Notes under the pieces: generated by a model
Told to the model about the DNA's origin: nothing
Databases searched by the model: none
What the model saw: only the letters and a program-made list of their open reading frames with translations
Shown: one piece after another, positions 1 through 64,000 of the stretch
Layout: each line of letters starts with the position of its first letter
How positions within the stretch are numbered: the first letter of the stretch is position 1
Made by a program: the position numbers and the translations under genes
Assembly (NCBI GenBank): GCA_964614065.1
Contig: CAZTJJ010000001.1
Coordinates: forward strand, 9,028 to 73,027
Source of the DNA: an uncultured Thermotogae bacterium
GTDB taxonomy: Bacteria; Bipolaricaulota; Bipolaricaulia; M55B111
DNA: 64,000 nt
Direction of reading: 5' to 3'

Positions 1-872
1 TCTTGTCCTTCCGGGCTGTCCACGGGGGCGGAGACTAATTCCTTTTCTCTTATTGGAAGATTATATTTCTCGCTGGCCGTTTTTAGTTTAGACAGGTAAT
101 CCTGACCGATCTGGTGACCTAACGCTCGAGACCCTGTGTGAATGGAGATTACTATTTGTCCTTCATATATACCGTATGTTTTTGCTGTATTGTCGTCAAA
201 AATTTCTTCAACTTCCTGAAGTTCCAGATAATGGTTACCCGATCCCAGGGTGCCGATTTCTTTAAATTGTCTTTGTTTTGCTCGCCGACTGACGTTCTCA
301 GGTTCTGCGCCATTTATTCGGCCGCCTTCCTCGATGAATTCTAGGTCGTCGTCGAGACCGTAGCCAATTTCCAAGCCAAAGCGTGCTCCTTCAACCAGGG
401 CTCTATCTATCTCTGTAATGGAGAGGCTTATTTCGCCTTCTGATCCCAATCCAGCCGGGATCATTTGGAATAGAGTTTTAGCGATTCTTTGTTTAGAATC
501 AGTAATATCCGCTACTTCAAGTGGAGTTCTCATCAAACGTACACCACAGTTTATGTCAAATCCCACTCCACCAGCTACGATTACACCATTGCTAGGATCA
601 AAGGCGGCTACTCCACCTATTGGAAAGCCGTAACCCGGGTGTATGTCTGCCAGTCCTATTGACGCAGTTACTATTCCTGGCAGAGCAGCTACGTTAATGA
701 TTTGCTCAAGAGCGCTCCATTGCGAACCTTCGCGAAACTCATCCTCCAGCTCTTGAACAGTTTCCTGGTTGGCAAATAACCTGCCAGGAACGTTCATCTC
801 ACCTACTTTAGGGATTTCCCATGTGTTTTCGTTCAGTTTGACTAGCTCTATTTTATTCTTATCGATACTCAA
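1..872 (-). CDS. rtcB: RNA-splicing ligase RtcB. The 3' end runs off the window start; about 290 N-terminal residues are present and the probable start is TTG at 872.
   Basis: The six-frame track missed this ORF because it is cut by the window edge. Manual minus-strand translation is one continuous frame from 872 to 1. It contains the RtcB motifs 'DINCGV', 'LADIHPGYGFPIGGVAAF', 'GTLGSGNHYLELQ' and 'HTGSRGLGHQIG'. It lies 20 nt downstream of the archease stop. Confidence 0.85.
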   Translation of the reverse strand, partial: MSIDKNKIELVKLNENTWEIPKVGEMNVPGRLFANQETVQELEDEFREGSQWSALEQIINVAALPGIVTASIGLADIHPGYGFPIGGVAAFDPSNGVIVAGGVGFDINCGVRLMRTPLEVADITDSKQRIAKTLFQMIPAGLGSEGEISLSITEIDRALVEGARFGLEIGYGLDDDLEFIEEGGRINGAEPENVSRRAKQRQFKEIGTLGSGNHYLELQEVEEIFDDNTAKTYGIYEGQIVISIHTGSRALGHQIGQDYLSKLKTASEKYNLPIREKELVSAPVDSPEGQ

Positions 873-892
873 TGTAGGTCATCATCCCGGCT

Positions 893-1318
893 TTAGACAT
901 CAACTACGTACTGACAAATCCACTTGCCTGCCTTCCTTTCCACTTCCAATCCCTGGTAGGTAATTGCTTTAACTTCCGAACCCAGCGTATGTTTATCTGG
1001 ATTGATCTTTTGCCCATACAACTGGCTGTTTAAGGATAATTTGTTCCTTTTCTGGGTAATGTTTACGTCGAATTCTTTGTAAACCGAACGTTTTAGGTCA
1101 CTTGCGGTCAACAGTTCTTTTAACCACTCGTACAGCAAGTCTTCTGAAAAAGTTTCTCCCTTTATTTGGATTGAATCCATCGATATTGGTTTTATCTGGT
1201 TTAAGTCGACCATAAGGCTAAACAAACCCTTTGCCGCCTCCGCGAATAGCTCTTCAATTGACCTTCCTTCGGCGTGAATTCCAATGTCAGCTCCGTGATC
1301 CAAATATTTGTAACTCAC
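893..1318 (-). CDS. Archease, the RtcB activator. The ORF extends to a TTG at 1423, but that start would overlap thpR by 100 nt. GTG at 1318 gives a canonical ~141-aa protein starting VSYKYLDHGADIG.
   Basis: Archease signature 'YKYLDHGADIGIHAEG' near the N-terminus; sits directly upstream of rtcB; there is no in-frame ATG, so the start must be non-ATG. Confidence 0.75.
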   Translation of the reverse strand: MSYKYLDHGADIGIHAEGRSIEELFAEAAKGLFSLMVDLNQIKPISMDSIQIKGETFSEDLLYEWLKELLTASDLKRSVYKEFDVNITQKRNKLSLNSQLYGQKINPDKHTLGSEVKAITYQGLEVERKAGKWICQYVVDV

Positions 1319-1323
1319 TTTGA

Positions 1324-1887
1324 TTAACTGCCCAGCGGCACGTAAAAAAGTGGCGAGTATACGGGTCCTTTTGATCGTAGTTGGCTCTCCATTAAAGTTA
1401 GTTTGTTTATAGTAACTTTCCAACTTTCTTCCATTCTTGTTTTTTGTAACTTTTTCCCGAGATCTTTGATTTTACCGTTGTTTTTATCTTTTGTGCGCCC
1501 TAGGGTGACGTGAGGCACGTAATCCCGATCCTCTTTTGAAAAGCCAAGTTTGGTTAGTTGTTCTTCGAGCTCGTTGTGCAATCTGTAAATTTCCTCGGGA
1601 GCGGATGACAAACCAAACCATATGACCTTGGGGTATCCCATATGAGGAAATGATCCCAGTTTATCGACATTTACTTGAAATCTGGATTGGCCTTCTATGG
1701 CTGCCTGAGCGTTAGTTTTGATTTTAGGCAATAAAGATTCTTCCACGTTGCCGAGGAATTTTAGTGTAATGTGTAAGTTGTTCCTTTTTACCCATTTCAC
1801 CTGTGCTGGATTATTAATCGAATCATAGAATTCGACCATGCTTTGTTGAACGTTTTCAGGTATTCCGAAACAGAAGAAACACCGCAT
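1324..1887 (-). CDS. thpR: RNA 2',3'-cyclic phosphodiesterase / 2'-5' RNA ligase of the 2H phosphoesterase family (ThpR/LigT).
   Basis: Two HxT motifs, 'HITLKF' and 'HVTLGR'. Preferred start is ATG at 1887 (MRCFFCF...) with an AGGTGA RBS; the track ORF extends to GTG at 1929. Confidence 0.8.
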   Translation of the reverse strand: MRCFFCFGIPENVQQSMVEFYDSINNPAQVKWVKRNNLHITLKFLGNVEESLLPKIKTNAQAAIEGQSRFQVNVDKLGSFPHMGYPKVIWFGLSSAPEEIYRLHNELEEQLTKLGFSKEDRDYVPHVTLGRTKDKNNGKIKDLGKKLQKTRMEESWKVTINKLTLMESQLRSKGPVYSPLFYVPLGS

Positions 1888-1965
1888 TGTATCACCTAAT
1901 TTTAGACTCTCGTTTGTGAAGTGGATCACACAAAGGATTCAACTATAACCAGGTAGATCAAGGTT

Positions 1966-2229
1966 CCATGCAACCTGCCTCGAAGTCGTTTGCTTGGCGT
2001 TACTTGGCTAGTTCGCTCTGATCAAGCTACCTCCTGACACCCACAGAGGTCCACTTACCGCTGCTCCCTTCCGGGCCTGACGGGGTTTGTAGACTTATGC
2101 CGCAGAAGACTCGACCGTCAACACCACTTTGCCAAGTTCAGTCCCAAACACTCAACCCCTCAGCAGGTATATTGGCTCCCCTATAGCGGATTGAGGATAA
2201 CAGGAACCGCTAGCTCCTGCCTAGCATGG
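1966..2229 (-). ncRNA. ffs: Signal recognition particle RNA, long Bacillus-type form; boundaries approximate.
   Basis: The minus-strand sequence 'GUCAGGCCCGGAAGGGAGCAGCGGUAAG' matches the conserved SRP RNA domain IV helix 8 with its GGAA tetraloop (compare E. coli 4.5S 'GUCAGGUCCGGAAGGAAGCAGCCAAGG'). A terminal CCAUGC/GCAUGG pairing brackets about 264 nt. No ORF is present in this stretch. Confidence 0.55.
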
Positions 2230-2230
2230 T

Positions 2231-2318
2231 TGGCGGAGGGGGTGGGATTTGAACCCACGGAACCTCGCGGTTCACCGGTACTCCAAACCGGCGGTTTTGG
2301 CCGCTCGCCCACCCCTCC
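2231..2318 (-). tRNA. tRNA-Ser with anticodon GGA; class II with a long variable arm.
   Basis: The reverse complement gives GGAGGGG...CCGGU-UUGGAGU-ACCGG...GAACC-GCGA-GGUUC, GUGGG-UUCAAAU-CCCAC, CCCCUCC-G-CCA. The 7-bp acceptor, anticodon loop, variable arm and T arm all fold. I could not pair the D arm cleanly. Confidence 0.75.
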
Positions 2319-2441
2319 TTTCTTTATTGTAATTCTTTTTATCATCAAATAAATCTTAAGTCAGGGAGCGTTCCCTTTCAATTTTTCCCCAACTTTTGCG
2401 TGCTTGCGTTTTTCTTTGATAAACCAGATTCGATAGTTGAA

Positions 2442-4715
2442 TCAAAGTTCTTCTTCATAATCGCAGTTTTTGTTTGTGCAAACTAATTTGTCTCCTGAGT
2501 TAACGAGCACCCCCTGGCCGCACTTCGGACAGCTTTTGACGGGTTTATCACTTGTAGTAAATTTGCAATCGGGGTAGTTGCTGCAACCATAGAAGGTCTG
2601 TTTTTTCTTGCGTGAATACCGCTCGACTAGCTCTCCATCTGCACAATTCGGGCATTTTACACCTGTTGAAATAGAAGCCGTTTCATTACAATCGGGATTG
2701 GTGCACGCGTAAAATCTTCCATATCTCCCATGCTTTATTTCCATTTTCGAGTCACACTTTGGACATCTTTTTTCAGCCATGTTTTGTTCTTCTTGCTGTC
2801 GTTTTTTTAACTCGGCTTCGAGAATGACTTTGCCATCCTTGAACGTAAATGATATGTCTGGAGGCAGGCTCATTTTTTCTTCGCATTCTGGCCATGAAGA
2901 ACAGGACAAGTACGGTGAACCTTTCCAGTATCGGATATTCATGTGTTCCCCGCACTCTGGACAGCTCACGTCCGTGGGAATTTCAAACTCGTCTTCTCTG
3001 GAATCCAGGATTTCCTCTACTTTGTCCAGCTCTTTTTTTAGTGGGGCGTAGAATTTTGTTAAGGTCTTTTCTCTTGACGTTTTCCCATCTTTTATCTGAT
3101 CTAATGCCTCTTCCATTTTTGCAGTTAAACTTGGTTCCACTATTTCCGAAAAGAACTGCTCTAGGAATTCAACCACAACAAATCCCAACAAAGTGGGGAC
3201 AAACGAGCCTTTTCGCTTCACAATGTAGTCCCGCTTTTGGATTGTTGATATGATGCTAGCGTAGGTACTTGGCCTCCCTATGCCCTGTTTTTCCAATTCT
3301 TTAATTAAGCCCGCTTCAGTGTACCTATTTGGGGGCTTGGTGAAGTGTTGGCTAGGATCTATATTATCCAACTTCAAACTGTCGCCCTTCGAGAGATTTT
3401 TTGGCAGTTGGACGTCTTGGTCTTTTAACGGTTTGAGTTTAAGCACTTTTAGAAATCCATCGAAGACTAAACTGCTACCCGAGGTCTTGAACAGGTACTT
3501 ATTTGCCGTGACTTCGATTTTTTTTCGTTTATATCTAGCGTTACTCATCTGAGTTGCTACAAATCTGTCCCAGATTAACTTATAGAGCTTATATTGATCA
3601 TTAGATAAGTGACCTTTGAGATTAGAAGGCTGTCTACACACGCCTGTTGGTCGAATTGCCTCATGCGCATCTTGTGCGCCACTTTTTTTTCGGTAATATC
3701 TGGTTTTGTTGACCAGGTAGTCTGGGCCGAATCGGTCTTTAATGAAGCTCCTTAATTCACTGTTGGCTTCCTTGGCGACCCGAGTGGAATCTGTCCTCAT
3801 GTAGGTAATTAAACCCTCTATTCCTTTGTCCAGCTCCACGCCTTCGTAAAGTGTTTGTGCTATCCTCATTGTCTTCGTGGGGCTGAAATTGAGGATTGAA
3901 GAAGCAGTTCTCTGGAGGGTTGACGTGATGAAGGGCGGTAACGGTGATCGTGTTTTATCCTTTTCCGTGAGTTGTGATAGCTGGAATTTGGCCTGGTCGA
4001 GCTCTGATTTTATTTTATCTGCCTCTTCCCCATTGTTAATTTCAGGTTTCTGTCCACTGATTTTGTGTAGCTTGAGTGGGAATGAAGAGGAAGGCGACTC
4101 TTTGTATAAATCTACTCTTACCTTCCAATATTCCTCTGGTTCAAATTTCTCGCGTTTTTCCTCTCTGTCGACTATGTATTTCAGCCCTACTGATTGCACG
4201 CGGCCGGCGCTTAATCCTTCAAATCGACTTCCGGATATTGATTTCGATAACAAGGGGCTTATCAAATACCCAACTAACCTGTCGAGTATACGGCGGGCTC
4301 GTTGAGCTTCTACTTTTTCTAAGTCGATGTGTGTAGGTTCCTTAATTGCTTGCTTGATACTGTCTTGTGTGATCTCGTTAAAAATAATGCGTTTGAATTT
4401 TGCGTCTCCCTTCGAATTACCATTTGTGTTTAGCAATTCGTAGAGATCAAATGCTATTGCTTCTCCTTCTCTATCGTTATCTGTTGCTAGATATACTGTA
4501 TCTTTTTTGGTGGCTTCTTTTCGTAGTTTACCGATCAATTTCTTTTGGTTGACAACTAAGGTTGGCCTGAATCCGTTTTCTATCTCTACCCCGAGCTCTT
4601 TTTGGGGCAGGTCTCTTATGTGACCCTTTGAGGATAGTACTTTATAGGCAGAACCCAGGTACCTATTTATCGTATTTGCTTTGGTTGGTGATTCTACAAT
4701 AACTAGATTTTCCAT
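2442..4715 (-). CDS. topA: DNA topoisomerase I with C-terminal zinc-ribbon repeats.
   Basis: 757 aa. TOPRIM N-terminus 'VIVESPTKA', a Topo IA core, and several C4 zinc ribbons (CPECG...C, CPKCD...C, CPNC...C). Confidence 0.93.
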   Translation of the reverse strand: MENLVIVESPTKANTINRYLGSAYKVLSSKGHIRDLPQKELGVEIENGFRPTLVVNQKKLIGKLRKEATKKDTVYLATDNDREGEAIAFDLYELLNTNGNSKGDAKFKRIIFNEITQDSIKQAIKEPTHIDLEKVEAQRARRILDRLVGYLISPLLSKSISGSRFEGLSAGRVQSVGLKYIVDREEKREKFEPEEYWKVRVDLYKESPSSSFPLKLHKISGQKPEINNGEEADKIKSELDQAKFQLSQLTEKDKTRSPLPPFITSTLQRTASSILNFSPTKTMRIAQTLYEGVELDKGIEGLITYMRTDSTRVAKEANSELRSFIKDRFGPDYLVNKTRYYRKKSGAQDAHEAIRPTGVCRQPSNLKGHLSNDQYKLYKLIWDRFVATQMSNARYKRKKIEVTANKYLFKTSGSSLVFDGFLKVLKLKPLKDQDVQLPKNLSKGDSLKLDNIDPSQHFTKPPNRYTEAGLIKELEKQGIGRPSTYASIISTIQKRDYIVKRKGSFVPTLLGFVVVEFLEQFFSEIVEPSLTAKMEEALDQIKDGKTSREKTLTKFYAPLKKELDKVEEILDSREDEFEIPTDVSCPECGEHMNIRYWKGSPYLSCSSWPECEEKMSLPPDISFTFKDGKVILEAELKKRQQEEQNMAEKRCPKCDSKMEIKHGRYGRFYACTNPDCNETASISTGVKCPNCADGELVERYSRKKKQTFYGCSNYPDCKFTTSDKPVKSCPKCGQGVLVNSGDKLVCTNKNCDYEEEL

Positions 4716-4928
4716 TATTCCCCCCAGAACGGAGGAAATTATATTTGTATCGCCTCTCTATATCAACAGTAGAAACCTATTATCGATAAGAAGCTCTTTT
4801 TTGGGCCTTTCGAGTCTTCGTGTCTACCCGGTCTTTGAGAGTTAGTTTATCTTACGTTAAGCCTTTGGTTAATTAACTTTATAGACTGCCTAAATTGGGG
4901 TGTTTATAATAAGTTGATGAAATCGTGA

Positions 4929-5555
4929 ATGATAAAAATATTTTCCATACGGGGTGGTATTATGAGGACGATTTTGTCGAAGAGTATAGGTTTGTCACTT
5001 ACATTGATCGTTTTGATTTCGGTAGTTAGTTTTGCTGCTAGTGATCCTCAAGTTAAAATAAGTGAAGTTGCCTGGTCAGGTACTCGAGCTAGCTGGGGGG
5101 ACGAATGGATTGAATTGCATAATACAACTGAAAAGAAGTTGGAGTTGTCGGGTTGGAAAATAGCTTGGGATGATGCGGAAATCTTTCTGGGCTCTGAAAA
5201 GGCAAATACGGTTCAGGTTATTAACAGTTATCTTCCTCCCCAGGGTGTAATTTTACTGGAACGGACTGACGATGAAACGGTTGCCACTGTTGATGCTGAT
5301 ATATTATATACTGGAGGGCTACCAAATTCCGGAACACGGGTTGTGTTAGTGAATCCTGACGGTCAAGAAGTGCAGGTTATATCAGCCTCGGATGGCTGGC
5401 CAGCAGGAACATCATCCGCGGGAGAACCCAGGAATGCATCTATGGAGTTAGTAAACGGTAATTGGAAGACCCATAACGAAGCAGGGGATGAACAGGATAA
5501 AAACGGAGATCCCATATTTGGCTCTCCAGGTAAATTGGTAGATGATTTGTCTTAG
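4929..5555 (+). CDS. Secreted or membrane-anchored protein with a lamin-tail domain (LTD).
   Basis: N-terminal hydrophobic segment; 'ISEVAWSG...DEWIELHN...LSGWKI' is typical of LTD domains. The likely start is ATG at 4962, which follows GGGGTGG. Confidence 0.55.
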   Translation: MIKIFSIRGGIMRTILSKSIGLSLTLIVLISVVSFAASDPQVKISEVAWSGTRASWGDEWIELHNTTEKKLELSGWKIAWDDAEIFLGSEKANTVQVINSYLPPQGVILLERTDDETVATVDADILYTGGLPNSGTRVVLVNPDGQEVQVISASDGWPAGTSSAGEPRNASMELVNGNWKTHNEAGDEQDKNGDPIFGSPGKLVDDLS

Positions 5556-5810
5556 AGGAATTAATCTTCGTAAATCTAGTTGTTTTGATCCAGAAAGAGA
5601 ATTAATGACCCGTGTTTGATTGATAATGAACTGGTCAGAAGATGTAGCTGAACACCGGTAAGTTCAAAAGAAGCTCAATTAAGGAGGCTGGGAAGATCGG
5701 TCTATTGATTATCTAATTAGATTGATCGCAATAATTCAATTCATCCCTTGAACGTGATATCCATTTTTCCGGCGTTCTTGGGATGAATTGTCCCTTCTGG
5801 AAATCTGGGC

Positions 5811-6677
5811 TTAATTTGTCCGGACTTTTAGGTAAGTTCTGAGTTGTTTTTTTATTTTTGGGTTTTTGAGTTTATCGATTGCTTCTTTTTGTATTTGTCT
5901 CACACGTTCTCTGCTGATTCCAAACACTTTGCCTACTTCATTTAGTGTACGTGGATGATAATCTTTCAAGCCATATCGTAGTTGTACAATTCTTCGCTCT
6001 CTATCCGTGAGAACGTCTTGCAGGAGTTGTGTTAAGTGATTCTTTGTCATCATTTCTAGAGATTTTTCCTCTGGATTTGGAAGGTTACTATCGGGGAGAA
6101 TATCACACAATACCCCCGCTTCACCGTTTTCCTCGCTTAACGGTTTGTCCAGGGATGTCGTTCTTTGTGCAGTTTTCTGCGCTTTTCGAATTTTTTCCAC
6201 GGGCACGTCAAGGATATCTGCAACTTCACTTGGGGTGGGTTCTCGACCGTTTTCTTGAATGAAATCTCGTTCTTCTTTTTTGATATCCCTGATTAGCTCA
6301 TTCATATGAGCAGGGACCCGAATAGTTCTTGAACGGTTTGTTATCGCTCTTAATATTGCCTGCCTGATCCACCAAGTTGCATACGTGCTGAATTTGTAAC
6401 CTTTACGCCAATCGAATTTTTCTACTGCCTTCATCAGTCCTAAATTACCTTCCTGAATTAGATCAAGGAACGACAAACCATAATTCCGATATCTTTTGGC
6501 TATGCTGATTACTAGCCTTAAATTGGCAATAGCCAGTTCTTTTTTCGCTTGCGTGTCGTTTTCTTCTATTTTCTGAGCTAATTCAGCTTCTTCTTTTCTG
6601 CTTAATAGAGGCCCGTCGCCGATTTCATCGAAGTAAGCTCTAACTGAGTTCTTCTTGCTATCAACCTGATAAGACAT
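5811..6677 (-). CDS. RNA polymerase sigma factor of the sigma-70 family (a compact RpoD-like form).
   Basis: Region 2 '[37 protein letters not shown]', region 4 HTH '[19 protein letters not shown]'. Confidence 0.85.
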
Positions 6678-7015
6678 ATGACCTCCCTAATAATAGAAAT
6701 TACAAAGGTAGTTTTAGCCTGGAGTTTTACAGAAAAATTTGAGGGTAGAGTACGGTTAATCATGCCGCATGTAAGGACTGTTAACACCTTGGGATTACGT
6801 GCTTGGGACAAAAGCTGGCGTTCACCACATAATGAAGAAGGGACCATAAAAGCATTATAATGGGAAATGTCCATATTTCAAAGTAAATTCAGTGGGCCTA
6901 GCCAACTTAACTCAAAACGAAGTAGTTATACTTTAAGTTTATTCCACCCTAGTTTGAGTGATTCTTACAGGTTTGTTGAAAAATTTAGGTTAGCCGTATG
7001 TTCAATTTGAGAATT

Positions 7016-7106
7016 GAGTGCTGGAACAATTCCCCTTCTTCAAATTCAGCCTTCTATTCCAATGTTTTTCTACAAGCCCATCCCTTGGGACGGGGTAATT
7101 GACTAA
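7016..7106. repeat. Copy A of a ~90-bp intergenic repeat: GAGTGCTGGA...CTTCAAATTCAGCCTTCTATTCCAATGTTTTTCTACAAGCCC-hairpin-GGGGTAATTGACT.
   Basis: About 85-90% identical to the stretch at 23746-23837. It sits between the patatin 3' end and the sigma-factor upstream region. Confidence 0.8.
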
Positions 7107-7114
7107 AAATTTTG

Positions 7115-8047
7115 TTAAGTATTCCCAATAGACTGGAACAGTTTTCTGACGTCTTCGAAATGTTTTTCCATGCATTCTTCGCCAAGGGTAGACGCCTCCT
7201 TGACTTTATTAAAATCCAACCAGTTTAACTTAGCGACTTTCGGTTTGATTACTTCTAGTTTTCCCTCTAGTTTCTCTGTAGCTATGGTGTTTTTCGTGTT
7301 GAGCAGTTCTTTTTTTCTAATCTTGTTGGTTCTGTTGAATGTGTCTAAAGGGTTGTTTTTAGGGTCCTTGGATAAGTTGGTGCCTACATCTACAGCCAGT
7401 ACCGATTCTGCACCGAATTGTATTGCTGGCAAGATCGGTACTGGGTCAACGACCCCGCCGTCAACTAGTAAATGATTTTTCCATTTTACCGGGGGGATAA
7501 AGCCAGGAATGGCAGAGCTGGCTGCTGCTGCCCGATAAACTTTTCCTTCATTGATTATTACTTCTTTACCTGTTACAAGGTCAGTAGCAATAGCAGCGTA
7601 ATCTATAGGGAGGTCTTTGACCCAGGAATCCTTTGTTAGTAGTTTAAAGAACGTAAAAAATCGGGCCAGTTTGACTGGGGTCCTACCTGACTCACTGGCG
7701 GTCCAACGGTTTACCCCAATTCCCTGAGCTAGAGTTTTGCCGATTATCTTTTCCAATTCTCTTCGACTTTCCCTTGATATTTGTAGTATCTGATTGATAT
7801 CTAGCCTTTCTAGGATTTTTATCAAGTCGTCTGTATTGACCTTTCCCGCTGCGGCGGCCCCGATTACAGCTCCCATGCTTGTACCCACTATCAAGTCAGG
7901 AGTTAAGTCTGCGTGTTGTAACGCTTTTATGACACCCAGGTGGGCAAATCCCCGCGCGCCACCACCACCGAGGACCAGTGCGACTCCGGACTTGTGATTG
8001 TTGTTCTTGTCCTTGGCATTACTTTCTAATGTAAGTTTGTTAATCAT
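7115..8047 (-). CDS. Patatin-like phospholipase.
   Basis: 'GGGARGFAHLGV' oxyanion hole and the 'GTSMGA' nucleophile elbow; DGG motif is present. Confidence 0.85.
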   Translation of the reverse strand: MINKLTLESNAKDKNNNHKSGVALVLGGGGARGFAHLGVIKALQHADLTPDLIVGTSMGAVIGAAAAGKVNTDDLIKILERLDINQILQISRESRRELEKIIGKTLAQGIGVNRWTASESGRTPVKLARFFTFFKLLTKDSWVKDLPIDYAAIATDLVTGKEVIINEGKVYRAAAASSAIPGFIPPVKWKNHLLVDGGVVDPVPILPAIQFGAESVLAVDVGTNLSKDPKNNPLDTFNRTNKIRKKELLNTKNTIATEKLEGKLEVIKPKVAKLNWLDFNKVKEASTLGEECMEKHFEDVRKLFQSIGNT

Positions 8048-8136
8048 GTGAGTTAAAGGTGTTGTGAAGATTTAATACCTAAGTTTTCTATTAATCTGTA
8101 CAGAACACAATATAGTATAAGGTAAAAGGCGAGGTG

Positions 8137-8176
8137 AAAAAATAAAAACCCGCGGCATATCGCGAGATGCCGCGGG
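8137..8176 (-). terminator. Rho-independent terminator downstream of groEL.
   Basis: Perfect 10-bp stem CCCGCGGCAT/ATGCCGCGGG with an 8-nt loop, followed on the minus strand by a T tract (TTTTTATTTTTT). Confidence 0.7.
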
Positions 8177-8204
8177 TGAATTGTTCGATTATAATGTATG
8201 AGCT

Positions 8205-9872
<1,668 letters not shown>

Positions 9873-9884
9873 CTAAGTTAAATG

Positions 9885-10160
9885 TTATTCAATCTTTGCA
9901 AGAATGTTATTGTCCTTAACTATTTTTAACTCCCGATCGTTCATCTCGATTTCCGTACCGGAGAAGCTAGATAGGATAACTTGATCTCCGACTTCAACCT
10001 CTATCTTTTCGTCTGTTCCAGTTGCGAGGACTTCTGCCTTCACGTAGTTATCCTCTTCCTTGGCACTTTCCGGCAGAACAATCCCACCTTCTGTAACTTC
10101 CTCTTCTTCGATTTCAACTTTCTCCACCAATACTCTACGACCTAATGGTTTTATATCCAT
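9885..10160 (-). CDS. groES: Co-chaperonin GroES.
   Basis: 91 aa, 'IKPLGRRVLVE...GGIVLPESAKE'. Confidence 0.95.
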   Translation of the reverse strand: MDIKPLGRRVLVEKVEIEEEEVTEGGIVLPESAKEEDNYVKAEVLATGTDEKIEVEVGDQVILSSFSGTEIEMNDRELKIVKDNNILAKIE

Positions 10161-10219
10161 TGATACCTCCTCATTTTATTATTAATTATAAAACTGTAAC
10201 CTGCCCGATAAATATTTAG

Positions 10220-10246
10220 TTAGCACTCTTGTCTACCGACTGCTAA
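10220..10246 (-). promoter_or_regulatory. CIRCE operator (HrcA binding site) upstream of groES.
   Basis: The minus strand reads TTAGCAGTC-N9-GAGTGCTAA. These are the same half-sites as the CIRCE at hrcA. It lies 9 nt downstream of a TTGAAT-17-TAAACT promoter-like element. Confidence 0.8.
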
Positions 10247-10255
10247 ATCTGAAAA

Positions 10256-10284
10256 AGTTTACCTAATCACTTCAAACTATTCAA
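10256..10284 (-). promoter_or_regulatory. Putative sigma-A promoter of groESL (-35 TTGAAT, 17-nt spacer, -10 TAAACT).
   Basis: Spacing and position directly 5' of CIRCE match the usual housekeeping-sigma heat-shock promoter layout. Confidence 0.45.
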
Positions 10285-10386
10285 CCCCTCCCCGGCGGTT
10301 TTTTAACTATTGGGTGCGAGTAGGAGTGGGTATTTAATTTATCTTGTGAATGTGATATCATTCTTTGTAGGATAGGAGGTATAACC

Positions 10387-11250
10387 TTGGACAGACAAAC
10401 AGAAACGTATTCTGTAATTTGGTTACAGGGTGCAGCTTGCACGGGTTGTGCAATTTCTCTCATGAATTCGAGTTACCCTAAACTATCCAATTTGCTTATA
10501 GACGAAGTGGTTCCTGGAAAATCAATTGAACTGAAATTTATGGCGACTCTAATGGGCGCAACTGGCGAGCTTGCACTAGAAGTGTTGAGCCGCACCGAGG
10601 CGGAAGAAGACTATATGCTGGTTGTCGAAGGTGCAGTTCCAACAGGCGCCGATGGCAAATACTGTACAGTGGGTGAAGAACCTATAGCAGACCAAGTGAT
10701 CAGGTTGGCGCCTAAGGCCACGGCGGTTGTCAACGTTGGGACTTGTGCTGCATATGGGGGGATTCCTTCTGGAGCCCCTAATCCGACAGAAGCCGTCGCA
10801 GTTTCTGAACATCTGAATAATCAGGGTATTGATACGCCTTATCTAAATGTTCCCGGTTGTCCCCCTGAACCTAGTTGGTTTGTGGACACGCTGGCGTCGG
10901 TGATGTTGTTTGGACTTCCTGAAGCTGATCAAGTTGACGATATTGGTCGATTGACGGCGGTTTACGGTGAATTAATACACGATAATTGTCCGCGCAGGGG
11001 CGATTTTGCTAATGGCCATTTTGCTCGTCACGTAGGGGAAGAAGGATGTTTGGTAGAAATTGGCTGTAAGGGTCCGTATGCCAATGCTCCGTGTCCCAAC
11101 AGAGGTTGGCACGATGGGTTAAACTGGGCGATAAAAAACAATCATCCCTGTATTGGTTGCGTTGAACCGGGTTTTCCAGACTTAATGAGCCCGTTCTTTG
11201 AGAAGTTTGGCCCTGAAGAGTCGGAGGAGATGTACAGGAGGCTAAAGTGA
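10387..11250 (+). CDS. [NiFe] hydrogenase small subunit. It has no Tat signal and shows a group 1/2-like three-cluster architecture.
   Basis: TTG start with a GGAGGT RBS. Proximal cluster 'CTGC', C-terminal 'HDNCPRRG...GCKGP...CIGCVEPGFPD'. No RRxFxK twin-arginine motif. Confidence 0.85.
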   Translation: MDRQTETYSVIWLQGAACTGCAISLMNSSYPKLSNLLIDEVVPGKSIELKFMATLMGATGELALEVLSRTEAEEDYMLVVEGAVPTGADGKYCTVGEEPIADQVIRLAPKATAVVNVGTCAAYGGIPSGAPNPTEAVAVSEHLNNQGIDTPYLNVPGCPPEPSWFVDTLASVMLFGLPEADQVDDIGRLTAVYGELIHDNCPRRGDFANGHFARHVGEEGCLVEIGCKGPYANAPCPNRGWHDGLNWAIKNNHPCIGCVEPGFPDLMSPFFEKFGPEESEEMYRRLK

Positions 11251-12761
11251 AACAGATTACAATAGATCCGGTGACCAGGATTGAAGGTCACCTTAAAATC
11301 GATACTGAGGTCGAAGGAAACGTAGTAAGGGCTGCTAGGAGTAGTGGTACGCTCTTCAGGGGATTTGAGCAGATTCTAGCTGGCCGGGATCCACGAGATG
11401 CTCAGCGTATTACTCAGAGAGTCTGTGGAGTTTGTCCTACAGCTCATGCTACTGCCTCTTCTCTAGCCTTGGAAGATGCTTTCGGAATTAGGGATCAAGT
11501 ACCAAAAAACGGTCGAATTATCAAGAATATAATGTTGGGTGCGAACTTTATTCAGTCGCACGTCCTTCACTTTTACCACCTTGCCTCATTGGATTACTTG
11601 AACCCGGAAATTTTGAAGGATTATACGGGCGATGCACCGGGGATCGATGCTCTGGTCAACTATCTAACAACCACCGATGGCTCTCCTTTTTCACCGCAAT
11701 ATGAGGGTGACTACAGGCTTGGCCCCGAGATCAGCGCTGACTTGTGCCAGGATTACCTGGACGGTCTTGAGATTAGAAAGAAGGCCCACGAGCTTTTGGC
11801 TCTTTTTGGTGCGAAGATGCCTCATAATATGGGTACAGTACCTGGGGGATCCACCCGAAAGCCCGACCTGGATCTGATAGAAAAGTGCCAGTCTCGTTTA
11901 AAGGAGATCCGGTCCTTCATTGATAATCAATACCTTCCAGGGGCGATTGCCTTGGTGGAAGCGTATGACGATTACTTTGAGATAGGTCAAGGTGTGGATA
12001 CGTTTTTGGAATACGGCGGGTTTTACTTCGATAACGTGTCGGCAAGACCTCAGGACACCCCTGTTGGACTACTTGGTGGGATCTTCCAGCTTGGAAATTC
12101 GGGAGTAGATGAAGTGGATCTGGAGGAGATTACTGAAGAGGTAACTCACTCTTGGTATAGTGACGAAACTGCTGGTCATCCGTCAATTGCAAAGACTAAT
12201 CCCAGTGCGGACAAAGAAGGTGCATATTCCTGGGTAAAAGCCCCAAGATACAGAGGGCTTCCCTGTGAAGTCGGCCCTGCAGCTAGAGTACTTATTAACT
12301 ACACAAGAGGGAATGATTACATAAAGACAAGAATGGATGAAATAATGAATAAGTTGAATATAGATCTTGAGAATTGTGCGTCGGTTGCTGGGCGACATCT
12401 TACTCGTGCACTCGAGTGTAAATATATAAGCGATCTCATGGCAGAGTGGTCTTCTCAGTTAGACCCGGGTGAACCGTCATGCGCCAGATATGAGATGCCA
12501 GATGAAGGTTCCGGAGTTGGCGTGACCAGCGCGCCCAGAGGAACTTTGGGGCACTGGATAGAGGTAAAAGGTGGAAAGATAGCTAACTATCAGTTGGTTG
12601 TTCCGACAACCTGGAACGCTTCACCCAAGGATAGTAAAGGTAGACCGGGACCAATAGAGGAAGCATTGATTGGTACAAAGGTCGAGGATCAAGACAACCC
12701 AATTGAAGCAGCTCGGATAGTTCGCTCGTTTGATCCCTGTATGGCCTGCGCGGTTCATTGA
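11247..12761 (+). CDS. [NiFe] hydrogenase large subunit. It ends exactly at the His of the C-terminal DPCxxCxxH motif, so there is no cleavable extension.
   Basis: GTG start overlapping the small-subunit stop (GTGA). N-terminal 'RIEGHLKI' and 'RVCGVCPTAH'; C-terminal 'DPCMACAVH*'. Confidence 0.9.
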   Translation: MKQITIDPVTRIEGHLKIDTEVEGNVVRAARSSGTLFRGFEQILAGRDPRDAQRITQRVCGVCPTAHATASSLALEDAFGIRDQVPKNGRIIKNIMLGANFIQSHVLHFYHLASLDYLNPEILKDYTGDAPGIDALVNYLTTTDGSPFSPQYEGDYRLGPEISADLCQDYLDGLEIRKKAHELLALFGAKMPHNMGTVPGGSTRKPDLDLIEKCQSRLKEIRSFIDNQYLPGAIALVEAYDDYFEIGQGVDTFLEYGGFYFDNVSARPQDTPVGLLGGIFQLGNSGVDEVDLEEITEEVTHSWYSDETAGHPSIAKTNPSADKEGAYSWVKAPRYRGLPCEVGPAARVLINYTRGNDYIKTRMDEIMNKLNIDLENCASVAGRHLTRALECKYISDLMAEWSSQLDPGEPSCARYEMPDEGSGVGVTSAPRGTLGHWIEVKGGKIANYQLVVPTTWNASPKDSKGRPGPIEEALIGTKVEDQDNPIEAARIVRSFDPCMACAVH

Positions 12762-12786
12762 TATTTGCGGATAGGAGGTATATAAA

Positions 12787-13467
12787 ATGATTCTATCTGA
12801 ACCGAAGTCATGGGAGGAAATACAAGGATATCTGGAGAACGATAATAGTGTCTTTGTCCTAGGGTGTGGTGGCTGTGATGCTGCTACTGGAGACGGAGGG
12901 GCAGAACGTGTAACCGATCTATCTAAAAAACTGACCGAGGAAGGGTGGAAGGTGTCGGGAACTAGGGTGGTCGAATTTCTCTGTAATAAAGCACTTGCAG
13001 GAATGAAGCTTGCCCGCGTTTCCGAGCAGATTGAACAAAGCGATTCTTTACTTGTCTCCTGTTGCGGTATTGGTGTACAGGCAGTTAGCAAGCTGGTTGA
13101 TAAGCAGGTCCACCCGGCAAACGATACTATATCCATGGGAGATTTCCATGGAACCTGGCCCTCTGAAGAAACCTGTAAAAGATGCGGAGAATGCCTATTG
13201 GAGTATACTGGGGGAATTTGTCCACTTACTATGTGTATTAAAGGTCTTCTCAACGGTGCTTGTGGAGGTTCATATCAAGGGAAATGTGAGGTGGAACCTG
13301 GACGCCCCTGCGGATGGGAATTAATTTATCAGAGGCTAAAGGATATCGGTCGCTTGGATTTGCTCGAACAGTACAATCCCCCTAAAACTAGAAAAAAATA
13401 TGAGTTCGGAGTTCCCGTTGAAGAACGGAGTTCACTTTACTGGGCGATTGAAGCTGAGGAGGAATAA
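12787..13467 (+). CDS. metV: MetV-like Cys-rich protein (methylene-THF reductase C-terminal-domain family, predicted FeS).
   Basis: 226 aa with 'GCGGCD', 'SCCGIG' and 'CKRCGECLLEYTGGICPLTMCIKGLLNGACGG'. Sits immediately upstream of metF and overlaps it, as in acetogen metVF. Confidence 0.65.
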   Translation: MILSEPKSWEEIQGYLENDNSVFVLGCGGCDAATGDGGAERVTDLSKKLTEEGWKVSGTRVVEFLCNKALAGMKLARVSEQIEQSDSLLVSCCGIGVQAVSKLVDKQVHPANDTISMGDFHGTWPSEETCKRCGECLLEYTGGICPLTMCIKGLLNGACGGSYQGKCEVEPGRPCGWELIYQRLKDIGRLDLLEQYNPPKTRKKYEFGVPVEERSSLYWAIEAEEE

Positions 13468-14342
13468 TGAGCATTCTACAACAAAAACTAGAAGCTGGGG
13501 AGTTTGCAATTACCTGTGAAGCTGGTCCTCCTAAAGGGGTAGATGTCGAGGGAGAACTTCACGAGGTGGAAGAAATATCGGATTTAATAGATGCTTTTAA
13601 TGTAACTGATTTGCAATCTTCTGCGATGCGGATGAGTTCAGTGGCTATGTGTCGGCTTCTCGAAGAAAGAGACCTCGAAACTGTTTATCAAATGACATGT
13701 AGAGATAGGAATAGGCTGGGACTCCAATCGTCCTTGTTAGGGGCTTGGGTTCTTGGAATGAGGAATGTTCTAGCGTTGACCGGTGATTACACGACTTTGG
13801 GAGATCATCCTCAGGCGAAGCCGGTGTTTGATCTTGATTCAATCCAGCTTCTGGAAACCATTCAGACCCTAAATAGTGGGGAAGATTTAGTTGGAAACGA
13901 ACTCCAGGGGTCTCCTCAGTTTTTCGCTGGGGCGGCGGCAAATCCGGGAGCAGACCCACTCGAGCCACAGATAATTAAAAGTAGAATGAAAGCTCAGTAT
14001 GGCGCGAAGTTCTTTCAAACCCAGGCTGTTTACGACCCTGAGATTTTTGCTAACTTTATCGAAGAGTTGAGGTCGGCAGGCGTGGATACACCTGTAATGG
14101 TGGGCATTTTGCCCCTGAAATCCGCGGGAATGGCGCGATTTATGGATAGTAACATCGCTGGAGTAGTAATACCCGATAGTGTAATAAAAGAACTTTCAGA
14201 TGCTTCTGACACCGTCCGTAAGAGCTTAGAGATCTGTGCTCGTGTGATAAATGACACTGCGGATTTATGTGAGGGAGTTCACCTTATGCCAATGGGTTGG
14301 GAAAGATACGTACCGGATATTCTGAGTCAAACCAATCTATAG
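13467..14342 (+). CDS. metF: 5,10-methylenetetrahydrofolate reductase MetF.
   Basis: 291 aa, 'AITCEAGPPKG...QMTCRDRNRLGLQS...ALTGDY'. ATG overlaps the metV stop (TAATGA). Confidence 0.85.
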   Translation: MSILQQKLEAGEFAITCEAGPPKGVDVEGELHEVEEISDLIDAFNVTDLQSSAMRMSSVAMCRLLEERDLETVYQMTCRDRNRLGLQSSLLGAWVLGMRNVLALTGDYTTLGDHPQAKPVFDLDSIQLLETIQTLNSGEDLVGNELQGSPQFFAGAAANPGADPLEPQIIKSRMKAQYGAKFFQTQAVYDPEIFANFIEELRSAGVDTPVMVGILPLKSAGMARFMDSNIAGVVIPDSVIKELSDASDTVRKSLEICARVINDTADLCEGVHLMPMGWERYVPDILSQTNL

Positions 14343-14407
14343 TTGAAGCTGCAGATTTGAGAAAGTGCAGTAAGTATAGATAGATGGAAACCCGTTATTT
14401 GGGACGG

Positions 14408-14445
14408 CAATTAGCTGGGTTCTGCTTGGCTAATTGTCGTTTTTA
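14408..14445 (+). terminator. Putative bidirectional terminator after metF, overlapping the 3' end of the convergent histidine kinase gene.
   Basis: 8-bp stem CAATTAGC/GCTAATTG, 13-nt loop, then TCGTTTTTA. Confidence 0.4.
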
Positions 14446-15782
14446 TCATTGAAATCATCGATTCTGGGAAGAACGATCGTAAACACTGATCCCGCACCTT
14501 CTTTGCTTTTCATGGATATTTCTCCGTTGTGGGCTTCGATGATCTGCTTCGCGATTGACAGTCCAAGACCAGTTCCGCCGGTATGTCTAGACCTCGATTT
14601 GTCTACTCTATAGAAGCGATCAAATATGTGTGGTTGATCGCTGTTTGGTATTCCAACACCGGTGTCGACTACGTGAATAATTGCTTGATCTTTTTCCGAA
14701 CGGACGTGGATGGTGACTCTGCCGCCTTCATGGGTGTGAGTTAAGGCATTATCTAGCAGATTACGTATCACCTGGGTTAGGCGTTCGGGGTCAGCTTCTA
14801 CAAGGGTTGAGTCAGGTAGGCGGGTGTTTAGGATTATTTTTTGATCCCTTGCTTTGTTTTCAATAGATTTGACGGCATTTGAGACTATATCTTCTAGGAC
14901 GATTGGTTTTTTCTCCAGTTTCAGCTTGCCCGCCTTCGCCTTGTTTACAGCTCTTAGGTCATTGATTAACCTGTTAAGGACCAATGATTGTCGATGGAGT
15001 GACTCAAAGACTTCGTCGTCTGGTTTGATCAAACCTTCTTTTAAACCCTCTAGATAGCCTTGAATATTGGAAAGAGGGTTGCGGAGCTCGTGAGCTACAT
15101 CACTAACCATTTCCTCACGCAGTTGTTTTTGCTTTTTAAGCCTGGCTCCTAGAGCGTTGAATGCTTTACCAAGAGTGCCGATTTCATCGTTGGTAGAAAT
15201 ATCAACCCGCTGGCCTAAGTTACCTTCCTGCATTTTTCTTGTTGCTGTGGTCAAGTTACGTACTGGTTTCACGATGTTCCTCGAAAAGAATGTGGCAAGA
15301 AGTATTCCTGCCAAGCCTGCGATTACGGCTGCTGTTATAACGGATTTGTTGACTGAGTCAAGAAATGCTTTTTGTAAAGTTGAACGTTCTTGCGTTTTTA
15401 TGTAGATCTTTCCAATCGGGTACTCTCCGAGTCTAAGGGTTATGCTTTTACTGGACCAGTCGTCTTCGAGCTCTTTGTTTTCCAGCTTTGCAGCAGTATC
15501 ACTTATTACCTTTCCGTCTGGATCTGTAAGCACGAACCTCTCGCTATACATTTCTGCGACCTTTTCGGTGAGGTTGGAAACTTCATTCCACCCCCCCGCA
15601 TAACGATAATAATTTGTAAAGGTTAGTGCCAAGCGCTGATATTGTTCAGCCTGATCTCTGCTCACGTATCGGTCAAATTGATTGGTGGCTGAAATGGTGG
15701 CAATGTAAGCAATAGTTCCCACCGCGATCGCCACAACTAAGAAAAAACTTGCCAGTAATTTAATCCGCAGGCTAGTGAACAT
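14430..15782 (-). CDS. Sensor histidine kinase (TM, HAMP, HisKA, HATPase_c).
   Basis: 450 aa; H-box 'SDVAHELRNPL', N/G boxes 'DNALTHT...VVDTGVGI...GGTGLGLSI'. Confidence 0.9.
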   Translation of the reverse strand: MFTSLRIKLLASFFLVVAIAVGTIAYIATISATNQFDRYVSRDQAEQYQRLALTFTNYYRYAGGWNEVSNLTEKVAEMYSERFVLTDPDGKVISDTAAKLENKELEDDWSSKSITLRLGEYPIGKIYIKTQERSTLQKAFLDSVNKSVITAAVIAGLAGILLATFFSRNIVKPVRNLTTATRKMQEGNLGQRVDISTNDEIGTLGKAFNALGARLKKQKQLREEMVSDVAHELRNPLSNIQGYLEGLKEGLIKPDDEVFESLHRQSLVLNRLINDLRAVNKAKAGKLKLEKKPIVLEDIVSNAVKSIENKARDQKIILNTRLPDSTLVEADPERLTQVIRNLLDNALTHTHEGGRVTIHVRSEKDQAIIHVVDTGVGIPNSDQPHIFDRFYRVDKSRSRHTGGTGLGLSIAKQIIEAHNGEISMKSKEGAGSVFTIVLPRIDDFNDKNDN

Positions 15783-16485
15783 GGGTGTTATTTGAGTCGT
15801 TGTCGTTTAGTGGAGGATCGAATTTATAGCCAATTCCGTGGACAGTTGTGATATAAGTGGGGTTTTTGTGATCTGGTTCAATTTTTTTTCTAATGTTTTT
15901 TATATGTACGTCGATTGTTCGTTCGAAACCTTCGTATCCATATCCGAGGGCGGCGTGAATTAGGTCGGGGCGGGAAAAGACCCTACGAGGTTGGTTTGCT
16001 AGTGTAGAGAGGATCTTGAACTCAGTTGGGGTTAAATCTACTGGTTCATCTTCAAGAAAGACTTTGTGTGTTTCGTAATTAACTGTTAAATTACCGATAG
16101 TGATCTCCGTTTGGTTTTTCTCTTCAGTGCGCCTAAGTGCTGCTCTTATCCTTGCTAGTAGCTCACCGGGACTAAATGGTTTAGTAACGTAATCGTCTGC
16201 TCCCAGATCAAGACCTTTTATCCTATCTTCCTCATCTGACTTGGCGGTGAGCATTATTATAGGTACCTGTGACTCACTGCGTATTGATCGACATACGTTT
16301 AGGCCCTTGACTTTTGGTAACATGAGGTCGAGAACAATCAGGTCTACCTCTCGGAGCCGATAAAGATTAAGAGCAGCTTTCCCGTCGTAGGCAGTTAAAA
16401 CGTGATAGCCATCCTTTTCAAGATACTTTTTCAGTAACTCTACCAAACTTTCATCGTCGTCTACAACGAGAATAGTTTTATTCAT
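15772..16485 (-). CDS. OmpR-family response regulator (receiver plus winged helix).
   Basis: 'ILVVDDDESL...DLMLP', C-terminal 'TPTEFKIL...RVFSR' winged helix. The ORF runs to ATG at 16536, but those 17 extra residues are hydrophobic, so ATG at 16485 (MNKTILVVDDD) is preferred. Overlaps the kinase gene by 11 nt. Confidence 0.85.
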   Translation of the reverse strand: MNKTILVVDDDESLVELLKKYLEKDGYHVLTAYDGKAALNLYRLREVDLIVLDLMLPKVKGLNVCRSIRSESQVPIIMLTAKSDEEDRIKGLDLGADDYVTKPFSPGELLARIRAALRRTEEKNQTEITIGNLTVNYETHKVFLEDEPVDLTPTEFKILSTLANQPRRVFSRPDLIHAALGYGYEGFERTIDVHIKNIRKKIEPDHKNPTYITTVHGIGYKFDPPLNDNDSNNTHVH

Positions 16486-16541
16486 TAAGTTAAGGAGAAC
16501 AGGGACCGAGAATATCAGGCCCCTGTTCTTTAACATTAAGG

Positions 16542-18002
16542 TTATGGTTGGAGCACTAACCAGCGGTAAGTATTTCCTCTGAGTACCCTGATCAGCAGTG
16601 TTTCTCGTTTGCTGAGAGAGGAAGTTACGTTTTGCCAGTCACTTATATCCGTCAGTGGTTTGAGACTTACGCTATTTCTTCCAGCCTGCACTATCACGTC
16701 GCCTTCTTCAAGTTCTCTTGCAGGGCCAAATTTGTCAACGTCTTTTACCACAAGCCCTTTATTCGTTACTAAGTCGTATTTCTCCTTAGTCTCTATGGAG
16801 TTCTGGATCAAAGTAATACCGTATTTCTCATCAGTTAGCTCGTCTTTGTTGGGGGAGTCTACTTGTGTAGTTTCCTTTCTTTCACCAAGTTTCACCGTAG
16901 CTGTGTGCTCTTTTCCATCTCTAAGGAAAGTTAAAGTGATTTCTTCTCCTACTGATCGGTACATTATTTCTTGTTGAAACTGTGTATCGCTAGTTATAGT
17001 TTTCCCGTTTACTTCTGTGATTACGTCCCCTGCCTCAAGACCTGCTTTATCTGCTGGGTCGCCTTCCATTACTTCAGAGATTAGTACTCCTACTCCGGGT
17101 TCCACTTCAAATTTTTGCGCCATTGAAGGATTCAGTTCCTGAAAGACCACTCCTAGCCAGGCGCGAGTAACTTGACCTGTGCTTACTAACTCTCCAAGGA
17201 CCTGTTTGACTGAGTCTATAGATACTGCAAAATTCAATCCCGTTAGCGGTACCCCTTGCTGGCTTCTGCGGATAATAGCCGTATTGATGCCGATAACTTC
17301 TCCACTGGTGTTTACCAAAGGTCCGCCGGAGTTTCCAGGGTTGATTGCTGCATCTGTTTGTAGAAGGTCTTGGTAGCTTCCTTCGCCGCTAGGCTTGGGT
17401 ATTGTCCTATTTTTAGCACTTAGAACTCCGGCTGTGACAGTGTTCTCGAATCCTTCGGGATTGCCTATCGCGACTACCCAAGCACCAACTGGAGTATTCT
17501 CCGGATTTCCTAGTTCTATCGAGGGCAAATTTTGTGGGTTCTCTCCTTTTGTAATTTCAAGTACTGCAACATCGATCATTTCGTCCTTACCTATTACCTC
17601 TGCTTGATATGTTGTGCTGTCGCTAAACGTCAGCCTTATGTCCTCCGCTCCGGTGACGACGTGCTCATTGGTGAGTAAGTATTTCTTACCTTGCCAGGTA
17701 ATTATGAAACCCGATCCCAACGATTGTACTCTTTGTTCTTCTTGCCTGTCTGGGTTGCCAAAGAAGTATCTGAAGAACGGATCGTCAAAAAAGTTATAAG
17801 GGGACCGTTGTGCTACAGTCTTTGTCACTTCGACCCTTGCAACAGCTGGACCGGCTATTTCCGCTGCTCTGGTGATGGCAGTTTTCTGAGAACTTGCAAT
17901 GTTATTGGCATCAGCGGCTAATGCGGCCAAGCTGGTTGGCAATAAAAGTCCTAAAGTTAGCACTACCAGAAGTACAAAATGCAAACTCCGATTTTTGTTC
18001 AT
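16542..18002 (-). CDS. htrA: HtrA/DegP-family periplasmic serine protease with PDZ domains.
   Basis: Signal peptide; trypsin-like 'GNSGGPLVN'; two PDZ-like regions. Directly upstream of the RR-HK pair, as in a CssRS/CpxAR-htrA arrangement. Confidence 0.9.
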   Translation of the reverse strand: MNKNRSLHFVLLVVLTLGLLLPTSLAALAADANNIASSQKTAITRAAEIAGPAVARVEVTKTVAQRSPYNFFDDPFFRYFFGNPDRQEEQRVQSLGSGFIITWQGKKYLLTNEHVVTGAEDIRLTFSDSTTYQAEVIGKDEMIDVAVLEITKGENPQNLPSIELGNPENTPVGAWVVAIGNPEGFENTVTAGVLSAKNRTIPKPSGEGSYQDLLQTDAAINPGNSGGPLVNTSGEVIGINTAIIRRSQQGVPLTGLNFAVSIDSVKQVLGELVSTGQVTRAWLGVVFQELNPSMAQKFEVEPGVGVLISEVMEGDPADKAGLEAGDVITEVNGKTITSDTQFQQEIMYRSVGEEITLTFLRDGKEHTATVKLGERKETTQVDSPNKDELTDEKYGITLIQNSIETKEKYDLVTNKGLVVKDVDKFGPARELEEGDVIVQAGRNSVSLKPLTDISDWQNVTSSLSKRETLLIRVLRGNTYRWLVLQP

Positions 18003-18173
18003 TATATATCTCCTCCATAGTTAATTTGGTTAGAACTAAAGATCAAGTTCTCGTCTTTCTGATAATATCTTATTCCGGGAATATAAAGAAATTATGAAGA
18101 AGTTCTAAAGAAAATCAAGTTTCGGGATCGCCTGTAAATCGGTTAGAATCTTGTATTACCTGAGAATCATAGG

Positions 18174-20810
18174 TTAACTGAATCTCCCGAAGATCCTTTG
18201 TCCGATCTTGATATATATCCAGATAAAGATGGAGAAGATGGCAATTGCACTGAGAATTACAAACCAGGGATAAAGACCAAGTGGTACCAGACCAAAGTAT
18301 GTATTGATCGGGCTGTAAATTACCACAAACTGGAAAGTGATCGAGGACAAAACTGCCAAATGTAACCAGTAATTTGTCTTGATAGGCTTGCCAAAACTGG
18401 CTCTAATGGGGACTATTTCTATTAATTCAATTAAAACCAATTCCGTAAAGGCAACTGTCCTGGCCAGGGCTATATTTGGTAGCAGATGGTTAAACGAAAG
18501 GAGTATTAACCCTGTCAGACTCACACCTATACCCAGAATCACGAAAACCATGTATTTGTTAATGACACCCTCACTTTTTCTTCGGGGCTTTCTGTCCATT
18601 ACCCCTTTTGATTTTCCATCTGCTCCCAGCGCTACCGCAGGTAAGCCATCAGTTAACAGGTTAACCCATAACAACATTGGTGCTGTCAATGGTAGCCCTA
18701 GGCCAAACAAAGTGCCTAGAAACACAGTGAGGACTTCTGCCAGATTACCGGACAGGAGTAAAGAGACAAATTTTCTGATGTTATCGAATATAGCCCTTCC
18801 CTCGGCAATTGCGTCCTTAATCGAGGCAAAGTTATCGTCCAGTAGCACTATGTCAGAAGCTTGTTTGGCTACATCTGTTCCTCTAATCCCCATTGATATT
18901 CCAACGTCGGATCGCTTTAGAGAAGGGGCATCATTTACGCCATCACCTGTCATTGCAACTATGTGGCCTTCTTCGTCTTTTATGATGTTCAATATTTTTA
19001 ACTTGTCAGACGGTGATACCCGGGCAAACGTGGTTACCTCTGGCACTTTCTTTCTTAGTTTCAAATTTGTTAAAGAATTAAGGTCTTTTCCCGTTAAAAC
19101 CTCACCTGTAAACCCGAGTTCCTTGCCTATTGCTTTTGCGGTTAGCGCGTTGTCCCCGGTTACCATTACTGTTCTAATGCCGGCGGCGCGACAGGCGTGT
19201 ATTGCTTCTTTTACTTCTTCTCTTGGTGGATCTATCATGCCCTGGAGCCCGATGAAGGTGAGGTTAGTTTCTAGGTTAGTCTTGTCGATATCTTCTACGT
19301 TTTCGTCATAGAGATCTTTAGTGGCAAAGCCCAGTACCCGCAGCGCAGCAGAAGCCATACTCTCGATCTTTTGCTGAAATTCTTCTCTCTTTTCAATGGT
19401 AAGGGGTTTTATTTCCCCGTTTTCCCAGTAATTGTTGCTTTTTTCTAGCACTATTTCTGGTGCTCCCTTGGTGTAGGATCTTGTCGTCTCTTCATTTTTG
19501 TAGACAGTAGTCATCATTTTTCTCTTCGATGAGAACGGTATTTCTCTTATCCTGGTCATAGAACTATTCGTTTCGGTCAGGTTTAGACCGGCTCGTCTTG
19601 CCGATTTGAGGAGGGCAACTTCGGTTGGATCACCGATCATTTCATCGTGAGCTTGAAGCTCTGCATCGTTACATAAGACCCCAGACTGTAATAGCAGTTT
19701 TTGGTCGTTGCCTCTGTTATTTTTGCCAGAATCCTTTTCTAGAGATAATTCACCGATTTTTCCCTGAGTACCGGAAGTATAGACCTGTTGGACGCTCATC
19801 TCGTTTTCGGTAAGCGTTCCTGTCTTGTCGGTGCAAATAGTGTCGACGGATCCCAGTGATTCCACCGCAGTTAATCGTCTGGTTAGGGCATTGCGCTCCA
19901 CCATCTTCCTTGTTCCCATAGCTAGGGCGAGAGTTACAACCGCAGGCAGTCCTTCAGGAATTGCCGCCACTGCTAAAGCCACAGCGGTTAGAAAGGCTTC
20001 CAACCAACCTGTACCATGAAACCAAATTGAGATTGGTACTATCAATGCAGAGATTCCAATCAATAATATTCCTAACTTTTTGCCTAGTTCGTTTACTTCT
20101 TTTTGAAATGGAGTCAGTTCTTGCTCTACTTCCTGGAGTTGCTTGGCCACTTGTCCTATTTCAGTTTCCATGCCTGTGGATACTACGATTGCTTCCCCAC
20201 GCCCTCTGACTACGTTGGTGTGTTTAAATACCATGTTGGATTGTTCAGCTAGCTCGATTGATTCCTGTATAACGTCTGTTATCTTTTGAACAGCTTCGCT
20301 TTCTCCTGTAAGGGCGGATTCGTCAACCTTTAGAGTTTGTTGCTTGATTAGCCGGGCGTCGGCGGGCACAGTCGCACCCTGTTCTAGAGAGATGACATCT
20401 CCAGGAACCAACTCTTCGATATCAATGACTTTCCGCTGTCCGCCGCGGTATACAGTTGCCTCTGCTGTTGCCATCTCTTTCAATGCTTGAATTGACTGTT
20501 CTGCTTTCCAGTCCTGAACGAAGCCAAAGATCCCATTTCCAATAACAATTGCGATGATGAGATAGAAATCTACCTGGTGGCCGAGTATAAGTGAGATAGT
20601 TGCGGCAATCAGAAGGATGAGGATTAAAAAATCCGTGAACTGCTCAAGGAAGAGGGTTATTGGAGAGATTTTTTTCTCCTCTTTCAATTTATTCTTGCCG
20701 TATTTATCTATTTTTCCGGTTGCTTCATCTGATGATAATCCGGTTGAGCTGGAGTTTAATCTAGAGTAAACTTCGGAAAGCGGCAACTTGTGCCATTTTT
20801 CCTCGGGCAT
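18174..20810 (-). CDS. P-type cation-transporting ATPase, type II (Ca2+/Mn2+-like) with a PEGLP motif.
   Basis: 878 aa, 'DKTGTLT', 'TGDGVNDAPSLK', TM4 'PEGLPAVVT'. No CPx heavy-metal motif. Confidence 0.88.
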   Translation of the reverse strand: MPEEKWHKLPLSEVYSRLNSSSTGLSSDEATGKIDKYGKNKLKEEKKISPITLFLEQFTDFLILILLIAATISLILGHQVDFYLIIAIVIGNGIFGFVQDWKAEQSIQALKEMATAEATVYRGGQRKVIDIEELVPGDVISLEQGATVPADARLIKQQTLKVDESALTGESEAVQKITDVIQESIELAEQSNMVFKHTNVVRGRGEAIVVSTGMETEIGQVAKQLQEVEQELTPFQKEVNELGKKLGILLIGISALIVPISIWFHGTGWLEAFLTAVALAVAAIPEGLPAVVTLALAMGTRKMVERNALTRRLTAVESLGSVDTICTDKTGTLTENEMSVQQVYTSGTQGKIGELSLEKDSGKNNRGNDQKLLLQSGVLCNDAELQAHDEMIGDPTEVALLKSARRAGLNLTETNSSMTRIREIPFSSKRKMMTTVYKNEETTRSYTKGAPEIVLEKSNNYWENGEIKPLTIEKREEFQQKIESMASAALRVLGFATKDLYDENVEDIDKTNLETNLTFIGLQGMIDPPREEVKEAIHACRAAGIRTVMVTGDNALTAKAIGKELGFTGEVLTGKDLNSLTNLKLRKKVPEVTTFARVSPSDKLKILNIIKDEEGHIVAMTGDGVNDAPSLKRSDVGISMGIRGTDVAKQASDIVLLDDNFASIKDAIAEGRAIFDNIRKFVSLLLSGNLAEVLTVFLGTLFGLGLPLTAPMLLWVNLLTDGLPAVALGADGKSKGVMDRKPRRKSEGVINKYMVFVILGIGVSLTGLILLSFNHLLPNIALARTVAFTELVLIELIEIVPIRASFGKPIKTNYWLHLAVLSSITFQFVVIYSPINTYFGLVPLGLYPWFVILSAIAIFSIFIWIYIKIGQRIFGRFS

Positions 20811-20991
20811 TTGTACAATTCCCCCTCGAACCCTATAAGGTAAGTTAAAAGTTTTTGGTCTATCCTTTTGTTCTCATACAGATTAATATATGAGAACCTG
20901 TGGAACAACTTTGGTACACGACACGGTCTGCTGGAGCTCTAGTGGTATGGTTTTATCCGTTCGTGAGATAGTGGAAACGGGAGTAGGTTGG

Positions 20992-21723
20992 TTAGATCTT
21001 GAGGTTTATTTTCTTAATGGAGTTTCCGAAATTTCTGGTTCCGCCGCCTTGAGAGACTATTTCCATGACTTCTTTTGGGTTCATGACAATTGACCCAAAT
21101 AGATAGGAGATACCATGTTCTTGCAGGGTAGGAACAAATGGTGTTGACGGTCCAAGTAAAGCGGTCTTGCCCGACGCTAGACGTAATATATGATCGATTG
21201 TTTCATTAATTATAGTCGTGGAAGAGATTATCAATATATCGCAGGATGGAAGAAGAGAATTTATTGCCCAATCCGGGTAGGTTGTTTCATCTGATGAGGA
21301 CTCTCTTTCGAATATATAGAGTTCACTTGATCTCTCCCGAATAGGTTCGATCAGAGGTTCGAAATAACCCACCATACCGACCTTGTGGGTGGAGTTGATT
21401 CCTAGGGCTTCTAACGGTGACGCTATGTTGCTTTGAGTTCCTTGATTTGCTACCGCGTTTATGGTAGCAAGACCTATTCCAGCTTGCAGGGGATCGGGTT
21501 TGGTTAGAAGTTGGGCGGCTTTGTAGGCGTTTATTCCGATGTATTGACCTGCAGCTTCTAGCAGGCTACAGCCCCTGGGTAGATCATATCTTAACGTAGC
21601 GGCCAATCCGGTATTACCGGAGTCAAGTTGTATCGCAGTATAGCCTAAGCCGATTCTTAGATCGGATACTGACTGTCTTTGGAGTTCGGCTTTGTATTGG
21701 TTTACGAGTTGTTCCTTAATCAT
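20992..21723 (-). CDS. DUF4213/DUF364 protein (Rossmann-like 'putative heavy-metal chelation' family).
   Basis: 243 aa; family recognised from sequence. Overlaps the upstream feoC-like gene by 4 nt. Confidence 0.5.
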   Translation of the reverse strand: MIKEQLVNQYKAELQRQSVSDLRIGLGYTAIQLDSGNTGLAATLRYDLPRGCSLLEAAGQYIGINAYKAAQLLTKPDPLQAGIGLATINAVANQGTQSNIASPLEALGINSTHKVGMVGYFEPLIEPIRERSSELYIFERESSSDETTYPDWAINSLLPSCDILIISSTTIINETIDHILRLASGKTALLGPSTPFVPTLQEHGISYLFGSIVMNPKEVMEIVSQGGGTRNFGNSIKKINLKI

Positions 21724-21986
21724 GATTTGTAGGTTTCCTCATCCGTTTGTCTGTCTTCGGTTACCATGTAAAGTTTTTCCTGCCCGGGGGAAGGTAAAGG
21801 GCAAAAACTACTCATTGGGCAACTGTTGCATTTACGGTGTTTATCAAGTTCTTTCAGCTTTCCACGAGAGACAAGAGTTTCGATAATGGCCTGAATAGTT
21901 TGTTTCCTCATGTCGAGGATTGTTACAAGTTCGTCCACCGATTTTCCTCGCCCTATTTTGGTGATCAATTCGTCTTCTAGACTCAT
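21720..21986 (-). CDS. FeoC-like small winged-helix protein with a Cys cluster.
   Basis: 88 aa, HTH-like N-terminus, 'CNSCPMSSFC'; sits after the feoB fragment. Confidence 0.45.
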   Translation of the reverse strand: MSLEDELITKIGRGKSVDELVTILDMRKQTIQAIIETLVSRGKLKELDKHRKCNSCPMSSFCPLPSPGQEKLYMVTEDRQTDEETYKS

Positions 21987-22045
21987 GGGATTGTAAGCTC
22001 CGAAAATTTTGAGTCGGATTTATCTCTTCAGTGACAAATACTGCA

Positions 22046-22570
22046 TTAAAGATTTTCTATCCTTTTTTTTAACTCTTTGGTATCGGTTGGTGTTGCCTGT
22101 GTAACCTTATGGGCTAGCTCTGATATTCCTTTCCCGCTAATGGCAACGGTTGATACAACTGGCACCTGAAGAATTTCTTCTAACTTCTCTACATCAATTT
22201 TTATGTTGTGGCTCTCAGCGTCGTCCCACATATTCAGAGCAATTACCAAAGGGAATCCTTTCTCCATGATCTCGAATGCTAGATATAACCCTCGTTCGAT
22301 CTTTGTAGCATCCAGGATAGAAATGACGGTTGCGTCCGGATTGTTTGCTAGTAGATCTAAAGCAACCTGCTCGGCTTCGTCTTTTGGTTCTGTGGAAAAG
22401 GTCCCCGGTACGTCTATAATCTCGTACTCTTGGTCTTCAATAAAGGTATATCCTACGGTATAATCTACGGTCGTTCCCGGGTAGTTGGATTCAGTGATAT
22501 TTGCTCCTGTTAATCTGTTGAAGACGGCACTCTTTCCCACGTTTGGATGCCCCATTAGTAAAATTTTCAT
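22046..22570 (-). CDS. Stand-alone FeoB G-domain: a small GTPase with no GDI or membrane permease domain.
   Basis: 174 aa, 'ILLMGHPNVGKSAVFNRLTG' G1, 'TTVD' G2, 'DVPG' G3, 'NMWD' G4. Overlaps feoA by 4 nt. Confidence 0.8.
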   Translation of the reverse strand: MKILLMGHPNVGKSAVFNRLTGANITESNYPGTTVDYTVGYTFIEDQEYEIIDVPGTFSTEPKDEAEQVALDLLANNPDATVISILDATKIERGLYLAFEIMEKGFPLVIALNMWDDAESHNIKIDVEKLEEILQVPVVSTVAISGKGISELAHKVTQATPTDTKELKKRIENL

Positions 22571-22794
22571 TTTTTAACCTCTATGAAAATTTGTTGCGCC
22601 AGTCCAAAACCAAGCGAAGTTGTAGATTGATCTACCGTAATTACTACAGGCCCCTTTATGGGCTGTTTTGTATCCATTCGGATTAACTTTCCATCTCTTA
22701 TCCCCATACCACAAAGCTTGGGTTTGATATTTTCTCCCATACTATGGATGATACCCCGTTCACCATATTCTAATTCTGTCAGTTTTTTTAACAT
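22567..22794 (-). CDS. feoA: FeoA-family protein (SH3-like).
   Basis: 75 aa, typical FeoA size and 'G..G.I' pattern. Confidence 0.7.
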   Translation of the reverse strand: MLKKLTELEYGERGIIHSMGENIKPKLCGMGIRDGKLIRMDTKQPIKGPVVITVDQSTTSLGFGLAQQIFIEVKK

Positions 22795-23018
22795 TTATCG
22801 ATTTCTCTCACTCGAATTTTTTTTGCCATTCCTCTCCCCACGGTTATTAGGTTGCCATTGCTTTTGATAGTGACTGGGCCCGGGCCTTTTGAGGAGATAA
22901 CTTTAAAGTTTAGACCTTCGGTAATTCCCCGAAGAGCCAGCCTTTGATGTAGCTTTGTTCCCCCGGAGATGGAAATTATCCTGGCAGTTTGATCGTCTTT
23001 TAACTGTGAAAGATACAT
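22788..23018 (-). CDS. feoA: FeoA-family protein, second copy.
   Basis: 76 aa, FeoA-like; overlaps the first copy by 7 nt. Confidence 0.7.
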   Translation of the reverse strand: MYLSQLKDDQTARIISISGGTKLHQRLALRGITEGLNFKVISSKGPGPVTIKSNGNLITVGRGMAKKIRVREIDKC

Positions 23019-23023
23019 AGTGG

Positions 23024-23497
23024 TTAGGTGGTTACATCGTCGTGATAATTACCTCTGCAATCAAACGGGAGCTCGTTGTGTTTGCTATAGTAATCAAAAT
23101 GCTTGAGCCATTCCGCTTCTCGCTTGGGACAGTTCTCAATAAAGTCGATGAACTTGTTGAGCTGACCTACGGATTCCTGACTTAAATAATGTTCCAATTT
23201 GCACGCGTCCTTGTCGGCTTGTTCGCTCGAGACGTGAATTGTTTTAAGAAACTTCCGGATGTTTATATGAATTTTAGAAATACTTTTTGCAATCTCTTTC
23301 CCTCTTTCAGTGAGGGTTACACCTTTGTACTTTTTATAGTTGATGTATCCCTGCTTATTTAGCTTGTGAAACATTTCCGTTACAGAAGGAGGCTTGACAC
23401 CCAAATCCTGAGCTATTTCATTTGTATTGGCGTGTCCTCGTTTGTTGATAGAGTTATAAATAGTTTCTAAGTAATCTTCTAAACTTTTACTTGCCAT
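23024..23497 (-). CDS. DtxR/MntR-family metal-dependent transcriptional repressor.
   Basis: N-terminal 'SLEDYLETIY...NEIAQDLGVKPPSVTEMFHKL' wHTH plus a dimerisation helix. Confidence 0.8.
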   Translation of the reverse strand: MASKSLEDYLETIYNSINKRGHANTNEIAQDLGVKPPSVTEMFHKLNKQGYINYKKYKGVTLTERGKEIAKSISKIHINIRKFLKTIHVSSEQADKDACKLEHYLSQESVGQLNKFIDFIENCPKREAEWLKHFDYYSKHNELPFDCRGNYHDDVTT

Positions 23498-23745
23498 TGT
23501 TATTATTTAAGTATTTAGGGTAACCTAACTTTTGCTCTCTATTATAATAATGGTCTGTTAAAAAGTCAATACAGTTATGCGGTCAAAAGTGGACTATTTT
23601 ACTCCACATTTGTTACCATTATACGACTGGTTTCGTCGCCTGTCAACTGATCACAAGCATGGTAATTTTGTTCTATCCAGCTCTGTTGACCTATTGAGTT
23701 AAACTTGGAACGGGTACGATATCCGCTTGGTTTTTGGTTGAGAAG

Positions 23746-23837
23746 GAGTGCTGGACCAATTACCCGTCTTCAAATTCAGCCTTCTATTCCAATGTTTTTC
23801 TACAAGCCCCACCCCTTGGATTGGGGTAATTGACTTA
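23746..23837. repeat. Copy B of the ~90-bp intergenic repeat, in the divergent dtxR/hrcA promoter region.
   Basis: Aligns with 7016-7106 at about 85-90% identity and ends in GGGGTAATTGACT. Confidence 0.8.
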
Positions 23838-23872
23838 ACCTGGGGTAGATTGCGGAGCAATTTGTTGAACGG

Positions 23873-23901
23873 TTGAAATAGAGATTTTTGCCAGTTATGA
23901 T
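23873..23901 (+). promoter_or_regulatory. Putative sigma-A promoter of hrcA-grpE-dnaK-dnaJ (-35 TTGAAA, 17 nt, -10 TATGAT).
   Basis: Consensus-like hexamers with a 17-nt spacer immediately 5' of CIRCE. Confidence 0.5.
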
Positions 23902-23902
23902 T

Positions 23903-23929
23903 TTAGCAGTCTTGAGGTATGAGTGCTAA
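23903..23929 (+). promoter_or_regulatory. CIRCE operator upstream of hrcA.
   Basis: TTAGCAGTC-N9-GAGTGCTAA, one mismatch to consensus; ends 3 nt before the hrcA ATG. Confidence 0.85.
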
Positions 23930-23932
23930 TTT

Positions 23933-24955
23933 ATGAAAAACAGAAAAGAACTAATATTAAAAGAGATTGTTGATCATTACATTGATTCGGGGGAACCCGT
24001 TTCTTCTAAGGTATTGTTGGATAAATATGATCTTAGTTACTCCTCTGCCACTATAAGAAACGACATGCACGAGCTGGAAGAAGAAGGGTTCCTGAAAAAG
24101 CCATACACTTCGGGGGGACGAATTCCTACAGTCGAGGGCTATCGGTATTTCGTGAACTGGCTACTTGAGTTATCGGAGCTCTCCCACGAGGAACAGAAGG
24201 CGGTTGTAGAGGCATACGAATTTGAACATCAGAATACGGAGAGATTGCTCAGAAATACGGCATCATTGTTATCGAACATTACTGGCTATACTGGTTTCGT
24301 GCTAGGACCGAATTTGGAAGACCGCCAGGTGGCATTCTTCACACTGACTCAACTTGACAAGCATCATTTGTTGGCGATATTAGTTACAGATGTTGGCTTG
24401 GTGGAAAATCGAGTGATAAAGTCGAAGAAAGAAGTCGACGGAAAGCAATTAAACAAAATTGTGCCCATGCTCACCGACCGCCTTCAAGGTAAGAAGATCG
24501 AGGACTTAATGAAGTTAAAGGACGTTAGTCTCAATGAAGAGGGTTGGTACAATAAATTGACTCGAGATTCCTTCTTGTTTGTCAAAAAATTTATGCAGGA
24601 AAGAAGCTATCGAAGATTATACACTGAAGGTTTGTTAAACCTGATAAGCGAAGATCCTCACAATGACCAGGATGCCCGTCAACTGAAACAAGCACTGAAG
24701 TGGCTTGACGAGGAAACTTTGTCTAAGATGACAGAAAAATGCGACGAGGATAACAACGACATGAACGTGTTAGTCGGGATTGACGATGATTCACAGTTTT
24801 TGCCGTACAGCCTCATTACCAAAAACCTGGCAAACTGCTCTAGTTCCCTGGGAGTATTGGGTCCGATTGATATGGATTACAGTAAATCATTTTCGACCGT
24901 TCAGTATATCGGAAATAGATTGGATTCCTTGTTAACTGCCGGAAAAAGAAATTAA
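23933..24955 (+). CDS. hrcA: Heat-inducible transcription repressor HrcA.
   Basis: 340 aa, N-terminal wHTH; sits in an hrcA-grpE-dnaK-dnaJ operon preceded by CIRCE. Confidence 0.9.
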   Translation: MKNRKELILKEIVDHYIDSGEPVSSKVLLDKYDLSYSSATIRNDMHELEEEGFLKKPYTSGGRIPTVEGYRYFVNWLLELSELSHEEQKAVVEAYEFEHQNTERLLRNTASLLSNITGYTGFVLGPNLEDRQVAFFTLTQLDKHHLLAILVTDVGLVENRVIKSKKEVDGKQLNKIVPMLTDRLQGKKIEDLMKLKDVSLNEEGWYNKLTRDSFLFVKKFMQERSYRRLYTEGLLNLISEDPHNDQDARQLKQALKWLDEETLSKMTEKCDEDNNDMNVLVGIDDDSQFLPYSLITKNLANCSSSLGVLGPIDMDYSKSFSTVQYIGNRLDSLLTAGKRN

Positions 24956-24970
24956 TGACAGCTGAGGTGA

Positions 24971-25588
24971 TTGATAATGGAGAAAGAACCCAAGACGGAA
25001 GACTTAGAAGCTGAAGACACTGAGGAAGAATATGAGGACTTTCAGGAGGAAGGTCATGTAGCGCAAGATCAAGAAGAAACCTCTCCAGATAAAGATTCAG
25101 AGAAGTTGACTCAACTGAAGCACCAGCTCAGAGAGAAAGAGGAAAAGATCGAGAGCTTGGAAGATAGAATTCAACATTTACAGGCAGACTTTGAGAACTA
25201 TAAAAAGAGACATAAACAGGAAATAGAGGATGCGGAGCTTGAAGCCCGTGGGGATGTCATCGTGGACGTAGTATCGGTTTATGATAATTTGGATAGAGCG
25301 TTTAAAAGTTTTGAAAAAAACGACGATACGGAATCCTTTATTGAAGGGATAGAAAAAATCTATGCACAGTTTACCGAAGTCTTGTCTAAAAGGGATGTGT
25401 GCCCCATAGAGGCTGAGGGTGAAAAATTCGATCCCAAGAAACATCAAGCGCTTATGAAAGTAGAGTCGGATGAAGATGATCATAATGAAATAACTGAGGA
25501 ATTTGAACGTGGATATATGTATAGAGGTAGGGTCTTGAAGCCAAGCAAAGTGAAGGTGAATATTCATCCTCCAGAGGGAGGAGACTGA
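24971..25588 (+). CDS. grpE: Nucleotide exchange factor GrpE.
   Basis: Acidic N-terminus, coiled coil, C-terminal beta domain; operon context. Confidence 0.9.
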   Translation: MIMEKEPKTEDLEAEDTEEEYEDFQEEGHVAQDQEETSPDKDSEKLTQLKHQLREKEEKIESLEDRIQHLQADFENYKKRHKQEIEDAELEARGDVIVDVVSVYDNLDRAFKSFEKNDDTESFIEGIEKIYAQFTEVLSKRDVCPIEAEGEKFDPKKHQALMKVESDEDDHNEITEEFERGYMYRGRVLKPSKVKVNIHPPEGGD

Positions 25589-25622
25589 GATATATAACCA
25601 AAAATTGGGAGGTAGTTAACTT

Positions 25623-27503
25623 ATGGCGAAAGAAAAAATAATCGGGATAGATTTAGGGACGACAAATTCATGTGCAGCAATCCTTGAAGGTGGAGAACCG
25701 GAAATCATTACAAATGCTGACGGAAATAGAACTACACCTTCTGTGGTAGCATTTACTGATGAAGACGAGTTGCTGGTCGGAGAGACTGCCAAACGACAGG
25801 CGATTACTAACCCTGATAGAACGGTGAGTTCAATCAAGCGAAAGATGGGGGAGGACTATACCGTCAAAATCTCTAAGAACGGTGAGGCCAAGGATTACAC
25901 TCCAGAACAGATATCCTCTATGATTTTGCGGAATATCAAGGAAGACGCCGAGAGTCGTATAGGTAGAGAGTTAAAAAAAGCAGTTATCACAGTTCCAGCC
26001 TACTTTAACGACAGTCAGAGACAAGCTACCAAGGACGCAGGCAAGCTGGCCGGGTTGGAGGTTGCCCGCATAATTAACGAACCTACAGCTGCTTCTCTAG
26101 CTTACGGGCTAAAAGATGTGAGCGACCAGACTATTCTTGTGTATGACCTGGGTGGAGGAACTTTCGATGTATCTATCCTGGAATTGGGAGACGGCGTCTT
26201 CGAAGTGGTCTCAACTGACGGTGACACAAAACTTGGTGGCGACGACTTCGATCAAAAGATCGTAGATTGGTTGGTTGATCGGTTTAGAAAGCAGGAAGGT
26301 ATGGATTTATCAAATGATACTAGTGCGTTACAAAGGATGAGGACTGCTGCTGAAGAAGCTAAGAAGGAGCTTTCGTCTAGAAAGGAAACCACGGTAAATT
26401 TACCTTATATTACAGCAGATCAAACGGGGCCAAAACACTTAGAGGAGAAACTGACCAGAGCAAAGTTCGAAGGTATGATTGATAAACATCTCTCTCGGAC
26501 AATGGATATACTCGAATCTGCTCTTTCCGCAGCAGATATGGATAAGGACGATATAGATCAGGTAGTTTTGGTCGGCGGTTCAACCCGGATTCCGCGCGTG
26601 CAAGAGCTAATAGAAGAACACGTGCCTGGTAAAGTAAACAAAGAAATTAACCCCGATGAAGTTGTAGCCCGCGGTGCCGCGGTTCAAGGTGGTGTGCTTG
26701 CCGGTGAAGTGGACGATCTGGTTTTACTTGACGTTACTCCATTGACTCTGGGGATTGAAACCCTGGGCGGAGTGACTACACCCCTAATTGACAAAAATAC
26801 CACTATACCCACCGAGAAATCGAAAACGTTTTCTACTGCCGAGAACAACCAGACTACTGTGGATATCCACGTTGTTCAGGGTGAGCGTAAGATGGCCAAG
26901 GATAACAAAAGCATAGGTAGGTTCCAGTTGACAGGTATTCCTCCCGCTCCTAGAGGTGTTCCACAGATAGACGTTAACTTTAGCATAGATGCAGACGGAA
27001 TTCTTAACGTATCAGCTGAAGACAAGGGCACAGGAAAATCCGAATCGATTACCATTGAAGAACCCTCCCGATTATCCGAAGAAGAGATAGAAGAGATGAA
27101 GCAAGAAGCCGAAAAACACAAGGAAGAAGATAAACGTAAAGCCGAGAGAATAGAAGCTAGGAACAGGGCAGACCAACTTATCTACTCAACACAACAAAGC
27201 CTCGAACAGTTTGGCGATAAGTTAGACGCTGATACGAGGAAGAAAATAGATCAGGCAATAAGCGACCTTCAAGGATTAATCGAAGAGGAAGCATCGAAGG
27301 AGCAATTGGAAGAAGGCATTGAAAGATTAAATGATGTAGCTCAAGAGATCGGGCAGACGGCCTATCAAGGACAAGGAGCTCAGGGTGGGCAACCCGGTCA
27401 AGGTGGACCGACATCTGGAGGACAACAGCCAGGCACATCTACTGGTGAGTCCGATGATGAATACGTTGATGCTGAATATGAGGAACCGGAGGATGAAGAG
27501 TAA
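25623..27503 (+). CDS. dnaK: Chaperone DnaK (Hsp70).
   Basis: '[10 protein letters not shown]', 'DLGGGTFD', an acidic C-terminal tail. Confidence 0.97.
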
Positions 27504-27544
27504 ATCCCCCCTTTAATATTTGAGAGATAATAAGGGCCGGTAAT

Positions 27545-28708
27545 ATGGCGAAAGACTACTACAAGATTTTAGGCGTGGATGAGGATGCCTCGGAACAGGA
27601 AATAAAAAAAGCATATAGAGAGAAGGCTAAACAGTTTCATCCGGATATGAATCCGGATATAGACAAAGATGAAGCAGAGAAGAAATTCAAGGAAGTAACT
27701 GAGGCTTACGAGGTACTCTCTGATCCTGAGAAGAGAGCACAATACGATAGATTTGGACATGCCGGCCCTCAACAGGGATTCGACTTTAACAGTCAAGATT
27801 TTGAGCGAGCAAGAAGCGCTTTTTCCGGTGGACCCTTTGATGACATATTTGACATGTTTTTTGGCGAAGGGCCAAGAAGAACTGGAAGAAGAACAGCTGC
27901 ACAGAAAGGGGAAGATCTTCAGAGAAAGTTACGAATTTCTCTTGAAGACGCTGCCAACGGAACCAGGGTGAAGTTCTCTATTCCTCGGTTCGTTTGGTGT
28001 GACAAATGTGATGGTGAGGGAGTAAAGCCCGGCACGTCCAAGCGTACCTGCCCGCATTGTAATGGGACAGGGGAAATAAGGCAGAAACAACAAACGATGC
28101 TTGGTAGCTTTGTTAACGTGCGAACTTGTCCAAAATGCGGTGGCACTGGTGAGATTATAGATGAGCCTTGCCCAAAGTGTCGCGGAGAAGGACGAGTAAA
28201 AGAGAAAACTGAAATTTCCGTTAAAGTTCCACCGGGAGTGCAGGATGGTTCGCGGTTAAGGTTGAGGGGTAAGGGGAACGCTGGCCGAAAAGGTGCTCCC
28301 ACCGGTGATCTGTTCATCGTTGTTGAGATCAAGCAGCACGACACGTTTATTCGGAAGGGTGACGACCTTTTAGCTACTGTTCCAGTGAATTTTACCCAGC
28401 TCGCTTTGGGAGATACCATTAAAGTGCCTACGATTGATGGAGTGGACCGAGTTGAAATTAAGCCAGGTACCCAGCCCGGAGCAAAACTCAGGCTTAGAAA
28501 TCGGGGAATTCCTCATTTGAATAATAGAGGAAAGGGCGATGAGATTATTCGCTTGAAAGCCCTCACCCCGAAAAATATCAGCGCGAAAGAGCGAGAGCTA
28601 CTTCAAAAACTGGATGATTCGTTGAAAAATCCAATTGACAACCATTCCGACGATAACGATTCTTTTTTTGACAGACTGAAAAAATTTAGAGAGGAGTTTA
28701 CAAAATAG
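27545..28708 (+). CDS. dnaJ: Chaperone DnaJ.
   Basis: J-domain HPD, G/F region, four CxxCxGxG zinc-finger repeats. Confidence 0.95.
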
Positions 28709-28800
28709 ACTGAGGCGATTATATACTGAACATCCTTAGCAGGTAAACTGATTAAGCAACAGACTTAAACTGTCAGTGGTTTGCTAGAAATCTTTTTATG

Positions 28801-29949
28801 TTAGGGGCCTATGGCAGCAAAAATATCCAATAACCGTTCCCGGTTAACCCCCTGTCCTAATAAATAGTAGAAACTTTCTTCAATTTGCCCGCCCACTTCC
28901 AGAATCGATCTGTCAAGATTGTCAGAGAGCCGATCTTGGACGCTTTTACCTCTGTCTGCAACTTTGATCTTTTTGTCGTTGACCTCTGTTTCTTCGCCGT
29001 TTTCAGATAGGTAAGCTCTGTGCCTATTCATTTCTCTCGAGAGATAGTTACCCGCCAGCAACTGTAGAGATGATTTTTCCTCTTCTTTAGAAGAAGATAG
29101 AAAACCAATTGAGGCGTAAGCACGATCCTTTTTCTGGTTAATCATCATGGATAACCTGTCGCCCATGGGCTCGAACCCTTCTTCTTCGATTTTTTCTAGA
29201 TCAAGTGGTATAGGGAATTCTTCTGAAAATTGGTCTTCAGTAAAGTCTTTTTGTTCAAAGAGCAGATCTATCTTGGATGAATCAAATTCGAAGTTCTTCT
29301 CGGAAAGTTTGTCAACTTGATAGTCGGAGTATTCTACGAAAATAGGCCCTCCCTGACTACTTGGAAATCGCAGTTGATCACGTTGCCCTGGGTGATAGGT
29401 AATCTTCAAAGGCAGATTAGTTTCAGTGTCTATGGCAAGTTCAGCCTTGTCCAGGCTAAAAACTTCGTCCTTTAAGAATAGTGATCTTTGAGTCACTTTC
29501 GGTTTCAATCCCAATCTTTGTACTTTTCTGCCGCTAATTTTGCCTTCCCCGTTGTCTTTAAGCAAGAAATCTTTAACTAAGGTGGTTAAGAATTTCAGCT
29601 GGCCAATTACGTCGACTCCACCAAATGGAGAGTAGATGTTTTTACCTTCCTTTTTTATTGCTGTATCTTTGTTCAGCATATGTAACCAGGTCGATTTCCC
29701 GTCGTAAGTGATTTTAGTATTCTCGAGATCGTCGCCATTGAATTCAGGACCACCAAAAAGCTTCGTTTCAAATTCCTCGAGAGGGTTGGAGAATTCGTCG
29801 TATTCAACTGTAAGTTTTCGAGGCTTCTTAAATCTGAGATGTGCTTGAATCCTCAGATTTCCAGCGGTGATCTCCTGATCACATTCAAAACTTTGGAGAT
29901 TTTCGTAGGCTTCACCGGTTTTTAGAGCGAAATCGCGTAGATTTATCAT
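28801..29949 (-). CDS. Hypothetical protein; the N-terminal ~200 aa may have a LolA-like fold.
   Basis: Long clean ORF convergent with dnaJ; no recognisable catalytic motif and no obvious signal peptide. Confidence 0.45.
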   Translation of the reverse strand: MINLRDFALKTGEAYENLQSFECDQEITAGNLRIQAHLRFKKPRKLTVEYDEFSNPLEEFETKLFGGPEFNGDDLENTKITYDGKSTWLHMLNKDTAIKKEGKNIYSPFGGVDVIGQLKFLTTLVKDFLLKDNGEGKISGRKVQRLGLKPKVTQRSLFLKDEVFSLDKAELAIDTETNLPLKITYHPGQRDQLRFPSSQGGPIFVEYSDYQVDKLSEKNFEFDSSKIDLLFEQKDFTEDQFSEEFPIPLDLEKIEEEGFEPMGDRLSMMINQKKDRAYASIGFLSSSKEEEKSSLQLLAGNYLSREMNRHRAYLSENGEETEVNDKKIKVADRGKSVQDRLSDNLDRSILEVGGQIEESFYYLLGQGVNRERLLDIFAAIGP

Positions 29950-29980
29950 TGGATCACCCGATAGGTGGAGTTAGTTAATT

Positions 29981-31045
29981 TTAAAACAGCTCGTACTTTT
30001 CTTCGTGAATTGTTTCAACGGTCTTCGCAATTAAATCTATTATATGATCTAGATCTGCGAGGCTGACTAACTCGCATGGACTGTGCATGTATCTGTTGGG
30101 AATAGAAATTAGCGCGGTGGCTACGCCGGAGCGAGTTAATTGGATAGCGTTAGCGTCCGTTCCTGTTCCACCTGGGGCCCCGACGACTTGATAAGGAATG
30201 TTATTAGTTTCCGCTGTCTCTTCCATTTTCTTCAGCAGTACCGGGTTTATGTTGGGACCTTTGGAAAGGATAGGTCCTGAATCAATTTTTGTTTCACCAA
30301 CCTTTCTCTTTTCTTTATCCATCATTGGTGTGTCTGTGGCAAAGCCAACGTCTACAGCAATCCCAACGTCAGGATTTATGCCGTATGCAGAGGTGATTGC
30401 TCCTCTTAAGCCGATTTCTTCCTGTACGGTTGCTACTGCGTGAACCTCAGCCTGTGGCTGTAAGTCAGACAACTTTCTGGCAGCTTCTAGGACCACGAAC
30501 CCGCCGCTTTTGTCGTCAAACCCCCTTGCTGCTACTATGTTTCCTTGGAGCCTCTCAAATGAGTAACCTAGAACTCCTGGACTGCCTACCTCGACTAGCT
30601 CTTTAGCCTCCTCTTTGTCAGAAACACCAATGTCGATCCACAGATTTTCTGGCTTGACGACTTCCTTTTTATCCTCTTCTTCCATTAGATGTATCGGTTT
30701 TCTGCCAATAACACCGGTTATGGTTCCATTTTTTCCCTCTAGTTGAACTCTCTGGCCGGGAAAAACTTGGTTGTCCCACCCGCCGATAGTGGTAAAAAAC
30801 AAATACCCTTCGTCATTGATTTGGCTTATCATTATCCCAATTTCGTCAGTATGGCCGGCAAGCATGACAGTGGGGTTGCCCCCTTTATTGACGACGGCGA
30901 AAGAGTTACCGTGCCGATCACCGTGTACATCGTCAGCGAAAATCTGTGCTTCGTCTTTCCACAATTTTGCGGCTTTTTCTTCAAATCCCGAGGGACTGAT
31001 TGTATTTACGTATTCTTCAAGGAATTCGAGTGTTTTTTCGTTCAT
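29981..31045 (-). CDS. M42-family aminopeptidase (FrvX/CelM-like).
   Basis: 'MLAGHTDEIG', a metal-binding 'HxD...D...EE...H' pattern, 354 aa. Confidence 0.85.
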   Translation of the reverse strand: MNEKTLEFLEEYVNTISPSGFEEKAAKLWKDEAQIFADDVHGDRHGNSFAVVNKGGNPTVMLAGHTDEIGIMISQINDEGYLFFTTIGGWDNQVFPGQRVQLEGKNGTITGVIGRKPIHLMEEEDKKEVVKPENLWIDIGVSDKEEAKELVEVGSPGVLGYSFERLQGNIVAARGFDDKSGGFVVLEAARKLSDLQPQAEVHAVATVQEEIGLRGAITSAYGINPDVGIAVDVGFATDTPMMDKEKRKVGETKIDSGPILSKGPNINPVLLKKMEETAETNNIPYQVVGAPGGTGTDANAIQLTRSGVATALISIPNRYMHSPCELVSLADLDHIIDLIAKTVETIHEEKYELF

Positions 31046-31110
31046 TGTTTTTCGCCTCCAGACTTTTGAATATTGACAAAATAACGAATAATTTTCAACA
31101 AGCTGAGTTC

Positions 31111-31160
31111 ACCAAAATTAGCCGAGGAAGCCTAATAGCTTACTGCGGGGTTATTGACTA
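31111..31160. repeat. Copy D, a short member of the repeat family. It shares an exact 22-mer, ACCAAAATTAGCCGAGGAAGCC, with 61001-61022.
   Basis: The same 22-mer is followed in both places by related ...AGCTT.C..GGGG...TTATTGAC sequence. Confidence 0.7.
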
Positions 31161-31338
31161 GCTCCTTTGCTGATTTACTTTGGTTGAACTTCGTGCGCCA
31201 TTCGCTGTTGACACTTCCTCCCCTGTGGAGAACGGGAAGTCTCTCCTCAACGTATGAGTTTCGAGTACATTTATTATGAGTCAATTCGCCTTTGTATCTC
31301 TGATTTCGCGTAGGGTCTTGCACCTAACACTTTACATG

Positions 31339-31367
31339 TTGACAAGGGTTTTCCATAGTCCTAATAT
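31339..31367 (+). promoter_or_regulatory. Putative sigma-70 promoter for oppA (TTGACA-17-TAATAT).
   Basis: Near-consensus hexamers with a 17-nt spacer, about 120 nt upstream of the oppA ATG. Confidence 0.45.
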
Positions 31368-31485
31368 TAAGGTGCAGCCTAGATATGGGGGGGTGAGAAA
31401 AACTCAAACTGTACTTGAATACTTTTCCAGACAGTGGTCTTACTAACTCTGGATTTTACTCAGTTCAATTCAAGGAGGTATACTT

Positions 31486-33393
31486 ATGAGTTCTACTTCT
31501 AAGAAAAGTCTTATTTTTGGACTCTCTTTTGTACTGATTTTCTCGCTTATGATCGTTGGCTTTGCGCAGGATAAACCGGAGGTTAAAAATCCTAACTTAC
31601 TGAATGTCGTGACCAGCGGTACGGCTAACACCTTGGATCCTGCTTACACCTACGATACTGCTAGCGGGACCATCATTCAAAATGTTTATGAAAACTTGTT
31701 GCGTTATCCTTATGGGACAGTTGACGGGAACGAGAAGAAAACGGAAGGATACAGTGTAAGTTCATTTGAACCACTTCTTGCTGCTAAAGTTCCTTCAAAG
31801 GATAACGGTCTTATAAGAGAAACCGCAGGTGGCGGAGTGATATACGAATTCCCGATAAGGCAGGGAGTTACTTTCCATAATGGAAACAAGTTGACTCCGG
31901 AAGACGTGGAATATTCCTTCGAGAGGACGATGATTCAGGACAGGTCGGGTGGGCCTTCGTGGATGATTTTACAACCGTTAACAGGATATGGAAGTATTAA
32001 GAGTATAGTTAAGGCCGTAGCCGGGGTTGACGAGTTCGCGGATGCCACCAGTGAAGACCGCGTTGCAGCCTTTAATTCGTTTATTGACCCAGCCGTAGAG
32101 ACTAAAGGTAACAGTGTCGTCTTTAAGTTGCCTAAATCCTATCCTCCGTTCTTAAACATCCTCACCCATGGTTCTGCATGGTCGGCAATTATGGATAAAG
32201 AATGGGTAATTGAGCAGGGTGGCTGGCCAGGAACTGCTGATACTTGGGTCGAATATCATAACCCAGGGGGCGGTTCGGCTGCAGAGGATTCCGTACTATA
32301 TGACGTGATGAATGGAACAGGCCCGTTTAAATTGGAACGTTGGGACCCTGGAACGGAAGTCGTATTTAGTCGAAACGATAACTACTGGCGTGAACCCGCT
32401 AAGGTGAAGCGTTTTATTATTCAAAAAATCGACGAGTGGGGAACCCGAAGGCTCAAGTTCATCAACGGCGAAGCGGATATTTGCTATGTACCGCTGCAGT
32501 ACCTTGGACAGGTTGAAGGGACAGAGGGAGTAAAGGTACAGAAACACCTACCCACGATACAAATGAACCCGGCAGCTTTCTTCACGCAGGATGTAATAGT
32601 GGAGAATAACGATCTGGTTGGCTCGGGCACCTGGGGCGATGGTATCCCCTCTAATTTCTTCAATGACGTTAAGGTAAGAAAGGCCTTTAACTACGCTTTT
32701 GAATACGATGCCTTTATTGAACAGGTTCTCCAGGGCCTTGGATACAAGACGAACGGTCCCGTTCCAAAGAACATGCAACCATATTACAACGATGACCTTG
32801 AACTCTACAGTCATGATCTCGATAAAGCGGAGCAATTGCTCAAGGAAGCCCACGGTGGGGAACTCTGGGAGAAAGGGTTTACCTTCACTATTCTATACAA
32901 TACTGGAAACGAATCCAGGAAGACGGCGTCCAATATATTTGAAGCAAATATTGAGAAAATCAATCCCAACTTCGAGATTAAGGTTAGAGGTGTCGATTGG
33001 TCCACGTATCTAGACCAAATGATCGGGACCAAAATGCCTCTGTTCATTATTGGATGGCTGGCTGACTTCCCCGACCCTCATAACTTCGTTACGCCGTTCA
33101 TGGCTTCCGATGGAACTTTCTCAGGCTGGCAGGGCGAGGGAATGGTCGAAATGGCCAAAGAGCAGTTTGATCCTTTAATTGAGCAAGGAATGGCCACGGT
33201 TGACGTGGAGAAACGTAAGAAAACCTACTACGAGCTTCAGAAACTTGCGCACGATCTCGCAATAGATGTCTGGTTACCTCAGGCAGAAGGAACTAGGATT
33301 CTTCGATCCTGGGTCCAGGACGTGCCGTTCAACCCGATGTTCGCTAATTCATGGTCCTATGCTTATCCAATATGGAAAGGTTATGAGGACTAA
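31486..33393 (+). CDS. ABC transporter substrate-binding protein, family 5 (oligopeptide/nickel type).
   Basis: 635 aa, N-terminal signal/anchor, SBP_bac_5-like sequence; followed by two permease genes. Confidence 0.85.
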   Translation: MSSTSKKSLIFGLSFVLIFSLMIVGFAQDKPEVKNPNLLNVVTSGTANTLDPAYTYDTASGTIIQNVYENLLRYPYGTVDGNEKKTEGYSVSSFEPLLAAKVPSKDNGLIRETAGGGVIYEFPIRQGVTFHNGNKLTPEDVEYSFERTMIQDRSGGPSWMILQPLTGYGSIKSIVKAVAGVDEFADATSEDRVAAFNSFIDPAVETKGNSVVFKLPKSYPPFLNILTHGSAWSAIMDKEWVIEQGGWPGTADTWVEYHNPGGGSAAEDSVLYDVMNGTGPFKLERWDPGTEVVFSRNDNYWREPAKVKRFIIQKIDEWGTRRLKFINGEADICYVPLQYLGQVEGTEGVKVQKHLPTIQMNPAAFFTQDVIVENNDLVGSGTWGDGIPSNFFNDVKVRKAFNYAFEYDAFIEQVLQGLGYKTNGPVPKNMQPYYNDDLELYSHDLDKAEQLLKEAHGGELWEKGFTFTILYNTGNESRKTASNIFEANIEKINPNFEIKVRGVDWSTYLDQMIGTKMPLFIIGWLADFPDPHNFVTPFMASDGTFSGWQGEGMVEMAKEQFDPLIEQGMATVDVEKRKKTYYELQKLAHDLAIDVWLPQAEGTRILRSWVQDVPFNPMFANSWSYAYPIWKGYED

Positions 33394-33418
33394 CTATCGT
33401 TAGAAGGTTTTATGGGTT

Positions 33419-33463
33419 GGGTCAGGGAGTCAATCCCTGACCCGCCTTTTTATTTAATTTTTT
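33419..33463 (+). terminator. Intra-operon rho-independent terminator or attenuator between the SBP and permease genes.
   Basis: Perfect 10-bp stem GGGTCAGGGA/TCCCTGACCC with a 5-nt loop, followed by GCCTTTTTATTTAATTTTTT. Confidence 0.7.
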
Positions 33464-33486
33464 GGGAGGGGACGAGAGCAGAGATA

Positions 33487-34521
33487 ATGTTAGCCTATAC
33501 CACCCGCAGGGTTCTTGTTTTACCTTTTGTACTTCTGGGGATATTGCTAATAATATTTGGGATGTTACAACTTTTGTCGGCTAATCAGCGGTTATCGACG
33601 TTTATTTCAAGTCCTGCAGAGCTCAAAAATACTGATATCGAGGTATTAAAGGAAGAGTATGGGCTAAATGATCCGATTTGGGTCAGATTTGGCCGCTGGC
33701 TAGATGACGTTGTTCATCTAAGGTTTGGATGGTCCGAGAGTGCCAAGATGACGGCCAAAAGAGCGTTTTTGCGGTTTTTCCCTGTATCTATAGAGCTTGC
33801 CCTTTGGTCGGCGCTACCCATCATTCTAGGAGGAATCTGGTTGGGAACTGTAGCCGCGGTAAATCATAACAACGTGGTTGATCATATCACGAGGCTATTC
33901 GCTATTGTTGGTTGGTCTTTACCATCCTTTGTTGCAGGGTTGCTTCTGTTAATGGTTTTTTACGGGGGTATTGTCACATGGTTTCCTCCGGGACGGCTAG
34001 GGCTTGAGGCATCCGAAATAGTGCATTCAGCCCAGTTTGTTAGATACACGCAGTTGAACACCATTGATGCATTACTTAACTGGAATTGGTTCGTGTTTAC
34101 CGATGCTGTGAGGCACATTATCTTACCTGCAATAGTTATGTCCTACGTTCGCTGGGCGATGTTGTTAAGGATTATGAGATCTAGTCTCTTAGAAACGTTA
34201 CGCAAAGACTACGTCCAAACGGCTCGTGCGAAAGGGCTAAAGGAAAACGTCGTCATTAAAAAACACGCCCGAAGAAACGCCTTAATTCCTGTTGTCACGG
34301 TTGCTGGAATTTATGTGGCATTTTTGATCAACGGGCTGGTAATAACGGAGACCATTTTCGACTGGCACGGTCTTGGTCGTTGGGCTGTTACAGCTGCACA
34401 GCAATTTGATACTTCTACCCTGATGTTATTTGCGTTATTTAATGGAGTGTTGCTGGTTCTTGCCAATTTGGTTGTAGATTTGATTTACGCCTATCTAGAC
34501 CCAAGGGTTACCTACGATTGA
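33487..34521 (+). CDS. ABC transporter permease, OppB/DppB type.
   Basis: Six TM segments with an EAA-like loop. The start is moved to ATG at 33487 (MLAYTTRR...) because the track ORF begins inside the terminator. Confidence 0.85.
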   Translation: MLAYTTRRVLVLPFVLLGILLIIFGMLQLLSANQRLSTFISSPAELKNTDIEVLKEEYGLNDPIWVRFGRWLDDVVHLRFGWSESAKMTAKRAFLRFFPVSIELALWSALPIILGGIWLGTVAAVNHNNVVDHITRLFAIVGWSLPSFVAGLLLLMVFYGGIVTWFPPGRLGLEASEIVHSAQFVRYTQLNTIDALLNWNWFVFTDAVRHIILPAIVMSYVRWAMLLRIMRSSLLETLRKDYVQTARAKGLKENVVIKKHARRNALIPVVTVAGIYVAFLINGLVITETIFDWHGLGRWAVTAAQQFDTSTLMLFALFNGVLLVLANLVVDLIYAYLDPRVTYD

Positions 34522-34522
34522 G

Positions 34523-35407
34523 ATGAAAAGAAAACTCATCAAGTTACTTACCAATCCGTTGTCGGTTGTCGGTCTTGCATTAATCTTCTTTTTTGTGGGA
34601 GTAGCAATTGCTGCCCCCTGGATCGCTCCTCCAGAAGATCCTGACGAGCCTTACAGAGTTCCCAGGGATGGCTGGTCTTCTACTCCCAAGCCACCAGGTG
34701 AAGGTCATATATTTGGTACCACACAAGGTCAGTACGATATCTTTTATGGCGTTGTATGGGGTACCAGGACAGCGTTTCGGGTTTCCTTGATGGTAGTCGG
34801 ATTGTCGTCTATAATCGGGATCATTGTCGGGACTCTAGCTGCTTACTATGGAGGAGCAGTCGATAGCGTATTGATGCGGATAGTCGACGTTTTTTACTCC
34901 ATCCCTTACTTGGTTGCGGCCATGGTATTGACAACGATTCTTGGAAGAAGCTTAACAAACGCGTTAATTGCATTGATTGTTTTCGGCTGGATGGGTTATG
35001 CCCGTCTTATTAGAGGTAATATTCTATCCGTTAAGGAAGAAGAATACGTTTCATCTGCTAACGCGGTCGGGGCGACTGATTTTCGCATTATCTTTAGGCA
35101 TATTCTACCCAACTCTATTTTCCCGGTGGTTGTACAAGCCTCCATGAATATGGGCACTATTGTGATTACTGCAGCCACACTAAGTTTTCTTGGAGTAGGT
35201 GCACCGTCTGGTTACGCCGACTGGGGTCAGATGATAAGTTTCGCCAGAAATTGGATACTTGGGATTCAGGGAAACACCTTTCAGTACTGGTATACTGTAG
35301 TCATACCTGGAGCGTCAATTACCCTTTTCTGCCTTTCGTGGAACCTTGTCGGAGACGCATTTAGGGACATCATGGATCCCAAGCTACAGGGAGGCGGCGG
35401 GATGTAG
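34523..35407 (+). CDS. ABC transporter permease, OppC/DppC type.
   Basis: 294 aa, TM-rich with an N-terminal OppC-like extension. Confidence 0.85.
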   Translation: MKRKLIKLLTNPLSVVGLALIFFFVGVAIAAPWIAPPEDPDEPYRVPRDGWSSTPKPPGEGHIFGTTQGQYDIFYGVVWGTRTAFRVSLMVVGLSSIIGIIVGTLAAYYGGAVDSVLMRIVDVFYSIPYLVAAMVLTTILGRSLTNALIALIVFGWMGYARLIRGNILSVKEEEYVSSANAVGATDFRIIFRHILPNSIFPVVVQASMNMGTIVITAATLSFLGVGAPSGYADWGQMISFARNWILGIQGNTFQYWYTVVIPGASITLFCLSWNLVGDAFRDIMDPKLQGGGGM

Positions 35408-35561
35408 TGAGGCACCATGGCTCTGGCAATTATCTTTCTTTTGCATCTGCATCCAGACCGAAATTGATAGTAGGACAGTACTGTAACTTGTTGTATTAGT
35501 TAGAAGATAATCATTAGGGAGAAAGTCGAACAGCTTAGCTCAGAGTTTGTACGCGCTGTTA

Positions 35562-35590
35562 TTGCGTGACCTAGCCCGCTGTGCTATACT
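35562..35590 (+). promoter_or_regulatory. Putative sigma-70 promoter (TTGCGT-17-TATACT) upstream of the EF-G-like gene.
   Basis: Hexamers and spacing about 85 nt upstream of the ATG at 35676. Confidence 0.35.
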
Positions 35591-35675
35591 CGATTACGTT
35601 TACGTAACTATCCTGTCTTTAAGTTTAGCAAATTTAATAATTGATGCTATGTTGATGAATTGAGGTGATAACTTC

Positions 35676-37613
35676 ATGGCGAATTCTAAGACTTTGAGTC
35701 TAATTGGACATTCTGGGACTGGGAAATCTGAACTCGCAAAGAAATTTTTACAGATGAGCGGGATCGACGGGGAACTCACCTTTGATCCCTCGCCTGAGGA
35801 AAAAGACCATGGCCATTCCATAGATTTGAGTATCGGTTCATTCAAGTATAGTGGACAATCCTGGAATGTGCTAGATACACCTGGTGCCGATGAGTTTGTG
35901 GAAGAGGTCTACAAAGGTGTGTTTATGTCAGAGTCAAGCTTGTTGTTTGTCGATGGGGAAAAAGGTGTTCAAGCCCATACCGAAGGGTTATGGGATATAT
36001 CGCAACAGTATGATAAACCCACTGCCGTCTTTATGAATAAGATGGATAAGGAGGAGGCTAACTTTGACGAATCTCTAACCGAAATTAGGGAAACTTTCGA
36101 GAAAAATATAGTGGTCTTGCAAATTCCGATAACTGAAGGTGGAGAATTTGTTGGTTTGGTTAACGTCCACAGAGCAGAGGCCATATATTTTGACGAGAGT
36201 TCGAATGACCTTCCTGATAAACTTTCTGACACTCTAGAGTCAGAGCGCGAGAGGCTACTTGAAGCGTTAGCTGAGCAGGATGATGAATTAATGATGAAGT
36301 ACCTGGAGGAGGAAGAAATAACGGACGAAGATATTGGTCGTGCTCTGAATAAAGGATTCAAGTCTAATGAGTTCGCTCCGCTACTTGTTGGTTCAGTCGA
36401 GGAGGATTTGGGACTTGATTTGCTTTTGTCTCATTTAACCGATCTGGTACCCGAGTTTGATCCTGAGGAGAGTAGCGGACGCTCGGATCTATTGGTGTTT
36501 AATCTCTTATCGGACCCCTATTTGGGGCGTCTTTCGTTCGTGAAGGTGTATGGTAAGGAGTTAAGAGAAAACGTGAGTTTGAGGAATGTCCGTACAGGTG
36601 ATGACGTGGAAATATCCGACATGTATAGATATCACGGAGGAGATCAGGAGAAAATACACGAGGCGTCCTGTGGTGATATTGTGGCTTTGGGGAAACTGGA
36701 AGAGGTAGCTTTGGGGGATACTTTGACTGATACTGGCGATGAACTGATTGAATTTATCGAGTTCCCCACCCCCGTGTACGATCGCGCAGTTCACCCAAAG
36801 AGCAGGGAAGATGAAACCAAGATGAGCACAGCATTACAGGAGTTAGTTTCAACAAAAGCCACCATTTCTTATCATAGAGATGACGTTACCGAAGAGATGA
36901 TCCTGTCAGGTATGGGCGCGAATCATCTCGATATTTTCAGGGAGAGATTAAAAAGTAGCTTTAACGTAGAGATCGAAACTTCTGAACCTAAGGTACCTTA
37001 CAAGCAGAGTGTTGCGAAAAAGGCAAAAGCAAAATATCGACACAAGAAACAATCAGGTGGTCGCGGTCAATATGGAGAGGTCTATCTAGAGGTTACTCCT
37101 TTGAAGCGTGGTTCGGGATTTGAGTTCGAGAATAACATAAAAGGTGGTAATATTCCCACCCAATTTATTCCCGGCGTTGAAAAAGGCGTTCTGGAAGCTT
37201 TGGATCAGGAATACCCAATTACGGATTTAAAGGCTACTGTATACGATGGTGCCCATCATCCAGTGGATTCTTCCGAGATGGCATTTAAAATTGCTGGTAG
37301 AGAGGCTTGCAAAAAGGCTGTTGAGAACGGCAAGAAAATTTTATTGGAGCCTATTATGAAAGTTACGGTGAGAACACCCGGCGATTTTACTGGTGACATC
37401 ATTAGTGATCTGAATGGTCGTCGAGGAAGAATTCTGGGATCTGACTCTTCTGAGGGTTACACATTAATTAACGCTGAGGTACCACAAGCGGAGGCAAAGA
37501 GTTACGCAACTAGATTAAAATCTTTAACCCAGGCAAGGGCTTCATTTCAGATGGAATTTTCCAAGTATCAAAGAGTACCAAGTAACATCGCGGATAAGGT
37601 CTTCGCAGAGTAG
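35676..37613 (+). CDS. EF-G-family paralogue. Domains III-V are well conserved, but the G domain is divergent and the catalytic His is replaced (DTPGADEF).
   Basis: 645 aa. P-loop 'GHSGTGKS', G3 'DTPGA' instead of DTPGH, G4 'NKMD'. Domain IV/V 'SGGRGQYGEVYLEV...AHHPVDSSEMAFKIAG...LLEPIMKV' aligns closely with EF-G. Confidence 0.8.
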   Translation: MANSKTLSLIGHSGTGKSELAKKFLQMSGIDGELTFDPSPEEKDHGHSIDLSIGSFKYSGQSWNVLDTPGADEFVEEVYKGVFMSESSLLFVDGEKGVQAHTEGLWDISQQYDKPTAVFMNKMDKEEANFDESLTEIRETFEKNIVVLQIPITEGGEFVGLVNVHRAEAIYFDESSNDLPDKLSDTLESERERLLEALAEQDDELMMKYLEEEEITDEDIGRALNKGFKSNEFAPLLVGSVEEDLGLDLLLSHLTDLVPEFDPEESSGRSDLLVFNLLSDPYLGRLSFVKVYGKELRENVSLRNVRTGDDVEISDMYRYHGGDQEKIHEASCGDIVALGKLEEVALGDTLTDTGDELIEFIEFPTPVYDRAVHPKSREDETKMSTALQELVSTKATISYHRDDVTEEMILSGMGANHLDIFRERLKSSFNVEIETSEPKVPYKQSVAKKAKAKYRHKKQSGGRGQYGEVYLEVTPLKRGSGFEFENNIKGGNIPTQFIPGVEKGVLEALDQEYPITDLKATVYDGAHHPVDSSEMAFKIAGREACKKAVENGKKILLEPIMKVTVRTPGDFTGDIISDLNGRRGRILGSDSSEGYTLINAEVPQAEAKSYATRLKSLTQARASFQMEFSKYQRVPSNIADKVFAE

Positions 37614-37617
37614 GGCA

Positions 37618-38205
37618 ATGTTAGTAAGAGAATTTATAACGACTGATCCTGCTACGGTTGCTGAAGGAGCTACAGTCTCTCATACCAGGGAATTAATGGA
37701 AGGAAATAACTTTCGTATTATTTTTGTTATGGATAGCGAGGAGAGACTTAGTGGTTTTTTAACCTATGAGTCAATAAAAGACAAGCCTGATGACAGGTTA
37801 ATTGACGACTTTATATCCCATTCCACACTGCACGCGCGGGTTGACGACACCATAGATAAAGCAGTCAGTATTATCAGAGAGTACAGTTTGATGGTTTTGC
37901 CCGTTGTTGACCGGGATAGGAAACTGGTGGGAGTTCTGACGCCGGGTAAATTGTTTGAGGAGTTTTCGGAACTTTTAAATTTTGGTGAAGGTGGTTTCTG
38001 GTTGACGTTGAATTCTAATGATTTGGTTGACATCGAGAATTTGGTGTCAGTTGTAAATAAACACGACGTACAACTTCTTAGCCTATTAAATTCTCCCTCC
38101 GATGAAGAAAATAGATTGATTGTGAAGATTGGTAGAGTCAAGGATGCGGAAAAGTTTCGAGAATCTCTTGAGAGGGCGATGAGTAATGAAAAAGATATCC
38201 GTTAA
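37618..38205 (+). CDS. CBS-pair domain protein.
   Basis: Two CBS-like motifs ('...FRIIFVMD...' and '...[18 protein letters not shown]'). Confidence 0.7.
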
Positions 38206-38578
38206 ATCCAGTGAGCGGATTGAGTTTATCGATATTACTTCCAAAGTAAATGAACTGATTGAGAAGGCCGGGATTGAGGAAGGTATTTGTTATCTTTACG
38301 TGCCTCACACTACCGCCGCTGTTACCATCAATGAATCTGCAGATCCGGATGTGGTTAAGGACATTGCCGGTCAGTTGAAGGAACTAGTCCCGTCCAGCAA
38401 GAATTACAGACACAGAGAGGGAAATGCGGATTCCCATATTAAGTCAAGTCTCATGGGAAGTTCGGTACTGGTTTTTGTCGAGAATGGCCAGTTGAAATTG
38501 GGGACCTGGCAGGGTATATTCTTCTGTGATTTCGATGGACCCAGGACTAGAAGGGTTTGGGTAAAAGTTCGCAAATAA
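38186..38578 (+). CDS. yjbQ: YjbQ/UPF0047-family protein (secondary thiamine-phosphate synthase-like).
   Basis: 130 aa, '[16 protein letters not shown]...[14 protein letters not shown]' matches the YjbQ family. Confidence 0.8.
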
Positions 38579-38629
38579 CGGTAGCGGTTGAAAATCCAGA
38601 GCCCTTTCGGTAAAATCACTCTGCTCTCA

Positions 38630-38705
38630 GCCGGTGTAGCTCAATCGGCAGAGCAGTCGACTTGTAATCGACAGGTTGCCAGTTCAAGTCTGGCCGCCGG
38701 CTCCA
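38630..38705 (+). tRNA. tRNA-Thr, anticodon TGT.
   Basis: 76 nt; acceptor GCCGGUG/CGCCGGC, anticodon stem-loop GUCGA-CUUGUAA-UCGAC, T arm GCCAG-UUCAAGU-CUGGC, then CCA. Confidence 0.9.
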
Positions 38706-38751
38706 GAGTTTGTTTGATCGTGACAAGGATAAGGTAGGTAATTGTTCGCTG

Positions 38752-38837
38752 GGAGGGGTACCGAAGTGGCCAAACGGAGCGGACTGTAAATCCGTTGGCA
38801 GGCGCCTTCGGGGGTTCAAATCCCTCCCCCTCCACCA
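38752..38837 (+). tRNA. tRNA-Tyr, anticodon GTA.
   Basis: 86 nt class II tRNA; anticodon loop CUGUAAA, long variable arm, 3' CCA. Confidence 0.88.
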
Positions 38838-38922
38838 TCCCCTAAAAATTGCTTCTGTAAGCAGTTTCTTGGCGGTTGAGACGTTGATAGTTTTGTAATA
38901 TCATTTTGTTATATTTGGTTAC

Positions 38923-38998
38923 GCCCGTGTAGTTCAGTCGGTAGAACATCCCGTTGGTAATGGGAAGGTCGCCGGTTCAATTCCGGCCGCGGGCTCCA
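38923..38998 (+). tRNA. tRNA-Thr, anticodon GGT.
   Basis: 76 nt; anticodon loop UUGGUAA; T arm GGUUCAAUUCC; CCA end. Confidence 0.9.
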
Positions 38999-39082
38999 AA
39001 ACCGCTTTAGTTAATAGTCGGCGGTTTAGCCATGATTATTTAAAGGTATTTTCATAATTATATAACTTCGAGGAGGTACACG

Positions 39083-40282
39083 ATGGCAAAAGAACATTTT
39101 GAGCGGGATAAGCCGCACCTGAATATTGGAACCATTGGCCATATTGACCATGGGAAAACTACGTTGACTTCGGCGATGACGAAACTATTGGCCAATATGG
39201 GATTGGCGGAAGGTAAAGAATTTAATGACATTGACAACGCACCTGAAGAACAGGAGAGAGGAATCACTATTGCTGTACGGCACGTCGAATATGAGACGGA
39301 AAATAGACACTACGCGCATATAGATGCTCCTGGTCACGCCGATTACGTCAAGAATATGATTACTGGTGCGGCCCAGATGGATGGGGCCATATTAGTTGTA
39401 TCAGCTGCTGATGGACCGATGCCACAGACTCGGGAACACGTTTTGTTGGCTAGACAGGTTGGGGTACCTGCTATGTTAGTGTTCCTCAACAAAACGGATA
39501 TGGTTGATGACCCCGACCTTATTGACCTAGTTGAAATGGAAGTTAGAGACTTACTTAATGAGTATGAGTTCCCGGGTGATGATGTGCCGATTATCAGAGG
39601 TTCAGCGTTGGAAGCTATGCAAAGTGATGGTGATCCGGAGGCAGAGGTCAACCAACCAATTTTGGAACTCCTTGAAACCCTGGACGAGTACATTCCATTA
39701 CCTGATCGAGACGAAGATAAACCATTTTTGATGCCTATTGAAGATGTATTTTCCATTAAGGGTCGAGGCACCGTTGCAACGGGACGTGTCGAGAGAGGGA
39801 AGATTACTCCTCAGTCTGAAATTGAAATAGTAGGTTTGCATGGCGATATTGTAGAAACAGTGGCCACGAGCCTTGAAATGTTCAACAAGACGATGGACGA
39901 GGCAATAGCCGGCGACAACGTTGGTGTTCTGTTACGAGGAATGGATAAAGAGGATATCGAACGGGGACAGGTGCTGGCAGACCCTGAAAGCATAACTCCA
40001 CATACACACTTTATGGCGGAAGTATACGTGTTAAGCAAAGATGAAGGCGGGCGTCATACACCGTTTTTCGATGGGTATAAGCCACAGTTTTATTTCCGGA
40101 CAACCGATGTGACAGGAAGTATTACTCTTCCTGAGGGTGTTGAGATGGTCATGCCTGGGGATAACGTTAATTTGGAAGCTGAGTTAATTGAGCATATTGC
40201 TATGGAAGAAGGTTTGAGATTTGCGATCCGTGAAGGTGGCAGAACCGTAGGTGCTGGCGTAGTTACGGAAGTATTGGAATAA
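39083..40282 (+). CDS. tuf: Elongation factor Tu.
   Basis: '[10 protein letters not shown]', 'DAPGHADY', 'NKTD'; 399 aa. Confidence 0.98.
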
Positions 40283-40298
40283 ACCGAGGCTAAGTTTC

Positions 40299-40448
40299 AT
40301 GCACAAGGAACAGGTAATTTTAGTATGTAGTGAATGTGGCAGGCAAAACTACCACACTGTTAAAAATCCACGTAACGATAAGGATAAATTGGAGTTAAAG
40401 AAGCACTGTAAGTGGTGTAAAGCCCATACAGTTCATAAGGAGAAGTAG
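40299..40448 (+). CDS. rpmG: 50S ribosomal protein L33.
   Basis: 49 aa, MHKEQVILVCSECGRQNYHTVKNPRNDKDKLELKKHCKWCKAHTVHKEK, a zinc-ribbon L33. Too short for the ORF track; found by manual translation. Confidence 0.85.
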   Translation: MHKEQVILVCSECGRQNYHTVKNPRNDKDKLELKKHCKWCKAHTVHKEK

Positions 40449-40476
40449 CCACGACAAGTGATTTTCTACACTATAC

Positions 40477-40552
40477 AGGCCTGTAGCTCAATTGGCAGAG
40501 CGCCGGACTCCAAATCCGAAGGTTGGGGGTTCAAGTCCTCCCGGGCCTGCCA
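40477..40552 (+). tRNA. tRNA-Trp, anticodon CCA.
   Basis: 76 nt; anticodon loop CUCCAAA; sits in the conserved position between rpmG and secE. Confidence 0.9.
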
Positions 40553-40574
40553 GTTGTTTTGAGGTGCTATAAGC

Positions 40575-40769
40575 GTGAATTGGATAAATAGATTTAATAG
40601 ATTCTTAAGGAATGTAAGATCGGAGATAAGAAAGGTTAGTTGGCCTACCCAATCTGAAGTAATTACTATGACCATTCTTATATTGATAATGGTTGTGCTG
40701 CTGTCTGGATATATTGGTGGTGTGGATTTGGTTTATCAGCGCATCATTAAGCAGGTCTTGTCTTTGTGA
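40575..40769 (+). CDS. secE: Preprotein translocase subunit SecE.
   Basis: 64 aa, GTG start, one TM helix, directly upstream of nusG. Confidence 0.85.
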   Translation: MNWINRFNRFLRNVRSEIRKVSWPTQSEVITMTILILIMVVLLSGYIGGVDLVYQRIIKQVLSL

Positions 40770-40834
40770 TATTTTTATATACCTCTTTGATTCTACTAAA
40801 TTGCGAAACAGCTAATTAAAACTGGAGTAAGTGG

Positions 40835-41932
40835 TTGAGCATGAAAAAATGGTACGCCATTCAAACCTACGCGGGCTCAGAGTTAAAGGTTAAGCAGGAG
40901 CTTGAGAGGCGTATAGAAAACCGTGGGCTTGAAGGTCAGGTAAAGAGTTTTGCTGAGGACGGCAAGCGGGATTTTTGTGTGGTGCCTATTGAAGAGGTAA
41001 TTACCTCTCGTAGCCGGAGAGGTAAGTCGAATGAATATAGAGTACCTTACAACTACGATTTATTAGTCGAGGCAAACGAACGGCTTTCTAGGCATGACCC
41101 ACTTGCACGAAAGAAACCCAAACATATAGAGTGGGATTGCTTGGTAGAAGAGATTAAGTCTCTGCAAAGAGTAATCATAGAGATGACAAACAGGACGGAG
41201 GAAACTTACCTTATCCCTAAGGATAAAAGGATTAGAAGGGATATTAGGAAGGGCGAGAAGATAAGATCAGGCGTCCCCTTGACCTCAGATCAGGAGGAAA
41301 AGTTTGTTGTTAGTATAAAGGGAAAAATAGCTTTAAGAGATAGAGTTAAACAAATTACGTTTATTCTCGATGATGGTTCTGAAAAAGAGTTGATAATTCC
41401 CGAAAGGTGCCTGGTTAGGTTGAGGGAGGGTGACGAGTTAAACGAAGGTGACATGATCGAGAAGGAAGATGTAATTAAGTCGACGTCGTCTGGAATGGTC
41501 AAAGTTAAAGAATACAAAGACAAGCGAGTGGTTACCGTTCAACCTGTGGAAAAACGTAGGTTATTTCCTGGTTATGTATTTGTAAAGATGGATCTTCCGG
41601 AAGAACAGATGATTGATTTGATTGATGATATTAGGGGAGCAGTGAGGTTTGTGGGATCTAGATATCATCCAATACCGATACGTGGAAAAGAGATGAAGGT
41701 TATAAAAAGGTTGGCTGGTTTGATAGAAGCGCCAACTGCTCCTAGTACTCCGCGTATCGAAGTCGACTTTGACGTGGGAGAGGTCGTGGAAATTGTGGAG
41801 GGACCATTTGCTGATTTCACTGGAGAAATTACGGCGATAGATAAGGAGACTGAAGAGGTAACTGTCAACGTTAAGATATTTGGCCGAGAAACTCCGGTAG
41901 ACATCGGTTTCGAAGGAATAGAGAAAATTTAA
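40835..41932 (+). CDS. nusG: Transcription termination/antitermination factor NusG carrying a large insertion domain.
   Basis: N-terminal NGN 'KKWYAIQTYAGSE' and C-terminal KOW 'GEVVEIVEGPFADFTGEI'. At 365 aa, an insertion of about 190 aa is implied inside NGN, as in Thermotoga and Aquifex NusG. Confidence 0.88.
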   Translation: MSMKKWYAIQTYAGSELKVKQELERRIENRGLEGQVKSFAEDGKRDFCVVPIEEVITSRSRRGKSNEYRVPYNYDLLVEANERLSRHDPLARKKPKHIEWDCLVEEIKSLQRVIIEMTNRTEETYLIPKDKRIRRDIRKGEKIRSGVPLTSDQEEKFVVSIKGKIALRDRVKQITFILDDGSEKELIIPERCLVRLREGDELNEGDMIEKEDVIKSTSSGMVKVKEYKDKRVVTVQPVEKRRLFPGYVFVKMDLPEEQMIDLIDDIRGAVRFVGSRYHPIPIRGKEMKVIKRLAGLIEAPTAPSTPRIEVDFDVGEVVEIVEGPFADFTGEITAIDKETEEVTVNVKIFGRETPVDIGFEGIEKI

Positions 41933-41944
41933 TAGGGAGGAATA

Positions 41945-42376
41945 ATGGCTAAACGAGTCGAGACAGAATTAAAGTTACAGATTCCAGCTGGTCAAGCCGA
42001 TCCCTCACCACCGGTAGGTCCTGCTCTTGGTGAGCACAAAGTTAACATTATGGATTTTTGTAATAAGTTCAACGCTGAGACCGGAGACAAGGAACCTGGG
42101 GTATTAATACCTGTTGACATAACGATATATACAGATAAGAGTTTTACTTTCGTGGCGAAGGAGCCACCGGCTTCTGAGCTGATAAAGAAGGCAGCGGGTA
42201 TTTCAAGTGGATCGGGACAACCAAACATGGAAAAAGTTGGAAAAATCACAGAGGAACAATTGAAAAGAATAGCTGAGACGAAACTTCCCGACTTGAACAC
42301 CTACAAGATGGAATCGGCTAAGGAAATTATCAAAGGAACAGCTAACAGCATGGGTGTTGAGGTGGTTGAATCGTGA
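41945..42376 (+). CDS. rplK: 50S ribosomal protein L11.
   Basis: 143 aa, 'PPVGPALG' motif. Confidence 0.97.
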
Positions 42377-43077
42377 GTAGAAGATATAAGACAATCGCCG
42401 ACAAGGTAGATTTCGAGAATATTTATTCTCTCGACGAGGGATTGGAACTCGCTGTGGAAACTGCAACTGCAAACTTTGACGAGACTATAGAAGTGGCTTT
42501 TAACCTAGGCGTTAATCCCTCTCAAACAATGATCCGTAGCAGTACTCTTTTGCCAAATGGAACGGGCAAAAGCGTAAAGGTGTTAGCGTTTGCAAAAGGT
42601 GAGAAGAGGCGGGAGGCTGAGGAAGCCGGCGCTGATTATATAGGAGACGAAGAAACAGCTGATAGAATAGAAGATGGATGGCTGGATTTTGATGAGGTAG
42701 TGTCTACCCCCGACATGATGAGCGTAATTGGTCGATTGGGGCGGATTTTAGGACCTAGAGGAATGATGCCTTCACCTAAGTCCAATACAGTTTCTGACGA
42801 GATTGGTGAAGCTGTTGCCAGGTTAAAAAAGGGTCAGGTTGAGTTTAGGACTGATAAATACGGCGTAATCCATGTGCTAATTGGGAAATCTTCTTTCCCA
42901 GTTACCGATCTCCGTGAAAACTTGATAGAAATTGGTAAGTCAATTTATGACCAACGGCCGGATGACGGTATTCAGGGGCGGTATTTACAAAAGGTGACAG
43001 TCTCCTCAACGATGGGGCCCGGCATAAAATTATCTGTCGAACAGTTGCGCGAGGAAGTGTATAGAAGGAAACTTTAG
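42373..43077 (+). CDS. rplA: 50S ribosomal protein L1.
   Basis: 234 aa; conserved order after rplK. Confidence 0.96.
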
Positions 43078-43134
43078 GGGCTCTCGGTTAGGCTATTGAT
43101 GGCTTAATTTAAGGGGAATTTTAAGGAGTGAAAT

Positions 43135-43653
43135 ATGCCGACGCAGTCAAAAAAGCAAGAAGTTGAGGAATTAAAGAAGAAACTTGAAAATGCTGCTGGG
43201 ATAGTGCTTTCGGACTATCGTGGATTATCCGCTAATGAGATGAACAGCATGAGGGAGTTGTTTACCAAAAAGGGAGTGGAATACAGGGTAATAAAGAACA
43301 CGTTAGCTGCAATTGCCGCGGAAGAGTTGGGTTTCGAAGAATTGTCTGAGCTGTTCGAGGGCCCTACAGGTATAGCTATGGGATATGAAGATCCGGTATT
43401 ACCGTTCAAAATCTCGTTTGATACCGAACATGAATATGATGTTTTTGCAAATAAAGGTGGAATTATAGAAGGGGATTTTGTTGGTCCTGGCGAGATAGAA
43501 AACATTTCCCAATTATCGTCGAAGGGAGAGTTACTTGCACAGGTAGCAATAGGTCTAAAATCTCCATTACAGCAGCTGGCTTATGCATTGAAGGTCAAAG
43601 TAAGAGATCTGGCCCTAGTCTTGAATGAAGTAAAGAAAGGGAAAGAAGAATAA
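43135..43653 (+). CDS. rplJ: 50S ribosomal protein L10.
   Basis: 172 aa; position and sequence. Confidence 0.93.
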   Translation: MPTQSKKQEVEELKKKLENAAGIVLSDYRGLSANEMNSMRELFTKKGVEYRVIKNTLAAIAAEELGFEELSELFEGPTGIAMGYEDPVLPFKISFDTEHEYDVFANKGGIIEGDFVGPGEIENISQLSSKGELLAQVAIGLKSPLQQLAYALKVKVRDLALVLNEVKKGKEE

Positions 43654-43757
43654 TCCTTCAGATATTAGTGAGGTTGTTGCCTATTAGAACCCAATTTGAG
43701 CAGGCTTTATCCGGGAATTTGATTTATGTTTAAGTATCCGAATAACTTGATAAGAAA

Positions 43758-43826
43758 AAGTTGGTCCTCCAGCACCTGGTTGAGGATACCTTCTTGGAGG
43801 ACTTAAGTTAATATACAGACCAACTT
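43758..43826 (+). other. Long imperfect RNA hairpin inside the unusually long (413-nt) rplJ-rplL spacer.
   Basis: Outer stem AAGTTGGTC/GACCAACTT encloses inner stem TCCTCCA/TGGAGGA with internal loops; no ORF of 60 aa or more lies in the spacer. Confidence 0.45.
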
Positions 43827-44066
43827 TCCATAATTGGTAAGTGAACGATATTTGGTCCCGTGAGGCAGCTCAATTAAGTGCTGAACACTTAAGAGTTGGG
43901 TTTTTGTCGCGGAAGAAACTTAAATTACCTGCTATCTACTGGGTGAAAAAACTAAGTTGATGAATGATAGGTAATTTTGTCTTGCATTCTTGTTTAGAAG
44001 TCGGCCGTAAGAGAGAAAATGGCACAATTTAGGTAGAACTTTTAGAAGTTACACAGGAGGTCTGTT

Positions 44067-44447
44067 ATGGACACAAAAGAAATAGTTGAGTCACTGGGAA
44101 ACATGACAATTAAAGAGTTGACGGAGTTAGTAGATGCTATTGAAGAGGAATTTGACGTTTCAGCAGAAGCAGCTGCTCCCGTTGCAGCAGCTCCTCAAGC
44201 TGGAGCTGGCGGCAATGGTGAAGGAGCTGAGGAAGCGGACACCATAGATCTGGTTCTTACTAATCCCGGTCAAAAAAAGATCAAGGTGATTAAACAGCTG
44301 AAGGAAATAACCGGTAAAGGTTTGAAGGAATGTAAGTCTTTAGTTGACGATTTACCAAGTACCATACAGGAAGATTTGGAGGAAGAGGAAGCTGACAAGT
44401 TAAAGAACGAATTAGAGGAACTTGGCGCTGAGATTGAACTTAGATAA
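44067..44447 (+). CDS. rplL: 50S ribosomal protein L7/L12.
   Basis: 126 aa, Ala/Glu-rich hinge and CTD 'KEITGKGLKECKSLVDDLP'. Confidence 0.96.
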   Translation: MDTKEIVESLGNMTIKELTELVDAIEEEFDVSAEAAAPVAAAPQAGAGGNGEGAEEADTIDLVLTNPGQKKIKVIKQLKEITGKGLKECKSLVDDLPSTIQEDLEEEEADKLKNELEELGAEIELR

Positions 44448-44491
44448 TGATTTAGTCATCTGTGGTTTTGTCGCTCTAGGAGGGATATAGA

Positions 44492-47400
44492 TTGAGGGAA
44501 CGAACGGATTTCAGCACGTACGGTGAAGCAATCGAACCACCCGATTTACTCAAAGATCAAAAAGACTCTTATACTAAATTTCTAACTACTGGCATTGAGG
44601 AAGCATTTAGCGAAGTTTCCCCCATCAAGGCGAGTAGTCGGACAAACTTCAGCTTAGAACTCCTCAATCCGTCCTTGGGAGATCTTCGAAGCTCCGTTAG
44701 TGATTGTGCTGATAAAGATCTGACCTACGATAGGCCGTTGCGGGTCGAGGCTCGCTTATCAGACGACGAAGGTGAGGTTGTTGCGGAGAATGAACTTTAC
44801 GTTGCGGATATACCCGTAATGACACCAAAGGGAACGTTTTTGATCAATGGTTCGGAAAACGTTTTGGTCAACGAATTGGCTCGAGCACCTGGTGTTTACA
44901 TTACAGCAGAGCGCAATAACCAGTATAAAGCACACATCCTACCAGATTACGGTGCATGGCTCGAATTGATTTTAGACGATAATAGGGAGAGAGTTTACGC
45001 TAATCTGGACAGGGAAGCTAAGGTTCCGATAACTGTGTTTCTGAGGGCTTTGGGGATGGATCAGGAGGATATATATTCCAAGTATAGTTTCGAGGTCAAC
45101 CCCGTTAAGGAAGCAGATTTGTTGGACTACGTGGACTACGTTTTGGCTGAGGACGTCACGAGCGATGATGGATTATTGATTAACGCTGGTGAGAAACTCA
45201 GAAAAGAGGACGTGGCCTTGATAGTCAAAGAGGGCACTAACGAGTCGATTTCTTTCTTGGATAGATATATTGGGAACACTCTGAAGAGAGATGACTTACG
45301 GACTAAAGAAGAAGCAATCAGGTTTATCTATGCCAAGTTGAGACCTACTGGTCGCGTTTCTACCACCAAAATGGAGAATTACATACACGGACTTTTCTTT
45401 GACGAAGAAAACTACCTTCTTTCAGAGGTTGGCAGGTTTAAAGCCAATAGCAAGCTTGGATTGGACGAAGAGACTTTAGCGTTAACAGAGAAGGATATCT
45501 TCAGGTCGCTCGATTTGCTGTTACAGGTTCCTTACAATCCAGAGTTATTAGATGAAAAAGATCATCTGGCAAATAAAGTGGTGAATTTGCCCGGCAAGGC
45601 AGCTAGAGCGGCTTTTGAAAGGGGTTTAAATAGAGTTGTCCGAACTACAGCCGATAAATTATCTAAGTTTAGTCTGGATGATGACGACACCCTTCGTGAC
45701 ATCGTCCCAACTAGGCCCGTTCAATCTTCGCTCAATCAGTTCTTTTACACGGGAAGGTTTTCCCAGTTTCTCGAGGAAACGAATGCTTTGGCAGAGCTGA
45801 CTCATAAAAGAAGACTTAATGCCTTAGGGGGTGGCTTGAGTCAACGCAGGGCGAAGCTAGAAGTGCGAGACGTTCACCCGTCTCATTATTCAAGGGTATG
45901 TCCAATTGAGACCCCCGAAGGACAAAATATTGGGTTGATAACCTCGCTGGCAAATTATGCCCATATCAACGAATATGGTTTTATTGAGGCGCCTTATCAA
46001 AAGGTTGAAGAAGGTCGAGTGACGGGAGAGATTGAATATCTCATGGCTGGCGAAGAAGAGCAGTACGGAATTGCACCATCGACAACGGAAGTAGATGAGG
46101 ATGGGTATCTGGTTGGCGATAGGATAGAGATCCGGACTGGCAAGGAAGATATCCAGCTTGGGAGACCGGAGGATGTGGATTTTGTCGGTGTGTCTCCGAA
46201 GGCAATTGTTGGAGCTTCTGCCTCGTTAATCCCTTTCCTGGAGCATGACGACGCAAATAGAGCGTTGATGGGTGCAAATATGCAGCGGCAGGCGGTTCCA
46301 TTATGTAACCCGGAGTCACCTTTTGTTGGAACAGGCATGGAAGCCAAAGCTGCCGAGGATTCTGGAATGCTGGTTATTGCTGAGAAGCCGGGGAAGGTCC
46401 AGTACGTGGACGCTGATAGAATCGACGTTGAAGAAGGCACTGACACCGTCAAATCCTATAATTTGAAGACGTTCACCCGCTCAAACCAGGACACTTTGGT
46501 TCACCAACGGCCTCTTGTTGAGAAAGGTGATAATGTAGAGAAAGGTGACGTGTTGGCTGATGGCTCTACAAGTGATCATGGTGAACTTGCCCTTGGCCGG
46601 AATCTCAGGGTTGCCTTCATGCCGTTCGAAGGTTACAACTACGAAGATGCAATAGTCGTATCGGAACGGTTGGTAAAAGAAGACCTCATGGATTCTATAC
46701 ATATAGAGGAATTCGAGGTCAAGGCAGAGGAAACGAAACTCGGTCCGGAAGAAATAACTGATGATATACCCAACATCAGTAAAGAAGACTTAAAAAATCT
46801 TGATTCACGGGGAGTAATTCGAGAAGGGACAGAAGTCGAAACAGGTGACGTGTTAGTAGGTAAAATAACTCCCAAAGGTGAATCTGAGCCGAGCCCCGAA
46901 GAAAAGATATTCCGGTCTATATTCGGAGAACAGGCCAGGAACGTCAAGGATTCGTCGCTCAAGCTCCCTCCCACAGCCGGCAAAGGAAAAATCATTAGAG
47001 TTAAGCGGTTTTCTCGTGATGAAGGAGACGAGCTGGATACGGGGATTAACGAGCTTGTAAAGGTTTACGTGGCCACCCGAAAGAAGATTTCGATTGGTGA
47101 TAAGCTGGCTGGACGACATGGAAATAAAGGTGTTATCTCCAACATACTGCCCGAGGAAGACGTGCCATTCCTGCCGGATGGCTCACCCGTGGACGTTTTA
47201 TTGAACCCACTGGGTGTTCCATCCCGGATGAACCTAGGTCAAGTGTTTGAAACCCACTTGGGCTGGTTGGCTTCTTTAAAAGATGAATACGTTTCTACAC
47301 CCGTGTTCGACGGAGCCAAAGAGGGGGAAGTGCTAGAGGAACTCTCAAAGGCCCAGGCACAAACAGGGTTAAGTGACGGTTCGAACGACGATGGCAAAGT

Positions 47401-47824
47401 GGTTCTGAGAGATGGTCGAACAGGAAAGCCTTTCGATAGGCCAATTACCGTGGGTTATATGTACGTTCTCAAGCTTGAACACATCGCTGACGAGAAGTTG
47501 CACGCCAGATCTACCGGCCCATATGCTTTAATTACTCAACAACCTCTCGGCGGTAAGGCACAGTTTGGTGGCCAGCGTTTTGGAGAAATGGAGGTATGGG
47601 CTCTTGAAGCTTACGGGGCGGCGAGTACCTTGCAGGAAATGCTGACCTTAAAGTCCGACGACATTCACGGCCGGACAAAATTGTACAAGGCGATATTAAA
47701 GGACGAACCCATGCCTAGACCAGGAATTCCCGAATCCTTTAAAGTGCTGGTCAGGGAGTTACGGGGCTTAGGGCTTGCTCCAAAAGCTCTAGATAAAACC
47801 GGGAATGAACTTGACCTGTCCTGA
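44492..47824 (+). CDS. rpoB: DNA-directed RNA polymerase beta subunit.
   Basis: 1110 aa; 'GGQRFGEMEVWALEAYGAA' and other Rpb2 signatures; complete C-terminus. Confidence 0.98.
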   Translation: MRERTDFSTYGEAIEPPDLLKDQKDSYTKFLTTGIEEAFSEVSPIKASSRTNFSLELLNPSLGDLRSSVSDCADKDLTYDRPLRVEARLSDDEGEVVAENELYVADIPVMTPKGTFLINGSENVLVNELARAPGVYITAERNNQYKAHILPDYGAWLELILDDNRERVYANLDREAKVPITVFLRALGMDQEDIYSKYSFEVNPVKEADLLDYVDYVLAEDVTSDDGLLINAGEKLRKEDVALIVKEGTNESISFLDRYIGNTLKRDDLRTKEEAIRFIYAKLRPTGRVSTTKMENYIHGLFFDEENYLLSEVGRFKANSKLGLDEETLALTEKDIFRSLDLLLQVPYNPELLDEKDHLANKVVNLPGKAARAAFERGLNRVVRTTADKLSKFSLDDDDTLRDIVPTRPVQSSLNQFFYTGRFSQFLEETNALAELTHKRRLNALGGGLSQRRAKLEVRDVHPSHYSRVCPIETPEGQNIGLITSLANYAHINEYGFIEAPYQKVEEGRVTGEIEYLMAGEEEQYGIAPSTTEVDEDGYLVGDRIEIRTGKEDIQLGRPEDVDFVGVSPKAIVGASASLIPFLEHDDANRALMGANMQRQAVPLCNPESPFVGTGMEAKAAEDSGMLVIAEKPGKVQYVDADRIDVEEGTDTVKSYNLKTFTRSNQDTLVHQRPLVEKGDNVEKGDVLADGSTSDHGELALGRNLRVAFMPFEGYNYEDAIVVSERLVKEDLMDSIHIEEFEVKAEETKLGPEEITDDIPNISKEDLKNLDSRGVIREGTEVETGDVLVGKITPKGESEPSPEEKIFRSIFGEQARNVKDSSLKLPPTAGKGKIIRVKRFSRDEGDELDTGINELVKVYVATRKKISIGDKLAGRHGNKGVISNILPEEDVPFLPDGSPVDVLLNPLGVPSRMNLGQVFETHLGWLASLKDEYVSTPVFDGAKEGEVLEELSKAQAQTGLSDGSNDDGKVVLRDGRTGKPFDRPITVGYMYVLKLEHIADEKLHARSTGPYALITQQPLGGKAQFGGQRFGEMEVWALEAYGAASTLQEMLTLKSDDIHGRTKLYKAILKDEPMPRPGIPESFKVLVRELRGLGLAPKALDKTGNELDLS

Positions 47825-48254
47825 TGATCAAACCGCGGTAGAAATTTCTGCTGGTGTAATATCTTATCGTTGTTTTTCTAATACCCACAAGTATTTGTTA
47901 ATAAAGCACGCTAATGGGGGGCATTGGAGTTTTCCGAAGGGGCACGTCGAAACTGGTGAAAGTTTAAAGGAAAGCGCAGTAAGGGAGCTATCCGAAGAAA
48001 CCGACCTGTCCGTAAAGAAATTTGTCAGTGGCTTTCGTGAGAAGGTAGCTTATCACATTCGCCGAGAAGGAGAAATTGTTAGAAAACGGGTAGTATATTT
48101 CTTAGCCAGGGTCACTGATGGAGAAGTGGAATTGTCTCCAGAACACGTCGATTTCAAGTGGCTTTCCCATGAAGAGTGTTTGGACGTGATTACGTACGAG
48201 GACGATCGAAGTCTATTGAACTCTGCAGAGCAGACGTTAATTAATCAAGCATAG
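47805..48254 (+). CDS. NUDIX hydrolase.
   Basis: Nudix box 'GHVETGESLKESAVRELSEETDL'; the ORF overlaps the rpoB 3' end by 20 nt. Confidence 0.8.
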   Translation: MNLTCPDDQTAVEISAGVISYRCFSNTHKYLLIKHANGGHWSFPKGHVETGESLKESAVRELSEETDLSVKKFVSGFREKVAYHIRREGEIVRKRVVYFLARVTDGEVELSPEHVDFKWLSHEECLDVITYEDDRSLLNSAEQTLINQA

Positions 48255-48273
48255 ACCAAGGTATTCCAAAAAG

Positions 48274-49146
48274 ATGAGCTTACCTGAACACGTGCACCTT
48301 ATAGATACAGGATTATTTGGTTACCAAAACTATGGAGCAAGTTATGTTATTGGTTGTTCCGAGCTTGCACTGGTAGATCCTGGTACATCAAATGCAGTTT
48401 CAGCAATAGAGAGCTGGTTTACGGAAGGCTCAGCTGACCTTTCAGACTTAGCCAGTATTGTACTTACTCACATTCATCTTGATCATGCTGGCGCAACTGG
48501 CGAGCTGGTCAGGATGGTTCCCGACCTAAAAGTTTACGTACATGAGCGCGGTGTTCCTTATCTTGTCGATCCAGCTGACCTGATTGAGAGCGTAAAACAA
48601 GCTACTGGCGACCGCTTTCCTCAGTATGGTACGTTAGCACCGGTACCTCAAAAAAATATCGTTCCTATTAAGAACGAAACCACCATTTCCATTGGGGATC
48701 TAGATCTCTTGGCTTTACCCACCTCAGGTCATGCTCCTCATCATATCTCCTATTTAGAGAAAGAATCTCGAATAATGTTTCCCGGTGATAGTGCCGGGCT
48801 TTACGTGGATCACCAGCTTATACCTACTACCCCACCTCCGTCCTTCAATCTGGAGGAAAGTATATCCAGTTTGGAAAAAATGAAGGAGAAAAGACCATCT
48901 ACGTTACTTTTCCCCCATTTTGGAACAAGAAAGAACCCACTCGAGTTGATGGACAAATACCAGGAACTTCTGGTGGATTGGGTTAATTCTATTCGGGATA
49001 AGTACTTAGCTGGAACCCCACGGGAGGAGTTAGATTCGTGGGTAGTCAGGAACTTTGACCAGTGGCTCGGTAATGGTTTTACCGAAGAAGAGCTGTTGAT
49101 GAATCTGTCCGGCGTGATACGATATCTCTCCTGGCGTAGTTCTTAA
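48274..49146 (+). CDS. MBL-fold metallo-hydrolase.
   Basis: 'HIHLDHAG' metallo-beta-lactamase motif, plus downstream His/Asp ligands. Confidence 0.8.
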   Translation: MSLPEHVHLIDTGLFGYQNYGASYVIGCSELALVDPGTSNAVSAIESWFTEGSADLSDLASIVLTHIHLDHAGATGELVRMVPDLKVYVHERGVPYLVDPADLIESVKQATGDRFPQYGTLAPVPQKNIVPIKNETTISIGDLDLLALPTSGHAPHHISYLEKESRIMFPGDSAGLYVDHQLIPTTPPPSFNLEESISSLEKMKEKRPSTLLFPHFGTRKNPLELMDKYQELLVDWVNSIRDKYLAGTPREELDSWVVRNFDQWLGNGFTEEELLMNLSGVIRYLSWRSS

Positions 49147-49168
49147 TTCAGGGGAGTCCGAGATCGAG

Positions 49169-51325
49169 ATGGCGAGAAAAAAGTTTGCTCGGGTCGCCGT
49201 TTTCTTACCTATAGACAAAATATTTGAATACTCTGTTCCCTCGGAACTGGCAGGAGAAGTGACCAAGGGTTCTATATGCGAGGTTCCATTTAGAGATAAG
49301 GCCGAACATGGTGTGGTTCTTGACCTCCAAGAACAAGGAAGTTATGAGGGAGAGTACAGCGAGATATCCCGGTTACTTTCTCCTGTTCCACTGTCTGATA
49401 ATTTAATTAAGCTGGCAGAATGGCTCTCCGAATCCACACTCACTCCATTAGGACAGGTTTTCAACCGCATGATTCCCGCTGATCTTTCTATTAATCCAAG
49501 GAAGAAAAAGGTTATAGGCATTAACGCTACCTTTTCACGGGTGAAAGATTTTGTCGAGGAATTCGGTTCCCGCGCGCCAAAGCAGGCCGCTTTATTGAAG
49601 TTGCTTTTATCGACCGATGGTTACATGACTAAACGAAGATTGTTAGATGAAGCAAGATGTTCTAGGTCTCCTATCGACTCTTTGATAGGAAAGGGATTGG
49701 TGCGTGAAAAGTCTGTGCCGAATCTCTCTGATGATTCCGTGTGGTCTGACTTAACCATCGCGCTTGCCAAAGGCAAAGGAAGTCAGGGGAAGGCGAGAAT
49801 TCGAACTAATACTTTTGGAGTGTTTACCGTTCCTGGAGAGTTGAGATCAAGGTTGCAGGTGTACCTAAACTGTATAGATAAGCTAGCATCTGAAGGTAGC
49901 GTGTTGGTGCTCGTTCCCAATACGTTCAGGGCTGAGGAAACCAAAAGGTTGATCAACAGAAAATTGAGTCTCAGCTGTTATGCTTACCATAGTGGGTTGT
50001 CAGCAGGAGAAATATCCAGGCGCTGGCAACTGGTCCAGTCTGGCCAACCAGACGTAGTTGTCGGGGTCATAAATGCGATCTATTTACCTTTTCCTGACCT
50101 TCGTGGGATAGTCGTGGACGGGGAGGGCGACAGGAATTATGCGTTAACTGAGCAGGACCCCAAAGGAAACCTTGTGGATATATCTCTGTATCGAGCGAGA
50201 TTAGAAGATGTCCCAATTCTACTCGGAGACTCGAGCCCTTCTGTATCCACGTATTATGCTTCCACTCGTGGAAAGGCAACTTCTTTAACTCAGTATTTCT
50301 TCCCTGAAGCCGCGGGAACAGCTGATTTAATCATCGAAGACACCAGCTATTTAGCTGGTACACGCAGTTTAGGTAACGTCATGAAAGAGAGGGTGCTTGA
50401 AACCATTTCCGAGGATGAGCCCGTCTTGTTGATCGGTGAGCGGACCAGGCAATCAAATGTCATAATATGTGGTGATTGTGGGAAAGTGATGAAGTGTCCA
50501 AATTGTGAGGTAGCCTTAAAATTTACTAGTTCGGGCCATTTTGGCTTTTGCCCATATTGTGGATATAAGGAGGAACTGGTAACTTGCCCGAACTGTGGCG
50601 GCGAAAACCTGAATTTCCTCGCAGCTGGTTTGGAAGAAGTTGAGTCAGAATTAACTGATTTTTTGCCGTCCGCTTCCATAGAGAGGTTCGATTCCAGAAC
50701 GAGTGGCCCATACCAGCTTTTCCAGCTAGTTCGTAAATTGTTGACCGGAGAGCTTGATGTATTGATGGGTACATGGGTTGCTGCTAGTTACTTTCTTTAT
50801 CACAAGGTAGGGCTTGTAGGATTACTGGATCCAGACTTAGTGTTAGACTGGTCGAGTTATCGCTCTACGGAAAGGTTTATCAAGAAGGTTCTTCGTGGAT
50901 TAGATTTGGGCGGAAAGGATGGTACTTTGGTTGCCCAGAGTTATCATCCTGATAATCCCGTAGTGAGTGCCGTGCGCTCGCGCCAGTGGAAAAGAATTTA
51001 TCAAGATGAGCTTGCTTCAAGACAAAGACTAGCCTACCCACCTTTTATTGATCTGGTTGAGGTTCACGTTAAAGCAACCGAAGAGGATGAAGTTAGGGCT
51101 ATTGCCACTGATTTGAAGGATAGAGTTGCCGGGCTGGCAGGGGTTAATGTTGTGCTTGGTCCGGTGAAACTACATCCGAATCCAAAAAGTGGCGAATACG
51201 AATTGAAGCTTTTGGTCAAAGTGAATTACTTAAGTAGCTTCTTGGAAAAATTACCGGAGGTCCTTCAGAGCATTAATCGTGATCAGATACGTTTAGTGCC
51301 AGTCTTTTCGAGATTTGACCCTTAG
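49169..51325 (+). CDS. priA: Primosomal protein N' (PriA) homologue with degenerate helicase motifs.
   Basis: 3'-BD N-terminus 'ARVAVFLPIDKIFEYSVP...GSICEVPFRDK'; Cys4+Cys4 zinc-binding insert 'CGDCGKVMKCPNCEVALKF...CPYCGY...CPNCGG'; PriA-like core 'LVLVPN...YHSGLSAGE...IVVDGEGDRNY'. The Walker A lysine and the DEEH box are absent. Confidence 0.8.
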   Translation: MARKKFARVAVFLPIDKIFEYSVPSELAGEVTKGSICEVPFRDKAEHGVVLDLQEQGSYEGEYSEISRLLSPVPLSDNLIKLAEWLSESTLTPLGQVFNRMIPADLSINPRKKKVIGINATFSRVKDFVEEFGSRAPKQAALLKLLLSTDGYMTKRRLLDEARCSRSPIDSLIGKGLVREKSVPNLSDDSVWSDLTIALAKGKGSQGKARIRTNTFGVFTVPGELRSRLQVYLNCIDKLASEGSVLVLVPNTFRAEETKRLINRKLSLSCYAYHSGLSAGEISRRWQLVQSGQPDVVVGVINAIYLPFPDLRGIVVDGEGDRNYALTEQDPKGNLVDISLYRARLEDVPILLGDSSPSVSTYYASTRGKATSLTQYFFPEAAGTADLIIEDTSYLAGTRSLGNVMKERVLETISEDEPVLLIGERTRQSNVIICGDCGKVMKCPNCEVALKFTSSGHFGFCPYCGYKEELVTCPNCGGENLNFLAAGLEEVESELTDFLPSASIERFDSRTSGPYQLFQLVRKLLTGELDVLMGTWVAASYFLYHKVGLVGLLDPDLVLDWSSYRSTERFIKKVLRGLDLGGKDGTLVAQSYHPDNPVVSAVRSRQWKRIYQDELASRQRLAYPPFIDLVEVHVKATEEDEVRAIATDLKDRVAGLAGVNVVLGPVKLHPNPKSGEYELKLLVKVNYLSSFLEKLPEVLQSINRDQIRLVPVFSRFDP

Positions 51326-51520
51326 GGATATCGTTCCCCCACCGTTATTTTACTGACTCGATTTGATCTAGCCGCAAATCCAGTATACCATTAGTTAACT
51401 TCGTAACTTGGTCTACTGCTGCAGTAGTTATTAGAAATGCTTGTGGGTTGGATGAACTTATCCATGTAATCTTGATGTTGGTCCTGCGAAATTATTGACA
51501 ACAAGTCGCACCGATATGTA

Positions 51521-53830
51521 ATGGATAGATTTAATACCAGTGGATTGTCGAATCCGGTTTATTGTTTCTTAATCTGCATATTCGTCTTCTCGTTGGGATA
51601 TGTAGTAGTTGGCCAATCTTACCGGCCAGTTGGAAAAGCCGATCCAATTATTGCTTATATACTTGATAGACAACAGCGAGTATCTAATTTATCTGACACT
51701 GAGCTAAAACTGGAATCTTTTATTGGTTCAATTGATCTGTACAGGGATAATTTATTTTTCCCTGCATCTGCCGGGATCAAAGGTACTTGCTCGCGAAACA
51801 GGGTTACGGAGAAGGAGCTTGACAAAACCGGTATGTATGACATTGGGGTAATAGCAAAATTTACAAAACCTGCCATATATGTAGATATGCCTGGATTGAC
51901 CATTACTTCCACCATGGGCAGAATTGCGACTGCGATAGCCAATGTAAATTCCATCTCATCTCTTCTGGCAGCCGACGATGTGGAATATCTTGCTTCCTCA
52001 CGACCCGTGTATCCCTTACTTACGGAGAGTGTACCTGCTGTTAATGCGGCGTCTTTACACAATACCCAGCCAATGGATCGTGGCGAAGGCGTGATTATTG
52101 GGTTCGTCGATTCCGGTATTGATTACGATCACCTGGATTTCCGCCGTGACGAGGACGGTCAAATCCCCGGAGAGGAGACGTCCCGGATTTCATTTATATG
52201 GGATCAGACGGATGGCTATGGGTTACCGCCAAATGGCTACAGTTACGGGAGTGAATACTCGAAAAGCCAGATAGAACAGGATATCCGCTCGGGATTGGGT
52301 CCTACAGAGGGAGCAGTAAGAGAGGTGGATGAAGAAGGTCATGGAACTCACATTGCCGGGATAGCTAGTGGGGATGGGTCTTCTTCAGATCTCGGGTTCG
52401 TGGGCATGGCTCCTGATTCATCTTTGATCTCCGTGAAGACGACTTTTTCAACAAGTTCTGTCCTGGATGGGGTTAGCTACATAGAACAAAAAGCTTACGA
52501 ACTCGGCCAGCCCGTGGTTGTTACAAATCTTTCATTGGGAACCCAGTACGGTCCACACGATGGAACGTCTTTATTCGAGGAAACATTGACGAATCTCTCT
52601 TCCGATAGCCACATTATAGTGGTTTCAGCCGGGAATTCCGGCGATAAAAATATTCATCTTGGAGTGGATACGTATCTAGGAATGAGTGAAGAGTACTCGA
52701 TCTACCTTCCAGTTTATAGTCCTTCTTCTGAAGTTTCCGATCATTTTAATCTCGATGGGTACTACGACAGTGGTGGTTATATAGAGGCCAAGGTAATTGG
52801 TCCAGATCAGGCTGAGACTGATTGGGTAGGTAAGGGTGAAGCGGCTTCGTTTGTAATGAGCAGCGGTAGCGTGCTTATCTCTAATGGCCCATCGACCATT
52901 ACTGGTGATACTCAATTGTTTGTTCGGGTTGGTGATTTACAACCAGATACCCCTCCTGATCCAGGCAATTGGCGATTGCGTATTCGGGCAGCTTCGTCGT
53001 CTCGATTGGATATGTGGGTAAGCAGTAATTTGCTCGGAAATGCCTGTAGGGATATCGAATTTTCGGAGGGCAATACGAAGATGACGATTGCAGAGCCAGG
53101 TAACGCTCGGGACGTAATAACGGTGGGCTCATTTAATACGAGAAATAGTTGGGACGGGAAATCCGTTTTCGGCTTTCCAGCTGGGAGCTTATCTGATTAT
53201 TCAAGCAAAGGTCCAACGAGGGATGGAAGAGTTAAACCGGATGTTTCTGCACCTGGGGCGTGGGTGGTATCTACTTTATCTGGATCAGCGAATGTTGATG
53301 ATTTTTATCTAGTTTCAGACGGCTTGCACTGGTCTATGGCTGGCACCAGTGTTTCTGCACCTCACGTCGCTGGTGCGACTGCTTTAGTTTGGTATGCAGC
53401 ACCAGAATCCACTGGTGCTGAAGTAACCGCTCGGCTATGTGAGACAACAGATTCCGAAGGGGTGTTCTTGCCCAATAACGAGTGGGGATGGGGTAAACTG
53501 AACGTGGGAAAAAGTGTATTTAGTTTCGGGATTTCAGGCGATGAACTGGATCAAGATCTGTGGATTCGAGCTACTCCAAACCCAGCTCAGGAATACGCGG
53601 ATCTTTTTTATAGTTATCCCGAAGGTGCTGCGAAGTTAAGGATTGAGATTTATAATGTTCTTGGCAGGGTTGTCAAGGAGATTGACGAAAGCGAATTGAC
53701 CGACGGTTTGAAGTATCGGTGGTATTTAAAAAACGATGATGGCATACCACTTGCAAACGGACTCTATATTTACTTGATCAGGATTGAAGATCGATGCTCC
53801 GATTTGAGTAGACTTGTGATAAGGAGATAA
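51521..53830 (+). CDS. Subtilisin-like (S8) serine protease with a C-terminal T9SS/Por-type sorting domain.
   Basis: S8 triad contexts 'GFVDSGID', 'HGTHIAG', 'GTSVSAPHVAG'; C-terminal ~80 aa 'NPAQEYADLFYSYPEGAAKLRIEIYNVLGRVV...NGLYIYLIRIE' resembles a Por_Secre_tail/FlgD-Ig CTD. Confidence 0.85.
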   Translation: MDRFNTSGLSNPVYCFLICIFVFSLGYVVVGQSYRPVGKADPIIAYILDRQQRVSNLSDTELKLESFIGSIDLYRDNLFFPASAGIKGTCSRNRVTEKELDKTGMYDIGVIAKFTKPAIYVDMPGLTITSTMGRIATAIANVNSISSLLAADDVEYLASSRPVYPLLTESVPAVNAASLHNTQPMDRGEGVIIGFVDSGIDYDHLDFRRDEDGQIPGEETSRISFIWDQTDGYGLPPNGYSYGSEYSKSQIEQDIRSGLGPTEGAVREVDEEGHGTHIAGIASGDGSSSDLGFVGMAPDSSLISVKTTFSTSSVLDGVSYIEQKAYELGQPVVVTNLSLGTQYGPHDGTSLFEETLTNLSSDSHIIVVSAGNSGDKNIHLGVDTYLGMSEEYSIYLPVYSPSSEVSDHFNLDGYYDSGGYIEAKVIGPDQAETDWVGKGEAASFVMSSGSVLISNGPSTITGDTQLFVRVGDLQPDTPPDPGNWRLRIRAASSSRLDMWVSSNLLGNACRDIEFSEGNTKMTIAEPGNARDVITVGSFNTRNSWDGKSVFGFPAGSLSDYSSKGPTRDGRVKPDVSAPGAWVVSTLSGSANVDDFYLVSDGLHWSMAGTSVSAPHVAGATALVWYAAPESTGAEVTARLCETTDSEGVFLPNNEWGWGKLNVGKSVFSFGISGDELDQDLWIRATPNPAQEYADLFYSYPEGAAKLRIEIYNVLGRVVKEIDESELTDGLKYRWYLKNDDGIPLANGLYIYLIRIEDRCSDLSRLVIRR

Positions 53831-53834
53831 TTAC

Positions 53835-54785
53835 ATGTTTAGCCGAAAAAGGATTGCGGGTAAATCGCTTGTCTTTTTCTTTATTTTACCCTTGCTGGTA
53901 GTTTGCTCTTCCCTGGCTGGATACTCTTCGTCCGGGGCAGGGGGAGGTTGTGATAACGTGGCCGCGATATTTGATCTGGGAATGGGAGCGCGTCCCATGG
54001 GGATGGGTGGGGCCTTTGCCAGTTTGGCTGATGATGAAAATGCAGTGTTCTATAATCCCGCTGCTCTCGCTTACCTTGATAGGGTCGGAGTTACGTCTCT
54101 TTGGTCCCCTCAATTTGGGTTGATCGATTACGGCGGTTTGGGGTTGGCCGGCAAGTATTTTGGATTAAACATGACTATTCTATCTTCAAGTCTCATACAA
54201 ATCCCTAACGAATTCAGCGCCCCTACAGGCGATAATTTTACTTATTTGAGCAGTGGAGGGGTTGTAGGTTTTGGCCTCCCCCTAATTGATAATTTGTCTT
54301 TTGGCGCCCGGTTGAAATACTATTATTCCCACTTATCTATTGACTCTGCAGGTGATGGGTTTGGATGGTCGGTGGAGCCTGCATTGCTAGCGAAAGGTGC
54401 TGGTTTTAGGTTTGGTCTTATTTTCGAAAATGCTCTTTCGAGTGATTTGAGGTATGGAAATTCTTATAAGGAAGAATTTAACCGGGCTATTCGATTGGGT
54501 GTTTCTTATCGGACTATGGTGACCACGAACGTCAGTGTGGTCATGTTGTCTGATCTCGAATCGGAGTTTGATGACTTGATCAACGCTGACCTTTCTTTCT
54601 TAAAGCCGTATGTGGGTATCGAGGTTTGGGCTGACTCTTTGGGTGTAAGAGCTGGTTACAATCAAAGTGGGGTGACGATTGGTTCGTCTATTGATTTAGA
54701 TTTTGTCAGGTTGGATTGGGCATATATTGCTTATCACACTGGGATTGATGGTAGTCATAAAGTGTCTCTAACTTATAGATTTTGA
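53835..54785 (+). CDS. Outer-membrane beta-barrel protein, FadL/PorV-like.
   Basis: Signal peptide; N-terminal 'GMGARPMGMGGAFASLADDENAVFYNPAALA' matches the FadL/PorV-family motif; alternating beta-strand pattern; C-terminal '...YRF' (the OMP terminal Phe). Confidence 0.55.
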   Translation: MFSRKRIAGKSLVFFFILPLLVVCSSLAGYSSSGAGGGCDNVAAIFDLGMGARPMGMGGAFASLADDENAVFYNPAALAYLDRVGVTSLWSPQFGLIDYGGLGLAGKYFGLNMTILSSSLIQIPNEFSAPTGDNFTYLSSGGVVGFGLPLIDNLSFGARLKYYYSHLSIDSAGDGFGWSVEPALLAKGAGFRFGLIFENALSSDLRYGNSYKEEFNRAIRLGVSYRTMVTTNVSVVMLSDLESEFDDLINADLSFLKPYVGIEVWADSLGVRAGYNQSGVTIGSSIDLDFVRLDWAYIAYHTGIDGSHKVSLTYRF

Positions 54786-57700
54786 TATACCGGTTGATTT
54801 TTGTGCATATAAGGTCTCGCTGGAATAAATTCTTCTTAATTTTTCTATATATTCCTTTTGTAATCACTCTACTTGTTGGTCTGGAGGCACACCCGCTTAC
54901 AGTTCAGACTGAGTCATTTAAAATTCAGTTGGCGGGAAAAAAGACCTGGGACCTCAAATTCGGGTTGGGTGACGGAACCAGCCTATCTAGAGTTGGTTAC
55001 CCTGACGACTCTTTTTCATTACAACAATCATTAGTCGTTGACCTATCAGGGGAACTTGGGGACTATTTTTCAGTTGCTGCCGATTTGAACGACAGCGAGC
55101 CAGGTTATTTACAGGAATTTAGATTATCTATGGATACGGACAACTGGGATGGTACTCTTGGGAACTTTTCCGTGGGTCAGAAGCATAATTTTACTGTTTA
55201 CAACAAAAAATTACTTGGATTGAGGCTCTCCGGCCAGGTGGAAGAATCCCAGCTTGAAACAGTATTGGGACGGCTCCAAGGTATATCTGAAACTGAGGTG
55301 TTTTATGGCAAAACTGCTGAGGCCGAGGTTACTTTCAGCCTCTATGAGACAGATGAGGGACTTGTAGAGAGAGGTTATAAGACAAATATTAAGGGCCTCG
55401 AGCATTTCGGCTTGGATCAGCAGTACGTGGAAGGATTTACGGATCCCACCCTGGATTTTCTTCTCTCTCAGGGGCTGTGGGATTTTCTGGCAGATTGGGG
55501 GTTTAGCTATTTAAAGGATACGATTGAAGTCGAAAACAGTAAAGAAGTTAGTTCAGGCCGGTTTAAAGTGGTTAATGTTAAGAAGGATTTTCTTATTTTA
55601 ACTGCCAGTAGGTTATCCCTCCTCCGATCCAGGATAAAAAGCTATATTTCAGACTATAACGAGGACCAAGCGGACGAGGAGCAAAAAGAGTACCCATTTA
55701 ACGAAAACACGAAATACGAACTGAATTTTCTCCGCCAGCTTCAAGAATACGTAAGGTTGGTAGTGGGGGATGAGAAACTGCAATTATCAAATTATGAGCT
55801 TTATAGGTTTTATTCGCTGGAAGAGACGAGCATTGAGGAGGATTCACTCTCTGTAGAAGTCTACAAAAATAACCAATGGACGTCGGTGGGATCTTTACCA
55901 AATTACAGTTATAAATTGTTTACGGATCAGGGAATAATTGATTTGGATTTCCCCCAGGATTTTTTCAATGAGCTGAAGAAGAAGAAGATAGAGGTGTCTT
56001 TCCAATACGAGATATCAGGAAACATGTACATGTTGGGATTTTCTGTGGCCCCCAATAGTGAACGCGTTTATCTAAATGGCGATTTACTTACCAAAAATAC
56101 GGATTACACGATCGACTATGAGACGGGCTCGTTGCTTGTGTTTAGAGAGGTTGGCCCCGATGATAAATTAAAAGTTGACTACGAGAGGGCCCGTGGAGGA
56201 ATTGGTGGTTATGCTGAGTACCCAAGAAACTTATATGGTTTCACCATGAAAATGAAGTCTGATTACGGGCTAGGACTTACTGTCAGCACTTTTCAAGCTG
56301 GTGACCAAGCTGGCGAAGATATATCCGCCGAAATCCCAATAATGCCTAATGTTCACACTGTTGCCGGTGTCGATGGTAAGTATCAACAGAATGGCTGGGA
56401 TATTAACTTTCAGATCAGCGGGAGCATTAACGAGTTTCCTGTTGGAGATAACCAGCGAAAGAACCTAACGAATAGAATTAACGATGTACTTAGCTTATCG
56501 GAGAGTGGTTATGACTTAACCTTATTTGCTCATCAAGATGGTTTTACAGTCCTAAAAGGGGAAGACTGGCTGTCATATGGTCCACAAGACGGGCTAGCTG
56601 GTACCTGTGTATCGGATGCTTTGTTGGTCGATAACTTGTTGGTACTTGCCGTCAGTTCGGGAATTACTACAATAGAGCTTGTCGGTGAATCGCCGTTGGA
56701 TAGGGCTGTCAACTGGGAAAGTTACTACGATCTGGACAACTTGGATGATTTAGAGGTTTTGGATCTGGCTACTGATGGTCAAACTGCTTGGGTAGCGACG
56801 GGTTCTGGTGTCTTTGGCGCTAGTTTGACCAATCTGGATGAGGATGATCCTTGGGGTCTGATAACTTCGAGCAAATTTGATGATCTTTCGGTTACTGAAA
56901 TTGAATATACCGGTGGTTATCTCTGGTTTGGAACTAGTCAAGGGTTATATCTGTTTGATCTTGAAACCGAACAGCTCGTTCAGGATGACCCGTTATTATC
57001 CCAAGAGGTCGTCGAGTTGAAGGCGCAGTTTGACGATGTTTTAGTGGTTACTACCGCTGGAATATCCAGGATTAATCAAAACTTGGAACCCGTGAATCTG
57101 TTAACCAGTTCTTCAGTGATGTCGTTGGCGGTAAGCGGGGAAGAAGTCTGGTACGGTACTGATAGTGGTTTTTCAAAAATTGGTTCTTCACATAGGTATG
57201 GGGAAAAAGAGATTACAGCTATATTGGCATCTGAGGAGGGAGTGTGGGCCGGTAGCAAAGGATATACATCTCAAGATAACTACGATATACTTCTTTATCT
57301 GTTAAGGGATAATTTAACAGAGTACAGTTCAACTGACACTTCTATACCAGGTAAGGATGAAAATCGTTATCGAAATATTGATCCGACTTTCCATACGGAT
57401 AGAGGTGTTGCAGCTAACGTGGATGTAACCAAGACTTTTACCCTCTGGTCGAGGGAGTTTTTCTTCTCTACGGGCACCGAGTACCGTCAACCAACGTACT
57501 CAGAAATAGGTAAATTTACAGAAGCAGATAACCTTATTGCTGGGGTCTCTCTGGGTGGTGAGCTATTCAAAGGATTTAACTTGGAAGCTAGCGGGGATTA
57601 CTCATTAACTTCGTTTTCAACTGAAGAAAACACCCTGGTTACAACCACGAGCTTGCTGGCTGAGTGGGATTGGTTTGTTAACAGTAGTGCCGAGGTTTAC

Positions 57701-58747
57701 TGGAAAGAGAAGCAGGATGAGACTAGGGAGATTGGTTTGAGCTTCCGGGGGATAAAAGGTCTCTGGGAGGATAGATTGAATTTGGAATTCGGCCTCTCCG
57801 GCGTAGATGAAATAGATCTGAAGGATGAAAGTTCTGATATATATGCTAGCCTTTCGTCGTCAGCTAATATTACCCTTATTGAGTCCGTCACTTTTAATCT
57901 CTCTTATTCGGTCCCCCTCGCCTTTGAACCATTTACGAAGGAGGAGGCAGAGACGTTGGTTTGGGATTTTGCTCTTTCTCGGGGGTTTCCTTTGGGATCG
58001 AATTATGGCTTAAAGGTGCAGTTGGATGATAAGGGACAGGTGGACGATTTGCTTACATCGGGCGAGGTGGATTTAACCAACCAAACAGAGCTTTCTTTAG
58101 ATTTTGATAAAATAGACTGGGGGCTTGCTACCCTCTCACCGTCTACTCTCTTTTCCTGGAAGTTTTCTGGTTCCGCTAACAAGATATCTGGAAAGATTAG
58201 TGGGAATCTTGGCGTGGATGATCTTAAAGCTCGCCTTTCATTAAGCAGGAAAGCAACATTACCTATTAATAGTCAGTTGGTCAAAATTAAGGACCAGCTC
58301 TCTGGAAAAGTTGACTATAGCCTGGGTCAGGTTACACCAACTTTGTCCTATGGTTTAGGGAGGACAAGTTTACAACACCCAACCTACGGTCACCAAACAC
58401 AATATACCGGCAACTTGGCTTTTTCATCTGGTTGGCGACCTTTTACGAACGTGCGAAACAAGGTAACAATTGGCATTGATTATGAATCTGAAAGTGATTT
58501 TTCTTACAGGCTTTTCGATCAAGTCGACTGGGAAATAATAACTAATCTTACCCCTCAATTTAGTTTCGATCTGGATTACGTGCCTTCTACAGAAGAGTTC
58601 GATTTTACTGCTAGGGCGGAGACTTCCTATCCCTTTTCTGATATGTGGGGTTTCTCGTTCACATCTGGGTTTAATTGGGGGATAAAGGAATCCGGTAATA
58701 TTTATACTAGTTTCTTTGGCGCTACGGGGTTGAAGGTTACATTCTAG
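54782..58747 (+). CDS. Giant hypothetical outer-membrane protein (1321 aa) with internal beta-propeller-like repeats and a C-terminal barrel-like region.
   Basis: N-terminal hydrophobic anchor; Reg_prop-like repeats ('GGYLWFGTSQGLYLFD', 'EEVWYGTDSGFSKI'); long amphipathic-strand C-terminal region ending 'GLKVTF'. Overlaps the upstream barrel gene by 4 nt. Confidence 0.6.
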   Translation: MIYRLIFVHIRSRWNKFFLIFLYIPFVITLLVGLEAHPLTVQTESFKIQLAGKKTWDLKFGLGDGTSLSRVGYPDDSFSLQQSLVVDLSGELGDYFSVAADLNDSEPGYLQEFRLSMDTDNWDGTLGNFSVGQKHNFTVYNKKLLGLRLSGQVEESQLETVLGRLQGISETEVFYGKTAEAEVTFSLYETDEGLVERGYKTNIKGLEHFGLDQQYVEGFTDPTLDFLLSQGLWDFLADWGFSYLKDTIEVENSKEVSSGRFKVVNVKKDFLILTASRLSLLRSRIKSYISDYNEDQADEEQKEYPFNENTKYELNFLRQLQEYVRLVVGDEKLQLSNYELYRFYSLEETSIEEDSLSVEVYKNNQWTSVGSLPNYSYKLFTDQGIIDLDFPQDFFNELKKKKIEVSFQYEISGNMYMLGFSVAPNSERVYLNGDLLTKNTDYTIDYETGSLLVFREVGPDDKLKVDYERARGGIGGYAEYPRNLYGFTMKMKSDYGLGLTVSTFQAGDQAGEDISAEIPIMPNVHTVAGVDGKYQQNGWDINFQISGSINEFPVGDNQRKNLTNRINDVLSLSESGYDLTLFAHQDGFTVLKGEDWLSYGPQDGLAGTCVSDALLVDNLLVLAVSSGITTIELVGESPLDRAVNWESYYDLDNLDDLEVLDLATDGQTAWVATGSGVFGASLTNLDEDDPWGLITSSKFDDLSVTEIEYTGGYLWFGTSQGLYLFDLETEQLVQDDPLLSQEVVELKAQFDDVLVVTTAGISRINQNLEPVNLLTSSSVMSLAVSGEEVWYGTDSGFSKIGSSHRYGEKEITAILASEEGVWAGSKGYTSQDNYDILLYLLRDNLTEYSSTDTSIPGKDENRYRNIDPTFHTDRGVAANVDVTKTFTLWSREFFFSTGTEYRQPTYSEIGKFTEADNLIAGVSLGGELFKGFNLEASGDYSLTSFSTEENTLVTTTSLLAEWDWFVNSSAEVYWKEKQDETREIGLSFRGIKGLWEDRLNLEFGLSGVDEIDLKDESSDIYASLSSSANITLIESVTFNLSYSVPLAFEPFTKEEAETLVWDFALSRGFPLGSNYGLKVQLDDKGQVDDLLTSGEVDLTNQTELSLDFDKIDWGLATLSPSTLFSWKFSGSANKISGKISGNLGVDDLKARLSLSRKATLPINSQLVKIKDQLSGKVDYSLGQVTPTLSYGLGRTSLQHPTYGHQTQYTGNLAFSSGWRPFTNVRNKVTIGIDYESESDFSYRLFDQVDWEIITNLTPQFSFDLDYVPSTEEFDFTARAETSYPFSDMWGFSFTSGFNWGIKESGNIYTSFFGATGLKVTF

Positions 58748-58876
58748 TGAGCACTCAGAGCCCCGGAAACTAGGAACAAAAAGTTTTGTTCCTGCCCGTG
58801 CTTTTCGGCTTGGATGCTTGGATATTACTATTTATAATTATTTTGCATCAACCAGTAGTTGTAAAGGAGGTATCAC

Positions 58877-59965
58877 ATGGCTGACTTTACTATCTACGTA
58901 GTGATTATGGCTGGAGGTGCGGGGACGCGTTTATGGCCGTTGAGCACTTCCTCCAAACCTAAGCAGTTTATAGATATCGATGGTCAATCCCTTCTATCAA
59001 AGACCTTCAAACGGATTGAGCCCTTTGTTCCCCGGGAAAGGGTTTTAGTCGTAACGGGGGAGGCTCATGGAGAGCTTGTGTCAAAGTGTTTGCCCGATTT
59101 GCCAGAGCAGAACATAATAGAAGAACCAGTTGGTAGGAATACAGCGCCATGCATTGGTCTTTCCGCAATCTACTCTCGAAAGTATCTGGGCCTGGAGGCC
59201 GATAGTTCTGTTATGGTAGTTCTTCCCGCTGATCACTTGGTGAAAAAAGGATCCGAATTCAGGGAAATCCTGAGTCTTGCTTCTGAGGTTGCGTACTCCG
59301 AGGGGAGTTATGTAACTCTGGGAATTGAACCAAACAAGCCTGCAACTGGTTATGGTTATATCAAAGCGGGCGACTTCTTAGATGATTACAGTCCTGCTAG
59401 GAAAGTAGTCAGTTTTACTGAGAAACCAGATTACGCTAAAGCTAAGAAGTTCCTTGAAGCCGGCAATTATTTCTGGAATAGCGGAACCTTTATCTGGAGA
59501 ACCGACGTGTTACTTCAAGGTTTTAAAAAATATTTGCCCACGATACTCACGGGGTTGGAGGATATTGAAGATTCCTTTGGTATAGAAGATGAACATGAGG
59601 TTCTGGAAGGGGTTTATGATAAATTTGAATCGATTTCTATTGACTACGGTTTAATGGAAAAAGCCGAGAATGCAGTTGTGATACCTGCATCCTTTGGTTG
59701 GAGCGACCTTGGTGATTGGCCTAGCTTGGAGCTGGTTTTGCCGGAGAGTGAAGGAGGGAATAATTATTCTGGAGACGTTTCTTTTCAGGATTCAAGGGAT
59801 AGTTTAGTGTATAACGAAACTGACAAACCTGCGGTGTTACTAGGCGTGGAAGATTTGGTCGTTGTGAACGTCCAAAAGGCCTTGCTAGTTATGAAGAAAG
59901 GGAAAGCACAGCAGGTGAAACAGATAGCTAAGGAGTTTGACAAGGCAGTGGGAGGAGAAAAATGA
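58877..59965 (+). CDS. manC: Mannose-1-phosphate guanylyltransferase.
   Basis: 'VIMAGGAGTRLWPLS' nucleotidyltransferase motif. Confidence 0.85.
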   Translation: MADFTIYVVIMAGGAGTRLWPLSTSSKPKQFIDIDGQSLLSKTFKRIEPFVPRERVLVVTGEAHGELVSKCLPDLPEQNIIEEPVGRNTAPCIGLSAIYSRKYLGLEADSSVMVVLPADHLVKKGSEFREILSLASEVAYSEGSYVTLGIEPNKPATGYGYIKAGDFLDDYSPARKVVSFTEKPDYAKAKKFLEAGNYFWNSGTFIWRTDVLLQGFKKYLPTILTGLEDIEDSFGIEDEHEVLEGVYDKFESISIDYGLMEKAENAVVIPASFGWSDLGDWPSLELVLPESEGGNNYSGDVSFQDSRDSLVYNETDKPAVLLGVEDLVVVNVQKALLVMKKGKAQQVKQIAKEFDKAVGGEK

Positions 59966-61011
59966 TTCTTGATGATGAAGAGAAAATGAAAGAATTAGAT
60001 CCCGAAGGAATGCTTGAGGACCTGGATACTTTTCCAGAACAATGTGCTGAGGCTTTGTCTATTGGCGCCGACTTAGATTTGCCGGTTGATCTGACAGGTT
60101 TGGGTCGAGTTATTGTTACTGGGATGGGTGGATCCGCCATTTCGGGTGACCTACTGGCCAGGTTGTTGGACCTTCCTGTGGTCTCGAATCGAGGGTATAT
60201 GTTGCCCAGATATGTTGATAGTGATGATTTATTGGTTGCCATCAGTTATTCTGGCAATACAGAGGAAACGCTATCCGCGTTAGAAGATGGTTTGAGTAGA
60301 GGGATGGATGTGATATGTCTTTCTACCGGCGGGCTACTGGAAGACTTTTGCTTTCAACGAGATTTGCCAATGATCAAAATACCTACAGGCCATCAACCCA
60401 GGGCGTCGACCGGTTACATATTGTTTCCATTGTTGGAGATATTCCGACGTGCTAATTTTGCTGGTACTTTGGATACACAGAGTCTAATTGAGGCTCTTGA
60501 GAGTATGAGAGATGATTGGAACAGTTCGGTAGAGGTACGACATAACAAACCAAAAGAAATCGCGAAGGAATTTCGGGACAAGATACCTATTATTTACGGT
60601 ACGAAGTTTAACACGGAAGCAGTGGCGTTCCGATGGAAAACTCAAGTTAATGAGAACGCTAAACAACCTGCTTTCTGGAACGTGTTCCCCGAATTGAACC
60701 ATAATGAGATTGTGGGGTATGAACTTCATAATACCTTGCTGGACAATGCAAAGGTAGTACTGTTAAGGAATGACTTTGATATAGAACGCAATGTAAACAG
60801 AATGGAGATTATGCAGGAAATATTTGACGCTGAAAAGATTGACTACGAAGTCGTAAAAGCTCCCCGGGGAGATAAGTATACGGGGATATTAGGCCAGGTT
60901 TACTTTGGTGATTACTTTTCGGTTTATTTGGCGATGCTCAATAAGGTCGATCCGTCCCCCGTCAGATTGATTGAGGATTTCAAGAAGAAGCTTGAAAGTT
61001 ACCAAAATTAG
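59962..61011 (+). CDS. Bifunctional phosphoglucose/phosphomannose isomerase (SIS-domain, archaeal-type PGI/PMI).
   Basis: 'GMGGSAISGDLLA' SIS motif; 349 aa; overlaps manC. Confidence 0.8.
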   Translation: MILDDEEKMKELDPEGMLEDLDTFPEQCAEALSIGADLDLPVDLTGLGRVIVTGMGGSAISGDLLARLLDLPVVSNRGYMLPRYVDSDDLLVAISYSGNTEETLSALEDGLSRGMDVICLSTGGLLEDFCFQRDLPMIKIPTGHQPRASTGYILFPLLEIFRRANFAGTLDTQSLIEALESMRDDWNSSVEVRHNKPKEIAKEFRDKIPIIYGTKFNTEAVAFRWKTQVNENAKQPAFWNVFPELNHNEIVGYELHNTLLDNAKVVLLRNDFDIERNVNRMEIMQEIFDAEKIDYEVVKAPRGDKYTGILGQVYFGDYFSVYLAMLNKVDPSPVRLIEDFKKKLESYQN

Positions 61012-61078
61012 CCGAGGAAGCCCCAGAGCTTGCCCTGGGGAGGAATCGGCTGGGTCAATTTCCGGTTATTGACCTAAA
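61001..61078. repeat. Copy E of the repeat family. It starts with the 22-mer shared with 31111-31132, and this copy contains the pgi/pmi stop codon.
   Basis: Exact 22-nt identity ACCAAAATTAGCCGAGGAAGCC; followed by the hairpin CCCCAG-N8-CTGGGG and GGTTATTGAC. Confidence 0.7.
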
Positions 61079-61084
61079 GGTTCT

Positions 61085-61140
61085 GTTGTTCATGTGTCTT
61101 TTTCAAGCCCCGTCCATTGGGGCGGGGTTCTTGACTAACT
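61085..61140. repeat. Copy C, a partial 3' end of the ~90-bp repeat.
   Basis: CTTTTTCAAGCCCCGTCCATTGGGGCGGGGTTCTTGACTAA matches the 3' 40 nt of copies A and B, with compensatory changes in the G/C hairpin. Confidence 0.65.
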
Positions 61141-61329
61141 TATAATTTTGTAAGATTTGAAAGTCAATGAGATTGGCAATGAATCTAAATTCGGATTCAT
61201 TGTTGTTGAAACGACTATGACAGGTAGTTTGAAAAAGTGACGTTAATTGTTAGAATACTTTTATAAGCATGTAGTAGTCCAAAGTTTGGTTGGCTTTATA
61301 AGCAAGGGTGGTTCTTGTGAATTCTAGAA

Positions 61330-61680
61330 TTGAAAGAGGCGACGATGAAAGCTGACTACAAATATAGACGGTGTTATGTAGATGGAGAGGGTAATGTCGT
61401 CAACCCGAAAACGTCATGGGACGACCTGTTAAAATACTATCGTTCTTACAGGAGACTGTTGGGAGTCGGCGATCAAAGTAGATTTTATGCTTCAAGCACT
61501 CCGATGAGAGCGATGAGATTAATTATTGCCGAGAACATTCACAGAGAGAATAAACAAAGAGCTACGGAGCTAGAATCAGAAGATCTAGCGAGAAAGGAGA
61601 AAAAGCGTAAGAAACGTAAGCGAGAGAGGGTAGCCGATCTGGCGGCTGATTACTTGGATAAAGTACACTCTCAATACTGA
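61330..61680 (+). CDS. Hypothetical small protein with a highly basic C-terminal stretch.
   Basis: 116-aa ORF, 'RKEKKRKKRKRER'; no recognisable domain. Confidence 0.4.
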   Translation: MKEATMKADYKYRRCYVDGEGNVVNPKTSWDDLLKYYRSYRRLLGVGDQSRFYASSTPMRAMRLIIAENIHRENKQRATELESEDLARKEKKRKKRKRERVADLAADYLDKVHSQY

Positions 61681-61722
61681 TGGAAAGCTACGTTGGGTAA
61701 GATCATTCTTTTCTGAAAGTAA

Positions 61723-62223
61723 GTGGTTTTGGTTGCCCGGAACCTAGAGGTCGCTATGTCTCACGATAAAGAGGATTTCTCCGAGCTGCTCGCGCTTATT
61801 AGACAAGTTGTGAACTCACGTTCTAAAAACAAAGATAAACTTCAATTAGTTACTGACCTTCTTTACCGGAGAATCGACCGTTATGACTGGGTCGGTTTCT
61901 ACCTAGCCAACCCGTCGAAAAAAACCTTATCGCTTGGTTCGTTTACGGGGGAAGCTACTGAATACACTAGAATTGGATATGGTGAAGGTATCTGTGGCCA
62001 GTCAGCTGAGACAAAGCAGCAGGTTGTGGTTCAGGACGTCTCTAACGAAGAGAATTACCTTAGTTGTAGCTCCAGGGTTAAATCAGAAATAGTAGTACCA
62101 ATATTCTTAAACGGCAGTTTCATTGGGGAGCTAGATATTGATTCTCACTTAATGAACTCTTTCACTGAGGAAGACAAAGAGTTTTTACAACAAGTAGCTG
62201 GCCTAGTTGCGGACATTATGTAG
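61723..62223 (+). CDS. GAF-domain protein (YebR / free methionine-(R)-sulfoxide reductase-like).
   Basis: 166 aa, 'WVGFY...GEGICG...' pattern typical of the small single-GAF family. Confidence 0.7.
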   Translation: MVLVARNLEVAMSHDKEDFSELLALIRQVVNSRSKNKDKLQLVTDLLYRRIDRYDWVGFYLANPSKKTLSLGSFTGEATEYTRIGYGEGICGQSAETKQQVVVQDVSNEENYLSCSSRVKSEIVVPIFLNGSFIGELDIDSHLMNSFTEEDKEFLQQVAGLVADIM

Positions 62224-62270
62224 TTACGTCTATTTTCTTGGAAAGAGCCGGGTTTTACCTTGATTGGTGA

Positions 62271-62804
62271 GTGATGGATAAACAAAGAGTAAGTAAGATG
62301 ATGGCGTATCTGCTTCGCCACGATCCCTCTGGTTTGGAGATAGATGATGAGGGGTTTATCTCTCTTGATTCATTGTTGGAAAAATTGCAGAATCGGTGGC
62401 CGGACTTGACCTGCTCGGATGTGCAGGAGGTAGTTGAAGAGGATACTAAGGGTCGGTATGAAATTACGGATAATGCAGTTCGTGCTCTTTACGGCCATTC
62501 CATCGATGTTGAGACCGATTTGCCCGCTGTGGATGTAGATGTACTTTTTCACGGTACGTCAAGCGGTGCAGCAGAAAGGATTCTCAGGCAGGGTTTAAAA
62601 AGCCAGGCACGTCGCAAAGTTCATCTTTCTTGCAACACAGAGGACGCGGTTCAGGTTGGTAAGCGACATACTCCTGAACCAGTGGTCTTAAAAGTTGATG
62701 CTAAAAGCGCAAGACTATCTGGAGTAAGATTCCAACGAGCATCCCCCCGAGTGTACGTAACGGAATACGTTCCAGCGAAATTTATCAGTCTGTTTCGGAA
62801 ATAA
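62271..62804 (+). CDS. kptA: RNA 2'-phosphotransferase (Tpt1/KptA).
   Basis: 'SKMMAYLLRHDP...' N-terminus and 'HGTS...VHLS' motifs of the KptA family. Confidence 0.85.
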   Translation: MMDKQRVSKMMAYLLRHDPSGLEIDDEGFISLDSLLEKLQNRWPDLTCSDVQEVVEEDTKGRYEITDNAVRALYGHSIDVETDLPAVDVDVLFHGTSSGAAERILRQGLKSQARRKVHLSCNTEDAVQVGKRHTPEPVVLKVDAKSARLSGVRFQRASPRVYVTEYVPAKFISLFRK

Positions 62805-62816
62805 AGGAGCATTCTA

Positions 62817-64000
62817 ATGCCCTCGCTGTTTGATCCTTTGTCCTATAGATACTCTTCGAAGAGAAATCTTGTATTGTCGACAAACGGTATGGTAGCGACG
62901 TCACATCCGCTGGCTGCGCAGGCGGGATTATCCGTACTCAGGAAGGGTGGTAATGCGGTTGACGCTGCTATTGCCACCGCAATGAGCCTCACTGTATTAG
63001 AACCGACCTCAAATGGTATTGGCGGGGATAGTTTTGCTCAGGTTTGGTTTGATGGAGATCTCTATGGACTCAATTCAAGTGGACCTTCACCGAACAAAAT
63101 TTCTCGTAGTGCTTTAGAGAAAAGGGGATTTCATTCAATGCCCAAATTTGGTTGGGAGCCAGTTACCGTACCCGGTATTCCCGCCGCGTGGGCTGAACTT
63201 TCTTCTAGATTTGGAGTTTTGTCTTTACGCGATGTTGCAGGTCCTGCCATTGATTACGCTGAGAGAGGGTATCCCATTCAACCCACTCTGGGTAAGTACT
63301 GGAGGAAAGCTTATAATGTTTATTCGGGCCTTGAAGGTGTACTATTTGAGAGCTGGCTGGATACGTTTACTTTGGATGGTGAACCTCCGCAAGTCGGTGA
63401 TGTATGGAGATCTCTTGATCACGCAGAAACGCTCCGCTCCATTGCAAAAACAGACGCAAACTCTTTCTATCAGGGAAAACTGGCTGAAAAAATAGACCAG
63501 TTTTCACGAGAGACAGGGGGATTCCTCAGGGGTTCTGATTTATCGTCTTTTGAGCCGAAATGGGTTGATCCTATAACCGTAAACTACAGAGGATACGATG
63601 TCTGGGAGCTCCCGCCCAATGGCCAAGGCCTTGTAAGTTTGATTGCTCTTAATATTCTTAGTGAATACGATTTGAATCCTCTTATGGCTGCCGACTACTG
63701 CCACAAACAAATCGAATCGATTAAACTGGCGTTTATGGATGGTAAGAAATACATTACTGATCCCAAGTATATGGATGTATCCTACGAGGAGTTTTTGGGA
63801 CGGGACTGTACCCTCAAAAGAAAAAAACAAATTGGCGAAGGCGTTATGGAACCCGAAGGAAAGCACCCAGGGGAGAAGGGAACTGTATATTTAGCTACTG
63901 CCGATGGACAGGGGAATATGGTTTCGTATATTCAGAGCAATTATATGGGTTTTGGGTCCGGTTTAGTTGTACCGGGTACGGGGATTGCATTGCAAAATCG
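62817..64000 (+). CDS. ggt: Gamma-glutamyltransferase-family protein, 3' partial (continues past the window end).
   Basis: Missed by the ORF track because it is cut by the window edge. The open frame from ATG at 62817 (RBS AAGGAGC) gives 'GMVATSHPLAAQAGLSVLRKGGNAVDAAIATAMSLTVLEPTSNGIGGD', the typical GGT N-terminus. Confidence 0.8.
   Translation, partial: MPSLFDPLSYRYSSKRNLVLSTNGMVATSHPLAAQAGLSVLRKGGNAVDAAIATAMSLTVLEPTSNGIGGDSFAQVWFDGDLYGLNSSGPSPNKISRSALEKRGFHSMPKFGWEPVTVPGIPAAWAELSSRFGVLSLRDVAGPAIDYAERGYPIQPTLGKYWRKAYNVYSGLEGVLFESWLDTFTLDGEPPQVGDVWRSLDHAETLRSIAKTDANSFYQGKLAEKIDQFSRETGGFLRGSDLSSFEPKWVDPITVNYRGYDVWELPPNGQGLVSLIALNILSEYDLNPLMAADYCHKQIESIKLAFMDGKKYITDPKYMDVSYEEFLGRDCTLKRKKQIGEGVMEPEGKHPGEKGTVYLATADGQGNMVSYIQSNYMGFGSGLVVPGTGIALQN

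Follow-up and report, generated by a model that had tools for sequence, protein, structure and literature searches.

An open reading frame in the 64-kb window (the whole stretch of DNA analysed here) is probably the orthologous priA of halophilic Candidatus Bipolaricaulota (Acetothermia), one whose SF2 motor appears to have been inactivated during evolution and whose product would still serve in ATP-independent fork recognition and restart. The source organism is a salt-lake Bipolaricaulota bacterium. As read from its residues, the product has the ancestry and architecture of a PriA without being a PriA helicase: the residue sets for nucleotide binding and hydrolysis (motifs I, II, III, V, and VI) and the elements for translocation and coupling (motifs Ia and IV and the aromatic-rich loop) are all missing, and the domains of a PriA are kept around them.

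Identity and architecture of the PriA homologue

A sequence-only reading had assigned the frame to PriA, an assignment on which Pfam, NCBIfam, phmmer, and Foldseek all agree, and the strings that it quoted are present in the translation (GVFTVPGELRS at residues 217-227, LVLVPN at 246-251, YHSGLSAGE at 273-281, and IVVDGEGDRNY at 314-324). Against the NCBIfam priA equivalog HMM, TIGR00595, the product scores 253.9 bits (cut-off 230.35), and it falls far under the cut-offs of the PRK05580 and PRK14873 sub-models. Residues 6-682 were matched by phmmer to the Klebsiella pneumoniae and Escherichia coli PriA structures (4NL4, 6DGD) at E=2.8e-54. An AF2 model of the 718-aa protein (pLDDT 86.7, pTM 0.85) was searched against the PDB with Foldseek, and the best nine matches were all PriA (E 1e-45 to 1e-31, TM about 0.7), followed by Mfd at E 2e-11. 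The domain order, 3'BD-WH-HD1-HD2(CRR)-CTD, is that of solved PriA structures. The locus and domain features, all on the plus strand, are as follows.

44492-49146, +, syntenic anchor of rpoB (44492-47824), NUDIX (47805-48254), and MBL-fold hydrolase (48274-49146)
49150-49156, +, Shine-Dalgarno-like AGGGGAG, 12 nt 5' of the priA ATG, found by sequence inspection
49169-51325, +, priA orthologue encoding the predicted pseudohelicase, 718 aa, ATG start, stop codon included
49190-49477, +, 3'-DNA-binding domain (3'BD), residues 8-103, kept; Pfam PF17764 (PriA_3primeBD)
49496-49723, +, winged-helix domain (WH), residues ~110-185, kept; from AF2 secondary structure
49814-50323, +, former RecA-like lobe 1 (HD1), residues ~216-385; aligned to K. 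pneumoniae and E. coli PriA HD1
50324-51028, +, former RecA-like lobe 2 (HD2) with the inserted cysteine-rich region, residues ~386-620; aligned to HD2 of solved PriAs
50468-50596, +, cysteine-rich region (CRR), four CxxC pairs, kept; C434 to C476
51041-51292, +, C-terminal domain (CTD), residues 625-708, apparently kept and fast-evolving; Pfam PriA_C, AF2

The 3'BD is covered in full by PF17764 (E=8.5e-19, profile positions 1-96 of 96), its net charge in the core clade of relatives described below is the same as in canonical Bipolaricaulota PriAs, and the position of E. coli PriA D17 (FDY) aligns to FEY. In the winged helix, AF2 places elements E112-118, H122-174, and E178-184 with pLDDT 81-90, while lobe 1 preserves its fold without the catalytic motifs, mostly at pLDDT 88-96. 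All eight cysteines of the CRR are present (C434, 437, 443, 446, 461, 464, 473, and 476) and are invariant or near-invariant within the clade; the region matches Pfam Zn_ribbon_PriA weakly, under threshold, and is predicted to be a two-zinc region in lobe 2. The CTD aligns to PriA structures and is modeled at pLDDT about 90, with a PriA_C score of 21.9 bits, under the 26.9 cut-off; clade members P0016, P0017, and P0124 carry PF18074 (PriA_C).

Loss of the helicase motifs and rewriting of the junction loop

Motif states were read column-wise against E. coli PriA rather than by regular expression, which wrongly scored canonical Bipolaricaulota PriAs (P-loop GVN[GAN]SGKT) as Walker A-less. The positions checked in register were K230/T231, D320-H323, S356-T358, motif V, and R584/R587, and the affected elements in the gene are as follows.

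49817-49864, +, degenerate motif I/Walker A GVFTVPGELRSRLQVY, residues 217-232, canonically LLxGVTGSGKTEVY
49904-49933, +, degenerate motif Ia LVLVPNTFRA, residues 246-255, canonically LVxVPEIxLT
50117-50128, +, degenerate motif II/Walker B DGEG, residues 317-320, canonically DEEH
50129-50182, +, rewritten aromatic-rich loop position DRNYALTEQDPKGNLVDI, residues 321-338, canonically SYKQ-ExxPRYHxRD
50225-50239, +, degenerate motif III GDSSP, residues 353-357, canonically GSATP
50768-50800, +, degenerate motif V GTWVAASYFLY, residues 534-544, canonically GTQMxAKGxxF
50885-50914, +, degenerate motif VI KVLRGLDLGG, residues 573-582, canonically QVAGRAGRAG

The sequence-only reading had proposed that Walker A and the DExH motif were lost, and both losses hold in register, GVTGSGKTEVY of E. 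coli PriA corresponding to PGELRSRLQVY and DEEH to DGEG. Its view of the protein as ATPase-dead is strengthened by the further losses of the aromatic-rich loop and of motifs Ia (PEIGLTPQ to PNTFRAEE), III (GSATP to GDSSP), IV in lobe 2 (NRRG to GERT), V (GTQMLAKGHHF to GTWVAASYFLY, with G534 and T535 the only survivors), and VI, where both arginines are gone and 3 aa are deleted. Each clade member keeps between none and two of the seven catalytic residues K230, T231, D320, E321, T579, R584, and R587; for the present protein the count is none or one. Motif II reads [DE][GD][ED][GA] across the clade, and in the Walker A region L229 and Y232 alone are invariant, the former P-loop appearing as GELRS, GAFCD, STERE, ETGDK, or SSGQK among members.

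Intact motifs displaced elsewhere by a mis-registered indel had been raised as one way in which this view could fail. Regex scans found no Walker A (GxxxxGK[ST]), Walker B, or GRxGR elsewhere in the protein and no P-loop in any alternative frame. Likewise, Pfam detected no DEAD, ResIII, or Helicase_C domain in the frame even at E<=1, whereas the canonical relatives all carry helicase domains of these types.

Constraint is relaxed specifically at the ATPase motifs, while the fork-recognition domains and the zinc region are still constrained. Column identity at the motifs lies at 0.43-0.57, the clade background, versus 0.73-0.99 in canonical Bipolaricaulota PriAs (Ia 0.57 vs 0.99, III 0.52 vs 0.94, V 0.47 vs 0.90, and VI 0.43 vs 0.90), and the corresponding values elsewhere are 0.55 vs 0.49 for the 3'BD, 0.47 vs 0.43 for the winged helix, 0.61 vs 0.54 for the CRR, and 0.74 vs 0.76 for the aromatic-rich loop position. 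Motif Ib and the pre-VI YRSTE block are conserved at the canonical level or above.

These columns bear on whether the protein might still work as an ATPase or helicase by way of non-canonical residues, such as an Arg at K230 and the acidic residues left in D-G-E-G. Most members do have an Arg at or near the Walker lysine (RLxxY), one or two acidic residues are left at motif II, and RecA-like folds are confidently predicted by the model. The P-loop alignment is, however, ambiguous between a 1-aa deletion and a 2-aa insertion, such that a replacement of K230 by Arg depends on the alignment chosen, and four members have Leu instead of Arg at the lysine position. Moreover, K230R by itself abolishes the ATPase of E. 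coli PriA (PMC5778457, PMC4504706), and the P-loop has lost its glycines and Thr, motif III its SAT, and motif VI its two arginines, with motif V missing too. The former P-loop columns are variable (Walker A 0.43 vs 0.92), so there is no conserved alternative nucleotide-binding loop, and the equivalents of W333 and Y335, essential for coupling, are missing. We regard such an enzyme as very improbable.

W333 and Y335 of E. coli PriA belong to the aromatic-rich loop, which acts as a wedge where the fork branches in the PriA cryo-EM structure (PMC10175261) and which has here been rewritten from SYKQQEGWRYHARD to RNYALTEQDPKGNLVD. The rewritten loop is near-invariant in the core clade, with R322, N323, L326, Q329, D330, and P331 invariant, and is restricted to that halophilic clade; four relatives in an outer group (P0122-P0125) are without it. 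Since this outer group has lost all motifs and does not have the new loop, motif loss preceded the loop.

Orthology, relatives, and selection

The order rpoB-NUDIX-MBL-priA recurs at pseudohelicase loci L001-L008, L012, and L013, and synteny is identical in six pseudohelicase lineages. At locus L010, from a related Acetothermia genome, the MBL gene is followed by a canonical priA (P0285) with DEAD and Helicase_C domains, and the NUDIX and MBL genes of the window are homologous to their counterparts there (tblastn, E=2e-38 and 3e-61). Because this locus is shared with a canonical priA, the frame is its positional orthologue.

Relatives with the same losses and the same length form ~21-22 clusters (31-78% identity) from Candidatus Bipolaricaulota MAGs, and those with a traceable source are hypersaline. 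The core clade comprises 17 clusters (at 90% identity) and P0121, and the outer group comprises P0122-P0125, of which P0124 and P0125 keep the Bipolaricaulota-type GVRKA[VL]FAP. When a clade profile was searched against 8188 PriA cluster representatives, the best canonical matches were of Bipolaricaulota type (P0127 and P0128). An NJ tree recovered the pseudohelicase group as monophyletic on a long stem, with a star-like backbone and no resolution of deep branches; other degenerate PriAs that group with the clade in this tree are probably drawn there by long-branch attraction, and the tree was left unused for deep placement, orthology being based on synteny. Within Bipolaricaulota, the proteins form a gradient from intact (P0285) through partly eroded (P0293 and P0296) to fully eroded (P0122-P0125 and the halophilic core clade). 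P0285 and the fully eroded forms have the rpoB-NUDIX(-MBL)-priA locus in common, and the partly eroded P0293 keeps the MBL-priA adjacency alone. PriAs with eroded catalytic residues also occur in at least nine further lineages.

The gene is under purifying selection. Compared with a 78%-identical orthologue, its dN/dS is 0.205 (NG86, dS=0.59), and the domains range over 0.10-0.31, lowest in the 3'BD (0.10), followed by the CRR (0.14), lobe 2 (0.14-0.17), winged helix (0.21), lobe 1 (0.28), and CTD (0.31). Functional neighbour genes have values of 0.04-0.23, and priA lies inside this range, at its high end.

A decaying pseudogene, a paralogue made redundant, or an artefact of assembly or frameshift could be imagined from the loss of every catalytic motif and from the name 'hypothetical protein' that several relatives carry at NCBI. 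The decaying paralogue had been put forward as an alternative by the sequence-only reading, and it fails on the overall dN/dS of 0.21 (<=0.31 in each domain), on the clade-wide occurrence of the losses at a conserved length of 700-722 aa, and on the location of the gene at the locus of the canonical priA. Intact open reading frames occur in ~22 independent clusters from many samples and assemblers, the eight cysteines and about 100 other columns are invariant, and no motif can be recovered from other frames. Explanations of this kind are already contradicted by the data and are scarcely credible.

A derivative of PriA that has acquired a new, non-restart role deserves more consideration. It might be a regulator that binds DNA in a structure-specific way, or a partner-docking scaffold around the RNYxLxEQDPKGNL loop, with restart left to a second PriA or another system. 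In its favor, priA is the fastest-diverging gene of the syntenic block (about 40% identity vs 47-91% for its neighbours), of 132 columns that are invariant in canonical PriAs, the clade varies at 83 and has a different conserved residue at 13, and a clade-specific conserved loop has appeared. Charge has also shifted strongly: net positive charge is lower in the core clade than in canonical Bipolaricaulota PriAs (HD1 -8.4, CRR -8.1, HD2 -5.3, CTD -5.0, and WH -4.8), which could make the binding of lagging-strand ssDNA weaker or could be simply a mark of halophilic acidification. Against a new role, the 3'BD, winged helix, CRR cysteines, and apparently the CTD are kept with conservation at the canonical level or higher, and the outer group is motor-less without the new loop, so that motif loss came first. 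Positional orthology with the canonical priA means that any second copy must have been acquired separately, and tblastn with canonical PriAs found no second PriA-like gene, only one gene per locus, in the 64-kb window and the loci of 8 relatives (about 165 kb). On balance, we consider a non-restart derivative unlikely, and an orthologous priA with an inactivated motor remains the better account.

In a separate screen by isoelectric point, which is a weak proxy, no halophile-type canonical PriA under pI 5.7 was found among 366 retrieved PriAs; in any case, most bacteria have an acidic GroEL, DnaK, and EF-Tu. The priB, dnaT, and dnaB partners that the sequence-only reading had proposed to look for are all absent from the 64-kb window, as are dciA, dnaC, ssb, rep, and recG.

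Comparison with known PriAs and a proposed role in restart

Relative to canonical PriA (TIGR00595; 4NL4, 6DGD, 8FAK), the protein shares the domain order, 3'BD, winged helix, eight-cysteine CRR, predicted fold, and probably the CTD, and canonical Bipolaricaulota PriAs (P0285 and P0128) are of similar length (714-735 aa), with P0285 at the same locus. Unlike canonical PriA, to which it is 27-30% identical, it has lost all SF2 ATPase motifs and helicase Pfam domains and has a rewritten aromatic-rich loop, and the proteins of its clade are acidic (pI about 5-6.5) where canonical PriAs are basic (median pI 9.2).

Naturally motor-less PriAs have been described before. [quoted passage not shown] 2015, PMC4504706), and D. 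radiodurans PriA has neither ATPase nor helicase activity but binds ssDNA, forks, and DnaB (PMC4504706). The earlier description of the present protein as unusual therefore stands, though it is not unprecedented, given this published pseudohelicase. The two groups have in common a full-length protein with degenerate Walker A and B, lineage-wide retention, a presumed ATP-independent role in restart, and, in most members, an Arg aligned at the Walker lysine, which is alignment-dependent here. They differ in that the Bipolaricaulota protein is also without motifs Ia, III, IV, V, and VI and the aromatic-rich loop, whereas the published work highlights motifs I and II, and in that D. radiodurans PriA was assayed biochemically and the inactivity of the Bipolaricaulota protein is predicted from sequence.

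Motor loss in Bipolaricaulota was apparently independent of that in Deinococcus-Thermus, whose PriAs enter this comparison via their published description, because synteny, shared sequence signatures, and the closest canonical relatives all point to Bipolaricaulota and because that phylum contains canonical PriAs alongside partly and fully eroded ones. The clade would thus apparently be the second natural case of a motor-less PriA after Deinococcus, independently derived and more thoroughly eroded. Whether motor loss in PriA is a recurrent evolutionary outcome that extends beyond Deinococcus is, in our judgment, evenly balanced.

Engineered E. coli variants offer a further comparison. The K230R substitution abolishes ATPase activity, and yet priA300 cells are near wild type and the variant supports restart (PMC5778457), while K230A PriA has been employed in DnaB-loading assays (PMC10175261); priA300 is defective in the PriA-PriC pathway and in Mu transposition (PMC5778457). 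Like K230R, K230A, and K230D, the Bipolaricaulota protein is predicted to be an ATPase-dead PriA, and the E. coli variants, which retain fork recognition and can sustain primosome assembly and DnaB loading, show that a mechanism of the kind proposed here is feasible. In those variants, however, one residue is substituted in an intact motor, whereas in Bipolaricaulota the entire nucleotide site and the coupling loop have been remodelled. Further, the E. coli variants act with PriB and DnaT, partners that are not expected outside certain Proteobacteria.

By analogy with E. coli K230R and D. radiodurans PriA, the protein most likely functions as an ATP-independent scaffold for fork recognition and replisome reloading. 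It would recognise abandoned forks and D-loops by their structure and, once bound, may nucleate reloading of the replicative helicase without ATP, either directly or via a partner; where the lagging strand is duplex, the cell would need another helicase to open the fork or would have to avoid such forks. Such ATP-free reloading is consistent with the behavior of E. coli K230R in the PriA-PriB pathway and with the binding of D. radiodurans PriA to forks and DnaB.

If motor loss is indeed recurrent, the conserved core function of PriA would be ATP-independent fork recognition and loader scaffolding, and the invariant RNYxLxEQDPKGNL loop of the halophilic clade would have taken the place of the aromatic-rich loop as a novel functional element, serving either as a wedge at the fork junction or as a docking site for a partner. 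A second pseudohelicase, positionally orthologous to a canonical priA and under purifying selection, would support the view that the indispensable job of PriA is to recognise abandoned forks and recruit the replicative helicase, and not to unwind DNA. The intact, partly eroded, and fully eroded proteins of Bipolaricaulota offer a series of natural variants for finding the PriA surfaces that restart requires, and they bear on what may substitute for lagging-strand unwinding and on how restart proceeds in bacteria without PriB, DnaT, and PriC, which are missing from many bacteria. Replication-restart capacity is also under-annotated in these MAGs, because NCBI names several such proteins 'hypothetical protein'.

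Identity and motif content of the PriA homologue

49169..51325, forward strand: priA-like ORF of 718 aa with an ATG start, from ORF reading
12 nt upstream of that ATG, forward strand: Shine-Dalgarno-like AGGGGAG, from sequence reading

The sequence-only reading had called this product a PriA homologue, and every peptide string it quoted was found in the translation. The homology was borne out by Pfam, with the 3'-DNA-binding domain (3'BD) at residues 8-103 (E=8.5e-19), by the NCBIfam priA equivalog TIGR00595 (253.9 bits against a cut-off of 230.35), by phmmer against PDB sequences, where K. pneumoniae and E. coli PriA match residues 6-682 (E=2.8e-54), and by Foldseek. The AlphaFold2 model, from an input alignment of 41 sequences, reached pLDDT 86.7 and pTM 0.85 and was poor only in the linker 186-215; its best nine Foldseek PDB matches were all PriA (E 1e-45 to 1e-31, TM ~0.7), and Mfd was the next family (E 2e-11). 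All eight cysteines of the cysteine-rich region (CRR) are kept, PriA_C and the PriA zinc ribbon gave sub-threshold Pfam matches, and DEAD, ResIII and Helicase_C gave none, even at E<=1. Separately, the database cluster representative P0001 is one residue apart (G->R in YHS[G/R]LSAGE, residues 273-281, window 49985 region), which, judged from sequence, indicates a close strain or an assembly variant of the same population.

With the motif register taken from alignment to E. coli K-12 PriA (L009) and canonical relatives, the degenerate Walker A and motif II claimed earlier were confirmed, and the erosion proved far wider than those two motifs.

Motifs of canonical PriA and of the window PriA
Motif I (Walker A): GVTGSGKTEVY; window PGELRSRLQVY
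Motif Ia: PEIGLTPQ; window PNTFRAEE
Motif II: DEEH; window DGEG
Aromatic-rich loop (ARL): SYKQQEGWRYHARD; window RNYALTEQDPKGNLVD
Motif III: GSATP; window GDSSP
Motif IV: NRRG; window GERT
Motif V: GTQMLAKGHHF; window GTWVAASYFLY
Motif VI: QVAGRAGRAG; window KVLRGLDLGG, with a 3-aa deletion

Alignments differ by one or two residues in the P-loop register, and none restores GK[ST]. Nor were intact motifs displaced elsewhere, a possibility the earlier reading had raised: a scan that detected GxxxxGK[ST], hhhhDE, DExH and GRxGR in the canonical control P0285 found none of them in the window PriA or in the region's three forward frames.

A putative pseudohelicase clade at an orthologous locus

A search of 5.8 billion proteins yielded 17 clusters (P0001-P0017; 38-100% identity, 713-722 aa) in which 3'BD is the sole Pfam domain and which, where named, are 'hypothetical protein [Candidatus Bipolaricaulota/Bipolaricaulia]'; the next matches, canonical PriAs with DEAD and Helicase_C, score far lower (250 against 558 bits). 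Searching 1.84 billion cluster representatives with a profile extended this core clade by P0121 and one fragment and revealed an outer group, P0122-P0125, at 550-600 bits (P0124 is labelled Ca. Bipolaricaulota/Acetothermia). Scored at the E. coli catalytic columns K230, T231, D320, E321, T579, R584 and R587, the core clade keeps 0-1/7 and the outer group 0-2/7, and 133/167 aligned sequences keep at least six; the sequence-only reading had proposed checking related genomes, and both groups share the losses. The GTDB genomes with relatives are Bipolaricaulota MAGs. Two Great Salt Lake MAGs, GSL_GSL3510_1 and _5, have a hypersaline source, and we take the sample names DAL-Ass_33 and Tobar15.5-16.5m to denote hypersaline sites.

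The window and pseudohelicase loci L001-L008 have in common a block of EF-Tu, secE, nusG, L11, L1, L10, L7/L12, rpoB, NUDIX, MBL and priA, continuing with S8 peptidase, a 316-aa ORF, an about-1320-aa ORF, NTP-transferase and PGI; in the outer group, P0124 and P0122 occur in an rpoB-NUDIX-priA context. The canonical PriA P0285 (Ca. Acetothermia, GCA_029907235.1; Pfam DEAD, ResIII, Zn_ribbon_PriA, Helicase_C and PriA_C) also directly follows rpoB-NUDIX-MBL, and the NUDIX (47% identity, E=2e-38) and MBL (37%, E=3e-61) at its locus are true homologues of the window's. About 100 further canonical Bipolaricaulota/Acetothermia PriAs were found (714-760 aa), canonical members having intact GVN[GAN]SGKTE, DEEH, GSATP, GTQMIGLGLDF and QAxGRAGRG. 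Among 8188 PriA cluster representatives, the two canonical proteins that best match the clade profile, P0127 and P0128, are both Bipolaricaulota-type, and the Bipolaricaulota-type GVRKA[VL]FAP persists in P0124 and P0125. Two partly eroded Bipolaricaulota-type proteins, P0293 and P0296, are 58-60% identical to P0128 and carry Walker A PSKT or GKAE, motif II DDEH or DGEH and altered motifs V and VI, with no Pfam match to Helicase_C; the MBL-priA adjacency is kept at the P0293 locus (JGI 3300003332 'GBSed'), and the pair may be intermediates in motor loss.

From the shared locus, the Bipolaricaulota-type relatives and signatures and the partly eroded forms, it follows that the loss arose inside the phylum, in the lineage whose rpoB shares at least 75% identity with that of the window. 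The window gene is the orthologue of a canonical priA, and the decaying paralogue offered earlier as an alternative is unsupported. No second PriA-like sequence occurs within the window or eight related loci, and dnaB, dciA, ssb, priB and dnaT are absent from the 64-kb window. In other Bipolaricaulia lineages (P0127, P0319) the canonical priA lies elsewhere, in the context gyrB-murC-ABC-priA; the P0319 WGS accession, JBDGQO01, adjoins that of L002, JBDGQU01, which hints at a possible common submission batch.

Natural PriA pseudohelicases are already known from Deinococcus-Thermus (PMC4504706), so the helicase-dead PriA described earlier as unusual is not unprecedented. Full-text searches returned no natural PriA pseudohelicase beyond that phylum and no paper tying PriA to Bipolaricaulota/Acetothermia. 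The Bipolaricaulota case is apparently independent (the NJ tree lacks resolution at deep nodes) and differs in its deeper erosion, which takes in all motifs and the ARL; it brings unusually clean orthology evidence to a known category. Nine further homologues keep 2-4/7 catalytic residues (P0130, P0154, P0157, P0192, P0204, P0234, P0253, P0261 and P0269), some on 250-430 kb contigs, and their sequences suggest that PriA pseudohelicases recur beyond both phyla.

Constraint and proposed function

Against the 78%-identical orthologue in L005, the window priA has dN/dS 0.205 (dS=0.59, Nei-Gojobori), with neighbouring genes ranging from 0.04 (rpoB, nusG) to 0.23 (NUDIX). Column identity was compared between the core clade (mean pairwise 47%) and 19 canonical Bipolaricaulota PriAs (54%).

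Constraint by region (dN/dS, window priA vs L005; column identity, clade vs canonical)
3'BD: dN/dS 0.10; identity 0.55 vs 0.49
Winged helix (WH): dN/dS 0.21; identity 0.47 vs 0.43
Lobe 1 (HD1): dN/dS 0.28
CRR: dN/dS 0.14; identity 0.61 vs 0.54
Lobe 2 (HD2): dN/dS 0.17
C-terminal domain (CTD): dN/dS 0.31
Motif Ib: identity 0.70 vs 0.66
ARL position: identity 0.74 vs 0.76
Pre-VI YRSTE block: identity 0.83 vs 0.88
Motif I: identity 0.43 vs 0.92
Motif Ia: identity 0.57 vs 0.99
Motif III: identity 0.52 vs 0.94
Motif IV: identity 0.44 vs 0.73
Motif V: identity 0.47 vs 0.90
Motif VI: identity 0.43 vs 0.90

The gene remains under selection, and the relaxation is region-specific. Conservation of 3'BD, WH, CRR, Ib, the ARL position and the pre-VI block equals or exceeds the canonical level, and the fork-recognition modules remain constrained. 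Motifs I, Ia, III, IV, V and VI have fallen to clade background. Constraint on the former nucleotide site is therefore gone, an argument against a cryptic ATPase of non-canonical type.

[quoted passage not shown] Reconstituted DnaB loading routinely employs K230A PriA (PMC10175261). D. radiodurans PriA, also without ATPase/helicase, has an affinity for ssDNA and forks close to that of the E. coli protein, and it binds DnaB (PMC4504706). [quoted passage not shown] We infer that the Bipolaricaulota protein would act as an ATP-independent, structure-specific sensor of forks and D-loops and would then nucleate replicative-helicase reloading, with another helicase presumably needed at forks with a duplex lagging strand. 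The rewritten, strongly conserved loop that stands in place of the ARL makes a good candidate junction wedge or partner dock.

Relative to canonical Bipolaricaulota PriAs, net positive charge is lost in clade HD1, CRR, HD2, CTD and WH, with 3'BD unaffected, and overall pI drops from a median of 9.2 to ~5-6.5. This could weaken ssDNA binding; halophilic acidification is another possible reading, as two members of the outer group stay basic (pI 8.6 and 9.1). The CRR of canonical Bipolaricaulota PriAs (P0128, P0285 and others) is strongly basic, with mean net charge +7.3 against ~0 in E. coli PriA and the clade.

Other features of the window

44492-48254: rpoB and a NUDIX hydrolase gene overlapping its 3' end by 20 nt
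51521-58747, downstream of priA: conserved three-gene cluster of S8 subtilase, 316-aa ORF and 1321-aa ORF
28801-29949, reverse strand: 382-aa ORF without Pfam match, flanked by the dnaK-dnaJ operon and a gene for an M42 aminopeptidase
10387-14342: NiFe hydrogenase small and large subunit pair adjoining an MTHFR pair
40835-41932: NusG with a NusG_add insertion domain

The rpoB-NUDIX overlap suggests translational coupling; no rpoC follows rpoB anywhere in the 64-kb window. The arrangement is kept in every related locus examined (L001-L008, L010, L012, L013), that of the canonical-PriA lineage among them, and so seems characteristic of this Bipolaricaulota group. The subtilase has a C-terminal FlgD-Ig-like domain; the 316-aa and 1321-aa ORFs, without Pfam match, have 47-51% identity in L001, L002 and L004, and the latter also occurs in L012 (36%). 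The hydrogenase and MTHFR genes fit the lifestyle of Wood-Ljungdahl acetogens that has been reported in hypersaline Acetothermia (PMC11287216).

Follow-up and report, generated by a model that had tools for sequence, protein, structure and literature searches.

A three-gene module of Candidatus Bipolaricaulota, putatively for CTD-dependent protein export and anchoring, related to the type IX outer-membrane core

Three tightly linked genes of an uncultured Candidatus Bipolaricaulota bacterium encode an S8 protease that ends in a sorting-type C-terminal domain (CTD) (P1), a small outer-membrane barrel of the PorV/PorQ family (P2) and a giant protein that most resembles the translocon SprA (P3). 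By analogy with characterized systems, this operon is probably a compact, CTD-dependent module for the export and anchoring of surface proteins, related to the outer-membrane core of a type IX secretion system (T9SS). Members of this phylum are diderm, with a toga-like outer membrane (PMC6092417; bioRxiv 10.1101/2025.11.21.689855), and no published description of this system was found. T9SS has been stated to be restricted to hosts of the Bacteroidota or of the FCB superphylum (PMC10202324, PMC12398890), and the host of the window, that is, of the whole 64-kb stretch of DNA analysed here, lies outside the FCB group and so outside the canonical host range.

Organisation of the operon

The coordinates of the genes and of their main features are reported in Table 1. 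P1 and P2 are separated by a gap of 4 nt, and the ribosome-binding site of P2, placed inside the end of P1, precedes the ATG of P2 by 8 nt. The initial annotation had described three translationally coupled genes, with a 4-nt overlap between P2 and P3; the genes and the first gap were confirmed, while the overlap requires the TTG start of P3. The alignment with the closest P3 homologue (P0002, 81% identical, 1314 aa) begins at the GTG codon, and in a contig carrying an identical P2 a separate gene call puts the downstream start at the position matching the same codon. The GTG is therefore the most likely start on sequence comparison, leaving a gap of 17 nt after P2; the corresponding gaps in orthologous loci are 10-18 nt. 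Under either start the three genes are tightly linked. Scans for consensus promoters and terminators gave no signal above the shuffled background.

Table 1. Coordinates of the genes and of their features in the window
Feature	Position	Strand	Size or residues	Basis or remark
P1, secreted S8 subtilase with hydrophobic N-terminal signal or anchor	51521-53830	+	769 aa	Peptidase_S8
CTD of P1, terminus ...NGLYIYLIRIEDRCSDLSRLVIRR	53573-53827	+	residues ~685-769	TIGR04183; PorU/PorZ CTD matches
Ribosome-binding site of P2, AAGGAG	53821-53826	+		inside P1 end; read off the sequence
P2, PorV/PorQ-family outer-membrane beta-barrel, putative CTD carrier and anchor	53835-54785	+	316 aa	NF033709, AF2/Foldseek
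P3, longest ORF, TTG start	54782-58747	+	1321 aa	
P3, probable ORF, GTG start	54803-58747	+	1314 aa	
P3 beta-sandwich	55979-56188	+	residues 400-469 (TTG numbering)	SprA-similar sequence
P3 inserted seven-bladed beta-propeller	56459-57325	+	residues ~560-848	28 short strands in model
P3 C-terminal run of 25 long beta-strands, Phe-ended	57395-58744	+		DSSP, strands 751-1198 of modelled fragment

Family and fold relationships of the three proteins

P1 has both the Peptidase_S8 domain (PF00082, E 8e-42) and the Asp-His-Ser triad of S8 subtilases, whose residues D197, H274 and S610 do not vary among 50 orthologues; it looks like an active enzyme from its sequence, and its public orthologues carry the name 'S8 family serine peptidase'. 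The last ~85 residues are, by sequence, a T9SS type-A-like CTD with a predicted sorting role. When scanned alone, this domain passes the TIGR04183 cutoff (26.3 bits against 23), while full-length P1 scores 20.9 bits; the same model matches 22 of 23 diverse CTDs of the family (best 3.8e-12), and the type-B model TIGR04131 matches only two of them, weakly. Against Pfam PF18962 the P1 CTD stays under the 27-bit cutoff, with a similar score for FlgD_ig. The initial annotation had proposed a T9SS-type tag and considered that it might turn out to be a generic FlgD-like fold only, which is not what came out, as the family profile retrieves from the PDB the CTD of PorU (7e-12) and that of PorZ (3.7e-6) ahead of FlgD (7e-5). 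The domain is strictly C-terminal, since it is found 0-2 residues from the C-terminus in 85 ORFs, and the passengers that precede it in these ORFs are unrelated (S8, M6, PKD and cohesin-PKD proteins).

By profile and by predicted fold, P2 belongs to the PorV/PorQ family and its closest solved relative is PorV. It is matched by NF033709 across its full length (E 1.8e-20), with only 0.016 for Toluene_X, and its profile finds PorV in the PDB (6h3i_F, 8e-20) far ahead of a FadL homologue (3dwo, 7e-5). The AF2 model (pLDDT 89) has a FadL-type fold, whose top Foldseek match is PorV (8gl6_F, E 5.9e-13, TM 0.71), against 5.6e-9 and TM 0.57 for FadL; the earlier suggestion of a PorV-like protein, as opposed to a fatty-acid transporter, is thus upheld. 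PorV/PorQ models match all 53 P2 relatives, and those of PorP/SprF only 12 of the 53, weakly. A weak likeness to BamG was also observed (NF053685, 0.015; Foldseek BamG chains, ~1e-6), and PorV-like barrels may have other roles, such as that of BamG in the BAM complex of Bacteroidota, which counts against a carrier function. The binding of the cargo CTD by P2 and its docking on the translocon are putative functions, proposed by analogy; the evidence that bears on them is the genetic linkage described below.

The AF2 model of P3 is confident (residues 122-1321, pLDDT 87) and shows, besides a beta-sandwich and a propeller of seven blades, a large number of long beta-strands; the propeller repeats and the barrel-like C-terminus proposed from the sequence are both found in it. 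DSSP counts 34 long strands in these residues (5 + 4 + 25), with 84 N-terminal residues outside the model; SprA forms a barrel of 36 strands, capped on the extracellular side and open laterally (PMC10994853). The three top Foldseek matches in the PDB are all SprA (8gl6_A, 8gl8_A and 6h3i_A, E 2.7e-19 to 8.9e-17), and the next one, at 3.8e-11, is about eight orders of magnitude weaker; the TMq with SprA is modest (0.39-0.40), that with LptD being 0.15 (E ~3e-9).

Significant sequence similarity between P3 and SprA is confined to one region. There the beta-sandwich matches positions 582-653 of the SprA model TIGR04189 (E 7e-7), and a sub-profile of residues 385-560 found only SprA among 177,635 PDB sequences (E 1.8e-5), its best stretch placing profile positions 18-128 on SprA 678-786. 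TIGR04189 also matches 30 of 33 P3 relatives (best 1.2e-10), the sole other family matched being PorZ. Tail proteins of phages and unrelated repeat proteins have this type of beta-sandwich as well, which weakens the specificity for SprA. A SprA/Sov model had been proposed as a check on P3: the similarity was found, but the 26.8 bits obtained remain below the curated whole-protein cutoff of 200. P2 behaves in the same way (73.8 bits against a curated cutoff of 90 for NF033709, and 15.5 against 250 for the PorV equivalog NF033710). P2 and P3 should therefore be regarded as distant relatives of PorV and SprA and not as equivalogs. On sequence and predicted structure, P3 most resembles the SprA translocon.

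For the inserted propeller, the profile retrieves those of hybrid two-component sensors from Bacteroides (4a2l, E 1e-22), and PorZ is found as well (Foldseek 5m11, 6e-9; PorZ_N_b_propeller, 0.0096). Both P2 (...SLTYRF) and P3 (...GLKVTF) end in Phe, as first noticed from the sequence; this residue is the consensus among P2 relatives, and no fewer than 90% of P3 relatives keep it. The length of the P3 family goes from ~1,260 to 1,630 aa, and P3 itself (1,314-1,321 aa) is short of the ~2,300-2,400 aa of SprA.

Linkage across related genomes

P1, P2 and P3 have many homologues each, and the gene order is kept in dozens of related genomes. The P3 relatives belong almost entirely to Candidatus Bipolaricaulota/Acetothermia, with a few from Fraserbacteria and from MAGs labelled 'Bacillota'; in Bipolaricaulota the giant gene is near-universal and is located among housekeeping genes. 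Linkage was counted in 63 loci with enough upstream DNA and for 83 CTD proteins. An S8 gene and a PorV-like gene lie directly 5' of the giant gene in 48 of the 63 loci, and in 55 the distance from it to a PorV-like gene is at most 6 kb and that to a CTD protein at most 8 kb. The most divergent relative (L089) retains all three genes, in 'Bacillota' MAG loci a fervidolysin-like S8 or an M6 protease is encoded with the giant, and in four syntenic relatives the giant gene occurs without the S8 and PorV-like genes.

The gene of a CTD protein is followed directly by a PorV-like gene in 76 of 83 cases, and proteins with PKD or cohesin domains and other proteases that bear the tag are paired with PorV-like genes of their own in related genomes. 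The initial annotation had seen in the operon a possible dedicated secretion and anchoring unit for one protease; the export and anchoring reading is favoured here, while the word dedicated does not hold, because tag and barrel are paired on other surface proteins of related genomes too. Concerning the other components of T9SS, PorK/L/M/N (GldK/L/M/N), PorU, PorT, PorW/SprE and others were found neither in the scanned parts of the window nor among the gene calls surrounding six related loci.

Proposed mechanism and alternative explanations

Starting from the directly observed gene order, family and fold relationships, shared tag and pairing of tag with carrier genes, we infer the transport, binding and anchoring steps by analogy with mechanisms described elsewhere (PMC10994853, PMC12635249, PMC8545088). 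Sec would carry P1 over the inner membrane, and the beta-sandwich tag would then be recognised, in or at P3, by the loops of a P2 docked on P3. The P1-P2 complex would leave the P3 channel sideways into the outer membrane, so that P1 would be displayed on the surface of the toga-like membrane, with P2 holding the uncleaved tag. The position of P1 on P2 is modelled after PorU on PorV and after type-B cargo on PorP/SprF carriers. In related genomes the same channel might serve the other tagged proteins (PKD, cohesin, other proteases), with one carrier gene each. It should be noted that carrier ejection in canonical T9SS depends on an energy chain driven by the PMF (GldLM, GldKN), none of which is encoded nearby, and this counts against the proposal.

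The same genes could also be read with P1 as the C-terminal signal peptidase of the system, an analogue of the sortase PorU held at the surface by its PorV-like partner and removing or processing the CTDs of other exported proteins, with the P3 propeller presenting a ligand in the manner of PorZ. Consistent with this, giant and carrier are nearly always accompanied by a protease gene, as by no other cargo (48 of 63 loci, and L089), with an S8 or M6 enzyme also in the 'Bacillota' MAG loci, the catalytic triad is invariant, the CTD of PorU itself is the best solved match of the CTD profile and that of PorZ the next, and the P3 propeller falls into one class with those of PorZ and BT4663 (PMC8545088). 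We nevertheless consider this role unlikely. The protease is not of one class throughout (two S8 subtypes and M6), as would be more usual for cargo, and the giant is kept without the protease at the four syntenic loci; other cargo comes with carriers of its own, and where genes are arranged in this way the CTD as a rule stays uncleaved (PMC12635249). Moreover, PorU belongs to the C25 cysteine peptidases and not to S8, and an LPS acceptor is not to be expected, as LPS genes are missing from the phylum's first closed genome (PMC6092417).

Very improbable, in our view, is a locus for protein utilisation, in which P1 would digest external protein and the FadL-like P2 and the giant porin P3 would be uptake channels for peptides or hydrophobic compounds, without export. 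Bipolaricaulota are described as fermenters with amino acids in their metabolic model (PMC6092417), hydrocarbon uptake has been proposed for the toga of strain J31 (bioRxiv 10.1101/2025.11.21.689855), and the fold of P2 would agree with such functions. However, the match of P2 to PorV is stronger by about 15 orders of magnitude than that to FadL homologues, the best match of P3 is a secretion translocon, and non-enzymatic PKD and cohesin proteins with the CTD are likewise paired with PorV-like genes; such pairing of a common C-terminal tag with the gene of a barrel fits the logic of a carrier, not of uptake. A function in the biogenesis or architecture of the outer membrane or toga, with P2 and P3 as structural or assembly parts (BamG-like, LptD-like, S-layer anchoring) and P1 as a maturation protease for envelope proteins, seems hardly more than marginally probable. 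It would be in keeping with the LptD and BamG matches given above, with the near-universal giant gene among housekeeping genes and with the S-layer present on the toga of J31 (bioRxiv 10.1101/2025.11.21.689855), but those matches are far weaker than the ones with SprA and PorV, LPS genes are absent from the closed genome, and the shared tag with its strict PorV-like pairing would be left unexplained.

The export-and-anchoring module has its nearest counterpart in the SprA/Sov and PorV translocon of Flavobacterium johnsoniae (PDB 6H3I, 8GL6, 8GL8), to which the predicted folds of P3 and P2 are closest and with which it shares the SprA-specific similarity in one region of P3, the type-A-like tag and the C-terminal Phe usual for outer-membrane proteins. 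Unlike SprA, P3 is about half as long (~1,315 against ~2,400 aa) and bears an inserted propeller, no propeller matches having been returned here within SprA; translocon and carrier are co-operonic, and genes for PorK/L/M/N, SprE, Plug or PPI are absent from the surroundings of the operon. As with type-B CTDs and PorP/SprF in F. johnsoniae (PMC12618676, PMC12635249), the cargo gene is followed directly by that of its own small carrier barrel, which would imply that the cargo remains permanently anchored to it, but here the tag is type-A-like by sequence and the carriers score as PorV/PorQ, not PorP/SprF. In the attachment complex of Porphyromonas gingivalis (PorU-PorV, PorZ-PorQ), too, a barrel of the PorV family holds a surface peptidase that has kept its CTD, as would be the case in Bipolaricaulota, and there are a BT4663/PorZ-type propeller and the CTDs closest to our profile; in Bipolaricaulota, by contrast, the peptidase is of the serine and not of the cysteine type, the propeller forms part of the giant barrel by fusion instead of belonging to a separate CTD protein, and no A-LPS is expected.

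Doubtful, but of wider consequence, is the possibility of a minimal, self-contained and ancestor-like T9SS, made of a SprA-like channel of half the size, with a PorZ-type propeller built into it, PorV-like carriers for each cargo and an S8 CTD peptidase replacing PorU, on an LPS-free toga and without the PorKLMN/GldKLMN motor-and-ring energy chain. If this were true, the core of translocon, carrier and tag would be older than the coupling to the gliding motor of Bacteroidota, and workable without it.

Reviews and structural papers present T9SS as an invention of Bacteroidota or of the FCB group tied to gliding motility. A module of translocon, carrier and tag conserved in a deep-branching phylum outside FCB would move the origin of the core in the outer membrane far beyond Bacteroidota, and it agrees with the idea, put forward before, that export on carriers arose to mount surface proteins. 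With P3, a channel of much smaller size would be available for work on structure and mechanism, and the system raises the mechanistic question of how a P2-type carrier could be ejected without a known motor. Finally, a first functional hypothesis is provided for proteins labelled 'hypothetical' in every Bipolaricaulota genome examined, and the module suggests how these bacteria may decorate their toga with proteases and adhesins.

The operon and its three proteins

The three ORFs that the initial annotation had placed in one operon, those of an S8 subtilase (P1), a PorV/PorQ-like barrel (P2) and a giant SprA-like protein (P3), were found on the same strand, with the 4-nt spacing between P1 and P2 that it had reported. 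An AAGGAG ribosome-binding site stands 8 nt 5' of the P2 ATG. However, the 4-nt overlap proposed between P2 and P3 depends on the TTG at 54782, and P3 probably starts at a GTG at 54803, giving a 17-nt gap after P2, because the alignment of its closest homologue (81% identical, 1314 aa) begins at this codon, a separate gene call on a contig with an identical P2 places the start of the downstream gene at the equivalent position, and the gaps between P2 and the giant at orthologous loci measure 10-18 nt. Scans of the operon for promoter and terminator consensus sequences gave results no better than shuffled sequence.

Coordinates of the ORFs of the operon (window positions)
Feature	Position	Strand	Length	Remark
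P1 ORF	51521-53830	same as P2 and P3	769 aa	
P2 ORF	53835-54785	same as P1 and P3	316 aa	
P3 longest ORF	54782-58747	same as P1 and P2	1321 aa	TTG start at 54782

P1 matches the Pfam model Peptidase_S8 (E 8e-42), and its residues D197, H274 and S610 do not vary among 50 orthologues. A T9SS-type C-terminal sorting domain (CTD) had been suspected at its end; TIGR04183, the model of the T9SS type A sorting domain (cutoff 23 bits), indeed matches the last ~85 residues of P1, with 26.3 bits for the domain alone and 20.9 bits in the full protein. We built a CTD profile from 23 diverse copies of the domain, 22 of which match TIGR04183, 20 the PorU C-terminus and 15 the PorZ C-terminus, while in Pfam FlgD_ig is matched by 20, Por_Secre_tail by 15 and CHU_C by 13. 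Searched against all PDB sequences, this profile found the CTD of PorU as its best match (6za2, residues 1056-1153 of 1156, E 7e-12) and that of PorZ (3.7e-6), with lower ranks for FlgD (7e-5) and for genuine substrate CTDs that form part of SprA complexes (8glj_D, 4.6e-4). The consensus, directly followed by the stop, is PNPA..F.Y.LP.G...A.L.VYD..GR.VF...WDL.D..G..LANGLY.Y.......S.V.RLVI.R.

P2 matches the PorV/PorQ family model NF033709 over its full length (E 1.8e-20), under the 90-bit cutoff. All 53 members of the P2 family match the PorV/PorQ and 'PorV2' models, and part of them also PorQ (41/53), PorV (38/53) or PorP/SprF (12/53). The family profile aligns end to end with F. johnsoniae PorV (6h3i_F, 8e-20), and the AF2 model (pLDDT 89.1), a barrel with a helical hatch at its N-terminus, has PorV as its closest Foldseek match (8gl6_F, E 5.9e-13, TM 0.71). 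The terminal Phe noticed earlier is present at the end of both P2 and P3.

The AF2 model of P3, covering residues 122-1321 counted from the TTG, is confident (pLDDT 87.3) and contains, from N to C, five long strands, a mixed alpha/beta region including a beta-sandwich, four long strands, 28 short strands and 25 long strands. In the model the 28 short strands correspond to a seven-bladed propeller, in agreement with the propeller repeats first read from the sequence. Foldseek against the PDB returned three SprA translocon structures on top (E 2.7e-19 to 8.9e-17, TMq 0.39-0.40), followed by Bacteroides sensor propellers (about 4e-11) and, further down, PorZ (6e-9). TIGR04189 SprA is matched by 30 of 33 P3 relatives (best 1.2e-10), all far under the equivalog cutoff, and the sole other family matched is PorZ. 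The whole-protein profile found propellers only in the PDB and no SprA match; with a sub-profile of residues 385-560, SprA was the only match in the whole PDB (E 1.8e-5, ~110 residues aligned to SprA 678-786). The beta-sandwich of this SprA-similar region is also found in phage tail proteins and repeat proteins: its motif 'VYLNG..L..g.DYtIDYetG' (55979-56188) occurs in 4-7 copies in other proteins of 1300-1800 aa (P0231, P0272 and P0273, from a library of 1.84 billion proteins) and matches the phage distal-tail and tail-tube models TIGR02217 and NF052337.

Gene pairing across related loci

In species-representative genomes 170 P3 relatives were found, and we scanned all ORFs of the best 80 loci with our own HMMs. 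Among the 63 loci with enough upstream DNA, 48 have the order S8, PorV-like, giant, and 55 carry a PorV-like gene within 6 kb together with a CTD protein within 8 kb; at 13 loci further CTD-protein and PorV-like genes, in pairs, adjoin the giant. A PorV-like gene directly follows the gene of the CTD protein in 76 of 83 cases. Besides S8 proteases the cargo includes cohesin-PKD proteins (350-440 aa), PKD proteins (roughly 1000 aa), fervidolysin-like S8-PKD proteins and one M6 peptidase. Even the most divergent giant (L089, 1628 aa) lies about 2 kb downstream of an S8-CTD gene and a PorV-like gene, while four loci syntenic with the window (L011, L014, L016 and L017) read priA, giant, manC (about 7700-8000 in each) without S8 or PorV-like genes, so that close relatives either have or lack the pair at one identical site. 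It follows that the constant part is the giant, with the pairs of cargo and carrier behaving like cassettes.

Some loci depart from the common arrangement. Two full-length giant genes (L015 and L016) lie on different contigs of a single MAG (CAZDMI01). Three 'Bacillota'-labelled loci (L076, L078 and L079) have the same module with another protease as cargo, either fervidolysin-like S8-PKD-CTD or M6-PKD-CTD; at two of these loci the PorV-like gene is upstream of the cargo gene. Of the Fraserbacteria-labelled loci, L003 and L004 have the giant alone, adjoining ftsH and dxr as in the Acetothermia locus L001, and in L038 two convergent pairs, each made up of a cohesin-PKD-CTD gene and a PorV-like gene, come after the giant.

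Genomic surroundings and host organisms

The genes around the operon are housekeeping ones: rpoB, fusA, dnaK, groEL and topA and a hydrogenase. Judged from their translations alone, the ORFs directly upstream and downstream of it would be priA and manC/pgi, respectively. In the region 44492-51325 rpoB (1110 aa) is followed not by rpoC but by nudix-like, MBL-fold-like and priA-like genes, named from their translations, an order shared by L011, L014, L016 and L017; no rpoC-sized ORF occurs elsewhere in the window. Upstream of the ribosomal-protein/rpoB region, a tRNA-Thr/Tyr/Thr cluster, an ORF and tRNA-Trp (38630-40552) form an ordinary arrangement, in which the ~400-aa ORF (39083-40282) occupies, by position alone, the usual place of tuf.

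Almost all P3 relatives come from Candidatus Bipolaricaulota/Acetothermia MAGs, plus a few Fraserbacteria and 'Bacillota'-labelled ones, and all are publicly annotated as 'hypothetical protein'. MAGs titled 'uncultured Thermotogae' or 'Thermotoga sp.' (L008, L010, L011, L014-L018, L061 and others) have the gene order of Bipolaricaulota MAGs, with proteins 44-47% identical. The 'Thermotogae' and 'Thermotoga sp.' labels are probably wrong. The ENA MAGs titled 'uncultured Thermotogae' also have the gene order of the window, so they probably belong to its lineage. Published work describes the phylum as diderm and its outer membrane as toga-like, and its first closed genome is without LPS genes (PMC6092417; bioRxiv 10.1101/2025.11.21.689855); outer-membrane barrels are thus plausible in this organism.

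Alternative readings and relation to type IX secretion

Other assignments were weighed for each protein. A FlgD-type flagellar domain was rejected for the CTD, which is strictly C-terminal on secreted proteins and paired with PorV-like genes; no flagellar genes are present according to Hao et al. For P2, a FadL-type fatty-acid transporter was rejected since P2 matches PorV far better: Toluene_X, the FadL family model, gives only 0.016, a FadL homologue follows PorV at 7e-5 in the profile search, and FadL and TodX stand behind PorV in Foldseek (about 1e-8, TM about 0.57). For P3, an LptD-like role was discarded given the much weaker LptD match (about 3e-9, TMq 0.15) and the lack of LPS genes in the closed genome. 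A mobile element or horizontally acquired island was rejected in view of the unremarkable GC content and the synteny kept among housekeeping genes.

In Flavobacterium the SprA barrel has 36 strands and a lateral opening, across which PorV docks; PorV loops hold the substrate CTD within the pore, and energy input pushes PorV and substrate out sideways (PMC10994853), while type-B cargo stay bound to dedicated carriers (PMC12635249; PMC12618676). Compared with these two cargo types, the Bipolaricaulota module joins a type-A-like tag to type-B-like genetics, with one carrier per cargo. This combination leads us to propose that Sec would export P1, that P2, docked on P3, would capture its CTD, and that lateral release would leave the protease permanently displayed on P2. 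In known systems PorV and PorQ hold PorU and PorZ at the surface, and the CTD of PorZ is stated as not cleaved (PMC8545088). Alternatively, P1 may serve as a CTD peptidase in the manner of PorU, and the propeller of P3 may act like PorZ.

The module differs from canonical SprA, PorV and T9SS in failing curated score cutoffs, in protein size and in host phylum; reviews and structural papers state that T9SS occurs only in Bacteroidota or in the FCB group. No description of such a module was found in the literature on T9SS-like systems or type IX sorting in Bipolaricaulota/Acetothermia. However, curators may already suspect related systems elsewhere, since P2 relatives match an NCBIfam model named 'putative type IX sorting system protein PorV2'. 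By analogy, we infer that the module works like the outer-membrane core of T9SS.
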